A stretch of DNA of 45,860 nt, from positions 1 through 45,860 of the forward strand of contig SBHG01000173.1 of NCBI GenBank assembly GCA_006226305.1, written 5' to 3'. Source of the stretch: Alphaproteobacteria bacterium. GTDB taxonomy: Bacteria > Pseudomonadota > Alphaproteobacteria > M2410. A program made the translations under genes and the position numbers. This document shows, piece by piece, positions 1 to 45,860 of the stretch. Every line of letters begins with the position of its first letter. Positions within the stretch are counted from its first letter, which is position 1. Below the pieces are notes generated by a model. That model searched no databases. It saw only the letters and a program-made list of their open reading frames with translations, and was not told where the DNA came from.

Positions 1-790
1 CTTTGAACCAGTCAAGCTCATCCGGATTTCCAACCTGGAGCGGATGCGCCGCGCCGGTCAGAAATCCACTGTCAAAAAGCGCAGCCACATCTGCGCCGCC
101 CACCGGCCCATAGGCGATCCGCTTTCCCGCCACCTCGATCTCGACGAGAGGCTCCAGCCAATGCGCCCCGCGCGAGCCGGTACGCACCAGCTCAATGTCA
201 ATTCCGCGCGCGGCGGCTTCCCGCGCAATCGCGGCGGCGACTTCGTCAGACCCTTGCGCCAGAGCGGTTGTTTCATAAGGCACATAGACCTTTTGCCCCT
301 CGCCGCCAGCGCTCATCTGCAAAGGCACGGGCTCCTGCTTTAACAACCCGTCAAATCTTTCCGGCGTCACGGAGCCACAGACCTTTTCGCCGATCTGCGC
401 CGAGGGCCCACAAGCACAATTGCCAAGACAATAAACTGCCTCAAGCGTCACGGCGCCATCAGGCGTTGTCTCTCCAAACTCAACACCAAGAGAAGTTTTG
501 GCATGAGACGCCAACTCCCGCGCACCCACCGCCTGACAGGCCTCCGCCTGACAGATTCGCACTACCCTGTTTCCTTGAAGGGTTTCATGGAGGTCATGAT
601 AGAAGGAAAGCGTGCCAAAAACCTCGGCCCGCGACAGATTGAAAACCTCCGCGATCGCGCCAATCCATTCACGCGGCACATGACCCTTTGCCTTCTGCAC
701 AGCCTGTAGGGCAGGAAGCAACCCACCTCTTTCTTCAAGATAGGGCGCTAAAATCGCGTCAAGATCGCCTTGATCCATCATCCCGGTCAA
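1..790 (-). CDS. NAD-dependent formate dehydrogenase gamma+beta (FdsG-FdsB, NuoE/NuoF-like) fusion, runs off left edge
   Basis: Not in the ORF track; translated by hand. Start is TTG 790 (overlaps the fdhD TGA) or ATG 781/778. Contains FdsG [2Fe-2S] motifs ICQAEACQAVG and YCLGNCACGPSA, then continues without a stop through KQEPVPLQ-M(316) into an FdsB-type N-terminus (KVYVPYETTALAQGSDEVA...VRTGSRGAHWLEPLVEIE...IAYGPV). Confidence 0.88.
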   Translation of the reverse strand, partial: MTGMMDQGDLDAILAPYLEERGGLLPALQAVQKAKGHVPREWIGAIAEVFNLSRAEVFGTLSFYHDLHETLQGNRVVRICQAEACQAVGARELASHAKTSLGVEFGETTPDGAVTLEAVYCLGNCACGPSAQIGEKVCGSVTPERFDGLLKQEPVPLQMSAGGEGQKVYVPYETTALAQGSDEVAAAIAREAAARGIDIELVRTGSRGAHWLEPLVEIEVAGKRIAYGPVGGADVAALFDSGFLTGAAHPLQVGNPDELDWFK

Positions 791-1593
791 CAGATCACCC
801 TTTCACCCGGATTGTTATAGATAAGCATTGTATCCTCGCGCGCCACACAAGCAAGGCCGAGCCCTGCCGCCCGTGCCATATCCAGCGCCAGCCCCGTGGG
901 CGCGGAAATGGTCACCATCAGGCCGAACCCAGTCACGACCGCCTTTTGCACGAGCTCGACCGAACACCGACTTGTCAGGAGGAGAAATCCACTTTGTGGC
1001 GACACTCCCTCTCGCGCCAGGTGGCCGATAAGCTTGTCGAGCGCATTGTGGCGACCGATGTCCTCGCGCACGGCCAGAATGTCGCCGTCCGGCGAGACAA
1101 AGGCGGCGCCATGCACAGAGCGGGTCATCTCGTTAAGCTCCTGCGCGCCCCGCATCGCCGACAAGGCCTTAAAGATCGCTTCCTGAGGCACTGAAACTTC
1201 GGAGCAAACCTGCCGCAAGGGACGCATCGCCTCTTCAAGCTCAATCACCCCGCAAATTCCGCAACCCGATTGGCCGGGAAGATTGCGTCGACGCGATAGA
1301 ACTTTTTCAAAATTTGCTTTTGAAATTTCCACCTGCGCCAGAAGGCCTTGTTCGCTTTCGATGATGTCGAGCGACAGAATATCGCTTGCTTCGTCAATGA
1401 TGCCTTCACTCAGCGAAAAACCCGTAACAAAGTCCTCCACATGCAAAGGGCTCATGAACATCACCACATGGGCGACCCCATTGTAAGAAAGTGCCACGGC
1501 GACTTCAGCGGCCACATCCCGCGCAACGGGCCGCGACACCTCGCGGCCAATCTCTTGAGGCTTTTCCGTTTGGAAGGGGTTGAAACGGGTCAA
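787..1593 (-). CDS. fdhD: formate dehydrogenase accessory sulfurtransferase FdhD/FdsC
   Basis: SGCGICG, VHGAA, REDIGRHNALDKLIG, SRCSVELVQKA and ISAPT motifs; directly upstream of the FDH gene. Confidence 0.95.
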   Translation of the reverse strand: MTRFNPFQTEKPQEIGREVSRPVARDVAAEVAVALSYNGVAHVVMFMSPLHVEDFVTGFSLSEGIIDEASDILSLDIIESEQGLLAQVEISKANFEKVLSRRRNLPGQSGCGICGVIELEEAMRPLRQVCSEVSVPQEAIFKALSAMRGAQELNEMTRSVHGAAFVSPDGDILAVREDIGRHNALDKLIGHLAREGVSPQSGFLLLTSRCSVELVQKAVVTGFGLMVTISAPTGLALDMARAAGLGLACVAREDTMLIYNNPGERVIC

Positions 1594-1770
1594 AACCAGC
1601 TCTTTTTTGATTGGCGATCTTTAGCACAATCCCTCAAAACCAGGGGACCTGTCAATTACGGCACACGCGTTCGAGTTGGGCCCTCTGGCTTGTGAGAAAT
1701 CATTGACCATCTGGCCGCCGATGTGTCATGCCCTTAAGAGCTTTCCCGCCGGCCCAATAGAGGAAAACCC

Positions 1771-2439
1771 ATGACAACTGAACCATTGACAATTGCCATC
1801 CTCGGCGGCACCGGCGCATTGGGCGGCGGCCTCGCCAAGCGCTGGTCACAAGCCGGACTAAAGGTCATCATCGGCTCGCGCACCCTTGAAAAAGCCGAAG
1901 GCGCTGTGGAGGATTTCAAAGCCAGCTTTGGCGACGTGGATCTGACGCCGATGGAAAATCTGGCAGCAGCTAAAGCGGCAGACATCGCCGTCCTCACGGT
2001 CCCTTTTGCCCATCAGGCTGCAACCTTAGAATATCTCAAAGGCGCTCTTGAAGGAAAAATCCTGATTGATGTCACCGTGCCCCTGGTGCCGCCAAAAGTT
2101 GCGGTCGTGCAACTTCCCGAAGGGGGGTCAGCTGGCGAGATCGCACAAAATCTATTAGGCGAAACGGTCAAGGTCGTCTCCGCCTTTCAGAATATCGCCG
2201 CCGCGCATTTGGCGGGCGACCATGAAATAGATTGCGATGTGCTCGTCAGCGGCAACGACCGCGAGGCCTGCACTCAGGTCATCGAACTGGCCGGCAAGGC
2301 CGGTATGCGCGGCTTTTACGCCGGCCCCATTGCCAATGCGGTGGCCGCCGAAGCACTCACGTCAATTCTCATTCAGATCAACCGCACGCACAAATGTCAC
2401 GCGGGCATTCGCATCTCGGGCCTTAGCGAAAACCACTAA
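1771..2439 (+). CDS. npdG: NADPH-dependent F420 reductase (F420H2:NADP+ oxidoreductase)
   Basis: IAILGGTGALGGGLA, IIGSR, VVSAFQNIAA and IDCDVLV motifs; first gene of an operon with cofE and cofD. Confidence 0.92.
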   Translation: MTTEPLTIAILGGTGALGGGLAKRWSQAGLKVIIGSRTLEKAEGAVEDFKASFGDVDLTPMENLAAAKAADIAVLTVPFAHQAATLEYLKGALEGKILIDVTVPLVPPKVAVVQLPEGGSAGEIAQNLLGETVKVVSAFQNIAAAHLAGDHEIDCDVLVSGNDREACTQVIELAGKAGMRGFYAGPIANAVAAEALTSILIQINRTHKCHAGIRISGLSENH

Positions 2440-2441
2440 CT

Positions 2442-3191
2442 ATGTCCCTCACCCTAACACCTCTGATCGGTCTGCCGATGATCCAGAAAGGTGACGATCT
2501 TGCCGCCCTTGCCCTTGAGGCGCTCAAAAGGCAAGGTTTAAAACTCCAATCCGGCGACATTCTGGTCATTGCCCAGAAAATTGTTTCCAAGGCCGAGGGA
2601 CGTCAGATTAACCTGACAAAGATCACCCCGTCTGCCGAGGCGAGCGCCCTTGCGGCAGAAACCAATAAAGACCCAAGGATCGTCGAGCTTATCCTGCAGG
2701 AATCGCAAAGCGTCATTCGAAAGCGCAAGGACGTGCTCATTGTTGAAGGCAACCTTGGTCTCATCCACGCCAATGCCGGGATTGACCAATCAAATGTCGA
2801 GGGCGACGATACAGCGCTTCTCTTGCCCGTTGACCCGGACACTTCAGCCAAAGCTCTCAAAGACAGAATCGATACTGCCTGCGGCACTGACATTGGCATT
2901 ATTATTAACGACTCCGTTGGGCGCGCTTGGCGCAAGGGCACGGTGGGACTTGCTATAGGCGTTGCCGGTGTCGTTGCACTGCAGGATCTCAGAGGTGTAG
3001 AGGATCTGACCGGTCGCACCCTTGAGACGACAGAGGTCGGCCTTGCTGACCAGATTGCCGCCGCCGCATCCCTTGTGCAAGGACAAGCGGACGAAGGCAC
3101 ACCCATCGTCCTCCTAAGCGGACTGAACGCACGTGGGCAAGGCACCGCCCGCGATGTTTTACGGGCGCCTAATGAGGACCTCTTCCGATGA
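2442..3191 (+). CDS. cofE: coenzyme F420-0:L-glutamate ligase
   Basis: GDDLA, AQKIVSKAEGR, ANAGIDQSN, DSVGRAWRKG and C-terminal EDLFR. Confidence 0.95.
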   Translation: MSLTLTPLIGLPMIQKGDDLAALALEALKRQGLKLQSGDILVIAQKIVSKAEGRQINLTKITPSAEASALAAETNKDPRIVELILQESQSVIRKRKDVLIVEGNLGLIHANAGIDQSNVEGDDTALLLPVDPDTSAKALKDRIDTACGTDIGIIINDSVGRAWRKGTVGLAIGVAGVVALQDLRGVEDLTGRTLETTEVGLADQIAAAASLVQGQADEGTPIVLLSGLNARGQGTARDVLRAPNEDLFR

Positions 3192-4132
3192 GCGGCAAAG
3201 TTGTTGCACTGTCGGGCGGTGTGGGCGGCGCCAAATTGGCCCTTGGCCTGTCGAAAATCCTGGCGCCGGAAGACCTCACCATTATCGCCAACACAGGCGA
3301 TGATTTCGAGCATCTGGGTCTCCACATCTCACCGGACATCGATACCCTGATCTATACCCTTGCGGATATGGCAAACCCCGAACAGGGCTGGGGCATCCGC
3401 AATGAGACCTGGAATTTCATGGCAGGTCTCAAAGCAGCAGGCGGCGAGACCTGGTTTCAGCTGGGCGACAAGGATCTGGTCACCCATGTGCTGCGCACCA
3501 AAGCGCTGCGGGAAGGCACCTCCCTGACAGAAATCACAAGAGACCTTTGCGCGCGCTACGGCGCCCGCCACAAAATCTTGCCTATGTCTGATGACCCTGT
3601 TCGCACACGCGTTAAGACCAATGAAGGTCCTCTCGAATTTCAGCACTATTTTGTGCGTGAACGCTGCCTGCCTGAAATTTCAGGCATTGAATTTACCGGC
3701 ATGGACACGGCCCGCCTTAACCCGGCGATCGAAACAGCGATTACAGACCCCGACCTCTCAGCGATTGTCATCTGTCCGTCCAATCCCTTTGTCAGCGTGG
3801 ACCCGATCCTGAAAACCGGCAACATGCGCGCCCTCATCAAGGCAAGCGGCGCACCGGTGATTGCCGTCTCCCCCATCGTCGGCGGCCAGGCGCTCAAGGG
3901 CCCCGCCGCCAAAATGATGCGGGAACTTGGGTTACCGACAAACGTCAACGGCATCGCCGACCATTACGAGGGACTGATCGATGCGCTCATCATCGACCAG
4001 AGGGATCACGCCTGCATGCAAGAATTGCAATCGCGACCTTTCAGAACATTCGCAACAAACACAATCATGGCCTGTCTGGAAGACAAAGTTGCTCTCGCCA
4101 CTGACACCTTGGCGCTTATCACCAATTTCTAG
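3188..4132 (+). CDS. cofD: 2-phospho-L-lactate/phosphoenolpyruvate transferase (F420 biosynthesis)
   Basis: LSGGVGGAKL, NTGDDFEHLGLHISPDIDT, WFQLGDKD, FQHYFV, PSNPFVS and KGPAAKMM; ATGA overlap with cofE. Confidence 0.95.
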   Translation: MSGKVVALSGGVGGAKLALGLSKILAPEDLTIIANTGDDFEHLGLHISPDIDTLIYTLADMANPEQGWGIRNETWNFMAGLKAAGGETWFQLGDKDLVTHVLRTKALREGTSLTEITRDLCARYGARHKILPMSDDPVRTRVKTNEGPLEFQHYFVRERCLPEISGIEFTGMDTARLNPAIETAITDPDLSAIVICPSNPFVSVDPILKTGNMRALIKASGAPVIAVSPIVGGQALKGPAAKMMRELGLPTNVNGIADHYEGLIDALIIDQRDHACMQELQSRPFRTFATNTIMACLEDKVALATDTLALITNF

Positions 4133-4135
4133 AAA

Positions 4136-4555
4136 TCAGTCGGACGTGCCCACATGGGTTGCCCGGTAGCGGTCAATCAGGCGCCGGATTTTGCCGGGAT
4201 TAGGCATGGCGCGGATATCAATCTCATAACCGTCTGACCCGGCCGATGAAATCATGACGGAGCCCACATTAAAAAGACGCTCCCAGAAAGTTTGTTCAAT
4301 ATGAACCGTGCGAATATCAGACATGCGCACCTCCGTGCGCCGCACATTCAAGATCCCCTGAATAAAGATCACGACCGTTTCGGTGATCTGCATGCGGGTT
4401 GAATAAGACTGGATCCACCATCTGCCCAGCAGATAAAGGCCATAGCCCAGAACAGGAACCAAAAGCAGATACATCAAAAAGCGAAGCGGCGCTTCCCGGA
4501 ACATCCGAGGGTGGCTGCTATAAAGCACTCGACTGCCTGCATAAGTACGTGCCAC
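4136..4555 (-). CDS. membrane-anchored bacterial PH-domain (bPH_2/YdbT-like) protein
   Basis: N-terminal hydrophobic segment, then QGILNVRRTEVRMSDIRTVHIEQTFWERLFNVGSVMISSAG, typical of bPH_2. Confidence 0.8.
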   Translation of the reverse strand: MARTYAGSRVLYSSHPRMFREAPLRFLMYLLLVPVLGYGLYLLGRWWIQSYSTRMQITETVVIFIQGILNVRRTEVRMSDIRTVHIEQTFWERLFNVGSVMISSAGSDGYEIDIRAMPNPGKIRRLIDRYRATHVGTSD

Positions 4556-4771
4556 GACTAGTGACTCCCCTTGTTACCCTCGGCTTAATCAAGCCGACCA
4601 GAGGCCCCCGCCCCAGTTGAAATTCCTATCATGACAAGCTAGTTGTGTCGAGCACTACACGCAGGATGCGAAATCAAAAATCCACCCTTTTTCGCTGTTT
4701 TCTGCCTTTCTTAGGGGCATTGCTTCTGTCATAGATAGGGGGATCCATTAATTGAACGCCAAGAGCATTTC

Positions 4772-5617
4772 ATGACCAGGCCATATGATCTCCACCCACT
4801 GAATCAGGATTTTTCATGGGTGCCTCACGAGGGCCCCTTTCGCCTTTTTAGCGAGAACGAAGTCGCCCGATTTGACGCAGAGGGTTTTCTCCTGGCGGAG
4901 AATGTCGTTGATGCCAATACATTGGCCGCCCTCCAGGCTGAAATTGATCCTGTGGAACAAGCCGAAGAAGCCGCACTGAAAGCAAGCCAAGAAGGCCGAA
5001 CCTTTATTGCCGTGCCGGATGCCATTTCCTTCACCGTGCATCTGGTCAAGCAGCTGCCGGCGGTGCGCGCCTTTTCAAAGTCAAAACTGTTTCAGGACAT
5101 CACCCACGACCTCATTGGTCCCGATGTGCGGCTCTATTGGGATCAGGCGGTTTACAAAAAGCCGGAAAACCCCAAGGAGTTCCCCTTTCATCAGGACAAC
5201 GGTTATACCTTCATTGAGCCGCAAGCCTATTTGACCTGCTGGGTACCCCTGGTCGATGCCACAATTGAGAACGGCTGCCCCTGGGTCGTGCCGGGTCTGC
5301 ACAAGCTTGGCACCCTCAAGCACACGTTGATGGATCTCGGTCTGCAGTGCATGGAAGATCACCCAGAGGCGGTTCCGGTCCCCGCCAAAGCGGGCTCTGT
5401 TGTCATCTTTTCCTCGCTCACCCCTCATCGAACAGGACCAAACCTCACCAAAGGCATACGCAAAGCGCTAATCCTGCAATACGCACCAGACGGCGCGCGG
5501 ATGCTGGGCGATGAAAGTCAGATGAATTTGATGAGCGACGATGGCGCGGCAGGCATCCCGCAAAATAACCCGGATCGGCAATATCTGATCGTCAAAGACG
5601 GCGCCCCCGCCGCTTAG
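4772..5617 (+). CDS. phytanoyl-CoA dioxygenase (PhyH) family Fe(II)/2-oxoglutarate dioxygenase
   Basis: FHQDNGY, TCWVPLVDATIENGC and PHRTGPN...R supply the HxD...H triad and the 2OG-binding Arg. Confidence 0.88.
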   Translation: MTRPYDLHPLNQDFSWVPHEGPFRLFSENEVARFDAEGFLLAENVVDANTLAALQAEIDPVEQAEEAALKASQEGRTFIAVPDAISFTVHLVKQLPAVRAFSKSKLFQDITHDLIGPDVRLYWDQAVYKKPENPKEFPFHQDNGYTFIEPQAYLTCWVPLVDATIENGCPWVVPGLHKLGTLKHTLMDLGLQCMEDHPEAVPVPAKAGSVVIFSSLTPHRTGPNLTKGIRKALILQYAPDGARMLGDESQMNLMSDDGAAGIPQNNPDRQYLIVKDGAPAA

Positions 5618-6318
5618 GCGTTGACCGAAAGAAAGCGCGGCTTGTCCTCCCCTAAGGCCACGGCTTGCAGGGTGCCAAAATAACAAGCGCCCGCATCAAC
5701 ATTGATTCGGTTGTGTAAAATTTCGCCGCCACGCACCGGCGTATGACCATGAACAATGAGTTTTCCATGATCGCGCGGGTCATCCAAAAACCGATTGCGG
5801 ATCCAGATCTGCTCATAAGGCTCCTGGTCGGCAAGCGGCACTCCCGGCAAAATCCCGGCATGGACAAAATAATATTCCGCTGTTTCATAGGAATAGGGCA
5901 ATTGGGTTATCCAATCGATATGACGCTCCGGAATATCTTGAAGGAGAGATCCATAAGACTCCCGATGGTTGACCGCGCGTTCCAGCTGGACCATATCCAC
6001 GCCATAGGAAGCAAGGGTTTCAGAACCGCCCGCATTCTGGCGCAGATACATAATCGAATGATCGGGATCTTCCTCATGAATAAAATCGAGGAAGAGTTGT
6101 TCATGATTGCCAAAGAGGCAGGTCACGACGAAGCCATCAATGGGCCTCATTAGGCGTTCGATTACACCATTTGAGTCCGGTCCCCGGTCGACATAATCGC
6201 CGACAAAAACGATTTCTGGGTTGTGCGCGCCCACACGATCCGCGTCCGCGCGAACAGCCGTCAGCATCATTTCCAACAGCTCAAGTTCGCCGTGGATATC
6301 CCCAACCGCATAGATCAT
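5614..6318 (-). CDS. calcineurin-like metallophosphoesterase (PphA-like Ser/Thr phosphatase family)
   Basis: GDIHG, GDYVDRGPDS, GNHE, FVHAG and VHGHTP motifs. Confidence 0.92.
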   Translation of the reverse strand: MIYAVGDIHGELELLEMMLTAVRADADRVGAHNPEIVFVGDYVDRGPDSNGVIERLMRPIDGFVVTCLFGNHEQLFLDFIHEEDPDHSIMYLRQNAGGSETLASYGVDMVQLERAVNHRESYGSLLQDIPERHIDWITQLPYSYETAEYYFVHAGILPGVPLADQEPYEQIWIRNRFLDDPRDHGKLIVHGHTPVRGGEILHNRINVDAGACYFGTLQAVALGEDKPRFLSVNA

Positions 6319-6729
6319 TTAAAAATACTCAACCAAAGCCATCTCCGCCAAATAGGGTCGAAGACGCCCTTCGTCAACCAAAAGGAGATGGGACGGACAT
6401 GTTTTACAGTCGCTACTTCCAAACCCGGGCACCGGAAAAGCACTGCCAGAAAGCGCGGAAAACTGCGAAACCAGGTCGCATTCCTGTCCTTCAGGCACAC
6501 GCCCGACCAAACGTACCTTGCCTTGTGTGGTTAGCTGATCCACATGCCAGCGCTGTTTTTTGTGGCGCTTCAAATGCCGGTTGAGCCGCGCCTCCATGCC
6601 GCCCGGCCCATAAGCACTCCCGCAATAAAGGTAAAAACCGGGCGCCAGTCGCGCCGAACCAAAGGACGCGCCGGCAAGTAATAAGAAACGCTTAGTTTCA
6701 ATGCCCAGAAAATAGGCACCTTTGGTCAC
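6319..6729 (-). CDS. GIY-YIG/Uri superfamily nuclease-like protein (DUF123-like)
   Basis: GAY...GFYLYCGSAYGPGG..RLNRH...WHVD...EC...GFGSSDCKTCPSHL. Start placed at GTG 6729 behind AGGGGG (ORF track gives 6777). Its stop abuts the phosphoesterase ATG. Confidence 0.8.
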   Translation of the reverse strand: MTKGAYFLGIETKRFLLLAGASFGSARLAPGFYLYCGSAYGPGGMEARLNRHLKRHKKQRWHVDQLTTQGKVRLVGRVPEGQECDLVSQFSALSGSAFPVPGFGSSDCKTCPSHLLLVDEGRLRPYLAEMALVEYF

Positions 6730-6823
6730 GCGATTCCCCCTTTTTTGCATTGCATGGTTGGTCAAACTTAAAGTCATCCTATATGAAAGTCAGACAGGAC
6801 GAAAATCACTCCCAAACCCCAAC

Positions 6824-7870
6824 ATGAACCTTTCACCTCGCCGACAACAGGAACTTCGAAATCTGGCATGGACAATTGTCCTTGTCGCACCGATCGGCGG
6901 CCTCATCGGTTTCATCATCGCCTATACCTCAGGCGGAGATCTTTATTGGCATGGTCTGGTGCAAGGTGCCTTTACCGCGACCTTTATTTCTCTTTGCGTT
7001 GGTGGTCTCACGATTTTCTATCGCAACTCCCCAAGCGGCCATTGGCTCAGGCGTTTGTCATTCAAACAATCGCTCGCCTTCAATTCACTCGTTTACCTCC
7101 TCGTCATCATGATCGGGATCCGGCTGGGGGTCTCGCTGTTTTACCGCGTCAACTTTCTGGAGTTTCGTTGGCTTGCGACTGAAACCCTCATCGCCCTTTT
7201 GCTGTCGGCGGTCATCGCCATTGTCATCAATCTCGGGCAGCAAATGGATCGCATGCTGGGACAGGGCGTTCTGAAGAAATATCTGTCCGGCGCCTATCAC
7301 AAGCCCAGAGAAGAAGAGCGTATCTTTCTCTTTATTGATGTCATCGGCTCCACCGGTATTGCCGAACGCATCGGCGCTATCAAGTTTCACGCCCTCTTGG
7401 ATCGATTCTTTTACGACCTGACAGACCCGGTTCTTGCCAACAAAGGCGAAATCCACAAATACGTCGGTGATGAAGTCATTATCTCATGGCCTGTCACTCA
7501 AAGCGGAGTTAAGGGCAATGCGCTAAAATGTTTTTTTGATATCAAACAGGAGATGGAACGGCACAAAGATCATTACGAGACCCAATTTGGCTTTGTACCC
7601 AGCTTTCGCGGCGCCATTAACGCGGGACCTGTCGTCACTGGCGAAATTGGCGACATTAAGCAGGAAATAGTTTTCCTGGGTGACACAGTCAACACAGCCG
7701 CGCGCATTCTTTCAAAGGCGTCAGAGCTAAAACGAGAGCTTTTCATGTCGCAATCCGCGCGCGAAATTCTCCCAATCCCAAAGAACCTGGCAGCGGAAAG
7801 CCTGGGCGTTCAGGTGCTGCGCGGCCGCCAACAACATATCGAACTCTTCGCCGTTCACGAGCAATCCTGA
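6824..7870 (+). CDS. membrane-bound class III adenylate/guanylate cyclase
   Basis: About four N-terminal TM segments, then FIDVIGST, KYVGDE and GDTVNTAAR. Likely start ATG 6824. Confidence 0.9.
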   Translation: MNLSPRRQQELRNLAWTIVLVAPIGGLIGFIIAYTSGGDLYWHGLVQGAFTATFISLCVGGLTIFYRNSPSGHWLRRLSFKQSLAFNSLVYLLVIMIGIRLGVSLFYRVNFLEFRWLATETLIALLLSAVIAIVINLGQQMDRMLGQGVLKKYLSGAYHKPREEERIFLFIDVIGSTGIAERIGAIKFHALLDRFFYDLTDPVLANKGEIHKYVGDEVIISWPVTQSGVKGNALKCFFDIKQEMERHKDHYETQFGFVPSFRGAINAGPVVTGEIGDIKQEIVFLGDTVNTAARILSKASELKRELFMSQSAREILPIPKNLAAESLGVQVLRGRQQHIELFAVHEQS

Positions 7871-7966
7871 CAAAGCCTGCACAAACAAAGCCCGCACTAG
7901 GCGCACCAGCTCAAAGCCTCTATACTGCCCCGACAACACACCGCATGACCTTGGGAGGGGCCACAA

Positions 7967-9604
7967 ATGCATCTGAAATTCCGGCATATTGCCGCCGCAG
8001 CCGCCTTGCTCACTGCCGCAGCCTGCGATCGCAAGAGCGAGCAAACAGGCCCTGAACAGGCATCGTCATCTCAACCTTCAACAGAAATTGTCATTCCAGG
8101 CTCTGAGTTTCATGGCATCCACGGCCTGACATTTGGTGAAGATGGCATGATCTATGTCGGCTCCGTCGTCGGCATGTCCATTTACCGGGTCGACCCGGAC
8201 ACAGGTGCCGTGGAACTTTTCGAAGGCCCGCCGCAGGGTCAGGCAGATGATCTCGAGTTTAACGCCGACGGCGCCTTGGCCTGGACGTCATTTACCCTTG
8301 GACAGCTTCACATGCGCGACCCGGATGGCACGGTGCGCGTCCTGGCCGACAATCTTTATGGCATCAATTCGCTTGCCTTCAATGCACAGGGACGGCTTTT
8401 TGCCACCCAGGTCTTCCTCGGCGATGCTCTTTATGAATTTGACCCTGCCGGCGAAAACCCACCCCGCAAAATTATCGAAGGCATGGGCGGCCTCAACGGC
8501 TTCGACTTCGGTCCGGACGGCAAGCTCTATGGTCCCCTTTGGTTTAAGGGGCAAATTGTCCGTGTGGATGTGGAAACCGGCGCGCTGGAAGTCATTGTCG
8601 AGGGCCTGAATGTGCCGGCCGCGGCAAATTTCGATTCCCACGGCAACCTCTATACAATCGACAACGAGACCGGCGAGATCTTTGAGATCGACATCGAAAA
8701 CAAATCCGCCACCCGCGTCGCAACAGCGCCTACCAATTTGGACAATCTCGCCTTCGATGAAGATGACAAACTCTTTGTCACGAACATGTCCGACAATGGC
8801 ATCTATGAGGTCAATACCAACACAGGCGAAATTCGCCTCGTCGTTGCCGGACCGCTCACGACACCTGGCGGCCTGTCCTACGACAATGGCCAGATTTACG
8901 TAGCCGACACCTTCTCGCTGTCGAAAGTTGACCCTATGGGCGGCGATGTCTCGGACCTCTCCCGGGTTATCTCTGATCACGAATACCCAACGGAAGTCGA
9001 TGCCTCCGGCGCGCATATCATGACCACTTCCTTTAACGCCGGCTTTGTTCAGGCCTATGACAAGCAGAGCGAACGAAGGGTCAGCCGCTGGACAGGCTTT
9101 AACGGACCGACGGGGGTTTTGGAGCTGCAAGATGGATCCGTCCTGGTCGCCGAGGTCGGGTCAGGTCAGCTTATCCGCGTCAGTGGTGAAAATGGCGAGA
9201 CACGGGAAGTCGTCGCCGCTGAGCTGGAGGGCATTACCGACATTGCCCGGTTTAAAGAAAACAAAGTTGTCGTAACTACCTATGTGCCGGGGGATGTCGT
9301 CGTTGTCGACCTGACAACCGGCGAGAAGATCACAATTGCCTCCGGGCTTAGCGGCCCGGAAGGAATTGCCGTAGAGCCAGGTCACAACATCCTTGTCGTC
9401 GAAGTTGGCAAGCGGCGCCTGATTCGCATTAACCCACTTTCTGACCAGATCACGGAAGTTGTTGGCGACTTGCCCATTGGCCTGCCCGGTTATCCGCTGG
9501 CGCCGCCGAGCTACATCATGTCCGGCGTCACGGTGTCGCCAGAAGGCGAAATCTTCCTGGCGTCTGACATCGACAATTCGATACTAAAAGTGGTCGGAAA
9601 CTAA
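7967..9604 (+). CDS. lipoprotein with tandem beta-propellers (SMP-30/gluconolactonase/NHL-like repeats)
   Basis: Signal peptide with lipobox LLTAAAC; repeated G-hydrophobic-x-F-x-x-D-G-x-L-Y-V blades over about 500 aa. Confidence 0.78.
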   Translation: MHLKFRHIAAAAALLTAAACDRKSEQTGPEQASSSQPSTEIVIPGSEFHGIHGLTFGEDGMIYVGSVVGMSIYRVDPDTGAVELFEGPPQGQADDLEFNADGALAWTSFTLGQLHMRDPDGTVRVLADNLYGINSLAFNAQGRLFATQVFLGDALYEFDPAGENPPRKIIEGMGGLNGFDFGPDGKLYGPLWFKGQIVRVDVETGALEVIVEGLNVPAAANFDSHGNLYTIDNETGEIFEIDIENKSATRVATAPTNLDNLAFDEDDKLFVTNMSDNGIYEVNTNTGEIRLVVAGPLTTPGGLSYDNGQIYVADTFSLSKVDPMGGDVSDLSRVISDHEYPTEVDASGAHIMTTSFNAGFVQAYDKQSERRVSRWTGFNGPTGVLELQDGSVLVAEVGSGQLIRVSGENGETREVVAAELEGITDIARFKENKVVVTTYVPGDVVVVDLTTGEKITIASGLSGPEGIAVEPGHNILVVEVGKRRLIRINPLSDQITEVVGDLPIGLPGYPLAPPSYIMSGVTVSPEGEIFLASDIDNSILKVVGN

Positions 9605-10398
9605 AAGTCTATCAGCTGCGGATTCGTAAATCCCGCCGCTTGAAAGGATCGGAGCAACGACGGCGTAATCTCGCTCGCCGTCAAAAGCAATTGATCGGAC
9701 ACCGCCACCCGTCCCGCTGGAGGCTCATTGTCACTCAGAACCTTTTTGGTTTGCCGGGCAATCGCGGCACCGGAATCGACCCATTGTATGGGCCGGTCAA
9801 CCGCCTTGCGAAGCTCATCCCTGAGCAAGGGAAAATGGGTGCAAGCCAACACCACCGTATCAATCTGCTCGCCACGGGGCTGACAAAACAGCCCCCGAAC
9901 CGCATCTTGAACGTCTTCAACATCAAGCACGCCGTCACTCATTTTGCGCTCGGCAAGCTCCACCAGCTCCGCCGAGCCATGGCGCAAAACTTCGCAGTCT
10001 CCAGCAAATTTCAGGATTAGGTCGTCTGTATAAGGCCGGCGCACGGTCCCCGGTGTCCCCAGCAATCCAACCACCCGGCTGTGACTGACCCCGCAGGCAG
10101 GCTTAATGGCGGGCACGGTGCCGACTACGGGCACATCTACCGCCACTCGAATTTCATCAAGGGCAATCGTGCTGGCCGTATTGCAGGCCACCACCACCGC
10201 ATCAAATTCATGAGCAACCACCGCCGCACGAATAAGCTGCGGCAATCGCTCGATCAGCGCCGCATCTTCCTTGATGCCATAGGGGAAAAAGCCGTTGTCC
10301 GCCAGATACCCGAAAGAAGTGGCACATTTCTGTGCGCGTAGTTCTTTCAGAACACTCAGGCCACCCACACCGGAGTCAAAAACCAGCACTCGAGCCAT
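9601..10398 (-). CDS. murI: glutamate racemase
   Basis: FDSGVGGLSV, FPYG, ACNTAS, VPAIKPA and LACTHFP motifs. Confidence 0.97.
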   Translation of the reverse strand: MARVLVFDSGVGGLSVLKELRAQKCATSFGYLADNGFFPYGIKEDAALIERLPQLIRAAVVAHEFDAVVVACNTASTIALDEIRVAVDVPVVGTVPAIKPACGVSHSRVVGLLGTPGTVRRPYTDDLILKFAGDCEVLRHGSAELVELAERKMSDGVLDVEDVQDAVRGLFCQPRGEQIDTVVLACTHFPLLRDELRKAVDRPIQWVDSGAAIARQTKKVLSDNEPPAGRVAVSDQLLLTASEITPSLLRSFQAAGFTNPQLIDF

Positions 10399-10431
10399 CT
10401 ATTTAGTCAGATCCTCTTTAGGTTGCGCCAA

Positions 10432-11298
10432 TCAGGCCTCTGTCAGGGGCGGGTCTACCGCCTCCGGGCGTCCAGACCAGCTCCACCCGACCGTGGACCT
10501 TGAAACGCCTAAGAGTAACCCATGAAGATCACCAGGATGTGACCAAAAATTGTCTTTTTCTGTCTCCATCGAAGGTCCGCGCGGGGTGCACCGGGCACCA
10601 GCGCCCAAAAACCGGTCCACAAGCCCTTCAAAATCATGGGACTCGCAGTAGCACATATTGAGCGAATCCCCGTGTTTGGCCACATAACGCGCCATGGGAA
10701 CATCCGCCTTGACCACCTGGCTAAGCTCTATCCGGTCAAGCCGGTTGGGCGGATCAAACAGTGTGAGTGTCCCTTCATAGCCCCAGCGTTCACTGGCAAT
10801 CCCGTGAAACCGCTGCGCCTCAAGGCGAAACAATCCGGCAAAGTGCGCCGCCGCCTGCCGCCAGTCTGATTTCAGCGTATTGGTAAACTCATAAAGAAAA
10901 CTAACCGGCCCGACCCGGCGGCGCGGCGCACTTGGGCTGATCACAAGCGGCACCCCGAAGTGGTCTTTCCCGTCGAGGTAAAACTGCGCGCCATCTTCAT
11001 GCACCGCAAACCCCAAGCCTCCGATATGGGCTTTAAGCGCCGCCATATCATGGGTTGAGATCCCCCCGCGCATTAGACCCTCCCCGCGCTTGCCCAGAAA
11101 ATCCTGAGTGAGGCCCGCGCCATCAGCTTCACAAAGCTCAAGCTCGCTTTCGCCCATAGCCAATATCGTTCGCCGCGCGCCTAAAAAGGCGCTGGTGTCC
11201 TGCCGCGCCACTTCTGTACCCAGCAGCCGATTGAAAGTCTCTGCCGCCTTTTCAGCGGAGTGAACCGCCAATTGCACCCGATCAATACGGTCCATCAT
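10432..11298 (-). CDS. tandem VOC/glyoxalase-family protein (methylmalonyl-CoA epimerase-like fold)
   Basis: RIDRVQLAV...ELEL...FLGKRGEGL, with a second copy RIELSQ...YVAKHGDSL...HPGDLHG. Confidence 0.7.
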   Translation of the reverse strand: MMDRIDRVQLAVHSAEKAAETFNRLLGTEVARQDTSAFLGARRTILAMGESELELCEADGAGLTQDFLGKRGEGLMRGGISTHDMAALKAHIGGLGFAVHEDGAQFYLDGKDHFGVPLVISPSAPRRRVGPVSFLYEFTNTLKSDWRQAAAHFAGLFRLEAQRFHGIASERWGYEGTLTLFDPPNRLDRIELSQVVKADVPMARYVAKHGDSLNMCYCESHDFEGLVDRFLGAGARCTPRGPSMETEKDNFWSHPGDLHGLLLGVSRSTVGWSWSGRPEAVDPPLTEA

Positions 11299-12437
11299 GC
11301 CATACCCTCCAAAAATCGCTTCACCCGCCGCTCCACATTCTCGCGGATATTCATATAGAACAGGCTGTAATCGAAATTATGCAAACTGCCGCCGGGCCCC
11401 GCGATTGCCGACAAGCGCTCCGGCTTGTTGGAAGCGGCAATAAGCTGGCCCTCCACATTGCGGGTAGACACGTTGAAATCTTCCAGGATCTGGATATCGT
11501 AGGTATCGACGCCCATGGGTACCCCATCATAGAAAATCGACATATCGATGTTCTTGGATTTAACGCGCAAAACTCCTTTGTGCAGATCAGCGGGCGCCGC
11601 CTCTGTTCCTCTTTTCCAAAGCAGGGGATTAATCGCCACTTTTTCCTTGCCGAGCGAGGCCTCCCAGCCCTCGGGGTAATAATGGCCCACCGCCATATCC
11701 GCGACCATGTTTTCAAACCCTGCCTGGATCGTATCCCAGGTCACCACGGTCCGCAGGTCATCTGCATGTTCACTCATTTTGATTTGAGAAAGTGTGCGCT
11801 CAAATTTGTCAGTGGGGATACGTTGGCCGATGACATAGCCTGAAACAAACCTGTCAAAGAGCTCACTCCCGTCGATTTTTTCTTCAAGTAAACGGATGCC
11901 ATGATTAGACCCCTGGCTGTGCCCAGCTATGACGAAAGGTCGCCCCTTGTTGTCATGCTCTATGTAGTGCTCAAAAGCGCGCACCACATCTTCATAGGCA
12001 AACTCAAGCGCCCGGCGCCCGTTCAGCCCCCGATCGAGAAAGGAAAAGAGGGTAGCCTGGCGATAACGCGGCGCATATATGCGCGTGCATCCGTTAAACA
12101 CCGTTGCTTGCGCGGGAATGACCAGTTCATCCACCCATTCGTTGGCACGCGCGTCGCCAAGATCCGCATTCCAGTTGTGTTTACCGAAGAAGGTCGTTGG
12201 ATGAATGAAAAAGCAGTCGACCTGGGCCTTGTCTTGCCCATCGCGGCAATCACGATTGCTCGGCACCATGGTGGATTTCGCCTCAAATCCTGGCCGGACC
12301 GCCCAACTGGCCGGATCTGAGTAATCCGGCGCCGATGGCGCCAGCGCCGCATCGAACTCATGGGTCGGCATAATCTTGGACAAGAGCGCGCGAAAACCTT
12401 CCTCGCGCGCATTTCTGGGTGGTTGGGTCTCATTCAT
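11295..12437 (-). CDS. DUF3089-type alpha/beta hydrolase
   Basis: PDYS..ASWA, VDCFFIHPTT, YAPRYRQA, nucleophile motif GHSQG, and LHNFDYSLFYMNIRENV. Confidence 0.85.
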   Translation of the reverse strand: MNETQPPRNAREEGFRALLSKIMPTHEFDAALAPSAPDYSDPASWAVRPGFEAKSTMVPSNRDCRDGQDKAQVDCFFIHPTTFFGKHNWNADLGDARANEWVDELVIPAQATVFNGCTRIYAPRYRQATLFSFLDRGLNGRRALEFAYEDVVRAFEHYIEHDNKGRPFVIAGHSQGSNHGIRLLEEKIDGSELFDRFVSGYVIGQRIPTDKFERTLSQIKMSEHADDLRTVVTWDTIQAGFENMVADMAVGHYYPEGWEASLGKEKVAINPLLWKRGTEAAPADLHKGVLRVKSKNIDMSIFYDGVPMGVDTYDIQILEDFNVSTRNVEGQLIAASNKPERLSAIAGPGGSLHNFDYSLFYMNIRENVERRVKRFLEGMA

Positions 12438-12529
12438 TGCTTAAGTTCCTCCCGGCGCCGAATGATTTTTATCTTTTGCAAAACTATAGACCCCCCTGAA
12501 ACCTCTGCCAACCGATGCGGTGGTTTAAG

Positions 12530-13360
12530 TTAGATCTCAGCCTTAGCCATCATGATTTCATGACCTTCAGCGCTTTCGATCCAGAACTGACCCCCATGTT
12601 CTGCGCGCAGGCCCTTAAGCAGATAGGCCTCGTTCACAAAGAGGGGTTGAACCGCCCGAAAGGAAAAGGATTTCAGAGGACTTCCCAGGGACCGCCCGGC
12701 GAATCCGGCAAGCTGGGTTGCCATCAAGGGCCCATGCACCACAAGCCCTGGATAACCCTCCACATCGCGCACATAGGCAAGATCATGATGAATACGATGC
12801 GCATTGAAAGTCACAGCGGAATAGCGAAAGAGCAAGACCTCATCGGCCATGCAGGCTTCCTGCCAGTCCGCGTTCCTTGGATCGGTTTTGCGCCGACCGA
12901 CAAAGCCGCCCGTCGGCGCTTCCCGGTAAACAATGTCCTGCCGCTCGCGCAGACACGCCTGCCCGTCCTGCAAATAGACATGTCCCACGGACACAAAAAC
13001 GAGGGGGCCACTCTTACCTTCCTTGGTCGTCACCCCCTCGATCGTTGAAAGGCGCGTCGCCGACCCGCCCAACCGCAAGGGCAGGTCTATTGTCATCTCG
13101 CCAGCCGCCCACATGCGCCTGGGTAAAGGTACCGGTGGCAAAAAGCCCCCACGCTTGGGATGACCATCCACATCCAGGTCGTGCGCCGACACCACCGGAT
13201 TGAAATAAATCCATTGCCACCCGGGCGGCAATAAAGCACCCGCCTCAATTGTCAGATCAAGATCAAACGTTGCTGCCAACCGCCGGGCCTGTTCAACCTG
13301 CAGAGCATCTTCAACCTCTTGCGTCCGGCCAATCCAGTCCTCCAGAGATTTCCCGCTCAT
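12530..13360 (-). CDS. double hot-dog acyl-CoA hydratase (HTD2/MaoC-type; itaconyl-CoA or mesaconyl-C4-CoA hydratase-like)
   Basis: DGHPKRGGFLPPVPLPRRMWA, LFRYSAVTFNAHRIH and YPGLVVHGPL. Confidence 0.88.
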   Translation of the reverse strand: MSGKSLEDWIGRTQEVEDALQVEQARRLAATFDLDLTIEAGALLPPGWQWIYFNPVVSAHDLDVDGHPKRGGFLPPVPLPRRMWAAGEMTIDLPLRLGGSATRLSTIEGVTTKEGKSGPLVFVSVGHVYLQDGQACLRERQDIVYREAPTGGFVGRRKTDPRNADWQEACMADEVLLFRYSAVTFNAHRIHHDLAYVRDVEGYPGLVVHGPLMATQLAGFAGRSLGSPLKSFSFRAVQPLFVNEAYLLKGLRAEHGGQFWIESAEGHEIMMAKAEI

Positions 13361-13369
13361 ATGATGCTC

Positions 13370-14527
13370 TTAAAATGACTTCGGCAGTCCCAGAATATGG
13401 GTCGCCACATGAGACAGGATAAGGTTGGTCGAAATCGGCGCCACCTGGTAGAGCCGGGTCTCGCGAAATTTGCGCTCAATGTCATAGTCTTCCGCAAAAC
13501 CTGCCCCGCCGTAGGTTTGCAGGGCCGTATCCCCGGCAGCCCAGGAGGCCTCGGACGCCAGGAGCTTGGCCATATTGGCCTCGCTGCCACAAGGCTTACC
13601 ACCTTCAAAGAGCGCCGCTGCCTCGCGTACCATAAGCGCCGCCGCGCGCATCTGGGTATAGGCCCGGGCCAAAGGAAACTGGATGCCTTGGTTCTGACCG
13701 ATCGCGCGCCCGAAAACTTCCCGCTCTCCGGCATATTGGCTCGCCTTGTCAATAAACCAGCGCGCATCGCCTATACATTCAGCAGCGATCAAAATGCGCT
13801 CCGCATTCATGCCATCGAGAATATAACGAAATCCCTTGCCCTCCTCTCCGATCAACGCAGAGGCCGGGATCGGCACATTGTCGAACGTTATCTGCGTTGT
13901 GGAATGGTTCATCATGGTGCGCAGCGGTGTGATGTGCATGCCCTGAGATCTCGCCTTCGCCATATCCACCAAGAAAACCGAAAGCCCGTCGCTGGGCTTC
14001 ACACCCTCCTCGCGCGGTGTTGTGCGTGCCAGAAGCACCATGAGATCGGAATATTCCGCCCGAGAAATGAAGACCTTGGAGCCGCGAATGACATAGCCAT
14101 CGCCCTCTTTGTCGGCACGCGTTTGAATGCGGGTCGTGTCGGTGCCGCTGGCCGCTTCTGTCACGCCAAAGGCCTGAAGCCGAAGCTCGCCGGAAGCAAC
14201 CTTGGGCAAAAAGGCGGCTTTCTGTTCCGGACTGCCATGTTTGAGAAGCGTCCCCATGGTATACATTTGCGCATGGGCCGCGGCGCCATTGCCACCGCTT
14301 CCGTGAATTTCCTCCAAAATCGCGGCGGCCGCCCCAAGGCCAAGCCCGGACCCGCCATATTCTTCCGGGATGAGAACCGACAGAAACCCGCCCTCCGACA
14401 GGGCATCGACAAATTCGCTGGGATAGTTTCGGGCCCGGTCACGCTCACGCCAATAGGCGCCGTCAAACCGGGAGCATAGTTTGGCCACCGAGGCCCTTAT
14501 CTCAGCGTGATCTTCCAGAAAGCTCAT
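13370..14527 (-). CDS. acyl-CoA dehydrogenase
   Basis: IPEEYGGSGLG, QAFGVTE, GMNAERILIAAE and ERKFRETRLYQVAPISTN. Start moved to ATG 14527 (MSFLEDH) because the longer ORF overlaps the kinase. Confidence 0.93.
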   Translation of the reverse strand: MSFLEDHAEIRASVAKLCSRFDGAYWRERDRARNYPSEFVDALSEGGFLSVLIPEEYGGSGLGLGAAAAILEEIHGSGGNGAAAHAQMYTMGTLLKHGSPEQKAAFLPKVASGELRLQAFGVTEAASGTDTTRIQTRADKEGDGYVIRGSKVFISRAEYSDLMVLLARTTPREEGVKPSDGLSVFLVDMAKARSQGMHITPLRTMMNHSTTQITFDNVPIPASALIGEEGKGFRYILDGMNAERILIAAECIGDARWFIDKASQYAGEREVFGRAIGQNQGIQFPLARAYTQMRAAALMVREAAALFEGGKPCGSEANMAKLLASEASWAAGDTALQTYGGAGFAEDYDIERKFRETRLYQVAPISTNLILSHVATHILGLPKSF

Positions 14528-14591
14528 GTGGCGGAGTGTTACGCGCCGCCGCCCCCTTTTCAAGGGCTCATTGTCTGGAAAGCTTCTCGGT

Positions 14592-16544
14592 TTAAGAAGC
14601 TGTTGGACCCCCGCGCTGGGAGCGCGGCGCATGGCGTGCATCCGGCGCGGCATATCGACGGATAAGACTAAATATCTGTTCTTTGCTAACCGGCTTCGGC
14701 AGATAGTCGTCCATTCCAATCTTGATATATTCCGCGCGGTCCTCGGACACCGCATGCGCGGTCATGGCAATGATTGGCGTCTGAAACTGAACACCTGGCA
14801 ACTCGCGAATGGCTTTCGTGGCCTCAATCCCATCCATGACGGGCATTTGGATATCCATAAAGATCATGTCGTAGAAATCATTCTGGATCGCTCGAACCGC
14901 CAATTCGCCGTTTTCCACGAATTTAAAACGCACCTTGGTGCCTTTCAGAAGCGAAGTCAGAATGATCCTGTTCACACGATTGTCTTCCGCTATCAGGATC
15001 GTCGCCTGCGGCAGGTCTTCCGGCGATAACTTTTTGGCGGGAACAAAACTCTCGACCGCCTGACCGGGGTCCGTTGTCCGGCAATTGGTCGTAAACCAGA
15101 AGGTACTGCCAAGCCCGGGCAGGCTTTCGACACCGATCTCTCCGCCCATCAGCTCCGCCAATTGTTTGCAAATCGCAAGCCCAAGGCCCGTGCCCCCAAA
15201 TCGCCGACTGATCGAATTGTCAGCCTGTGAGAATTGCTCGAACAGATGGGCCTGCGCCCCTTCCACAATTCCAATGCCCGTATCGGTTACCCGACAATCG
15301 AGCACCACGTCACCTTCACAGGCCATCGCATCAAGACTTAAGGTAACCGAGCCCTTCTCGGTGAACTTGATCGCGTTGCCGACCAGGTTGAGAATGATTT
15401 GTCGCAATCGCATTTCATCGCCAATGAGCATTTGCGGAACGTGATCGGAAATTTTGACAACCGTTTCCAGGCCTTTTTGCCGCGCCTCGTTCTCAAACAA
15501 TCGCATCGCCTGATTGACAAGGTCCTGCGGTGAAAAGATATCCTCGTCCAGCTCGACTTTGCCGGCATCAAGGCGCGTAAAGTCAAGAATATCATTGATG
15601 ATGGTCATCAAAGAGTCCCCGGACTGGGAAATCACATCGAGATATTCGCGTTGCTTATTCGTTATCTCGGTATCCTTCAAAACCGATGCCATACCCAGAA
15701 TACCGTTCATCGGTGTCCGAATCTCATGGCTCATCATCGCCAGAAAGCTGGACTTTGCATTGTTGGCATGTTCGGCTTCCGACCGCGCCGCTTCTGCTGC
15801 CTGAATGCTTTTTTCAAGAGACAGGGTCTTTTCGCAAAGCGAGTCTGCCATGTCTTCAATTTCAAGCCGATGGCGAATGGCCTCGGTTATGGACGCATTA
15901 TAAACAAAGGAAAAACGGCACATGAACCCGGAGAACAAAAGGGCGGCGGCGCCAATGACAATATCGGCGCGCGTGCCCCCCAGGAAATAGACACTCGAAA
16001 ACGGCACCACGGCTGTTGCAATAAAGGCAACAGCGGCGGGCACATAAGCTGACGACGATGCCGACGAGCCTGCAAGCATGCCGGTCGCCACGACCACCAG
16101 AATGTTAAAAGATGTGGTGCCAAACTGATCAAGGAACACAAAGGCCAGAGACCCCCACATAACTCCAAGCGAAAAACTGCCAAGGGTCACCCACCGCGCC
16201 GTTTTTCGAGTGGCATGCGCTTCCACATCAGCCAGAAAATATTCGCAGTGCCATTGCCGCGCGATAACCAGAACCATCAAAACACCGAACCAAGCGGTTA
16301 AGCGGACTTCAAGCCCCGGCTGCCACAGACCAATGACAATCACCAGACCACAAAGGGCGTTGATCGGGTTTCCGGTTTTGGCGTTCTCAAACCACAGGCG
16401 CATCTTTTCACAGAACAAGCGAGCGCCACGGGCGTCATCAGCACCCGCCCGGCCATTGCGAAACAAGTCGCGCAGTCCGATGCCGCCATTGATATCCTGG
16501 GTTTCCACCAACATTGTTGTGTGCTTTCCCCTCGCCGATTTCAC
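14592..16544 (-). CDS. membrane-bound hybrid sensor histidine kinase/response regulator
   Basis: Multi-TM N-terminus, H-box [37 protein letters not shown] and C-terminal receiver (AEDN, FMDIQMP, KP). Start may be ATG 16514. Confidence 0.93.
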
Positions 16545-16611
16545 CCCGCCGGGCCTTCCATGAGGTCATGAAAGGCGCCGTTTACCTGACGCCCAATCTA
16601 GCCGACCCCTC

Positions 16612-16626
16612 TTAAAACATGCCTAA
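16612..16626. promoter_or_regulatory. near-consensus CtrA box (TTAA-N7-CTAA)
   Basis: ttaa aacatgc ctaa between the divergent kinase and enoyl-CoA hydratase genes; one mismatch to TTAA-N7-TTAA. Confidence 0.5.
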
Positions 16627-16732
16627 GAAGCCACCTCAGATTGTTTGTAAAAGTGCCAAAAACACTTCAAAATCAGGGAAATACCTTCTTTTTTGAGGTG
16701 TTATGGAATGTTGCCATCGAAAGGGCTCGGCC

Positions 16733-17560
16733 ATGGAACTCAAGACCATTGACTATGAACAGCGCGGCCGCGTGGCTCTCATTACCCTCGCCCGGCCACA
16801 CCGGATGAACGCCTGGACAGGCCGCATGCACACAGAATATCGCCATTGTCTGGAACAGGCAGAACAGGACGCCCGTATCGGCGCCATCGTCATCACCGGT
16901 AAGGGCAGAGCCTTCTGCGCCGGCGCCGATATGGCCGCCCTCGAAGGGCACGTCGAAAAAGGCGGGTATGATCCGGGCACGCCGGACCCCTTGGCCGAAC
17001 CGGGTTTCGGCGTCCGCCCGGAATTTGATGCCTCCTTTGCCTATCACTTCGGCCTGTCAAAGCCGGTCATCGCCGCCATCAATGGTGCCGCTGCCGGTGT
17101 CGGTCTGGTGCTTGCCTGTTTCGCCGACATTCGTTTTGCCGCCAAAGGCGCAAAATTCACCGCCGCTCATGGGCGCTTCAATTTTCCAGCTGAATTTGGA
17201 CTATCCTGGGTTTTGCCACGCCAAATAGGTCTGACAAGAGCGATGGACCTGCTTCTCACCAGCCGGATATTCTTAAGCGAGGAAGCCATGGAGATGGGTC
17301 TTCTCAACCGCCTCCTTGAAACGGAAGATGTGCTCCCCGAGGCCCTGGCCTATGCGCAAAGCCTGACAGAAAACATCGCCCCGGCTTCACTTCGGGAGAC
17401 CAAATGGCAGGTCTACACAGACCTTCACCGCGATGTGGCCAGCGCGGTCAATACCTCCGAGGAGCTGATCGAAAACCTGTCAACAGAGCCAGATTACAAA
17501 GAAGGGGTCAGGGCTTTCACGCAAAAGCAAAAACCCCATTGGCGTAAATATCAGTCCTGA
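16733..17560 (+). CDS. enoyl-CoA hydratase/isomerase family protein
   Basis: GRAFCAGADM, KPVIAAINGAAAGVG and PAEFG; start ATG 16733. Confidence 0.92.
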   Translation: MELKTIDYEQRGRVALITLARPHRMNAWTGRMHTEYRHCLEQAEQDARIGAIVITGKGRAFCAGADMAALEGHVEKGGYDPGTPDPLAEPGFGVRPEFDASFAYHFGLSKPVIAAINGAAAGVGLVLACFADIRFAAKGAKFTAAHGRFNFPAEFGLSWVLPRQIGLTRAMDLLLTSRIFLSEEAMEMGLLNRLLETEDVLPEALAYAQSLTENIAPASLRETKWQVYTDLHRDVASAVNTSEELIENLSTEPDYKEGVRAFTQKQKPHWRKYQS

Positions 17561-17566
17561 GCCCAG

Positions 17567-18364
17567 TCAGGCGCACATCCCACCGTCGATCACAAGCTCA
17601 GACCCGGTGACATACCGCGACTCGTCGCTTGCCAGAAACAGGACCCCATTCGCGATCTCAACCGGTTCAGCCGCGTGACCGATCGGAACCGCCGCCATCT
17701 CCGCAACCATTTTCGCCGACAGCGTATTGGCGCCGCCAAGGGGCGTGAGATTATCCGCTGTAGAGGCGCTAATTTTCGTCCAAATCTCGGTATCAATAAT
17801 ACCCGGGTGTACACTGTTGACCCGGATCTTGATCCCGGCCCGCGCGCATTCAATTGCCAGGCTGCGCGACAACAGACGCACCGCACCCTTTGAGGCGCTA
17901 TAAGCGGAAAGCCCCGGCGCCCCTTTCAAGCCTGCGACAGAGGAAATGTTGATAATCGAGCCGCCGCCGGACTTTGTCATGAGCGGGATCGCATGTTTGC
18001 ATCCCAAAAAAACGCCGTCCACATTGATCGCCATCATCTGGCTATAGCTTTCATAGCTCATCTCGGTAATCGCGCCCCCATTACCAATGCCGGCATTGTT
18101 AACCAGGACATCAAGACCGCCGTATTCGTCTTCAATCTCACCGATAAGCTGCTGCCAACCGGCCTCCGTCACGACGTCCTGATGCTTATAGGCCGCCTTG
18201 CCGCCGCTAGCATAGATGTCGCTGGCCAGCTTTTCCCCGCGCGCGTCCTGAACGTCGGTGATAATGACTGTCGCGCCTTCACGCGCCAGCACGCGGGCAC
18301 AAGCCTCGCCAATCCCAGCTGCACCGCCTGTAACCAATGCTATTTTTCCTGCCACACGTGACAT
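17567..18364 (-). CDS. classical short-chain dehydrogenase/reductase
   Basis: TGGAAGIG, NNAG, YSASKGAV, NSVHPG and TGSELVIDGG. Confidence 0.95.
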   Translation of the reverse strand: MSRVAGKIALVTGGAAGIGEACARVLAREGATVIITDVQDARGEKLASDIYASGGKAAYKHQDVVTEAGWQQLIGEIEDEYGGLDVLVNNAGIGNGGAITEMSYESYSQMMAINVDGVFLGCKHAIPLMTKSGGGSIINISSVAGLKGAPGLSAYSASKGAVRLLSRSLAIECARAGIKIRVNSVHPGIIDTEIWTKISASTADNLTPLGGANTLSAKMVAEMAAVPIGHAAEPVEIANGVLFLASDESRYVTGSELVIDGGMCA

Positions 18365-18482
18365 GTTTCCTCCTCCTGATCTGCGCCGACTCTAGTCGGC
18401 ATTTTGTTATTGCCCGATCTTGTCATCAAGCTAGAGTGGCGACCATCAAAAAACAACGGGCCCCACAAAAAGAGACAGCGAC

Positions 18483-18881
18483 ATGTTCGAGCTCCACCCC
18501 AGACTGGCCGAGGACACCTTGGAGATTGCCCGGTGGTCTCTCTGTCATGTGCACCTCATGAAGGACGCCCGCTACCCCTGGATCATACTTGTCCCGGCCC
18601 GCGCAAACATCCGCGAGTTTCATCATTTAGCCGAGGCCGATCAGATCACGCTCTGGAATGAAATCCGCCGCGCGTCGGAGGGGCTTGAAAAGGCAACCCA
18701 TGCGGAAAAATTAAATGTCGCGGCACTTGGCAATATGGTGCCTCAGCTTCACGTCCACATTATTGCCAGGTTTTCCTCAGACCCCGCCTGGCCCGCGCCC
18801 GTATGGGGTGTCGGGGAGGCCGTGCCTTATGATCCGGCAGACGAAAAAAAACGCATCGCAGAATTTCTGCAATGCGTTTGA
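18483..18881 (+). CDS. HIT-family hydrolase
   Basis: YPWIILVP, KLNVAALGNMVPQLHVHIIAR and DPAWPAPVWG. Confidence 0.92.
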   Translation: MFELHPRLAEDTLEIARWSLCHVHLMKDARYPWIILVPARANIREFHHLAEADQITLWNEIRRASEGLEKATHAEKLNVAALGNMVPQLHVHIIARFSSDPAWPAPVWGVGEAVPYDPADEKKRIAEFLQCV

Positions 18882-18906
18882 TCCTATCCCAATAGAGATC
18901 ATCCGA

Positions 18907-19299
18907 TTACTCGTTCCCGGACGTCTCCACTTTTTCGACTTCTTCAAACAGGCCCAGACCACAAGTCGGCCCAGAAACAGCGCCGCCGGTTAAAACCGTA
19001 ATCGTGTCCGAAGAGCAGAGCGTCGACCCATAGACCTTGTAGGAAAAGGCCTTGTAGAAATTAAGAGACGAACACTCATGCGGCAGAGTGTTAAGATAAA
19101 GACGACGGCCATTCATTTTGAAAAGAATATGCGATCCATCAAGGACCCGGGTCGTCCGGATATCGCTCAGGTCCAAACATTTTTCCGTTTCCCCGGTCTT
19201 CTGATAACCCTTGAGCACATCCGCGTCATCCGCCAGAGCGGGCGCCGAGGTACAAAAACTCATTACCAGCAGCCCCGCCGCCATTTGCTTAATCGTCAT
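18907..19299 (-). CDS. small exported Cys-containing protein (DUF6491-like)
   Basis: Signal peptide ending PALA; CL..SDIR...LD...ILF...YLN.L...C...LC..D.I...C pattern; ATG 19299 behind GGAGG. Confidence 0.65.
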   Translation of the reverse strand: MTIKQMAAGLLVMSFCTSAPALADDADVLKGYQKTGETEKCLDLSDIRTTRVLDGSHILFKMNGRRLYLNTLPHECSSLNFYKAFSYKVYGSTLCSSDTITVLTGGAVSGPTCGLGLFEEVEKVETSGNE

Positions 19300-19437
19300 G
19301 TGATCCTCCTTGTCTCGGGTCAGCGACTTTGCAGTCGCTTTCTGTCGCCCCACAGCCGAGAAGATAAACCTATTATGATTTGTTGAAATTACAAGAAAAT
19401 GACGCCGGACATCATCACACCCACGGCACTTTGCAAC

Positions 19438-20607
19438 TCATGACCCGGTCAGATAGCCAGGTCTTTCAACCTGCAGTTTCGAACCCAGCCACCCCTTGAC
19501 CCAACCCTTGTTGCGTTCAATTTCTGTCGGCACGCATTCGCCGCCATCATAGGTCAGCTGCAAGAGTTCATGCTCCTCCAGCATCAAACTGGCGTCGACC
19601 ATTCTGTCAAACATGCGGCCTGCCCAATGAGCTGATCGCTCTGGAACTTGCGGCAATTCGCCGACACTCTCCAGCAAATTGTCGATCCGGCGTTCCAGAT
19701 GATGGCGCGATCGGGCGGCACCCCAAAGCAGGAGCGTGCTCACGCCCAGTTTTTTGGCCAGAACATCCGCACCGCGATTTTTGCGATGATCAAACTCGAC
19801 CAGGGATTTCGGGATCGGTCCAAGCCAGACCTTCCCCTGAGCATTCATCCAGTTCATGCCCCACTGCCCAAACCGCGCATGCCAATAGTGGTCGACAAAG
19901 GCCTTGTTTTCCTTGTCGGGGTGGACAGCAACAGTTCGCGCGACGTCCAGCACACGATCGCCAAAAATAGAAATTCCATCGGCCGCCCAGCTTCCTCTCT
20001 GCGGATCAAAGGCCGGAAAATTCAGAACATCAAATCGAATGCGGCAAAGGGCTTCAATTTCCTTTGCCAATTTATCCCGAAAGGCCGCACGCTCTGCCCC
20101 CCAGCGTGTCATGTTCTTGTACCGCATGACGGCACTTGATGAGATCGTAATGGATTCCATCGCCGGCCCGCGGGTTTTACTTAATGCCCCCGGCTCGCAA
20201 AGCTGTGCCAAAAACACGATAAGCGTATCAACGGTGAGAGGTGAAAAATGTTCAACAACAGCCCACTGATCGTCAAGCCCATCACGCCCGCCCGGCAGGT
20301 CAACATAAATGATCACCTGCCCGCTCTTTTTACCGATGTGCCGATAGGTCAGCCGCCCGGTCTCGTCGACGGCCCACCCCCCCTGAAGTTGGCGAGCATG
20401 CTCGCCGCCTTTAAAGAGCGCAGCAATTACCGCCGCAATAACCGGATTATTGGGGATGCGTCCGATCTTTTCAGGAAAGGCATTTGCAAGCCCCCGATCC
20501 AGACGCTTCAACCGTTTCAGGTCTTGCGATTCTTCTGTACGAATGAGAGGAGACATTGGATTGGTCTCCAGCTGCCCTGTCTCTCTCTCCGTTGACACTC
20601 GTTTCAT
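19438..20607 (-). CDS. hypothetical 389-aa protein, possibly replication-initiator-like winged-helix
   Basis: Long soluble ORF with AGGAGA/GAGG upstream and its own sigma70-like promoter; shares motifs with the neighbouring ORF 20851-21648. The fold is inferred. Confidence 0.75.
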   Translation of the reverse strand: MKRVSTERETGQLETNPMSPLIRTEESQDLKRLKRLDRGLANAFPEKIGRIPNNPVIAAVIAALFKGGEHARQLQGGWAVDETGRLTYRHIGKKSGQVIIYVDLPGGRDGLDDQWAVVEHFSPLTVDTLIVFLAQLCEPGALSKTRGPAMESITISSSAVMRYKNMTRWGAERAAFRDKLAKEIEALCRIRFDVLNFPAFDPQRGSWAADGISIFGDRVLDVARTVAVHPDKENKAFVDHYWHARFGQWGMNWMNAQGKVWLGPIPKSLVEFDHRKNRGADVLAKKLGVSTLLLWGAARSRHHLERRIDNLLESVGELPQVPERSAHWAGRMFDRMVDASLMLEEHELLQLTYDGGECVPTEIERNKGWVKGWLGSKLQVERPGYLTGS

Positions 20608-20713
20608 CTAGCCACGCGCCTCTCCAACACAGGCGAATAAATCCGTCGCGACAACAGGCCGCACACGGACAAAGCTTGTGACCCCTTCAGATGACCCTTT
20701 ATCAGTCAAAGAG

Positions 20714-20755
20714 AATCTATGAGCGACGTTACTAAAGTGTCAACATCCGGGATGT
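20714..20755 (-). promoter_or_regulatory. sigma70-like promoter of the 389-aa gene with adjacent palindrome
   Basis: Minus strand TTGACA (20743-20738), 18 nt spacer, TAGATT (20719-20714). GANTC at 20713-20717 overlaps the -10 box. Palindrome ACATCC-G-GGATGT at 20743-20755 abuts the -35 box. Confidence 0.6.
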
Positions 20756-20850
20756 GAAATTAACCAATAACAACATGAAATCAGCGTTCTAGGAGGGACC
20801 CGTGACAAAACGCCGCCTGATCTGGGGTATTAAAGAACGCCAAGCAATAA

Positions 20851-21648
20851 TTAGTGGCGTGTCGGCGCCTCCAAAGGCAGGTTAGAATTAGAATGTGTCC
20901 GGACATCTAACAGGTCTTCAAAGTGTTGGACCGACAGTCGGTCCGCCGGACAGATAATAAGCTCTGCTTGTTCCAAGAGGTGAATGGCCTCCAGCCAAAC
21001 TCTAGGATCGGCTTGAATGTCAGAATGCTTGATCACCATATCCCGGAGCACAGGTTGCACAACCAGCGGCATCTGAAATGCTGTCTGACTCTCCGCCATC
21101 TTCGCCAGAATAAGTTTCGCAGAGGAGGCAACTTCTTCTGTCGATGCTGAATACAAGGCAACAATTGACCGCGCAATAAAGGACCGCTCCAGATCATTGA
21201 GTTGCCAATGAGACCACAACCCCATCCGAACCCACCAGGCTGCGCGAACAAGCCGGTTGCCATAAATCTGTGTACGGATGATATCAAGAATCGGGATCCC
21301 GGCATCATCACTTGTTACCAGCGACGAACCCTGCCGTCTCAAAACGGCAGGCTCGAGGCGCAATTTCTCCAAGAGGGCCCTAAGGCGTGCTGCCGGCATG
21401 AACGGCAAATATTCCTTCAGGTCGCCCACTGTTACAGGCAGGGGTGTCGCAAAGGGGTCTTGCCGCCCTGCCGCTTCGGCCCGCGCCAGCGTGAGCTTCA
21501 TCAGGGCGACCAAAACCGCAGCCTCGCCTTCCGGCATCGCCGCGATGGCCTCTGTGAGCTGACCCAGAAGCCGCGCGCGGTAAGGCACCTGTAATTTATT
21601 GAGTCTTGGCAGGGTCAATTGGGCACACCCATCCGTCGGCGCACGCAA
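20851..21648 (-). CDS. hypothetical protein, shorter divergent paralog of the 389-aa protein
   Basis: 265-aa ORF with uncertain start (TTG 21648, TTG 21618 or GTG 21588; an in-frame TAA lies just upstream). Motif blocks are collinear with 19438-20607. Confidence 0.62.
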   Translation of the reverse strand: MRAPTDGCAQLTLPRLNKLQVPYRARLLGQLTEAIAAMPEGEAAVLVALMKLTLARAEAAGRQDPFATPLPVTVGDLKEYLPFMPAARLRALLEKLRLEPAVLRRQGSSLVTSDDAGIPILDIIRTQIYGNRLVRAAWWVRMGLWSHWQLNDLERSFIARSIVALYSASTEEVASSAKLILAKMAESQTAFQMPLVVQPVLRDMVIKHSDIQADPRVWLEAIHLLEQAELIICPADRLSVQHFEDLLDVRTHSNSNLPLEAPTRH

Positions 21649-22018
21649 GCGTGTCGCCTGTTAATAAAATCGGGGTGCTCAAATTCTGTTACCACAGACC
21701 CTTTTTCATAATCTGAAAAAAGAGCCGTTCTGGTTATCTTCTTATCTGCGATGTCCAAGCTGTTTCAAAATGACACCAAATCAAGGCCTTATGGTAAAAC
21801 CGCGGCTAAATGCTGACGGATTAAGCAGGAAATACTGCCAGCTAACGGAGTTTTTGATGCCCACATACGGGGGTTTAGCCAAACCCAGGCGCCTAACCGC
21901 CCTAAACCATTCCCCCTTTACCATAATCGTTAATAATTGGCAGTTTTCCGCGATTTCTACGGGAGGCGTCACAATAACCCCCGCAACACGGCACCAAATC
22001 CTGCGCGATTTGGAAGGA

Positions 22019-22034
22019 TTAATTTTTCCTTAAC
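22019..22034 (+). promoter_or_regulatory. CtrA box (TTAA-N7-TTAAC)
   Basis: ttaa tttttcc ttaac, exact consensus, upstream of flp. Confidence 0.85.
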
Positions 22035-22049
22035 AGCTAAGTCTCTGTT

Positions 22050-22065
22050 TTAACGAAGTTTTAAC
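22050..22065 (+). promoter_or_regulatory. CtrA box (TTAA-N7-TTAAC)
   Basis: ttaa cgaagtt ttaac, exact consensus, 31 bp from the first box. Confidence 0.85.
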
Positions 22066-22283
22066 GTTTACCAATACCACCGACAAGAGATATGAGACCC
22101 TCCAAAACCCGCAAATTCCCAATTTTGCCTCTGCTATAGTGCCTGGGTCAGTATCCAGTGATGGGGTGTTACGGTGGTTCTGACGTGGGTAAATGGGCTG
22201 ATCGGCGGGGGGAATTTTCCTGACATTCCGGCAGACCATTTGAACTAGTCACTCTCAAGATTTTGAATATGGGAGATTATCAA

Positions 22284-22478
22284 ATGTTGAAACTTTACGT
22301 AGCGGCTCAACGTCGGTTCCATGATCTGAAGGAAAAGACTGAAGGCGCCACCATGATCGAATACTCGCTTCTGATCGGCCTCATTACGGTTGCCGTCATT
22401 GCTGCGATTATTTTCGTCGGTACGTGGGTAAGTGGTCGTTGGACAGCACTTCAGACCGCTCTGACACCGGCTCCATAA
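22284..22478 (+). CDS. flp: Flp/PilA type IVc (Tad) prepilin
   Basis: Leader ending EG|ATMIEYSLL (Flp E5-Y6 motif), hydrophobic helix, 64 aa, GGGAG RBS. Confidence 0.95.
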   Translation: MLKLYVAAQRRFHDLKEKTEGATMIEYSLLIGLITVAVIAAIIFVGTWVSGRWTALQTALTPAP

Positions 22479-22515
22479 ACTTCGGACGGCCTTTTTCCCA
22501 AAGGCAAGAATACCT

Positions 22516-22558
22516 CGGTGTCTTGGGGTCGTCAGATTCCAAGACACCGTTCCTTTCT
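22516..22558 (+). terminator. stem-loop with weak U-tract between flp and cpaB
   Basis: CGGTGTCTTGG (22516-26) pairs with CCAAGACACCG (22539-49), extendable to a GTCA tetraloop, followed by TTCCTTTCT. Confidence 0.65.
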
Positions 22559-22580
22559 AGAATTTTTAGGAGCAGCTGCA

Positions 22581-23444
22581 ATGCGATCGACCGGGATTTT
22601 AATGCTCATCGTGGCAATAGTTGTTGGCGGCATCACCGCCTGGTTGGTAATGAATTTCTTGCAAAACCAGGCCCAGCCGGTGGCCCAGCCGCAGGCATCA
22701 ACGACGATCGCGCAAACAACTGTTGTGGTTGCAGCCACCAAGCTTTCCTTTGGCGACAACCTGACACGGGACAATCTGAAAGAAGTTTCCTGGCCCACGA
22801 ACAACGTGCCGCCTGGCTCTTTTAAGACCATCAATGAAATTCTTGACGGCGCGGACCGCCGCGTGGCCCTTCAGAATATGGAGCCCAATGAAATGGTCCT
22901 GCACAGCCGTGTTTCCGGATTTGGCGGACGGGCGACCCTGTCGCAAGTCATCAGCGACGGCATGCGCGCCACAACAATCCGCGTTAACGACGTCAATGGC
23001 GTCGCTGGATTTGTTTTACCGGGCGACCGGGTCGACATCATGCTGACACGCAATACAAAAACCGGATCAGCAGCACGCGATTCCATGGTCACCGACGTTA
23101 TCATCCAGAACTTACGTGTCCTGGGCGTTGACCAGATTTCCAACGAAGACACCTCCGAACCGGTGGTACCAAAGGCGGTGACCCTGGAGGTCTCCCCGGA
23201 AGATGCACAAAAGCTCTCCCTGGCCGCCTCAATCGGAACTTTGACTTTGTCTTTGCGCAACTACGTAAGCGCGGGAACCGAAGAAGCAACCCGGTACAAA
23301 ACCATCAGCGTCAATGACCTCAGACCCGTGGGCGCCAGATCAACCTCGTCGTCGGCTCCGACACCAGCACCGACCTATACCAGTCCCACCGTGCGCGTGA
23401 CGCGCGGGACGACGTCGAGTTCACAAAAAGTGGCGCGAGAATAA
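22581..23444 (+). CDS. cpaB: Flp pilus assembly protein CpaB/RcpC
   Basis: N-terminal TM, SAF-like VVVAA...FG, GMRA...GVAGFVLPGDRVDI and AVTLEVSPEDAQKL; ATG 22581 behind AGGAG. Confidence 0.95.
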   Translation: MRSTGILMLIVAIVVGGITAWLVMNFLQNQAQPVAQPQASTTIAQTTVVVAATKLSFGDNLTRDNLKEVSWPTNNVPPGSFKTINEILDGADRRVALQNMEPNEMVLHSRVSGFGGRATLSQVISDGMRATTIRVNDVNGVAGFVLPGDRVDIMLTRNTKTGSAARDSMVTDVIIQNLRVLGVDQISNEDTSEPVVPKAVTLEVSPEDAQKLSLAASIGTLTLSLRNYVSAGTEEATRYKTISVNDLRPVGARSTSSSAPTPAPTYTSPTVRVTRGTTSSSQKVARE

Positions 23445-23508
23445 ATCAATTCAAGAGATAATCATTCATCGGACACAAGTAGCGACGATCAAGCAAGGGC
23501 AAGGGGCC

Positions 23509-24921
23509 ATGACATCAAAAGATATCAGCACTAAGACACTTTCAAGATGGGGTCGCTTGGCAGCCATGGCCTTAGCGCTTGGCGCGGTGACGGCCTCACC
23601 GCTATCGGCACAGGCTCAACCGACCTCGGGCGCGGCGGTCAGCGTCGATCAGGACGATTCAAGTTATGCGGGTTATGTCACTGTACCGCTCAGCAAGTCA
23701 CGCATCTTGCGCGTCAATTCCTCGGTGCAGGAGCTTTTGATCGGCAACCCGGATGTCGCCGACGTTATGCCCCTGACTAACAAATCTGTTTATGTGCTCG
23801 GCAAGTCGATTGGCTCGACCAGCCTTTCAATCCTTGGCCCAGGCAAGAAATTGATCGCCGTTGTCGATATTCGCGTCTCCCACGACACGCGCAGCCTTAA
23901 ACGCGACCTCTTTGAGATCCTCCCTGATCAGGTGATTGAGGTTAGAGCCGCCAATGATTCCATCATTCTCTCCGGCATGGTCGACTCAAGCGCCGATGCC
24001 TCCCAAGCCGCAGCCATCGCCGAGCGGTATGCCCCCGGTCGGGTATCTAATTTTCTCGGCGTCAGCAACTCGCAGCAAGTGATGCTCTCGGTTCGCTTTG
24101 CCGAGGTTAAGCGCAACCTGGCAAAACAGCTGGGCCTGAGATCTGAAGTCTCCTGGGACAACGGCGGCGGCCACACGGCCGGCATGGTTTCCGGGATCAT
24201 CAATCCCGATGCTTTCGCGACCTTGACGGGCACCAAATTCATCGGTGAGGCCGATGTAGAACTCATGCTGGATGCCCTGGAAGAAAAAGGCATCGTGACT
24301 ACTCTCGCCGAGCCGACCCTGATCGCCAAATCCGGCGAGACCGCCAATTTCCTGGCCGGTGGGGAGTTCCCGGTTCCGGTACCGCGTACGACAAACGGAA
24401 GTGACGAATCCAACAGCATCTCAATCGAATTCAAAGAATATGGGGCTTCCCTGGCTTTCACGCCAACGGTGCTCGGCGACAATATTTCCCTGATCGTCGA
24501 ACCAGAAGTCAGCCAATTGGATTTCCAATCCTCGATTGAGCTGGGTGGCTACCGTGTCCCGGGCCTGACCACGCGCCGCGCAAAGACCTCTGTTGAAATG
24601 AAAAATGGGCAGAGCTTTGCCATCGCCGGTCTTTTGCAGTCCGAGTTCACCGACAAAGTTTCTCAGATTCCGGGTATCGGCGATGTGCCTATTCTCGGCG
24701 CCTTGGCCCGCAGCGCTGAATTTGAGCGAAACGAAACGGAGCTGGTCATCATTATCACCCCGCATTTCGTCAAACCGGTCAATCCAAAGGACCTCAAACT
24801 GCCAACCGACTATGTGGTCAAACCGCACGATCTTGAGTTATTCTTGGCAGGCGTGGTCGAATCAAGCCGACTGAAACACTACGAAGGCATCGACGGTGCC
24901 GTCGGATATATCATCGAGTGA
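23509..24921 (+). CDS. cpaC: Tad secretin CpaC/RcpA
   Basis: Signal peptide, GNPDVADV, QVMLSVRFAEV, LAEPTL..SGETANFLAGGEFPVP and ETELVIIITP. Confidence 0.95.
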   Translation: MTSKDISTKTLSRWGRLAAMALALGAVTASPLSAQAQPTSGAAVSVDQDDSSYAGYVTVPLSKSRILRVNSSVQELLIGNPDVADVMPLTNKSVYVLGKSIGSTSLSILGPGKKLIAVVDIRVSHDTRSLKRDLFEILPDQVIEVRAANDSIILSGMVDSSADASQAAAIAERYAPGRVSNFLGVSNSQQVMLSVRFAEVKRNLAKQLGLRSEVSWDNGGGHTAGMVSGIINPDAFATLTGTKFIGEADVELMLDALEEKGIVTTLAEPTLIAKSGETANFLAGGEFPVPVPRTTNGSDESNSISIEFKEYGASLAFTPTVLGDNISLIVEPEVSQLDFQSSIELGGYRVPGLTTRRAKTSVEMKNGQSFAIAGLLQSEFTDKVSQIPGIGDVPILGALARSAEFERNETELVIIITPHFVKPVNPKDLKLPTDYVVKPHDLELFLAGVVESSRLKHYEGIDGAVGYIIE

Positions 24922-24938
24922 CAAAAGGAGATTTCCCC

Positions 24939-25199
24939 ATGAAATATTTCGCATTGGCAACCCTCCTTCTGTCGACGGCCTTAGGCGGATGCATTGGTCA
25001 CAACGAACCCTTGAACGCGACGTTTGGAGAAGCCCACCGCAATAATATGGCTGCCCAGATTATTGACCCGACGCCATCAGAAGAAGACGTGGTGGCCGAT
25101 GGCAACAACGCCGCCGCCGCTACCGAGCGTTATCAAACCGACAGCGTGAAAGAGCCCAAGGCTCCCAGGAGCTCATCTCTTTCCTCGGGTGGCAACTAA
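24939..25199 (+). CDS. small pilus lipoprotein resembling the C-terminal part of CpaD
   Basis: Lipobox LGGC; FGEAHRNNMAAQIIDP...ATERY; directly after the secretin; ATG 24939 behind AGGAG. Confidence 0.7.
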   Translation: MKYFALATLLLSTALGGCIGHNEPLNATFGEAHRNNMAAQIIDPTPSEEDVVADGNNAAAATERYQTDSVKEPKAPRSSSLSSGGN

Positions 25200-25258
25200 A
25201 CCATTGGGGCCGTCCTGGCACTTTAAGGTGGTCAGGACTGCTCCACACACAAATGAAG

Positions 25259-25298
25259 GGGCGTCTTTGTCGTCAGGGGACGAAGACGCTCTCTGTTT
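25259..25298 (+). terminator. stem-loop after the first tad transcription unit
   Basis: GCGTCTTTGTC (25261-71) pairs with GACGAAGACGC (25279-89) with one G-U pair, followed by TCTCTGTTT. Confidence 0.55.
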
Positions 25299-25385
25299 GA
25301 GTCTCCTCCCCCTGCAAATCACAATGGCCTAATCTCAAGTTTTTAAAAACCGGACAAATAGCAACAACCCAGCCTGAGCACTAAA

Positions 25386-25393
25386 TTAACCAT
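25386..25393 (+). promoter_or_regulatory. CtrA half-site TTAACCAT upstream of cpaE
   Basis: Exact TTAACCAT in the 390-bp gap before cpaE. Confidence 0.6.
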
Positions 25394-25589
25394 AGGAGCG
25401 AACGATTTTGACCCAATCATCACACAGCAGCTTTCCTGGATTTTTCTGCCGGAATGGCGCAAGCCTTGCACAGAAATCTGGCGAAGGGGTGTTTGGATGT
25501 TATTTGGATCAGAACTGAACGAAAAGCTTTGATCAGCGTGGGGCGTGTTCCCACAATGCAACAGGTAAACAGAAGGAACACTTTCGAGG

Positions 25590-26801
25590 ATGTCGCAGGC
25601 GTACAACCTCATAACCATCACCCAATCGGGCGCGACCGCCGGTGCAATTGAAACCGCGGCCAAGTCTTTGGGCGACCTGAGCACGGATGTGCGTCAACGA
25701 CAAAATGGCACACCCATCCTCGAGGTTCTGGGTGAAAACCAGTCCGACATTCTCCTCATTGAGCTGGATTTAAAAGATGCGGGTGCTGTGCGAGAACTTG
25801 AGGGCCTGATCCAGTCCCACCCCGGGCGCGCCACGCTGGTCACTTCGCCTCAGGCAAGCGTCCAGGACATTCGCGCTCTCATGCGTCTCGGGGTTCAGGA
25901 TTATATCCCTCAACCCATTGCCCAGGAGGACCTGGTCACCACGCTCAAAGATACCATCGCGAACATTTCCAAAAGCAAAAATGCCGCCGAGTCCACGGAT
26001 GGAAAGGTGATCACCTTCCTGCATACCTGCGGCGGTGCCGGCGCCACCACTCTGGCTTTACAGCTTGCCGCGGGCCTCCGGGGCAATGGAGAAGCTTCCG
26101 TCGGTCTGCTCGATTACGACCTTCAATTCGGCAATCTGGGTCTGTCCCTCGACCTGGTCCCGACCTCATCTATCCTGGACGTCATGGATTCCGGGTCGCG
26201 CCTTGACCCCTCGCTTCTGCAGACAGCGATGACATCCCATCGTTCGGGTATCAATGTCCTGACCGCACCAAAGGTAATCTACCCTCTTGATGCCATGTCC
26301 GCTTCGGGCGCCGTCTCCATTGTCAAAACCGCGCGTCGAACCTTTAATTTCACAATTATCGATCTGCCGCATACCTGGACCAATTGGACCCAGCCGGTCC
26401 TCAGCGCCTCCGACATGGTCTTTTTGGTTCTCGAGCCCAATGTCACCTCGGTCCACCGTGCTCAAAAGATTATCGACGCCCTGAATAACCTGGATCTTGA
26501 AAACCTGCCCCTTGTACTTGTTGCCAATAAAGCCGAGGGCGGTTTAACCGGACGCCAGCGTGTTTCTGACGCGGCGGAGGCCTTAAAAAAGGACATTCCC
26601 ATCACAATCAGGGCAGACAGCCGGGATATTGAAGAAGCCCGCAACCGCGGCATCCTCCTAAAAGAGCTCAATGATCGCTCGGGCGCCTACAAAGACATGC
26701 AGCAGCTCACGGACAAGGTATTGTTGGAACTGCGCCCGGACCTGCAGACGGCATCGGCCACAAGACCAGATCATCTCTTTACACGCTTTCGCAGGAAATA
26801 G
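25590..26801 (+). CDS. cpaE: pilus assembly protein CpaE/TadZ (atypical receiver + MinD/ParA-like domain)
   Basis: Receiver-like N-terminus (ALMRLGVQDYIPQP), GGAGATTLA, LLDYDLQFG and IIDLP. Confidence 0.92.
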   Translation: MSQAYNLITITQSGATAGAIETAAKSLGDLSTDVRQRQNGTPILEVLGENQSDILLIELDLKDAGAVRELEGLIQSHPGRATLVTSPQASVQDIRALMRLGVQDYIPQPIAQEDLVTTLKDTIANISKSKNAAESTDGKVITFLHTCGGAGATTLALQLAAGLRGNGEASVGLLDYDLQFGNLGLSLDLVPTSSILDVMDSGSRLDPSLLQTAMTSHRSGINVLTAPKVIYPLDAMSASGAVSIVKTARRTFNFTIIDLPHTWTNWTQPVLSASDMVFLVLEPNVTSVHRAQKIIDALNNLDLENLPLVLVANKAEGGLTGRQRVSDAAEALKKDIPITIRADSRDIEEARNRGILLKELNDRSGAYKDMQQLTDKVLLELRPDLQTASATRPDHLFTRFRRK

Positions 26802-26823
26802 GTTGGCAAGGAGTACTTAAGCC

Positions 26824-28245
26824 ATGGCATCAGACCAGATCAAAGGACCCGAAAAGAAGGAAAAGGGCTTTCGCAGCTTTTTCTCCTCATCGGAAGGACC
26901 GGATTTAGAGGCAGATGTTTCTGAAAAGCCTCACCGAGCTGAGCCAACCCTGCGCGGCCACTCCTTTGAAACCTCTGACAAATATCTTGATCTGAAAGTT
27001 CGCCTCCACCAGGAGGTCATTCAGAACATCAACCTCAGCGCCCTCGACAAGATGACGCATGATGATGTTCAGCTCGAAATCTCCGGCTTGGTGCGATCCA
27101 TGTTGGAATCGGAAAAAGTGCCGATGAACGCTACCGAGCGGAACAAACTCATTGGCGAAGTGGTTGATGAACTTTTAGGTCTTGGCCCCATCGAGCCGCT
27201 CCTCAAAGACCCGACCGTCAATGACATTCTCGTCAACACCTATCAGCAGGTATTTGTCGAACGCAGCGGGATGTTGGAACTTACGGATGTCCAATTCAAG
27301 GACGAGGCGCATTTGCTGCGTATCATCGACAAGATTGTCTCCAATGCCGGGCGGCGCATTGATGAATCCAATCCGAAAGTCGATGCGCGGCTCCCAGACG
27401 GGTCCCGGGTGAATGCCGTTATTCCTCCGGTCGGCGTGGACGGATCCCTCTTGTCGATCCGTAAATTTGCCAAGATCCCGATTGACATCAAAAAGATGAT
27501 CGAGATCGGCTCTTTAACTGAAGAGAACGCCCGCATTCTTGAAGGGATTGTACAAGCCCGGCTCAATGTTTTGATTTCCGGCGGGACCGGGACCGGTAAA
27601 ACGACGTTGCTAAACGCCCTCTCCTCCTTCATTGGCAATCACGAGCGGATCATCACAATTGAGGACGCGGCCGAGCTCCAGCTGCAGCAAACCCATGTTG
27701 CTCGCATGGAAACCCGACCACCCAATATTGAAGGCAAAGGCGAAATCACCCAGCGCGACCTGGTCGTCAACTCCCTTCGGATGCGGCCAGACCGCATCAT
27801 CGTTGGGGAGGTGCGCTCCGGCGAGGCTTTCGACATGCTGCAAGCCATGAACACCGGACATGATGGCTCACTAACCACGGTTCACGCCAACACGCCGCGC
27901 GATGCTCTTGGCCGGATCGAACAAATGATCGGCATGTCCGGGCTCGACCTGCCAACCCGCTCTATGCGGGCGCAAATCGCGTCGGCCATTCAGGTGGTTC
28001 TTCAAATCCGGCGTTTCTCGGACGGCACCCGTAAGCTGGTCAGCATCCAGGAACTGACCGGCATGGAAGGCGAAGTGATCACCATGCAGGAAATCTTCCG
28101 ATTTGAGCAGACGGGCGTCGATGCCGACGGAAAAGTGATGGGAGAGTTTGTTGCCACAGGACTGCGTCCGCACTTTTACGACAAGTTTCATGCCATGGGT
28201 ATTCCTGTCCCTGAAGATATTTTGGGAGGGCGCAAAAGAAGATGA
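26824..28245 (+). CDS. cpaF: Tad pilus ATPase CpaF/TadA
   Basis: [11 protein letters not shown], Walker [24 protein letters not shown] and [16 protein letters not shown]. Confidence 0.97.
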
Positions 28246-29207
28246 CCAACATTACCCTTTACATCATGTATGCCGGGCTGTTCTTAACCGCCCTCCTCCT
28301 CATAGAGGGTATGTATTTCCTCATTCACGATCTGCGGTCCGGATCGAAAGACATCAACCGCCGTATGCGCCTGATCAACAAGGAGGGCGACAACAAAGCC
28401 GGCCTTTCCTTGCTGCGCATCGAAAAACAGGGCGGCTTAACGGCCATTGCCCGCAACATGTTTCCAAAGCTCACGGATATCATGTGGACCGCGGGGGTTG
28501 TTATGCCCATCGGGCGGTTATTGGCCTTCATGGTTGGCCTCGGCCTCTTTGTGTTTCTGCTGCTTGAAACCGTCACCGCCTCGCCGCTTTATATCACGGC
28601 GCCGCTTTCTTTTGGGGTCGGCTTCGGGTTTCCTTATGGGGTTCTTAAAATCCGCTCCCATCGCCGCCAAAAAGCTTTTACCAATCAGCTCACACCAGCC
28701 ATTGATCTGATCGTGCGTGGTTTGGAGGCTGGCCACCCTGTCACCTCCGCCCTTAGCCTGGTTGCCGACCAGATGCCCGATCCTATCGGCAGTGAATTCG
28801 GGATCGCCGTGGACGAAATGACCTATGGTCTGTCCATGCAGGAAAGTCTCGACAATATGGCGCGACGCTTTCCCAACCAGGATTTGCGGTTCTTGATCAT
28901 CTCGGTCCAAATTCAGCGTGTAACCGGCGGGAACCTTGTGGAGATCCTCACAAACCTGTCCGAGGTCATCCGCGCGCGTGTCGCCATGCAAAAGAAAATC
29001 CGCGCCGTGAGCGCCGAGGGGCGCCTGTCCGGCTGGATTGTTGGTTTATTGCCCTTTTTTGTCGCGGGCTTCATCTGGCTCACCAGCCCCCAGTTTTTCA
29101 CCGAAGTCATGGACGATCCCTTGTTTATACCGCTGCAGGGCATGGCGGTTTTACTTCTTGCCCTGGGCGCCTTGACCATCTGGAAGATGGTACGGATTAG
29201 AATTTAG
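28242..29207 (+). CDS. tadB: Tad inner-membrane platform protein TadB
   Basis: RGLEAGHP, PDPIGSEF, QRVTGGNLVEIL and SAEGRLS; ATGA overlap with cpaF. Confidence 0.93.
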   Translation: MTNITLYIMYAGLFLTALLLIEGMYFLIHDLRSGSKDINRRMRLINKEGDNKAGLSLLRIEKQGGLTAIARNMFPKLTDIMWTAGVVMPIGRLLAFMVGLGLFVFLLLETVTASPLYITAPLSFGVGFGFPYGVLKIRSHRRQKAFTNQLTPAIDLIVRGLEAGHPVTSALSLVADQMPDPIGSEFGIAVDEMTYGLSMQESLDNMARRFPNQDLRFLIISVQIQRVTGGNLVEILTNLSEVIRARVAMQKKIRAVSAEGRLSGWIVGLLPFFVAGFIWLTSPQFFTEVMDDPLFIPLQGMAVLLLALGALTIWKMVRIRI

Positions 29208-29220
29208 GAGGGCGACAATC

Positions 29221-30165
29221 ATGAATGCTTCCCTACCCGTCTGGATCGCCTTAAGCGTCTTTGTCACGATCGCGCTTCTGGTTTTTGCCATCGCGGCCAT
29301 CTTCTTTGGACAGGACGCGACCGCCCGACGCATGAAAGAAGCCCAGAAAAAGGGCCTCGACCCGCGCGGTCAAACCAGCCTCTCACAAGACAACCGCCTG
29401 GCATCCTGGTCTAAACTTCTGTCACCTATTGACCGAAGGGTCGGCCCCAAGGACAAAGAGGTGCGCAGCACCGCTCGTAAGCAGCTCATCAAAGCCGGCT
29501 TTTACAATCCGTCCGCTGTAGAAATTTATTTCGCCCTGCGCGTTCTTCTCGCATTGTTGCTCCCGTTTCTCGGGCTCGTCCTTGTCAAGATCGCGGCGCC
29601 GAGTCTGACGGCTAATGTGGTACTGCTGATCGTCATTGGCGGCACTGTTTTTGGCTATTTCCTGCCATTTCTGCTCGTGCACAACCAGATTGAAAATCGG
29701 CAACAGGCCGTGCGCGATGGCCTGCCCGACGCTTTGGATCTCTTATTGATCTGCATTGACGCGGGCTCTTCTCTGGCCAGCGGGTTTAAACGCGTGGGTG
29801 AGGAGATGGAGAGCGTCCATTCCGTCGTCGCCGAACAAATGACCCTGATCTCCTTCGAGCTACAGGCAGGGGTTGGCCGGTCCGAGGCCCTCAGAAACTT
29901 TGCCGAACGTGTCGATATCGACGAAGTTCACTCTTTGACCACCCTGCTTATCCAGTCCGAACAGCTTGGAACCAGTCTCGCCCGGGCCATGCGGGTTTAC
30001 GCCGCCGAAATGCGCAGCAATCGCATGCTGGACGCCGAGGAGCGGGGCAACAAACTGCCAGTCAAGCTGGCATTGCCTCTGGTGCTGTTTATTTTGCCCT
30101 CGCTGATGCTCACCATTATGACCCCCCTGATCATTCGCATCTTTCGGGTTCTGTTGCAGACCTAG
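29221..30165 (+). CDS. tadC: Tad inner-membrane platform protein TadC
   Basis: LPDALDLLLIC, LIQSEQLGTSLA and KLPVKLALPLVLFILPSL. Confidence 0.93.
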   Translation: MNASLPVWIALSVFVTIALLVFAIAAIFFGQDATARRMKEAQKKGLDPRGQTSLSQDNRLASWSKLLSPIDRRVGPKDKEVRSTARKQLIKAGFYNPSAVEIYFALRVLLALLLPFLGLVLVKIAAPSLTANVVLLIVIGGTVFGYFLPFLLVHNQIENRQQAVRDGLPDALDLLLICIDAGSSLASGFKRVGEEMESVHSVVAEQMTLISFELQAGVGRSEALRNFAERVDIDEVHSLTTLLIQSEQLGTSLARAMRVYAAEMRSNRMLDAEERGNKLPVKLALPLVLFILPSLMLTIMTPLIIRIFRVLLQT

Positions 30166-30229
30166 ATTACGATTGGAACCGGCATTAAACTGGCCTGACA
30201 GGGTGAGTCGCCAGAAAGAGTAAGTCCTT

Positions 30230-31129
30230 ATGAACAAGACATTGATCGCTTCGATTCTGGGATTGGCTGTTTTACAGTCCGCGTGCTCGTCGGACCTTTT
30301 GGGCAAACAGGATTTTTCCGCACCCCCTGACTCTCCCGCAACCCTGCAACATCGGGACGTCGATTCAACTTTTGCCAGGGGGCTGCGGCAATTAGCAGAC
30401 GGTGATGCAGAAGGTGCCCAGGCCAGTTTTTCAAAGGTCCTGACCGCAGAGCCCGACAACAAAGACGCACTCTTTGGCCTTGCCGAAAGCAATCTGGCGC
30501 TCGGCCATACAGAAGATGCGCGCACGCTCTATCAGGAACTGGTGACAGATGACACCTTCCGCGCCCGTGCATTTCAGGGCCAGGGTCTTGCTTTCCTGCG
30601 AGACGGACAAAGCGACCGCGCCCTCGTGAACCTCTCATCCGCCGTCGACGCGGATCAGTCGCTCTGGCGATCCTGGAATGCCATGGGCCAGATATACGAT
30701 AGCCGCGAGGCCTGGGACGACGCCAACAACGCTTATGCATTTGGTCTTTTGCAAAACCCCAATTCCGTGGCGCTTCGCAACAATGTGGGCATGTCGCTTC
30801 TCTTACAGGACAAGCCGGATGAAGCACTTAAACATTTTGAAGCCGCATTAAATATCGATCCACGCAATCAAACGGCCACCTCCAACCGTCAAATCACCCT
30901 CGCCAAGCTGGGCCGTTATTCTGAGGCCCTTGAGGGGGTCAGTCAGCAGGACCGCTACATTGCGCTTAACAACATCGGTTATATTGCCATGCTCAAGGGA
31001 GACCTCAAACGCGCGCGGCATTATTTCAATCTGGCCGCCGAGGAAAGTCCCGCCTATTACAAAACCGCCGAAGAAAACCTGAAGCGCGTTGAACAAATGC
31101 TGGCCGAACAGTCCAAAGACGCTTTCTGA
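30230..31129 (+). CDS. tadD: TPR lipoprotein TadD/CpaO-like
   Basis: Lipobox LQSAC, multiple TPRs, RNNVGMS and LNNIGY; position after tadC. Confidence 0.85.
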   Translation: MNKTLIASILGLAVLQSACSSDLLGKQDFSAPPDSPATLQHRDVDSTFARGLRQLADGDAEGAQASFSKVLTAEPDNKDALFGLAESNLALGHTEDARTLYQELVTDDTFRARAFQGQGLAFLRDGQSDRALVNLSSAVDADQSLWRSWNAMGQIYDSREAWDDANNAYAFGLLQNPNSVALRNNVGMSLLLQDKPDEALKHFEAALNIDPRNQTATSNRQITLAKLGRYSEALEGVSQQDRYIALNNIGYIAMLKGDLKRARHYFNLAAEESPAYYKTAEENLKRVEQMLAEQSKDAF

Positions 31130-31140
31130 GTCCGCCGACA

Positions 31141-31623
31141 ATGTTCGGGTCAACCGATATTTTTCAACTCATTCTGGCTGCATTGCTCATCTATGCGGCA
31201 GGTGTCGACATCATCAAATTCAACATTGCCAACTGGCTGGTCCTCGCCTGCGCGGGGCTCTTTGTGGTGGCCGCATTGGCCAGTCCAGTGCCGGTTAACT
31301 GGCTTTCGCATCTGGCCGCCTCCGCCTTGATGCTGGCCTTTAGCCTGATGCTCATCAACATCAATTTTATGGGTGGTGGTGATTTAAAACTGCTCTCGGC
31401 CCTTTGTCTTTGGGCGGGTCTGGAGCATATGTTGGTTTTCTTGGCCGCTGTTTTTATCGCCGGAGGCATCTTGGCGCTTATTCTCATTATCGCCCGCTTC
31501 CTCGCCGCCAAACTGCGCCCTGATGAAAATAAAATGCTCCCGCGGGTTCTGCAAAAAGACGGACCCGTTCCCTATGGCGTCGCCATCGCGGCAGGCACTC
31601 TCTACCTCATGGCACCCTTTTAG
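31141..31623 (+). CDS. cpaA: A24 prepilin peptidase CpaA/TadV
   Basis: DIIKFNIANW, GGGDLKL and VPYGVAI; multi-TM; 160 aa. Confidence 0.93.
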   Translation: MFGSTDIFQLILAALLIYAAGVDIIKFNIANWLVLACAGLFVVAALASPVPVNWLSHLAASALMLAFSLMLININFMGGGDLKLLSALCLWAGLEHMLVFLAAVFIAGGILALILIIARFLAAKLRPDENKMLPRVLQKDGPVPYGVAIAAGTLYLMAPF

Positions 31624-32813
31624 AGGGCCGGACCTTTGATAACGCCTTCTTTGCGCAGCGCCGCAATTTCGCTTTCCGAGTAACCGATTTCGCCCAGTAT
31701 TTCCTCTGACTGTTCACCCAGCCGCGGGGCGACATCCGGCGGTTGATAAGGCGCTTGGGAAAAGCGCGCCGCCGGACGTGGTTGCCGGTAAGGCCCGACC
31801 AGCGGGTCCTCCAGTTCCTCAATCGCCTGATTAGCTTGCACCTGCGGATGCGACAAAAGTCCGGCACGGTCAAGGATCGGCGCACAAGGCACATCATGCC
31901 CATCCAATACCTCAAGCCACTCAGCCGTTGTTCTATTGATCAGGGTTTCCTGCGTCAGCTTCAACCGCGCATCTGCATTGACCACACGCTTGTGAGGCGT
32001 ATCGAAGCGCTCGTCTTCCAACCATTGCTCCTGACCCAGCGCCGCACAAAGACCCTGCCACTCAGAGTCAGAAACCGCCCCCACCGTCATAAACCCATCG
32101 GCGGTTTCAAACACCAGATCCTGCGCCAGCTGAGCTCGCGAGACCTGGGTTTCCTGTCCCGGAAAGGTCAATTGCACCAAGCCCTCCGGCCAGAGAAAGG
32201 AAATCATCGCATCCAGCATTGAGACTTTGACGTGCTGCCCCTCGCCTGTTCTGGCGCGCGCCAACAAGGCGGCGGTGATCGCCTGTGCGGCCGTCATGGC
32301 GGTTAACTTGTCCGGAATAATGGTGCGGATCATCTTGGGCCTTCCGGTTTCCCGGTCCGCCTGAATAGAGGCAAGTCCGCTGAGCGCCTGGATCAGAGGG
32401 TCGTAGACCCGTTTTTTCGAATAGGGGCCGGTTTCCCCAAACCCGCTGATTGACACATAGATAATGTCGGGACGCATCGCACGAACCGCCGCCTCACCAA
32501 GCCCCATACGCTCGGCGGTACCGGGGCGAAAATTCTGGACGAAAACATCCGCTGTCGACACCAAACGGCTCAGTATTTTCCGGCCGTCTTCAGCCTTCAG
32601 ATCCAAGGCCAATGATCGCTTGTTACGGTTGCTGGAAAGAAAGGTACCCGTGCGTCCGTCTTTACCAGACCCCATATAGCGCACCAGGTCGCCCGTCAGA
32701 GGTTCCACCTTGACCACATCGGCGCCCTGATCCGCCAGCAATTGGGTCGCCACAGGACCGGAAATCATGCTTGTCAAATCAACGACGCGAAAGCCTTCAA
32801 GAGGTCCTGCCAT
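31620..32813 (-). CDS. family III (CaiB/BaiF) CoA-transferase
   Basis: GPLEGFRVVDL, GADVVKVEP, NRNKRSLALDLK, NFRPG and SISGFGETGP. Confidence 0.93.
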   Translation of the reverse strand: MAGPLEGFRVVDLTSMISGPVATQLLADQGADVVKVEPLTGDLVRYMGSGKDGRTGTFLSSNRNKRSLALDLKAEDGRKILSRLVSTADVFVQNFRPGTAERMGLGEAAVRAMRPDIIYVSISGFGETGPYSKKRVYDPLIQALSGLASIQADRETGRPKMIRTIIPDKLTAMTAAQAITAALLARARTGEGQHVKVSMLDAMISFLWPEGLVQLTFPGQETQVSRAQLAQDLVFETADGFMTVGAVSDSEWQGLCAALGQEQWLEDERFDTPHKRVVNADARLKLTQETLINRTTAEWLEVLDGHDVPCAPILDRAGLLSHPQVQANQAIEELEDPLVGPYRQPRPAARFSQAPYQPPDVAPRLGEQSEEILGEIGYSESEIAALRKEGVIKGPAL

Positions 32814-32832
32814 TTTCGCCTCCTCACACGGA

Positions 32833-34512
32833 TCAGAACAAGCCTACCACATCACCATTTTCATCAAGATCAATATGATGTGCGGCCGGAGACCTTGGCA
32901 ATCCCGGCATGGTCATGATGTCCCCGCAAATCACCACAAGGAACCCTGCTCCTGCGGACAGTCGCACCTCCCGAACAGTCACCGAATGGTTGGAAGGCGC
33001 GCCCAAAAGATTGGGGTCAGTGGAAAATGAATACTGCGTTTTCGCCATGCAGACAGGCAGTTTGCCGTAACCACCATCCTGAAACTCGCGGATCTGATTG
33101 CGCACCTTTTTATCCGCCTGCACTTCGCTGGCACCATAAATACGCATCGCCACACGTTCAATCTTTTCCCACAACGGAAGATCATCCTGATAGAGCGGCG
33201 CAAACTGGGAGGCGCCACTTTCCGCGAGCGCAACAACTTGTCGCGCAAGATCTTCAGCCCCCGCACTGCCTTCACTCCAATGCTCGCAGCGCACCACAGG
33301 GCAGCCCAGCGCGCCCGCATAGTCTTCAACCGCCTGAAGCTCATCTTCTGAATCTGCGACAAACCGGTTGATCGCAACAATGGCAGGCACGCCAAAGGAT
33401 CGCACGTTGCGAATGTGACGCCCCAAATTGGCGCAGCCCTTGCGCACGGCGTCAACATCTGGCGTCGCCAGCTGGTCCTTGGAAACCCCGCCATGCATCT
33501 TGAGGGCACGAACCGTGGCCACAATTACGGCCGTATCGGGTTTCAATTTAGCTTTGCGACATTTGATATCGAAGAACTTCTCCGCACCAAGATCGGCGCC
33601 AAAGCCCGCCTCTGTCACCACATAATCCGTCAACTTGCGCGCGGTCTGAGTCGCAATGACCGAGTTGCAGCCATGCGCGATATTGGCAAAGGGGCCTCCA
33701 TGAATAAAAGCCGGATTGCCTTCAAGCGTTTGCACCAGATTGGGCGCCAGGGCATCCTTCAAAAGCACTGTCATGGGTCCCGGCGCCTTCATTTCCGCCG
33801 CCGTTACCGGCGTATGATCGCGCTTAAAGCCAACCACCATCTGCCCCAAGCGAGCCTTCAGGTCTTCAAGGCTCTCTGCCAGGCAGAAAACCGCCATGAC
33901 TTCCGAGGCAACAACAATGTCAAACCCATCTTCGCGCGGAAATCCATTGGTGACACCGCCAAGTGAATTTGTGATCTGCCGCAGCGCTCGGTCATTCATG
34001 TCGACAACGCGCCGCCAGGTGACGCGCCGACTGTCGAGTCCGCTTTCATTGCCCCAATAGATGTGATTATCGATCAGAGCACTTAAGAGGTTATGCGCCG
34101 CGCCGATGGCATGAAAGTCACCGGTAAAATGCAAATTAATGTCTTCCATCGGCACCACTTGCGCCATGCCGCCACCGGCTGCACCACCCTTCATGCCAAA
34201 ACAGGGACCAAGGGATGGCTCGCGGATGCAAATAGCTGCTTTCTTCCCAATCCGGTTCAAAGCGTCCCCAAGCCCCACTGTTGTCGTCGTTTTGCCTTCC
34301 CCTGCCGGGGTCGGTGAAATCGCTGTGACAAGAATAAGTTTGGAAGCCGGATTGTCAGGCTGCTGCTCAATGAAATCCAAAGCCACCTTCCCCTTGAAAG
34401 GGCCATAGTGGAGCAGTTTGTCGGCAGGAATGCCAAGCCCCTCCGCCACGTCCCCAATGGGTTTCATTTGGCAGGCGCGGGCAATTTCAATATCGCTTGG
34501 AACTGTGCGCAT
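32833..34512 (-). CDS. fhs: formate--tetrahydrofolate ligase
   Basis: [39 protein letters not shown] and MTMPGLP. Confidence 0.98.
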
Positions 34513-34539
34513 GAAAGCTTTCCTTTGACGTTTGTTGAT

Positions 34540-35049
34540 TTACTTGAGCGGCAACCGATAGCCCATCAGATAGACATAGCCAAGGTCATGATCGAGCGAT
34601 TCATCCCGCTGAAATCCCAGGCTCGCGTAGATATGTTGAGCGGCTACGAATTCCTTGATGGTGTGAAGCAACACAGCCTCCCGGGATGTCGAGCGGGCCC
34701 GCTCAATACAAGCCTCTGTCAGAAGACGCCCCACGCCCCGCCCTTGCGCCTGCGGTGCCACAGCAAGCATGCGAAACCCGCCAACATTGGGTTCATCCCA
34801 CTCCGACATGTCAGACGCGCTGTCGCCCACATAAGTCACGCCGCCCAGGATTGCGCCGGTCTCGTCCACAGCCACCAGAATGTCTGCCGACCGGGCCCGC
34901 GTTGCGACATCGCCCAGCACACTTCGATAAATATCGCGGCCCTCTTCAAGGGCCCCCGGCACAGACTCATAGGCGCGGACGGTTATCGCTCCGACCTCGT
35001 CGTATTCCGACTCGTTGGCCAATCGAACTGTAATCTTAGGTTTGGTCAA
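34540..35049 (-). CDS. GNAT family N-acetyltransferase
   Basis: RMLAVAPQAQGRGVG (motif A) and AQHIYASLGF. Confidence 0.9.
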   Translation of the reverse strand: MTKPKITVRLANESEYDEVGAITVRAYESVPGALEEGRDIYRSVLGDVATRARSADILVAVDETGAILGGVTYVGDSASDMSEWDEPNVGGFRMLAVAPQAQGRGVGRLLTEACIERARSTSREAVLLHTIKEFVAAQHIYASLGFQRDESLDHDLGYVYLMGYRLPLK

Positions 35050-35202
35050 AATGGTTCCCTGAACCGGGAGATGAAAATCTCTTTAAAAATAGCCAATTGC
35101 TGGCCATTCCGCCAGCCCCTTGGACCGTGGAAAAGCTTGGGTTGCGGCCCACGTCAAATTCAGCAATTCTGAGCTCGCTAAAGGCGGGCGAGAGGAAAAC
35201 AG

Positions 35203-36078
35203 ATGCCGGATCAGCCACAAAGCGCGGTAAAAACTTCTGCGTTAACGGGGATAACGCTCGTCGCCTTTGCGGCAAATTCAATATTATGCCGCGCCGCGCT
35301 GCAAGGTCCTGAGATAGATCCTCTGGCCTTCACCAGCTTAAGGTTAACAAGCGGCGCTGTTTTTCTGGCCCTTCTTGTCATCATACGCAATCGCTCCCTG
35401 GCGGCGCTCGCCCGACCCAAATGGCGCCCCTCCCTGGCATTGTTCTTCTACGCCATTGCCTTTTCACTGGCCTATGTCGCACTACCGGCCGGTACCGGCG
35501 CGCTTCTTTTATTTGCATCTGTGCAGGTTACAATGATTGGCCTGTCACTTATCAAAGGCGAGCGCATGCGCAAGGGAGAGTGGCTCGGCGCCGTGCTGGC
35601 CCTTGTCGGATTGATCTATCTTCTGTCACCCGGATTGGCCGCACCACCGCTGCTCTTTGCCGGCCTTATGATTCTTTCCGGCATTGGCTGGGGCCTTTAC
35701 TCGCTATACGGCAAAGTTGAGACGGACCCCATAACCGCTACGGCACGCAATTTCCTCTATGCCGTCCCCTTTGCCCTCGTGCTCGGGATTGCCCCCGCCG
35801 CTTTTTCGCAAATATCGACAACTGGCGTCATCCTTGCCATTGCCTCCGGCGCCATTGCCTCTGGCATGGGCTATGTGGTGTGGTATGCGGCCTTGCGCGG
35901 CCTCTCCGCCATGGAGGCCTCTATCGTGCAACTAGCCGTTCCGGTGGTCGCAGCAGTGGGAGGCATTCTCTTCCTCGGCGAAAATCTCACTTTGCGCTTT
36001 GCCCTGGCGAGCCTCGTCATCCTCGGCGGGATCCTGATTACCATCCTCGCAAAAAACCGACCCGCGCGTTCATCCTGA
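35203..36078 (+). CDS. DMT/EamA family transporter
   Basis: About 10 TM segments; FAANSILCR and two EamA halves ending KGER and FLGE. Confidence 0.9.
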   Translation: MPDQPQSAVKTSALTGITLVAFAANSILCRAALQGPEIDPLAFTSLRLTSGAVFLALLVIIRNRSLAALARPKWRPSLALFFYAIAFSLAYVALPAGTGALLLFASVQVTMIGLSLIKGERMRKGEWLGAVLALVGLIYLLSPGLAAPPLLFAGLMILSGIGWGLYSLYGKVETDPITATARNFLYAVPFALVLGIAPAAFSQISTTGVILAIASGAIASGMGYVVWYAALRGLSAMEASIVQLAVPVVAAVGGILFLGENLTLRFALASLVILGGILITILAKNRPARSS

Positions 36079-37455
36079 TCAGGGTAGCCCGAAGAGATCC
36101 TTCAAATGCGTGTTGAGAAACTTGCCGCCAGGGTCAAGCTCGGCCCGCACGTCCAGGAAATCCTGCCATCGAGGATAAAGCTCTGAAAGCGCCGCGGCGC
36201 CCAGAGTGTGAATCTTGCCCCAGTGGGGTCTGCCCTCATGGGCCCAATGGATCGGCTCTACATCGGCAAAAAAGGGTTTGAAATCCTCTTCAAAATATCG
36301 GTGCACCGCCACCGAGCACGAAGCACGGTTATAGAACGGACTGAGCCAGGCGTCATCGGCACGCGTATAGCGAAACTCGACAGGGAAGAAGACCTCGTGA
36401 TGCTTTTTCTCGATCACATCCCGAATGGCGCGCACTACATCCGGGCCAACTTCAGCCGGCAAATGATATTCCATTTCATTGAAACGCACTTCTCGCTCAT
36501 AAGGGAAAATTTTCCACCACTCATCGACAAACTCCTCTTCCCCCTGGCCTTTCACCGCCTGATTGATGAGCCAGGAGCGCAGCGCGCTAAACCAGCCAAG
36601 CTTGTCCCGCAGATCCTTGAGCTCCAGAACGCCCTCGTTGTCATCATCCGGCGGACGGCCCGTAATCGGCTCGTCCGTTTCGTTCGTCGTGGTCGCGATT
36701 GCCATGTCGGAAAAGGGAATAAAGAAAAACTCAAAGGTCAGATTTTCCTCCCCCAACTGCCCCGCCCGGGAAAGTAGATCTTCAAGCGGTTCCACCCAGG
36801 AATGGCGTTTCAATTTGTAAGTAGCGCGATTTTGCAGGGTGACTTCCGTCAAAACACCCAGCGATCCCAGAGAAACCCGCGCCGCATCGAATATCTCCGG
36901 ATTTTGATCTCGCGAGCAGGTCAAAAGATCGCCAGACGCCGTCACCATTTGAAGCTCGGTCAAATGACTGTGCAGCGCGCCGAGAGACTTACCCGTCCCG
37001 TGGGTCCCGGTGGCAAAGGCACCGGCAAGAGTTTGCTTGTTAATATCAGGCATATTGTGCAGGGCTTGTCCGGCCTGGGCCAAGGGCTCGCCCACATTGC
37101 CAAGCCGCGTACCCGCCCCAAAGGTGGCCCGCATCTTTTCCCCGTCCAGGGACTTAAGGCCTGAAAACCGCCTGAGCGAAATAAGCGTGTCATCGGTTGG
37201 AACCAGCGGCGTGAAGGAATGTCCAGAGCCTGCCGCGCGCACCGGACCTTGCGCCGCGCGGATCAGGCTCACAAGCTCATCCAGGTCCCGCGGCGCACTC
37301 TTTACACGGGGGACACAGCTTTCCTTACCCGACCAGTTCTGCCAGGGAATTACCCGGCGCTGCCCCTCTTCGGCAAAAGCCGACCCCAAAAATTGCGGAT
37401 GCGCCGCGAAGAAACTGCCCACGGCGAGAGATTTCAAAAGATCGCGCCTGAGCAT
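36079..37455 (-). CDS. Tat-exported FAD-linked oxidoreductase (aldonolactone oxidase/ALO family)
   Basis: Twin-arginine leader LRRDLLK; NWSG, GSGHSF, TGTHG, FNEMEY, FPVEFR and RPHWGK. Confidence 0.9.
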   Translation of the reverse strand: MLRRDLLKSLAVGSFFAAHPQFLGSAFAEEGQRRVIPWQNWSGKESCVPRVKSAPRDLDELVSLIRAAQGPVRAAGSGHSFTPLVPTDDTLISLRRFSGLKSLDGEKMRATFGAGTRLGNVGEPLAQAGQALHNMPDINKQTLAGAFATGTHGTGKSLGALHSHLTELQMVTASGDLLTCSRDQNPEIFDAARVSLGSLGVLTEVTLQNRATYKLKRHSWVEPLEDLLSRAGQLGEENLTFEFFFIPFSDMAIATTTNETDEPITGRPPDDDNEGVLELKDLRDKLGWFSALRSWLINQAVKGQGEEEFVDEWWKIFPYEREVRFNEMEYHLPAEVGPDVVRAIRDVIEKKHHEVFFPVEFRYTRADDAWLSPFYNRASCSVAVHRYFEEDFKPFFADVEPIHWAHEGRPHWGKIHTLGAAALSELYPRWQDFLDVRAELDPGGKFLNTHLKDLFGLP

Positions 37456-37458
37456 GGC

Positions 37459-37824
37459 TCACTCCCCGTTCGCCATAAAGTCAATCAGATCAAGGAAATC
37501 CTCTTCCGTGCAGTCAACACACGATCCAAGAGGCGGCATACCGTTGAACCCGTCAATAACATGCTCAAGCAGCACATCTTCACCCTGGGCCAATCGATCC
37601 TCCCAGGCGGCCGTATCGCCGGTCATGGGCGCCCCACTATCCGGATTGCCATGACAGGCCATGCAGGTATCCGCATAAAGTTCGGCCAGGTAAGGGTCCG
37701 AGGGCAGAAGATCCTCATCGTCCTGCGCCACCGCCCATCCCGACAGGCCGCCGCTCCAGGCCATCAGACCGAGCACAAGCCCGGCCAGAAGCACAATCAC
37801 TGTTTGCAAATTCAAGCGCGGCAT
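37459..37824 (-). CDS. cytochrome c5-family protein
   Basis: CMACH, GAP..GD..AW and GFNGMPPLGSCVDC; signal peptide; ATG 37824 behind GGAGG. Confidence 0.9.
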   Translation of the reverse strand: MPRLNLQTVIVLLAGLVLGLMAWSGGLSGWAVAQDDEDLLPSDPYLAELYADTCMACHGNPDSGAPMTGDTAAWEDRLAQGEDVLLEHVIDGFNGMPPLGSCVDCTEEDFLDLIDFMANGE

Positions 37825-37985
37825 CAGATCAGTCCTCCCCCTGTTTCTGATCGCAGCCCGCCCGGAAAGGACAGACCCGGCACAAACCATGCCCCATCAC
37901 GCGACCACGGGCAAGCCATCAGCCCAAACCGCCCGAATATTGAATAAGAATGAAGGATCTGCCGCCCCGGCCATCACAGAGAATC

Positions 37986-38070
37986 TGGTGCGGATGGAGA
38001 GAATCGAACTCTCACTCCCGAAGGAACGGGATTTTGAATCCCGCGCGTCTACCAATTCCGCCACATCCGC
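37986..38070 (-). tRNA. tRNA-Leu(CAA)
   Basis: GCGGATGTGGCGGAATTGGTAGACGCG-CGGGA-TTCAAAA-TCCCG, long variable arm, GAGAGTTCGATTCTCTC, CATCCGC-ACCA; 85 nt with encoded CCA. Confidence 0.97.
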
Positions 38071-38269
38071 AAAATCTCTCGCCAGGACCCTTTTTTGAAG
38101 CCTGCCGGAGAGCGGGCATCATAGGTAAATTGGGCGTCCCGTCAACTGCGTTTAATGCCCTCAAGCGCCATCTTCTCTCAACAATTTTGCCCAACATAGA
38201 GAGCATTTCCTGTAGGGTGACCCAAAGCAACCCCCCAAACCGCGCCCTCAGCCAGGGTGCTTGTAAACC

Positions 38270-38902
38270 ATGACCGACCAAACCGACACGCAAAGTCCCC
38301 CGTCCGAATCGACCACAGACCTTTTGCGCCGCATTGCTGAGGCCTGCGACAGCGAAACCCTGACCGTGGGCGCTCTGGTCGACCAGCTCTCAGGCCGGGG
38401 ATTTGGTGTTGTCCAGCTGGTGCTGGCACTGCCGGTCTGTATTCCTTTTCTTTATGGCATCCCCCAGGCTGTAGCCGTACCGATGATGTTTGTCGCCTTG
38501 CAGATTGCGACAGGCCGTCAAACACTCTGGCTGCCAGAAAAAGCACGCAGCAAAACCATTTCCCGAGATAGCCTGGCTACCATGGCCGACCGGGCCGCCA
38601 AATATGTCGGCTGGTTTGAGCGCATTGCCCGCCCCAGTCTGATCTGGGCCACCCGGGGCACCGCTGAGCGAATCGCTGGCGCCTTTATGGCAATCTTTTG
38701 CGCGTCCATCCTGGTTCCCCTGCCGGCAACCAACACCATGCCGGGCATTGGCGTGGCCATCATGTCCATTGGCTTCTTGGAGCGGGACGGCCGCCTGGTC
38801 GTGCTCGGCGGCCTAATCGGCACCCTTTGGGTGAGCCTACTTCTTTTCTTTGGTATTACCCTCGGTGTTGAGGGCCTTCATCTTCTTAAATCCTACTTCT
38901 GA
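38270..38902 (+). CDS. exoD: ExoD-family membrane protein
   Basis: GRGFG, LALPVCIP, LWLP, PLPATNTMP and ERDG. Confidence 0.88.
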   Translation: MTDQTDTQSPPSESTTDLLRRIAEACDSETLTVGALVDQLSGRGFGVVQLVLALPVCIPFLYGIPQAVAVPMMFVALQIATGRQTLWLPEKARSKTISRDSLATMADRAAKYVGWFERIARPSLIWATRGTAERIAGAFMAIFCASILVPLPATNTMPGIGVAIMSIGFLERDGRLVVLGGLIGTLWVSLLLFFGITLGVEGLHLLKSYF

Positions 38903-38904
38903 TA

Positions 38905-39459
38905 ATGACTGAACCTATGCTGCAACTTAAAGACCTGATTCACCGGGCCCAATCTCTGACAGATCGCCAAATCTTCGTTCTGATGATCGCGGTGTCCGCT
39001 CTGACCCTGGCGACAGCCCATGGCTTTGAGTCCTTCGCCAATTTGCCCCCTTGCCCTTTGTGTCTCGATCAACGGGAAACCTATTGGGCCGCCATCACCT
39101 TTTCCTTTCTCGGAGTTGCCGCAGACCATCTTGAAAAAACCAAAGCAACTTGGTTACCCTGGATCCTCCTGGTCTGTGTGACCGCGTCTTTTGGTTACGG
39201 CGCTTATCTGGCCGGATATCATGCGGGCGTTGAGTACAAATGGTGGGCCGGACCCGCTTCTTGTACCGTTTCAGGGGCCGCAATGAGCATTGAGGCCATG
39301 CTGGCCCTGGAAAACAGCGATGTGGTGCTTTGCGACGAGATTCCATGGTCCCTTTTCGGAATCTCCATGGCAGGTTATAATTTCCTGATTGCGACCACGT
39401 TGACGCTTATCAGCGGCGCCGCTTTACTACGCAACACAAAAGCGCGCCGCGCCACGTAA
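38905..39459 (+). CDS. dsbB: disulfide bond formation protein DsbB
   Basis: PCPLCLDQR, YHAGVEYKWWAGPASC and CDEIPWSLFGISMAGYN; four TM segments. Confidence 0.9.
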   Translation: MTEPMLQLKDLIHRAQSLTDRQIFVLMIAVSALTLATAHGFESFANLPPCPLCLDQRETYWAAITFSFLGVAADHLEKTKATWLPWILLVCVTASFGYGAYLAGYHAGVEYKWWAGPASCTVSGAAMSIEAMLALENSDVVLCDEIPWSLFGISMAGYNFLIATTLTLISGAALLRNTKARRAT

Positions 39460-39482
39460 GACTAGTTCGGGAGGCAGCCCAC

Positions 39483-40067
39483 ATGCCCATGACCAACCCC
39501 AAGCCTCGAAAAAATATGGGGCAACTGCGCCCGGGCGCCAAGTCCAGCGAAAAACGCATGTCCGAAATGCTGCGGGTTGACCACGCGGGCGAATATGGCG
39601 CCACCCGCATTTATCAGGGCCAATTGGCTGTCTTGAGCAAGCGTGGTACCCGGCAAGCGAGCGCAGAAACCATTCGCCATATGGAGGCCCAGGAACAGGT
39701 CCATCTGGAGACCTTCAACCGCATCCTCAATGAACGTCAAGTGCGCCCGACCGCCCTCACACCGATCTGGCATGTCGCCGGCTTTGCTTTGGGCGCCACG
39801 ACCGCCCTGATGGGAGAAAAGGCGGCCATGGCCTGCACGGCGGCCGTGGAAGATGTCATCGACGAGCATTATCAAAATCAGCTTGACGAAATTGGCGAGG
39901 ATGAAACCGACCTTAAGGCAACCATCGCCAAGTTTCGCGACGAAGAAATCGAACATCACGACATTGCGATCGAGCAAGGCGCGGAGCAAACGCCCGGATA
40001 CCGTATCCTGTCGAATGCCATCAAGGCCGGAACCCGGCTTGCCATCAGGCTTTCAGAAAAAGTTTAA
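39483..40067 (+). CDS. coq7: demethoxyubiquinone hydroxylase (di-iron)
   Basis: RVDHAGEYGATRIYQGQ, EQVHL, MACTAAVE..IDEHY and DEEIEH. Confidence 0.95.
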   Translation: MPMTNPKPRKNMGQLRPGAKSSEKRMSEMLRVDHAGEYGATRIYQGQLAVLSKRGTRQASAETIRHMEAQEQVHLETFNRILNERQVRPTALTPIWHVAGFALGATTALMGEKAAMACTAAVEDVIDEHYQNQLDEIGEDETDLKATIAKFRDEEIEHHDIAIEQGAEQTPGYRILSNAIKAGTRLAIRLSEKV

Positions 40068-40204
40068 ACAAAAAAGCCTATCGCAGCATTGAAGGTTCTC
40101 ACGCCTCACCTCAGACGGGGCCTAGACAATTTCAGGTCAAAAAACTAAAATTGATCCGAGAACTGATTTGATTCTCACCATAACGCGTAAAGGACTTGGG
40201 ATAC

Positions 40205-40567
40205 ATGCAGGATATTTTTACATCTAAGACACTTCTAGCGCTTGCTTTTGCAGGTGCATTAACTCTTGGCGCTTGCGGCGACAAAGGCTCCGATGAGGCA
40301 CCGGCCGCGCCAGCCGCCGAAGAAGCCACCGACAGTGCTGCAGACGCAGCCGGTGAGGCCATGGACGAAGCAACGGACGCCGTTGAAGAAGCCGCTGATG
40401 ATGCGATGGATGCAGCGGATGAGGCTGTCGAAGAAGCAACCGAAGAGGCTTCCGACGCCATGGAAGAAGCAGCGGACGAAGCAGGCGACGCCATGGAAGA
40501 AGCTATGGACGATGCCGCTGACGCCATGGATGACATGATGGGCGGCGACGAGGAAGCAACCGAATAA
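40205..40567 (+). CDS. highly acidic low-complexity lipoprotein
   Basis: Lipobox LGAC, then an A/D/E/M-rich tail; followed by a terminator. Confidence 0.85.
   Translation: MQDIFTSKTLLALAFAGALTLGACGDKGSDEAPAAPAAEEATDSAADAAGEAMDEATDAVEEAADDAMDAADEAVEEATEEASDAMEEAADEAGDAMEEAMDDAADAMDDMMGGDEEATE
40337..40534 (+). repeat. six degenerate 33-bp (11-aa) in-frame repeats
   Basis: AADAAGEAMDE / ATDAVEEAADD / AMDAADEAVEE / ATEEASDAMEE / AADEAGDAMEE / AMDDAADAMDD. Confidence 0.8.
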
Positions 40568-40591
40568 GCTTCAGCCGGTATAGTCAAAATG

Positions 40592-40625
40592 AAAGGCGGC
40601 TCTTCCAGGGGCCGCCTTTTTTCTT
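40592..40625 (+). terminator. intrinsic terminator, probably bidirectional
   Basis: AAAGGCGGCTC pairs with GGGCCGCCTTT, followed by TTTCTT; lies between convergent genes. Confidence 0.85.
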
Positions 40626-40659
40626 GCAAGCTCAATCGCCTTGTAGGATGAGGCGCCTC

Positions 40660-41238
40660 TCAAGGCTCAAGCTCGGTATCCCAATAAAGATAGTCCATCC
40701 AGCTTTCATGCAGATAATTCGGCGGAAAGGCGCGCCCATTGCGATGTAAGTCATGCACGGTCGGACGATAAGGTTTTTGTGACGGGAACATATCCGCCCG
40801 CGAGGGCATTCGGCCGCCCTTCTTCAAATTACAGGGGCTGCAGGCCGCCACGACATTCTCCCAGGTCGTCTGACCACCCCGTGAGCGCGGAACCACATGA
40901 TCGAAGGTCAAATCCTCGCCGATACCGCAGTATTGGCATTCAAACTTATCGCGCAAAAAGACATTAAATCGGGTAAAGGCCGGATAGAGCGCCGGTTTGA
41001 TATAGGATTTCAAACTGACAACACTGGGCAGACGCATCTCAAAGCTGGGACTATGCACCGCCTGATCATATTCAGATACGATATTCACCCGATCCAGAAA
41101 GACCGCCTTGATGGCATCCTGCCAAGACCACAGTGACAAGGGAAAATAGCTGAGCGGTCGATAATCCGCGTTCAGAACAAGCGCCGGACAGGCATCCGGC
41201 GACGCGAGCTTGGTGGCATTTTGGACATGAATATTCAC
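40660..41238 (-). CDS. HNH endonuclease family protein (conserved alphaproteobacterial type)
   Basis: PALVLNADYRPLSYFPLSLW, LRDKFECQYCG, LTFDHVVPRSRGG and CSPCNLKKG; likely GTG start 41238. Confidence 0.92.
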   Translation of the reverse strand: MNIHVQNATKLASPDACPALVLNADYRPLSYFPLSLWSWQDAIKAVFLDRVNIVSEYDQAVHSPSFEMRLPSVVSLKSYIKPALYPAFTRFNVFLRDKFECQYCGIGEDLTFDHVVPRSRGGQTTWENVVAACSPCNLKKGGRMPSRADMFPSQKPYRPTVHDLHRNGRAFPPNYLHESWMDYLYWDTELEP

Positions 41239-41415
41239 GCCATCCCCCATGATTACTTGCACATCGGCGAGACCAAGGAGCGCCACCTCCTCTCAAGTAG
41301 GTCTCACCTTTTGAAGGAAGTTTACCGTCTTTGAAGGCAAAATCCAGCGGTTTGTCTTGCCCAGCCCGGCGAAAACTCTCTTGCGCCCACCAGCGCAATC
41401 GATTAGCCAAAACCT

Positions 41416-42327
41416 ATGACAGAGCCCGAAAAGTTGCCCCCAGGTGTTTTAAACATCACCACCCGGTTTGCCCCGAGCCCGACGGGCTTTCTCCACCTGG
41501 GACATGCCTTCGCCGCTTGGCAGGCTTTTGGATTCGCGGCCCAAAATAACGGGCGATTCGTTTTGCGGATTGAAGACACCGACCACACACGGTGTCGTCC
41601 GGAATTTGAAACCGCAATTCTGGAGGATCTACATTGGCTTGGCCTGACCTGGGAAGAGCCGGTACGCCGCCAATCCGACCACCTTGCCGTCTACAAAAGC
41701 TATATCGACCACTTAACAGAGCTTGGATTGACCTACCCCTGCTTTTGCAGCCGCAAGGAAATCCTGGAGGCCTCCGCGGCGGCAAACCTTCCCATTGGCC
41801 CGGACGGTCCCCTTTACCCAGGGACTTGCCGAAAGCTGACCCCGCGCGAAATCCACAGGCACCAAGCAGACGGCAGATCCCATGTCCTGCGACTTGATCT
41901 CACCGAGGCGCTCAAAAAGGTTCCCCCAAGTCTTACATTTGATGAGGTCGGTAGTGATGGCAGCCTTCCCAAGGGGCCAACACCTGTCGATGCCACATCC
42001 GCGGGCGACATCGTTCTGGCGCGCAAAGGCTCGACCACCAGCTATCATGCCTCCGTGGTCGTTGATGACCACCTGCAAGGCATTACTGATGTCGTGCGCG
42101 GCCGCGATCTTTATAGCGCGACACATATTCATCGCCTGTTGCAAGAACTTTGGGGGTTTGAGGCGCCGCGTTATCACCACCACGACCTCCTGCTCGACAG
42201 CGATGGCCGCAAACTTTCCAAGCGCGACCAGGATCACGCCATTCGCGCCATGAAAAAGGCGGGCAAAACGCCCGCCGATCTCAAAGAAATGATTGAGGAA
42301 AATCTGGCCGCTCAGAACCGCGGCTGA
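41416..42327 (+). CDS. gluQ: tRNA glutamyl-Q(34) synthetase GluQRS
   Basis: RFAPSPTGFLHLGH, YPCFCSR, YPGTCR and KLSKRD; about 300 aa with no anticodon-binding domain. Confidence 0.93.
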   Translation: MTEPEKLPPGVLNITTRFAPSPTGFLHLGHAFAAWQAFGFAAQNNGRFVLRIEDTDHTRCRPEFETAILEDLHWLGLTWEEPVRRQSDHLAVYKSYIDHLTELGLTYPCFCSRKEILEASAAANLPIGPDGPLYPGTCRKLTPREIHRHQADGRSHVLRLDLTEALKKVPPSLTFDEVGSDGSLPKGPTPVDATSAGDIVLARKGSTTSYHASVVVDDHLQGITDVVRGRDLYSATHIHRLLQELWGFEAPRYHHHDLLLDSDGRKLSKRDQDHAIRAMKKAGKTPADLKEMIEENLAAQNRG

Positions 42328-42330
42328 GCC

Positions 42331-43005
42331 TTACCAATCATTCAGGCCGACAAAATTTTTGAAGCCCGCCGCCTTGGCCCATTTCTCCCACTCTTCACGC
42401 AGGCGCTTGGTCTCACTGGGTGAATTGATCCCGCGGCCCAGGCCCAGGATCTGGAGCTCAGCGCAGCGATAAAAGATCTTCTTCTCCGGCAAGGGCAATT
42501 GCGCGTCCCGGTGAATGAGCCGAACATATTCAGAGTCTTCCACACCGTCCGTCACCAGAATGATTGTGGTCGGCATCTCCCGGCAATCAAGGGTCAAGGA
42601 CAGCTCTTCCATGAAGGCAATGATATTGGTCATCGGTTGAGTTTGCAGCTTGCCCTGTTGCACCAACAGAGGAACGTTGGAAATGAAGAGTGTCATGTCG
42701 TTCTTCAGAGCTTCCGGTTCATCATTGACACTGGCTATCGCATCAAAGGTAAAGGGGTTGGCATCTGCGTCATAGGCACCAAAGGTGCGCACGGACAGCT
42801 CGGAGCGATAAACCAGCTTGCCGATCTCATCGCCAACGCGCCGCCCCGCCTTACTCGCATAAGCATTGTCGGTCACGAGCGGATTACTCGCCGAAAGATC
42901 AAGCCCAATAATGAGCCGAGATGGTCCATCATCAGCCAGGGCCTGAGACCCAAATAAGCCAAATCCGACAACGACCAGACCTGCGATCAATTTTTTCATG
43001 TTCAT
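42331..43005 (-). CDS. exported VWA-like (MIDAS) protein of unknown function
   Basis: Signal peptide ending ALA; IIGLDLSAS (DxSxS), MTNI and IILVTDG; GAGGGG RBS. Confidence 0.72.
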   Translation of the reverse strand: MNMKKLIAGLVVVGFGLFGSQALADDGPSRLIIGLDLSASNPLVTDNAYASKAGRRVGDEIGKLVYRSELSVRTFGAYDADANPFTFDAIASVNDEPEALKNDMTLFISNVPLLVQQGKLQTQPMTNIIAFMEELSLTLDCREMPTTIILVTDGVEDSEYVRLIHRDAQLPLPEKKIFYRCAELQILGLGRGINSPSETKRLREEWEKWAKAAGFKNFVGLNDW

Positions 43006-43046
43006 TTCCCGTCCCCTCTCAAATCTGATGATTATTCTAACCCATC

Positions 43047-43102
43047 GGAGAAAAAGGAACCAGAACCGGAAAGAGGTTGGAACAAAATCCGGTCCTGGTT
43101 CC
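43047..43102 (-). terminator. 15-bp stem / 17-nt loop hairpin with U-tract, 12 nt after the 4-TM gene stop
   Basis: Minus-strand RNA GGAACCAGGACCGGA-UUUUGUUCCAACCUCUU-UCCGGUUCUGGUUCC-UUUUUCU. One position pairs as G-U only on this strand. Confidence 0.8.
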
Positions 43103-44252
43103 GAGCGAGGCGTTCTATCTCAATTGAAACGCCAGAGAGTCCAGACGGCGCAAACGCTCGGTACGCACCAGCCGGTTCTGATAATCGCGGCCAACCGCGA
43201 ATTTTTGCACACCTTCTTCAGCCCAGATCAGGAACAAAGCGCCAATCGAAGCAACCAGGAAGAAGATGACAGACAAAGACAACATCCATCCGAAGGCATC
43301 ATAAACAGCCAGCTGTTCCATCCACTGCGGCAGCTCTACCGGCGGGCGGGATGCGTTGACAGACGTATTTTCAGGCTCCAGACCAAGGGATTCCAAGGCA
43401 CTGCCGAGGCTCGACCGGCTGGTATCGCGCCCTTCAATGGTCGCTTGATTGTCATTCGGCAAGGAATTGTGGGCATAGAGGAAGCCCAGCGAAAGCATCA
43501 TGGCGACCGTGAGGGCAAAGATTGTGCCCACAAAGAGGTTCCGCCCCCAGACCGGCAAGATACGCAGGAACAGGTGAATACCAATCGTGGCAAAAAGCAC
43601 CTGGAAGGATTTAAACCAGACAGAACCTGCCAGCTCGGGCGGCAGTTGCATATACTCATTGACCATGGCCTGGTGCCAAAACTCTTTGATGATGTGGAAA
43701 TCAACAAACAGGGCCGCCACAACAATCAGGGTGCAGGCGATGGCGCCGCCGAAATAGATGGACTGAAATTTGGAAAACCGGCGCGACAGCTCAAGGTTCT
43801 TTGAAATGACCCGGTCAGCCGCGGTTTTTGAATTGTAATTATAAAGCGCCTTGCTTTTGCTTTGCAGCGAGCCTTTTCCCCGTTCAATCAGGTTCGGGTT
43901 TTCCGCGCGGCGCTGTGCGCTTTCATCGACAGAAAACTCAAGACCGTGCTTGCGTGAATAGGCAAGCTCAACCAGCTCACTCCGCAAATTATCGGCGCGA
44001 TTGCGGATCAGCTCATAGGCTTTTTCCTGCGTCAGCTGGCTGTCGCTATGGATTTTTTCCCATACTTCATCAACCAGATCCGACACAAACACCTCTTCAA
44101 GCAATCCGCTTGAAGCATCATGATTAATCTCTTCGGGATTACCGCGCGCCGGACGGCGTGCTTCACCGCCAACCGGCAATTCGTGAACTGTCGCTTCATA
44201 TTGAGCTTTCAGCTCATCTCTTTGAAAAATGCTCATGAGTTCCAACCTCTTT
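43070..44252. repeat. perfect 14-bp inverted repeat flanking the 4-TM gene
   Basis: AAAGAGGTTGGAAC at 43070-43083 and GTTCCAACCTCTTT at 44239-44252. Confidence 0.92.
43115..44236 (-). CDS. hypothetical membrane protein (helical N-terminal domain + about 4 TM)
   Basis: 373 aa from ATG 44236 behind AAAGAGG; four hydrophobic segments in the C-terminal half. Confidence 0.8.
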   Translation of the reverse strand: MSIFQRDELKAQYEATVHELPVGGEARRPARGNPEEINHDASSGLLEEVFVSDLVDEVWEKIHSDSQLTQEKAYELIRNRADNLRSELVELAYSRKHGLEFSVDESAQRRAENPNLIERGKGSLQSKSKALYNYNSKTAADRVISKNLELSRRFSKFQSIYFGGAIACTLIVVAALFVDFHIIKEFWHQAMVNEYMQLPPELAGSVWFKSFQVLFATIGIHLFLRILPVWGRNLFVGTIFALTVAMMLSLGFLYAHNSLPNDNQATIEGRDTSRSSLGSALESLGLEPENTSVNASRPPVELPQWMEQLAVYDAFGWMLSLSVIFFLVASIGALFLIWAEEGVQKFAVGRDYQNRLVRTERLRRLDSLAFQLR

Positions 44253-44490
44253 TTGCACTGTGCTCTTGATGCCAAGAGCTATTTCCCAAGTTGTGGTCCA
44301 GACAGACTCACAGGGTTCGTGAGCCATCTGAACCGTTCACGCTACTTTGGGATCCATGATTTTCTGGTACGCCCCAAAACCCTTTAAACCTGAACAAGCG
44401 GAGGGTTCCGCTTCTCTCCCGGTTTTCACATCCCCCTACCGTCTGATGTGCTTTCCGAGGTTTCAGCAAGGCCCTCAAGCGGCCCCTGCT

Positions 44491-44498
44491 ATGGTTAA
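44491..44498 (-). promoter_or_regulatory. CtrA half-site TTAACCAT upstream of the 4-TM gene
   Basis: atggttaa on the plus strand, co-oriented with the downstream minus-strand gene. Confidence 0.5.
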
Positions 44499-44681
44499 TA
44501 AGTTGCTGCCCAATTGGGGCGGGTGTCAGTGCTGAATAAGGCCAAAAAAAGAAATCTTGCAGAAGATTGAGGCGATTTTGCCTCAATTGAGTCGGGACGC
44601 CGCAGCCGCGGACAGCATCTCAATTTGCCTCAAACCTCAACTAAGAGTCGAGTCAAATTGCAGAACGCACCCTAATAAAAG

Positions 44682-45860
44682 TCAGAATTTCTGCGGAATA
44701 ATATAAAAATAGCCCGACAGTGCCCGGCGATAGTCCTCTACCGCCAGATCCGGCGAGGAGGCCCCCATTTCCTGCGCCGCCAATCGGCAGCCCTTATCGA
44801 GGCTATAAAGAAAAATGGGTTCATAAATCTTTTCAAATTCGGCCACCGACAAGGGGTGGGAAAAAATTAGCCCGTCCAGGGGCAAGGCTGAAAACTGCCC
44901 AGCCCGGGAGGACGGATAACTCGGCTCAAGGCGAATACCGCCCGGCTCGCGATAAGCGGCGACCGCGGGCTCAGGCGCACCGTCCGCATCGGTCCAGCAG
45001 AACGGCAAGTCTGAAAAGGCGACCGGCTCCGAAACACCGCTCGCCGCCGATCCAGCAAGGCCGGAGCTGTCAGCCCCCTCAATGCCGCCAACCGTTTCTA
45101 TGCCATCTGAGGCAATGCCATTGGCTCCCTCATCGCCCGTGGCGCCCGCATCATATCCTTCTTCGGCGAGGGTGCTATTGCTGGCGGATTGATCCCCGCC
45201 AACTGAGACCTGCGCACCTCTCTTGCCATAGGCCCGATCATCATCGCCATCTTCAAACGAGCCAAATTGCGAGTAGTTGTCATAGGAGTTTTCAAAGGCA
45301 ACGTTTCCATCATCGCCAGCAAAAATATAGTCGGCGCCAACCCAGATCGCGCCGATAACAATCGCCAGAGCGCCAAAACCCACAAGCACACCACCGACGG
45401 GCAAACCCTCTGATCTTTGCTCCGCCTGAGTGATCGATTTGATGAAATAGTCCGCACACTGACCAGCAGAGGCAAAACTACTTTTCTTGCCGCGCGGCTG
45501 GATCATTTCCCAACCCGAAGGGGTTTTGCCAGTCATGCTGCGGGCAATCACCACATACTGCCAGTTAAAGTGCGCCGGCCATTCAGGCGGCGCCTTGACA
45601 AGAAGATTGCCGTCTTCCTTCGCTGGCCAGGCGTCTGGCGGCGTATCACTCCCCCGAAAGAAAACCTTGGCCTCGCAGCGTTGTTCTTTGGGCGCATGTT
45701 TTTGCGAGGGTCTGGCTCTGGGGGCCCCGAACCAAGAGGTCACCGGCGCCTTGGGCATTTGCCCCGTCCACTGCACGGTAACGCAGCCCTCCTCTTCGCT
45801 GAGAAGCACATCAAAGCCTTTGACCGGACGGGCAGCCTGCATGGCGCGGCTGCGAATGGC
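44682..45860 (-). CDS. hypothetical single-pass membrane protein, probably truncated at the window edge
   Basis: Frame is open from ATG 45842 to the right edge; one TM segment (VGGVLVGFGALAIVIGAIWVG), an acidic G/D/S/A-rich linker and a small C-terminal domain. Confidence 0.7.
   Translation of the reverse strand, partial: AIRSRAMQAARPVKGFDVLLSEEEGCVTVQWTGQMPKAPVTSWFGAPRARPSQKHAPKEQRCEAKVFFRGSDTPPDAWPAKEDGNLLVKAPPEWPAHFNWQYVVIARSMTGKTPSGWEMIQPRGKKSSFASAGQCADYFIKSITQAEQRSEGLPVGGVLVGFGALAIVIGAIWVGADYIFAGDDGNVAFENSYDNYSQFGSFEDGDDDRAYGKRGAQVSVGGDQSASNSTLAEEGYDAGATGDEGANGIASDGIETVGGIEGADSSGLAGSAASGVSEPVAFSDLPFCWTDADGAPEPAVAAYREPGGIRLEPSYPSSRAGQFSALPLDGLIFSHPLSVAEFEKIYEPIFLYSLDKGCRLAAQEMGASSPDLAVEDYRRALSGYFYIIPQKF

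Follow-up and report, generated by a model that had tools for sequence, protein, structure and literature searches.

A diverged pair of predicted initiator-family proteins encoded beside a tad pilus locus in Alphaproteobacteria

Two neighboring, unannotated genes that lie divergently to a flp/tad pilus locus in an alphaproteobacterial contig, designated A and B herein, encode proteins that profile comparisons place as diverged paralogues of one undescribed protein family. The longer protein, A, is predicted to be built of two tandem winged-helix domains, as in the iteron-type replication initiators (RepE, Pi, RepA, and domains 2-3 of RctB). We give an even chance to the reading that A and B are a domesticated initiator-family pair, which would bind DNA and regulate the adjacent Tad locus or itself.

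Results

Homology of A and B

In the window, by which we mean the whole 45.9-kb stretch of DNA analyzed, gene A occupies positions 19438-20607 of the minus strand (ATG start, 389 aa) and encodes a putative WH1-WH2 (dual winged-helix) member of an initiator-like family that has not been described, and gene B occupies 20851-21648 of the same strand (TTG start, 265 aa) and encodes a fast-evolving, truncated putative paralogue of A; both open reading frames were present as a first-pass annotation of this DNA had described them. Neither protein matched any Pfam or NCBIfam family at E ≤ 1, and a PDB sequence search gave no match to the core. Pairwise BLASTP between A and B was not significant (best E 4.8), and thus their similarity is not demonstrable from the two sequences alone. 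With hhalign, the A family (22 sequences) was aligned to the three B orthologues at 80.7% (E 1.3e-5, 101 columns) and to nine B relatives at 92.3% (E 5.4e-7, 197 columns), the latter pairing A 126-351 with B 43-233. This pairwise profile alignment, which the first-pass annotation had proposed as a check, supported the homology, and it paired exactly the three collinear blocks singled out there, namely PAMESITISSSAVMRY with PFATPLPVTVGDLKEY, GDRVLDV...YWHARFGQWGMNWMN with GIPILDI...AWWVRMGLWSHWQLN, and MVDASLMLEEHELL with WLEAIHLLEQAELI. A core-only A family (11 sequences) against 13 partner-type sequences reached 98.2% (E 3.1e-14, 214 columns), a value obtained partly by construction because the four added partners had been picked by their match to the B profile and some of them also match the A profile. 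Sequences bridging the two families were also found, as the B profile matched the A-family members L016 3285-4529 (E 1.8e-13), L029 (6.6e-13), and L017 (9e-6).

Sequence features and constraint

The A family is rare, with 66 homologues of A and no matching Pfam or NCBIfam model. A retains the family motifs IPNNP..GGW, W-x-VR-x-G-x-W, DHRxNR, and GELP..HWAGRxxDR. Most of its homologues (436-517 aa) carry a C-terminal XRE helix-turn-helix (HTH_3/HTH_31), and in the window's A and B no HTH_3-type domain was detected by Pfam. B retains WH1 and the W-W-V-R-x-G-x-W hairpin; its N-terminal segment is missing, its WH2 is degenerate, and it lacks motifs retained by the long members, among them the conserved WH2 motif, as anticipated by the earlier view of a full-length protein paired with a short or degenerate one. 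B orthologues adjoin A in G001 (44% identical) and G004 (about 18-24%), and the intact frames in the three genomes encode 261-277 aa at 18-44% identity. Six residues (W138, W139, R141, G143, W145, and R155) are invariant over nine B-family sequences. A B profile search of 1.84 billion representatives returned 10 matches only, and partner-type genes adjoin A-type genes in L013, L014, L022, L024, and L026.

Between two species of one genus, A is 81% identical, its neighbors 70-91%, and B 44%. The dN/dS of A against G001 was about 0.055, as compared with 0.04-0.09 for the neighbors and about 0.33, i.e., below 1, for B, all of these values being rough with dS saturated at 1.6-2.8. A is thus under strong purifying selection, and the evolutionary rate of B is about five times that of A.

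Predicted folds

The AF2 model of A (pLDDT 81, pTM 0.85) gave three Foldseek matches at E ≤ 0.001, all of them RctB D2-3 (best E 5.7e-5), and ranks 1-38 were occupied throughout by RctB, RepE54, Rep, or Pi. In VIA-align, the model was superimposed on RctB D2-3 with Z 12.7 (244/273 aligned, rmsd 4.8), on Pi with Z 11.3 (224/252), and on RepE54 with Z 9.6 (201/214); the top 38 entries were initiators with Z of 12.7 to 8.7 (one at 6.5) over residues 44-388, and the next non-initiator had Z 6.0. The earlier recognition of two replication-initiator winged-helix domains was thus borne out for A, whose model matches RctB D2-3, Pi, and RepE54 over both domains.

For B, the AF2 model (pLDDT 75) was confident at residues 21-105 and 120-235. 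Among 48,161 chains, the best match was pPS10 RepA WH1 (Z 8.5, 122/125 aligned), which points to a Rep WH1-like first domain, and dimeric RepE was matched with Z 7.5. For the second domain, the match was only weak (RctB, Z 6.4 over 31-225), and Z values of 7-8 are common, and thus the fold assignment of B rests mainly on its homology to A. The structural searches proposed by the first-pass annotation for both proteins hence returned initiators for A and RepA WH1 on top for B.

Linkage to the tad locus

The flp pilin gene lies at 22263-22478 on the plus strand (Flp_Fap at E 3.2e-6, its 27.3 bits falling short of the 32.2-bit cut-off), the ATG at 22285, preceded by GGAG, being its likely true start. 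It is followed on the same strand by the tad operon (22518-31623), in which Pfam identified cpaB, cpaC (secretin), cpaE, cpaF, tadB, tadC, a TPR protein, and a prepilin peptidase; NCBIfam gave no match for nine unassigned ORFs of the window. B (start 21648) and the flp ORF (start 22263) are divergent.

As to whether homologues co-occur with flp/tad, a question raised by the first-pass annotation, the clade of A was found to be tad-adjacent in five sub-lineages with three different gene arrangements, comprising the window, G001, G004, L013, L014, L024, and L025/L026. The outer flanks vary among lineages, and tad stays adjacent; the partner and A of L014 are separated by a HEPN_Swt1 gene together with two ORFs of no assigned family. 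Within the same taxonomic family, A/B and the tad subtype are both present in three genomes and both not found in four. Of 400 other genomes of the class, 10 contain this tad subtype, with CpaB 42-51% identical. None of the nine examined (the tenth, G375, was left out because its contig measures 2.1 kb) has an A- or B-like ORF within the upstream 6-7 kb, and the pair is therefore dispensable for such pili.

Intergenic regions

The A-B intergenic region (20608-20850) spans 243 bp, and its counterparts in G001 and G004 are 179 and 63 bp long, respectively. It contains a predicted promoter-like site for A at 20714-20743 on the minus strand (TTGACA, 18 nt, TAGATT; 10/12 consensus matches), of which the -10 region and a block AAAGTGT(C/G)AAC are conserved in G001 and G004. 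In the divergent B-flp region (21649-22262), where GC falls to 0.42-0.49 as is usual for an intergenic stretch, the element TATCTTCTTATCT at 21735-21747 (plus strand, 87 nt upstream of the B start) is a candidate operator or promoter element. It is conserved in G000, G001, and G004 with one copy per genome locus, is limited to one taxonomic family, and was absent from the loci of the other lineages; its weight comes from this conservation and not from rarity, since chance alone often yields one match in the window (44 of 100 shuffles).

Two full CtrA-type boxes (TTAA-N7-TTAA) lie upstream of flp at 22019-22033 and 22050-22064 on the plus strand, as compared with 0.26 expected in the window, and the earlier statement that the genes lead away from a CtrA-rich flp promoter holds. 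The boxes are also present in G001 and absent from G004 and the other lineages. CtrA, which is involved in pilin control in Caulobacter, is a response regulator unrelated to A/B. Several CtrA sites at pilA are described in PMC11264516. A six-lineage 11-mer search found no motif common to the partner-flp regions of different lineages (at most 2 of 5 lineages), and Rfam gave only a chance-level match to IRES_Bip (17 bits against a 40-bit cut-off). Short contigs of two RNA libraries (at least 99% identical) cover 19716-19940 in A, 21472-21672 at the 5' end of B, and the flp region; they give a weak hint of transcription of A, B, and flp, and may stem from contaminating DNA.

Origin and mobility features

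No iteron array was detected in 18800-22600 except for a 12-nt repeat of 2.2 copies within the coding region of A, and no array of period ≥ 15 was detected in window positions 16001-25000, L007, L008, L014, L024, or L025, the same search giving only a poor 18-nt coding repeat in L013. DnaA boxes (consensus TTATCCACA, with at most one mismatch) were absent from 19300-22300, and the whole window contains two as compared with 5.7 expected. The lowest GC in 150-nt windows was 0.42, ordinary for intergenic DNA and without a marked AT-rich stretch, and the GC skew showed no sign change. Of the 46 window ORFs scanned with Pfam, none encodes a recombinase, helicase, primase, or ParAB system (CpaE is ParA/MinD-like, yet a Tad component), and no recombinase, helicase, or primase was found in L013 (16 kb) and L014 (14.7 kb). 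The absence of parA/parB, integrase, and iteron arrays near the pair, noted from the letters of the window, was thereby reproduced, and the tad-linked clade is without iterons, DnaA boxes, helicase, or recombinase nearby.

Both flanks of the pair are syntenic across two genera, and in G004 the pair is located on a 3.54-Mb chromosome. The borders of an island were not definable from G002 and G006, the DUF6491 orthologues of which show no synteny with the window. In L026, the pair is preceded upstream by a fragment of a DDE transposase.

Replicon-type relatives

Two distant relatives of A, in L029 (38% identity; A1 profile E 3.4e-148) and L035 (A1 profile E 1.3e-54), belong to the same sequence family with the same motifs, all of which A keeps. 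Unlike A, they have iteron-like arrays of 21-22 bp and genes for DnaB-type helicases next to them. Downstream of the L029 rep-like gene come three exact 22-bp repeats (0 expected), a DnaB_C helicase gene, and a Toprim gene, between two serine recombinase genes; in L035, three arrays of 21 bp accompany a DnaB_C and a PolA gene. The replicon-type members also carry a primase-like or polymerase gene, and both loci lack tad genes and a partner gene. These members lie within replication modules of mobile elements and still look like initiators. Since the XRE helix-turn-helix is found in replicon-type members as well, it provides no argument for a regulator role.

A tally of A1-profile matches (108 of 401 genomes of the class) was rejected as a family count, as nearly all matches besides G000 covered the positions of the C-terminal XRE helix-turn-helix alone; a few also took in the end portion of the core (starting at model position 287 in G365 and at 310 in G092). 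The core-only profile A6 was used in place of A1 for the genome survey. The tree of the family is unrooted, with the partner and replicon-type rows on long branches, and no order of events is drawn from it. A tblastn search of 72,556 plasmids gave no match, neither A1 nor the L035 protein had a relative among the viral contigs, and PHROGs and PADLOC had no match for the core of A or B, only the helix-turn-helix of a fused relative scoring.

Discussion

Iteron-type Rep proteins are known to initiate the replication of plasmids and of Vibrio chromosome 2 and to repress the genes that encode them. The best structural match of A, RctB D2-3 of Vibrio cholerae chromosome 2 (PDB 5TBF, 5UBF), resembles A in having a plasmid-type initiator fold, a chromosomal gene, and extra DNA-binding parts, and differs in sequence (8-11% identity, no profile match), in its four domains without a truncated paralogue partner such as B, and in acting on an origin with arrays of binding sites, none of which occur at the A-B locus. 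The Rep_3-type iteron initiators RepE (mini-F), Pi (R6K), and RepA (pPS10) share the two tandem winged-helix domains with A, whereas A contains insertions that make it about 140 residues longer, lies outside any plasmid, has no iterons nearby, and belongs to a family that usually carries a C-terminal XRE helix-turn-helix and shows no Pfam match to Rep_3 or any other Rep at E ≤ 1. HTH_3/HTH_31, the domain of XRE-family regulators, ends most relatives of A and is lacking in the window's A; the conserved core of the family is predicted to be a Rep-like fold rather than an XRE-associated sensor domain.

Under the preferred reading of a domesticated pair, the clade of A would have become a stable chromosomal companion of one flp/tad subtype, with every origin feature lost. 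A may recognize specific sites in one or both of the intergenic regions (A-B and B-flp) by means of the conserved WH2 helix (HWAGRxxDR) together with WH1. Dimers of Rep_3-type initiators repress their own promoters via inverted repeats, WH1 being the dimerization domain, and by analogy with this self-repression A may regulate the transcription of A, B, and the divergent flp-tad operon. As B has kept WH1 and the β-hairpin but neither the N-terminal segment nor the WH2 motif, it would modulate A, either through WH1 pairing with A or by competing for its sites. Counting against this model are the lack of a motif common to the partner-flp regions of the different lineages, the restriction of TATCTTCTTATCT to one taxonomic family, the nine genomes in which this tad subtype occurs without the pair, the full set of replicon-type motifs in A, and the missing XRE helix-turn-helix of the window's A. 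The homology, the predicted fold, the tad linkage, the missing origin features, and the purifying selection are results of the analysis, and DNA binding, its targets, A-B pairing, and any effect on piliation are inferred. More tentatively, and with rather less confidence than in domestication itself, this branch of the initiator family might be a dedicated two-protein switch for a surface organelle, in which the full-length protein would bind the flp-tad control region and the truncated, fast-evolving paralogue would tune it via WH1 pairing; if so, a Rep protein of plasmid type would have become a transcription factor that acts on pilus genes.

The proposal of a domesticated initiator made in the first-pass annotation is independently supported in that distant relatives lie beside iteron-like arrays and DnaB-type helicase genes and the tad-linked clade does not; as A keeps all motifs of the replicon-type members, however, initiator activity of A is still conceivable on sequence. 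We consider it unlikely that A is still a replication initiator, with B as its helper or regulator, of a tad island that can be excised or was once mobile, or that the pair is simply a conserved remnant of the replicon by which the tad genes arrived. The initiator fold and the retained motifs would suit such a role, as would the patchy occurrence of the pair and tad subtype in the taxonomic family (three genomes against four) and the transposase fragment in L026, and the missing helicase gene is not decisive because many iteron plasmids rely on the host helicase. Arguing against it are the lack of iteron-like arrays, DnaA boxes, and a marked AT-rich stretch in or around the pair, the lack of recombinase, helicase, and primase in the window, L013, and L014, the synteny of both flanks across two genera, the chromosomal location in G004, and the persistence of tad adjacency while the outer flanks differ. 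The relic of a replicon, offered in the first-pass annotation as an alternative, is conceivable in principle and weakened by the missing origin features and by the strong purifying selection on A, which is contrary to a decaying relic.

A DNA-binding pair unrelated to pili, accompanying the tad island for its maintenance, for interference with incoming replicons, or in a defence-related role, seems similarly improbable to us. That the tad subtype works elsewhere without the pair, that other genes, HEPN_Swt1 among them, have been inserted between partner and A in L014, and that B-type partners evolve fast, as proteins in conflict often do, would fit such a role, whereas neither core matched PADLOC or PHROGs, and the adjacency to flp survives three rearrangements, which fits a cis-acting link better than hitch-hiking. 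The low identity of B between congeneric species, the loss of its N-terminal segment and WH2 motif, and a word-based search that returned B itself only could also mean that A alone is functional and B is a decaying duplicate without a role of its own. This appears very unlikely in view of the intact frames in three genomes, the six invariant residues, the dN/dS below 1, the partner-type genes kept by A-type genes in five further loci, and the confidently modeled stretches of B.

Our literature searches turned up no paper on a Rep-fold protein at tad loci, nor on one retained next to pilus genes for a different function. One family with two kinds of member, those with origin hallmarks and those adjacent to tad without them, provides a testable case of initiator re-use. 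For annotation, it defines a new protein family, and for uncultured Alphaproteobacteria it offers a candidate accessory regulator of their Tad pili; the truncated, fast-evolving partner B would amount to a natural experiment on Rep WH1 pairing. A further lead comes from the ESM Atlas, in which one neighbor cluster carries Rep3_N in 36% of its members.

Organization of the locus

The two minus-strand ORFs adjacent to the flp/tad genes, A (19438-20607, 389 aa, ATG start) and B (20851-21648, 265 aa, TTG start), had no Pfam or NCBIfam match at E ≤ 1. On the ORF map, a gap of 614 bp separated B from flp, the first gene of a plus-strand operon identified with Pfam as flp-cpaB-cpaC-cpaE-cpaF-tadB-tadC-TPR-prepilin peptidase, and A was followed downstream by a DUF6491-like gene and then by HIT, SDR, enoyl-CoA hydratase, and hybrid histidine kinase genes. 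The same order of DUF6491, A, B, and divergent flp-cpaB-cpaC as in the window's genome (G000) was found in a genome of the same genus (G001) and in one of another genus of the same taxonomic family (G004).

A promoter-like site of A, TTGACA-18-TAGATT, was conserved at 20743-20714, and the element TATCTTCTTATCT (21735-21747), 87 nt upstream of B, was conserved in G000, G001, and G004 only. This element contains two TATCT units 8 nt apart and was kept across two genera while the flanking DNA diverged. Two full CtrA-type boxes (TTAA-N7-TTAA) lay 31 nt apart at 22019-22064, about 200-270 nt upstream of flp; such boxes preceded flp in G000 and G001 only, being absent from G004 and other lineages. 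Two RNA libraries contained short contigs with identities of 99% or higher that mapped to 19716-19940 in A, to 21472-21672 at B's 5' end, and to the flp region, a weak hint of transcription.

Homology and predicted folds of A and B

Pairwise BLASTP revealed no similarity between A and B (best E 4.8). A search of 5.77 billion clusters with A yielded 66 homologues (E ≤ 0.001); a word-based search with B returned B itself and no other match. A profile of three B orthologues retrieved 10 proteins among 1.84 billion representatives, from which six (P0070-P0075) were taken; P0076 (1390 aa, 8 short stretches) was omitted. The hhalign comparison of the A family with three B sequences gave a probability of 80.7% (E 1.3e-5, 101 columns), and that with nine B sequences gave 92.3% (E 5.4e-7, 197 columns), aligning A 126-351 to B 43-233 and pairing exactly the three collinear blocks that had been listed in the first-pass annotation. 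When 11 A-family sequences aligned over the core only were compared with 13 partner-type (B-type) sequences, the probability reached 98.2% (E 3.1e-14, 214 columns), a value raised by intermediates picked for matching the B profile and thus to be read as transitive evidence. The B profile also directly matched undoubted A-family proteins from three of the loci recovered by pattern scans of genomes and metagenome contigs, namely L016 (3285-4529, E 1.8e-13), L029 (6.6e-13), and L017 (9e-6). From these profile-profile alignments and direct matches we conclude that A and B are paralogues, B being the diverged and shortened copy.

The predicted model of A, built from 22 aligned sequences, had a pLDDT of 81 and a pTM of 0.85. 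A Foldseek search against the PDB yielded three matches at E ≤ 0.001, each to RctB domains 2-3, and ranks 1-38 were taken up entirely by RctB, RepE54, Pi, and a Rep-DNA complex. VIA-align superposed A on RctB (Z 12.7, 244/273 residues, rmsd 4.8), Pi (Z 11.3, 224/252), and RepE54 (Z 9.6, 201/214), the initiator matches covering A residues 44-388, and the best-scoring non-initiator (Z 6.0) was a single winged-helix domain. As a lead only, 36% of the members of one cluster among A's ESM Atlas neighbours carried Rep3_N. For the B model (9 sequences; pLDDT 75, pTM 0.74), Foldseek gave no match at E ≤ 0.001, RctB being second at E 0.2. Among 48,161 representative chains, its best match was the dimeric WH1 domain of pPS10 RepA (Z 8.5, 122/125), followed by an ORC winged helix (8.0), another Rep WH1 (7.9), and dimeric RepE (7.5); RctB matched over residues 31-225 at Z 6.4. 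Since Z values of 7-8 are commonplace according to the tool's own note, the fold assignment of B rests jointly on these matches and on its homology to A. The two Rep-like winged-helix domains suspected from the sequence are thus supported on the predicted models.

Family features and rarity

Most A homologues were 436-517 aa long and carried an XRE-type HTH, located in the alignment at the C-terminus behind a basic linker; the window's A subclade (372-397 aa) was without it. The motifs IPNNP..GGW, LAQ-C, W-x-VR-x-G-x-W..N, DHR-x-NR, LAKK, RRxxxLL..GELP, and HWAGR-x-x-DR were invariant or nearly so, and the last mapped to helix 326-345 in the second winged-helix domain of the predicted A model, which we infer to be the recognition helix.

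The family is rare. Both A and B were found, adjacent in every case, in 3 of 41 relatives (G000, G001, and G004). In a class-wide sample of 401 genomes, the core-only A6 profile matched a single one, G000 itself; G245, flagged as unpublished, was counted as negative both here and in the class-wide tally of the tad subtype described below, and no other result depends on it. An HTH-bearing A profile was also run over the class genomes, where nearly all matches were HTH domains and provided no evidence on the family. Pattern scans found 9 loci in the genomes of 185,579 species, 18 in metagenome contigs, and none in viral contigs, and tblastn found no family match in 72,556 plasmids. No model for the A/B core was found in Pfam, NCBIfam, PHROGs, or PADLOC, and the literature search returned no report of the sequence family, its XRE fusion, or the tad-tied clade with a truncated paralogue. 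The fold is known already; those three features appear to be undescribed.

Members linked to tad and members outside this group

Tad linkage recurred with varying arrangements. In L013, the tad genes and flp (minus) were followed by a partner gene (8782-9699, plus; B profile E 1.2e-9) and an A-type gene with the C-terminal XRE HTH (A-XRE, plus). In L014, a partner (4952-6085; E 1e-15) was divergent from flp and was separated from A-XRE by a HEPN_Swt1 gene and two unassigned ORFs, with tadG/tadE-like genes after A-XRE; the HEPN_Swt1-domain gene of this insert (6378-9614) encodes 490 aa. L024 had the order cpaB (minus), partner, A-XRE, and L025 had A-XRE, flp, and cpaB on one strand. L026 shared 96.4% identity with L025 across 1627 bp and had an extra upstream partner. 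In a tree of 34 A-like rows, arbitrarily rooted and omitting duplicate loci (L009, L010, L019, L034) and rows with <250 matched profile positions, the tad-linked loci formed five sub-lineages, four within one 24-row clade (support 93/94) and the fifth just outside. Within this group, all loci with roughly 2 kb or more of upstream sequence were tad-linked, the remaining contigs being too short to judge.

Outside this group, L016 (1512-4529) was a divergent A-family pair of an XRE-HTH member (1512-2948, minus) and an HTH-less member (3285-4529, plus), with no tad genes on the 11-kb contig; PEP-CTERM protein genes were found near it. L017, on the same contig as L034, likewise had no tad genes in the available sequence. 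The L029 and L035 genes sit in replication modules. On the metagenome contig of L029 (1-14257), serine recombinase and MerR genes preceded a Rep-like XRE gene, whose product was 38% identical to A. Downstream of it were three exact 22-bp repeats (4675-4740; 0 expected in 200 shuffles), together with two more ACCTCCGG copies, and then DnaB_C helicase, Toprim, EcoRV-type restriction-modification pair, and second serine recombinase genes. An HTH_17 gene and a 30-bp x 2.6 array (13956-14033) were also present. L029 is a compact mobile element with a serine recombinase gene at either boundary (221-1066 and 12156-13001, both minus). Downstream of the Rep-like gene in L035 were three 21-bp arrays, with 2.7-3.1 copies at 95-100% matches, and then DUF5131, DnaB_C helicase, and family-A DNA polymerase (PolA) genes. 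The arrays are separate tandem arrays with differing units at 2856-3423, and the stretch resembles an origin of phage or plasmid type.

Possible roles of the pair

Since the solved structural relatives of A are all initiators and distant family members are accompanied by iteron-like arrays and helicase genes, an initiator role is likely ancestral for the family, an argument of parsimony over known relatives with an unrootable tree. In a less likely reading, A would be a still-active initiator, or the pair the relic of a replicon. With TRF (period ≥ 15, copy number ≥ 2.5, and score ≥ 50 throughout), no iteron-like array was found in window 16001-25000 or in L007, L008, L014, L024, L025, L022, L026, L016, L017, L012, L020, and L021, and the sole repeat in L013 was 18 nt (71% match) inside cpaB. 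No DnaA box (≤ 1 mismatch) occurred in 19300-22300, the lowest GC at the locus was 0.42, and the GC skew, which stayed below zero over roughly the first 40 kb, did not change sign at 19-22 kb. No recombinase, helicase, primase, or ParB was recognized among the 46 scanned window ORFs, nine of which had no family assignment. The lack of iterons, integrase, and parB near the pair, already remarked in the first-pass annotation, was thus borne out. In the tad-linked clade, the origin context is lost, while A is strongly constrained with all family motifs kept and the partner gene is retained: between G000 and G001, A was 81% identical with a dN/dS of about 0.055, neighbour genes were 70-90% identical with 0.04-0.09, and B was 44.6% identical with about 0.33, all rough values as dS was saturated (1.6-2.8). 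An unlikely alternative is that B is non-functional; three genomes kept it as an intact ORF (261-277 aa), and its dN/dS suggests that it is weakly constrained, yet not neutral.

A DNA-binding pair without connection to pili is a further, less likely alternative. The expected co-occurrence with tad held for the A-type clade, always beside tad as far as context reaches, but not in the reverse direction. The window's tad subtype was found in 10 of 400 other class genomes (CpaB 42-51% identical, E ≤ 2e-58), and in nine of these (G375 was omitted, its contig being 2.1 kb) the upstream 6-7 kb held no ORF matching the A/B profiles (best E 0.049). Because the same subtype occurred without such an ORF in 9/9 genomes, the pair is not needed for these pili and is an accessory of some tad loci. 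Four further genomes of the taxonomic family (G002, G003, G005, G006) had no A/B match and carried a distant tad type only (CpaB 28-31% identical); G004 carries both types.

RepE and RepA repress their own promoters as dimers bound to inverted repeats there, with WH1 as the dimerisation surface. The most economical mechanism, to which we would give even chances, is that A would act as a sequence-specific DNA-binding regulator at both intergenic regions and B, having kept WH1 and the hairpin and lost the WH2 motif and the N-terminal segment, as a modulator of A. This proposal draws on such self-repression and on RctB, which is reported to form a head-to-head dimer and to have several winged-HTH DNA-binding surfaces (PMC5397143).

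Other features of the window

A coenzyme F420-related gene run in this alphaproteobacterial MAG (1771-4132) comprised an F420-dependent NADP oxidoreductase-like gene, F420-0:gamma-glutamyl ligase, and CofD. At 40660-45842, an HNH endonuclease gene was followed by four ORFs of 224-386 aa without Pfam/NCBIfam match, and the ORFs at 43115-44275 and 44682-45842 were both 386 aa long and on the same strand.

Follow-up and report, generated by a model that had tools for sequence, protein, structure and literature searches.

A hairpin loop downstream of an alphaproteobacterial membrane-protein gene that complements the gene's own ribosome-binding site

Can the 3' end of a bacterial message mask the ribosome-binding site (RBS) at its own start? 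The question is raised by a locus in the window, the whole 45,860-nt stretch of alphaproteobacterial DNA that was analysed (assembly GCA_006226305.1, contig SBHG01000173.1). An earlier note on this DNA had described a hairpin downstream of a gene for a membrane protein with four hydrophobic segments (the 4-TM gene), and proposed that its loop serves as a functional anti-RBS on the gene's own message, whether in cis or through a 3' fragment set free from it. Natural masking of an RBS by the 3' end of the same bacterial message is rare, the cases named in the literature drawn on here being icaR, hbs and OppZ/CarZ.

The hairpin loop and its complement at the gene start

The geometry was read directly from the minus strand and agrees with the earlier description. 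Twelve nucleotides after the TAG stop codon (43117-43115) begins a 15-bp stem that closes a 17-nt loop and runs directly into a U-tract (Table 1). The stem holds nine G-C pairs, five A-U pairs and one G-U pair. As had been claimed, the G-U pair works on the coding strand only, as it would become an A-C mismatch if the plus strand were transcribed, and we count it toward RNA-level selection on the minus strand. Upstream of the ATG (44236-44234) and its 5' flank, TC, lies AAAGAGGTTGGAAC (44252..44239), and comparison base by base with 43083..43070 confirmed a Watson-Crick complement at 14 of 14 positions, 13 of them in the loop. The note had listed a true start codon elsewhere as grounds for dropping the idea; the ATG is backed by a conserved MSxF/MGEF N-terminus among relatives.

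Table 1. Features of the 4-TM locus, with positions in the window.
Feature	Position	Strand	Description
5' leader block	44315..44395	minus	81 nt; 100% identical to the congener G001; nothing in Rfam
Leader hairpin H1	44295..44334	minus	17 predicted pairs
Leader hairpin H2	44262..44279	minus	GCUCUUG-GCAU-CAAGAGC; just 5' of the RBS
91-nt block	44178-44268		identical in G000 and G001; contains the RBS 14-mer
RBS 14-mer	44239..44252	minus	AAAGAGGUUGGAAC; SD GAGG(U) and most of the spacer; one partner in the proposed pairing
4-TM membrane-protein gene (P0001)	43115..44236	minus	373 aa; four hydrophobic segments
222-nt block	42965..43186	minus	identical in G001; last 24 codons, stop, hairpin, whole spacer, RBS and first 13 codons of the partner gene
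Hairpin	43056..43102	minus	15-bp stem (one G-U pair), 17-nt loop
Hairpin 5' arm	43102..43088	minus	GGAACCAGGACCGGA
Hairpin loop	43087..43071	minus	UUUUGUUCCAACCUCUU
Hairpin 3' arm	43070..43056	minus	UCCGGUUCUGGUUCC
Anti-RBS 14-mer	43070..43083	minus	GUUCCAACCUCUUU; 13 bases of the loop and the adjoining base of the 3' arm
U-tract	43047..43055	minus	UUUUUCUCC; directly after the stem
Partner gene (P0002)	42331..43005	minus	224 aa; signal-peptide-like N-terminus

The match is confined to these two places. The 14-mer has exactly two exact copies in the 2,690,390-base assembly, the RBS and the loop, and two matches in the window at up to two mismatches. Each stem arm is likewise single-copy, and the element is therefore not a dispersed repeat, a possibility that had been named as fatal to the idea; a REP- or MITE-like origin was ruled out on the same grounds. 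The sequences flanking the two 14-mers are unrelated, giving the match sharp edges. We scanned a crude set of 2,314 genes for perfect complements of at least 14 nt between the start region (-30..+3) and the 100 nt past the same gene's stop, and the 4-TM gene was the only one to have such a complement. Among mismatched gene pairs, 84 of 5,352,282 reached that length, which corresponds to 0.036 expected per genome. When the loop was compared with all 2,314 start regions, as the note had suggested, its own gene ranked highest on both measures, match length (14 nt against 10 for the runner-up) and duplex energy (-22.6 against -22.3), and none of 2,000 shuffled loops paired with the start region as well as the real one.

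The hairpin has the stable G+C-rich stem and the U-tract 3' of a stop codon that are expected of an intrinsic terminator, but not the short loop (usually 3-8 nt), since its 17 nt are unpaired in both the minimum free energy (MFE) and centroid structures. It was not among the terminators listed by a consensus scan that allowed loops of 3-8 nt. Its folding energy in a 91-nt context is -30.8 kcal/mol, and 2 of 200 shuffled sequences were equally stable.

Pairing between the two sites is predicted to be favourable. The computed energy of the RBS-loop duplex is -21.1 kcal/mol, and opening costs 4.1 kcal/mol at the RBS and 0.4-2.7 kcal/mol at the loop, for a net estimate of about -14 to -17 kcal/mol. 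In the MFE structure of the whole mRNA the RBS pairs instead with an internal 9-nt site at 43532-43540, which is not preserved in the congener (UUU to UUC). A full-mRNA fold in which the RBS-loop helix is imposed, even where the terminator stem is given up for it, lies only 6 kcal/mol above the minimum. A 14-bp helix formed within a closed 17-nt loop would be sterically strained. The 16S tail, for modelling SD pairing, was not found in the assembly.

Conservation of the message ends

The only congener, G001, is 75-82% identical in DNA to the present genome (G000), with approximately 22.5 kb aligned. Identical runs of at least 40 nt number only six over this length. One is the tRNA-Leu gene, and four lie at this locus (129 and 98 nt, together 222 contiguous nt, as well as 91 and 81 nt). 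Identity is 100% across the RBS and the first 19 codons of the 4-TM gene, and again across its last 24 codons, the hairpin and the spacer. In G001 the 222-nt block runs across two adjoining contigs with a 5-nt overlap, and lies within 129 and 98 nt of the two contig ends. Judged by sequence identity, the two ends of the message reach the level of conservation of a tRNA.

Other genes are not preserved in this way. Among 22 genes compared, only the 4-TM gene is 100% identical in its start region, its first 19 and last 24 codons and the 60 nt that follow the gene; for the rest, identity in these categories is 0.39 to 0.90, except at the start of the partner gene. The body of the 4-TM gene has diverged, with synonymous changes in 127 of 374 codons and non-synonymous changes in 9, and none of the changed codons falls within the first 19 or last 24. 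Given the synonymous rate elsewhere (0.36 changed codons per codon), the probabilities of the frozen ends are approximately 2e-4 and 2e-5. An antisense open reading frame at 42998..43804 (268 aa) was considered and rejected, because G001 carries stops and many replacements in it.

The leader of the message points in the same direction as the stem of the terminator-like hairpin. Between the two genomes, H1 has three substitutions in its 3' arm, all of which keep their pairs (G-C/G-U, U-G/U-A), and two more in its loop, while H2 has one stem substitution that keeps its pair (C-G to U-G) and one in the loop. Pairs are thus kept in all four stem substitutions, which we count as support for RNA-level selection on the minus strand. 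Rfam returned no matches for 42300-45000 at E up to 1 and, at gathering thresholds over the whole window, tRNA-Leu as the sole match. A promoter scan of the minus strand found no promoter-like site in the conserved blocks, including the conserved 3' part of the gene, nor any internal promoter from which a separate small RNA might start.

The conserved stretches of 91 and 222 nt reach far past the 14-mers, and are therefore not specific evidence for pairing, as some other function could explain them. Also counting against the pairing, complementarity between these blocks stops at the 14 nt; the short, G-U-rich runs found beyond it were given no weight. Covariation is unreadable because the only close relative in the orthologue alignment is identical at both the RBS and the loop.

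Beyond the congener the complementarity disappears. The 4-TM and partner genes are adjacent, in the same order and on the same strand, in all seven genomes of the family, several of which have no hairpin between them. A pattern search for the hairpin gave one copy in G000 and none in the six other family genomes, that of G001 being split across two contigs. Six orthologous loci in five other genera have longest complements of 5-7 nt, with duplex energies within the range of shuffled sequences for all six; one orthologue (G005) gave a marginal signal (p 0.018-0.042) that was picked out post hoc. Likewise, 31 metagenome loci showed no comparable complementarity, the cis distribution equalling the trans. 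Searches for closer relatives returned just the two already known from genome contigs, none from a first metagenome scan, and from a second, alignment-based metagenome scan 44 loci that are all 29-47% identical. Homologues of the three conserved blocks were found neither in other genera nor elsewhere in the genome, save for a third copy of the motif at G000:C134:23136-23152, an intergenic site with 17 nt in common with the start region. This copy is retained in G001 with one change amid diverged flanks, and could offer the loop a 13-nt partner (in G001, one G-U and 12 Watson-Crick pairs).

Pfam and NCBIfam assigned a family to none of the three proteins searched, the 4-TM protein and its partner included. 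The note had labelled the partner gene a VWA gene; Atlas does suggest a VWFA-like protein, which we treat as a lead only, and Pfam and NCBIfam lend the label no match.

Explanations for the complementarity

An exact complement, together with message ends conserved like a tRNA, suggests that the 4-TM message probably throttles its own translation. The reading we favour, to which we give about an even chance, is that the loop is an anti-RBS displayed on an intercistronic terminator, similar to icaR or OppZ/CarZ, and provides negative feedback in cis or in trans. The hairpin would act as an intrinsic terminator or attenuator between the 4-TM gene and its conserved partner, its long stable stem keeping the anti-RBS loop open. 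If both sites are carried on one transcript, loop RNA could pair in the cell with the SD and spacer of its own gene's start region and compete with the 30S subunit, lowering translation of the message and probably its stability. Repression in cis would set in as soon as transcription of the full-length mRNA has reached its 3' end; in trans, it would be exerted by a nuclease-resistant terminator fragment that survives decay of the mRNA. Either route would result in negative feedback on the gene's own synthesis. Counting against masking of the RBS, ribosomes can load throughout the period that precedes transcription of the 3' end. The functional role proposed in the earlier note is upheld in part, and more strongly than the sequence by itself had allowed. 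It is favoured by a unique match to the best of 2,314 targets, by the net pairing energy, and by the placing of both sites in 100%-identical blocks, where identity elsewhere, in genes, start regions and gene ends, is 39-90%; against it, distant orthologues lack the complementarity. A more elaborate version, in which structured leader, start region and 222-nt 3'/intercistronic block form a three-part RNA device conserved like a tRNA, and a loop-RBS switch senses ribosome occupancy to set both the rounds of membrane-protein translation and read-through into the partner gene, appears distinctly unlikely.

The hairpin might instead be an ordinary intercistronic terminator or mRNA-stabilising structure, its match to the RBS arising by chance or as the decaying relic of a small inverted duplication, with the pairing having no role. 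The CCUCUUU half of the match, facing AAAGAGG, is of generic anti-SD composition, and at approximately 0.04 such pairs per genome, a scan of many thousand genomes would meet some by chance. Hairpins with long loops and T-rich tails are not unique to this locus, as 24 of 91 in this genome have loops of at least 8 nt and many such loops can self-pair. The congener offers no covariation, and neither other genera nor the metagenome loci have the feature. A decaying relic would not, however, be expected to show a perfect match with sharp edges, nor does chance readily account for two 14-mers that remain perfect in a congener with 39-88% identity at other start regions, or for a loop whose best target among the 2,314 is its own start region. 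Furthermore, anti-SD-like (aSD-like) sequences repress and are hence normally selected against (PMC12697547), so that a neutral 14-nt anti-RBS is unlikely to be harmless. On balance, we regard coincidence as somewhat unlikely. That the ultraconserved blocks serve another function, with incidental complementarity, is in our view unlikely. Such a function could be a structured leader combined with intercistronic control of the partner gene, recognition of GCAAAAAGAGGTTGGAA by a common protein or RNA factor, or a DNA operator 5' of both genes. It would explain why 81, 91 and 222 nt are conserved, far above what pairing needs, why the RBS and first 13 codons of the partner gene are invariant too, and why the motif copy on C134 persists with one change in G001. 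But a perfect 14-nt complement between the 91- and 222-nt blocks is expected only about 6e-5 times (78 x 209 / 4^14, uniform bases). The motif is also non-palindromic, unlike most operators, the blocks hold no promoter-like site on the minus strand by our scan, and the C134 site, which can itself pair with the loop, suits a trans-acting loop equally well.

Two further explanations accept the repeats and assign them a different output. Pairing may be real and yet control read-through, such that a free, ribosome-poor RBS that pairs with the nascent loop, or ribosomes stopping 12 nt before the stem, would hinder stem closure and 4-TM translation would set transcription of the partner gene. The anti-RBS does lie inside the terminator and extends one base into its 3' arm, the stop codon is just 12 nt from the stem, a fold with the RBS-loop helix in place of the stem comes within 6 kcal/mol of the MFE, and the gene pair is conserved in 7 of 7 family genomes, several without a hairpin between. 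At usual elongation rates, though, a partner 1.15 kb away would have just a fraction of a second to reach the loop ahead of synthesis of the 3' arm, and pairing covers just one base of the stem; we find this very unlikely. Phase variation, in which the 14-mers would serve as inverted repeats for inversion of a DNA segment holding the whole gene, is extremely improbable. Although the gene, from RBS to terminator, is enclosed by exact inverted repeats of 14 bp and the G001 assembly breaks within the hairpin, the contig ends of G001 (43058-43062) fall outside the repeat (43070-43083). The orientation is the same in G000 and G001, gene order and strand are constant in all seven family genomes, and a flipped gene would face the antisense strand of the partner gene, with no evident promoter. 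No strand-changing joints appeared in four public runs (X4, X5, X7 and X9, of 18 available as contigs), whose coverage lacks the repeats, including 43029-43190.

Comparison with known end-to-end pairings

In hok-type type I toxin mRNAs, base pairing between the 3' end and the 5' region holds the full-length message inactive. The analogy that had been drawn with hok and aapA fails here, because the product is a 373-aa membrane protein instead of a small toxin, and because the pairing covers the SD and not the extreme 5' end. The gene is moreover followed by a conserved partner, has conserved orthologues, and is opposed by a long antisense frame that is broken in G001, and we rejected a type I toxin on these grounds.

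A loop acting as an anti-RBS has closer counterparts. In the icaR mRNA of Staphylococcus aureus, an anti-SD motif in the 3' untranslated region pairs with the message's own SD and blocks the initiation complex, and the authors do not decide between action in cis and in trans (PMC3868564). The 4-TM locus shares the essential arrangement, with complementarity at 14 of 14 positions, and has no sequence homology to icaR. The icaR motif is a 7-nt UCCCCUG core in a 3' untranslated region of several hundred nucleotides, outside the terminator loop, and cleavage by RNase III was demonstrated; the present pairing is predicted from sequence and energies, spans 14 perfect nt that include the spacer, and lies between two co-oriented alphaproteobacterial genes. 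OppZ and CarZ of Vibrio cholerae are RNAs from operon 3' ends that pair with the start region of a gene in their own operon, giving negative feedback (PMC7398697). Like them, the RNA considered here would carry a terminator and a seed complementary to a start region within its own transcription unit. They are RNase E products bound by Hfq, with a stable fragment observed (PMC7398697). The OppZ and CarZ seeds reportedly lie upstream of the terminator and not in its loop.

Two other studies frame the comparison. A 2025 preprint by Gill et al. reports that aSD-like sequences hundreds of nucleotides downstream pair with the RBS in vivo and repress, that such pyrimidine-rich long-range aSDs promote decay, block initiation and are depleted from genes, and that long-range pairing may be common yet hard to find (PMC12697547). 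Those experiments used engineered 8-mers within the coding sequence of Bacillus subtilis reporters (PMC12697547); the present element occurs naturally, is 14 nt long and conserved, and is presented by a hairpin. In B. subtilis hbs both ends of the mRNA also interact, through a 5'/3'-UTR contact described as a matter of ribonuclease access and stability rather than of a terminator loop covering the SD (PMC5737220).

On the best reading, the 4-TM locus adds a case to this known kind of 5'-3' anti-RBS pairing and does not define a new kind. It would be an unusually clean case, combining a perfect 14-nt pairing, a terminator loop that displays the anti-RBS in advance, and synonymous sites frozen at both gene ends. 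Its value is lessened by an uncultured source organism, by the availability of only two sequences, identical ones, and by proteins of no known function. It also suggests a search strategy, namely to look for genes whose ends are much more conserved between sister species than their bodies. As a separate observation, a second gene of this genome (G000:C76) has a 13-nt complement between its 5' and 3' untranslated regions that is partly kept in the congener, which hints that end-to-end mRNA pairing may have been used repeatedly in this lineage.

The hairpin loop and its complement at the start of the 4-TM gene

The 4-TM gene encodes a 373-aa product with four hydrophobic segments, for which no family was matched in Pfam or NCBIfam. 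Its start codon is backed by an aligned N-terminus (MSxF/MGEF) in relatives from four other genera, which speaks against the possibility, named in the earlier note, that the true start lies elsewhere. The next gene, here called the partner gene, follows directly in all seven family genomes. It had been described as a VWA gene, a name that has an Atlas lead behind it and nothing beyond that lead.

Direct reading of the sequence bore out the first description of the RBS, stop codon, stem, loop, tail and 14-nt match in every detail. The 14-mer GUUCCAACCUCUUU complements the RBS 14-mer exactly, and the single G-U pair of the stem becomes an A-C mismatch on the opposite strand.

Features of the 4-TM locus and runs of at least 40 nt identical between the source assembly (G000) and its congener (G001)
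Feature	Position	Strand	Description
4-TM gene	44236..43115	minus	
4-TM gene start	44236-44234	minus	ATG; AAAAAGAGGTTGGAAC-TC directly 5' of it
RBS 14-mer	44252..44239	minus	
4-TM gene stop	43117-43115	minus	TAG; 12 bases before hairpin
Hairpin stem		minus	12 bases after TAG; 15 bp, one G-U pair
Hairpin loop		minus	17 nt, open; UUUUGUUCCAACCUCUU
Hairpin tail		minus	directly after stem; UUUUUCUCC
Anti-RBS 14-mer	43083..43070	minus	13 loop bases and first 3'-arm base
Partner gene	43005..42331	minus	224 aa, signal-peptide-like start
Identical runs	43058-43186 and 42965-43062		129 and 98 nt, together 222 nt contiguous; gene end, hairpin, spacer, next gene's start
Identical run	44178-44268		91 nt; RBS and first 19 codons
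Identical run	44315-44395		81 nt; leader
Identical run	37986-38070		85 nt; tRNA-Leu gene
Identical run	42247-42303		57 nt; 3' end of convergent neighbour gene (41416..42327)

The match within the genome and among relatives

In the 2,690,390-base source assembly, the 14-mer occurs exactly in two places, the RBS and the loop. Near-matches numbered 6 at up to one mismatch and 20 at up to two, against about 0.9 and 17 expected by simple arithmetic, with the surplus mostly within coding sequence. Each stem arm is single-copy, and among the family genomes the hairpin pattern was seen once; the hairpin is therefore not a dispersed repeat, a case that the earlier note had named as refuting.

For each gene in a crudely assembled set of 2,314, the start region (-30 to +3) was compared with the 100 nt downstream of its own stop codon. 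The longest perfect complement belonged to the 4-TM gene (14 nt), while mismatched gene pairs gave 14-nt complements in 84 of 5,352,282 cases, or 0.036 expected per genome. The proposed scan for other RBSs fitting the loop ranked its own start region first among the 2,314 (14 nt vs 10 for the next; -22.6 vs -22.3 kcal/mol), and none of 2,000 shuffled loops paired as well as the real one. The match is thus improbable within this genome.

Of the seven family genomes, G001 alone shares the genus. It is not a near-clone, with 75-82% identity over approximately 22.5 kb aligned, in which only six identical runs of at least 40 nt were found. Codon mapping of the 4-TM gene (374 codons) revealed 127 synonymous differences and 9 non-synonymous ones, all of them outside the first 19 and last 24 codons (P ~2e-4 and 2e-5 at the gene's own rate). 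Among 22 genes, only the 4-TM gene was 100% identical in its start region, first 19 codons, last 24 codons and 60 nt downstream. The remaining genes scored 0.39-0.90 in these four parts, except for the partner gene, which scored 1.00 in its start region and 0.98 in its first codons. Two G001 contigs, C23 (start) and C1 (end), meet within the 222-nt block with an overlap of 5 nt; the break corresponds to 43058-43062, within the hairpin's 3' arm, and both ends then run exactly as in the source assembly. Judged by this comparison, both 14-mer partners lie within sequence under nucleotide-level constraint as strong as that on a tRNA gene. The two genomes are identical at both sites, so the ortholog alignment suggested earlier has no covariation to show. 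The sole further non-tRNA identical run lies in the convergent gene, which by eye has a class-I aminoacyl-tRNA-synthetase look (GluQ-like).

Beyond the genus, the complementarity that the earlier note looked for in orthologs has no counterpart, either in five other genera (longest start/3'-region complement 5-7 nt; duplex energies within shuffle range) or in 31 usable metagenome loci of 44 found (cis complement distribution, maximum 9, equal to the trans distribution). The feature is therefore specific to the genus of G000 and G001. Hairpins with a stem of at least 6 pairs and a loop of at least 8 nt follow the gene in 6 of 35 loci, and among these only the 4-TM locus of the source assembly showed clear complementarity to its own start region. 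A relative from another genus (G005:C478, locus L006) carries a terminator-like hairpin ~25-65 nt after the ortholog's stop, whose upper part partially complements the start region of that ortholog, with 7+5 pairs spanning the start codon. This match is marginal, at p 0.042 for the folded 8-nt loop and 36 of 2,000 (p 0.018) for a 16-nt stretch picked post hoc.

Possible feedback and its alternatives

The computed energy of the RBS-loop duplex is -21.1 kcal/mol. Opening the RBS within its leader context costs 4.1 kcal/mol, and opening the loop 0.4 if its 13 bases alone are freed or 2.7 if the stem base is included. Fourteen pairs would be strained inside a 17-nt loop that stays closed. In the complete message of 1,361 nt, an RBS-loop helix in place of the terminator stem lies only 6 kcal/mol above the MFE. 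The MFE fold pairs the RBS with an internal 9-nt anti-RBS (AACCUCUUU, 43532-43540) inside the coding sequence, which is lost in G001 through a synonymous UUU-to-UUC change.

We see an even chance that an anti-RBS loop on a terminator or attenuator hairpin exerts negative feedback on the 4-TM gene. In this reading the genus would have gained an intrinsic terminator or attenuator, its stem displaying the loop, between two genes that simply adjoin elsewhere. By pairing with the SD and spacer, the loop would stop translation of the 4-TM protein, either in cis, once the 3' end of the same molecule exists, or in trans, if a stable terminator fragment acts on newly made messages; negative feedback would follow by either route. 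Published reports demonstrate the principle of a 3' part pairing with its own start region for icaR (PMC3868564), and of own-operon start-region pairing with feedback for OppZ/CarZ (PMC7398697). In a reporter study, aSD-like sequences lying far from the RBS were shown to pair with it, with repression as the outcome, and genes are otherwise purged of them (PMC12697547). The kind is thus already known; as read from sequence, what is particular here is an anti-RBS in a terminator loop together with synonymous sites frozen at both gene ends.

Since a few chance cases must arise across very many genomes, the statistics alone are not decisive, and we grant a chance match or relic a modest share of the probability. 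The frozen blocks reach well outside the paired stretch, and a search for pairing between them past the 14-mer found none, so other functions must also act; these alone could account for block conservation. Conservation for some other function, or through a shared factor, with the complementarity incidental to it, is in our estimate somewhat less probable again. Pairing that instead sets read-through into the partner gene appears improbable, and an invertible segment scarcely credible.

Leader RNA and other complementary sequences

The 445-nt region upstream of the 4-TM gene contains the 81-nt block identical in G001. Two leader hairpins (region 44295-44400, minus strand) differ from G001 by four stem substitutions, with the pair kept in all four, while four further substitutions fall in loops or unpaired positions. 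As all stem substitutions keep pairing, the leader is under selection as RNA. The region has no Rfam match and resembles an unclassified structured leader RNA. A soil metatranscriptome contig (public run X5) matches 44240-44454 without differences, stopping one base before the RBS 14-mer is complete; coming from an RNA library with possible DNA carry-over, it hints only weakly, if at all, at transcription of the leader. No contig of the public runs spans the hairpin.

Genome-wide, three genes have 5'-3' complements of at least 13 nt, against 0.11 expected. One, at G000:C76 (locus L066), has a 13-nt perfect complement between 10678-10690 (5'UTR, just before the SD) and 11400-11412 (3'UTR, before the terminator); its product, a 226-aa secreted protein, has by eye a PEP-CTERM-like tail. 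G001 keeps 10 of these pairs, including one G-U, together with 2 of the 3 flanking pairs. Behind one of the three 13-nt complements lies a dispersed palindromic repeat with AAAAGAGCCTGACCCC(G/A)AA, which forms long hairpins in the 3' regions of several G000 genes (C161:2013-3825, C50:238-985 and C73:3725-4070).

A 17-nt stretch identical to the 4-TM start region (GCAAAAAGAGGTTGGAA) occurs at G000:C134:23136-23152 (locus L011, ~1637-1653). It is intergenic, after a methyltransferase-like gene and ~365 nt upstream of a gene for a lysine/arginine-rich protein, and is kept in G001 with one A-to-G change and diverged flanks. Thirteen nt could pair with the hairpin loop, with one G-U pair in G001, and the 17-mer may be a second loop target or a shared binding motif.
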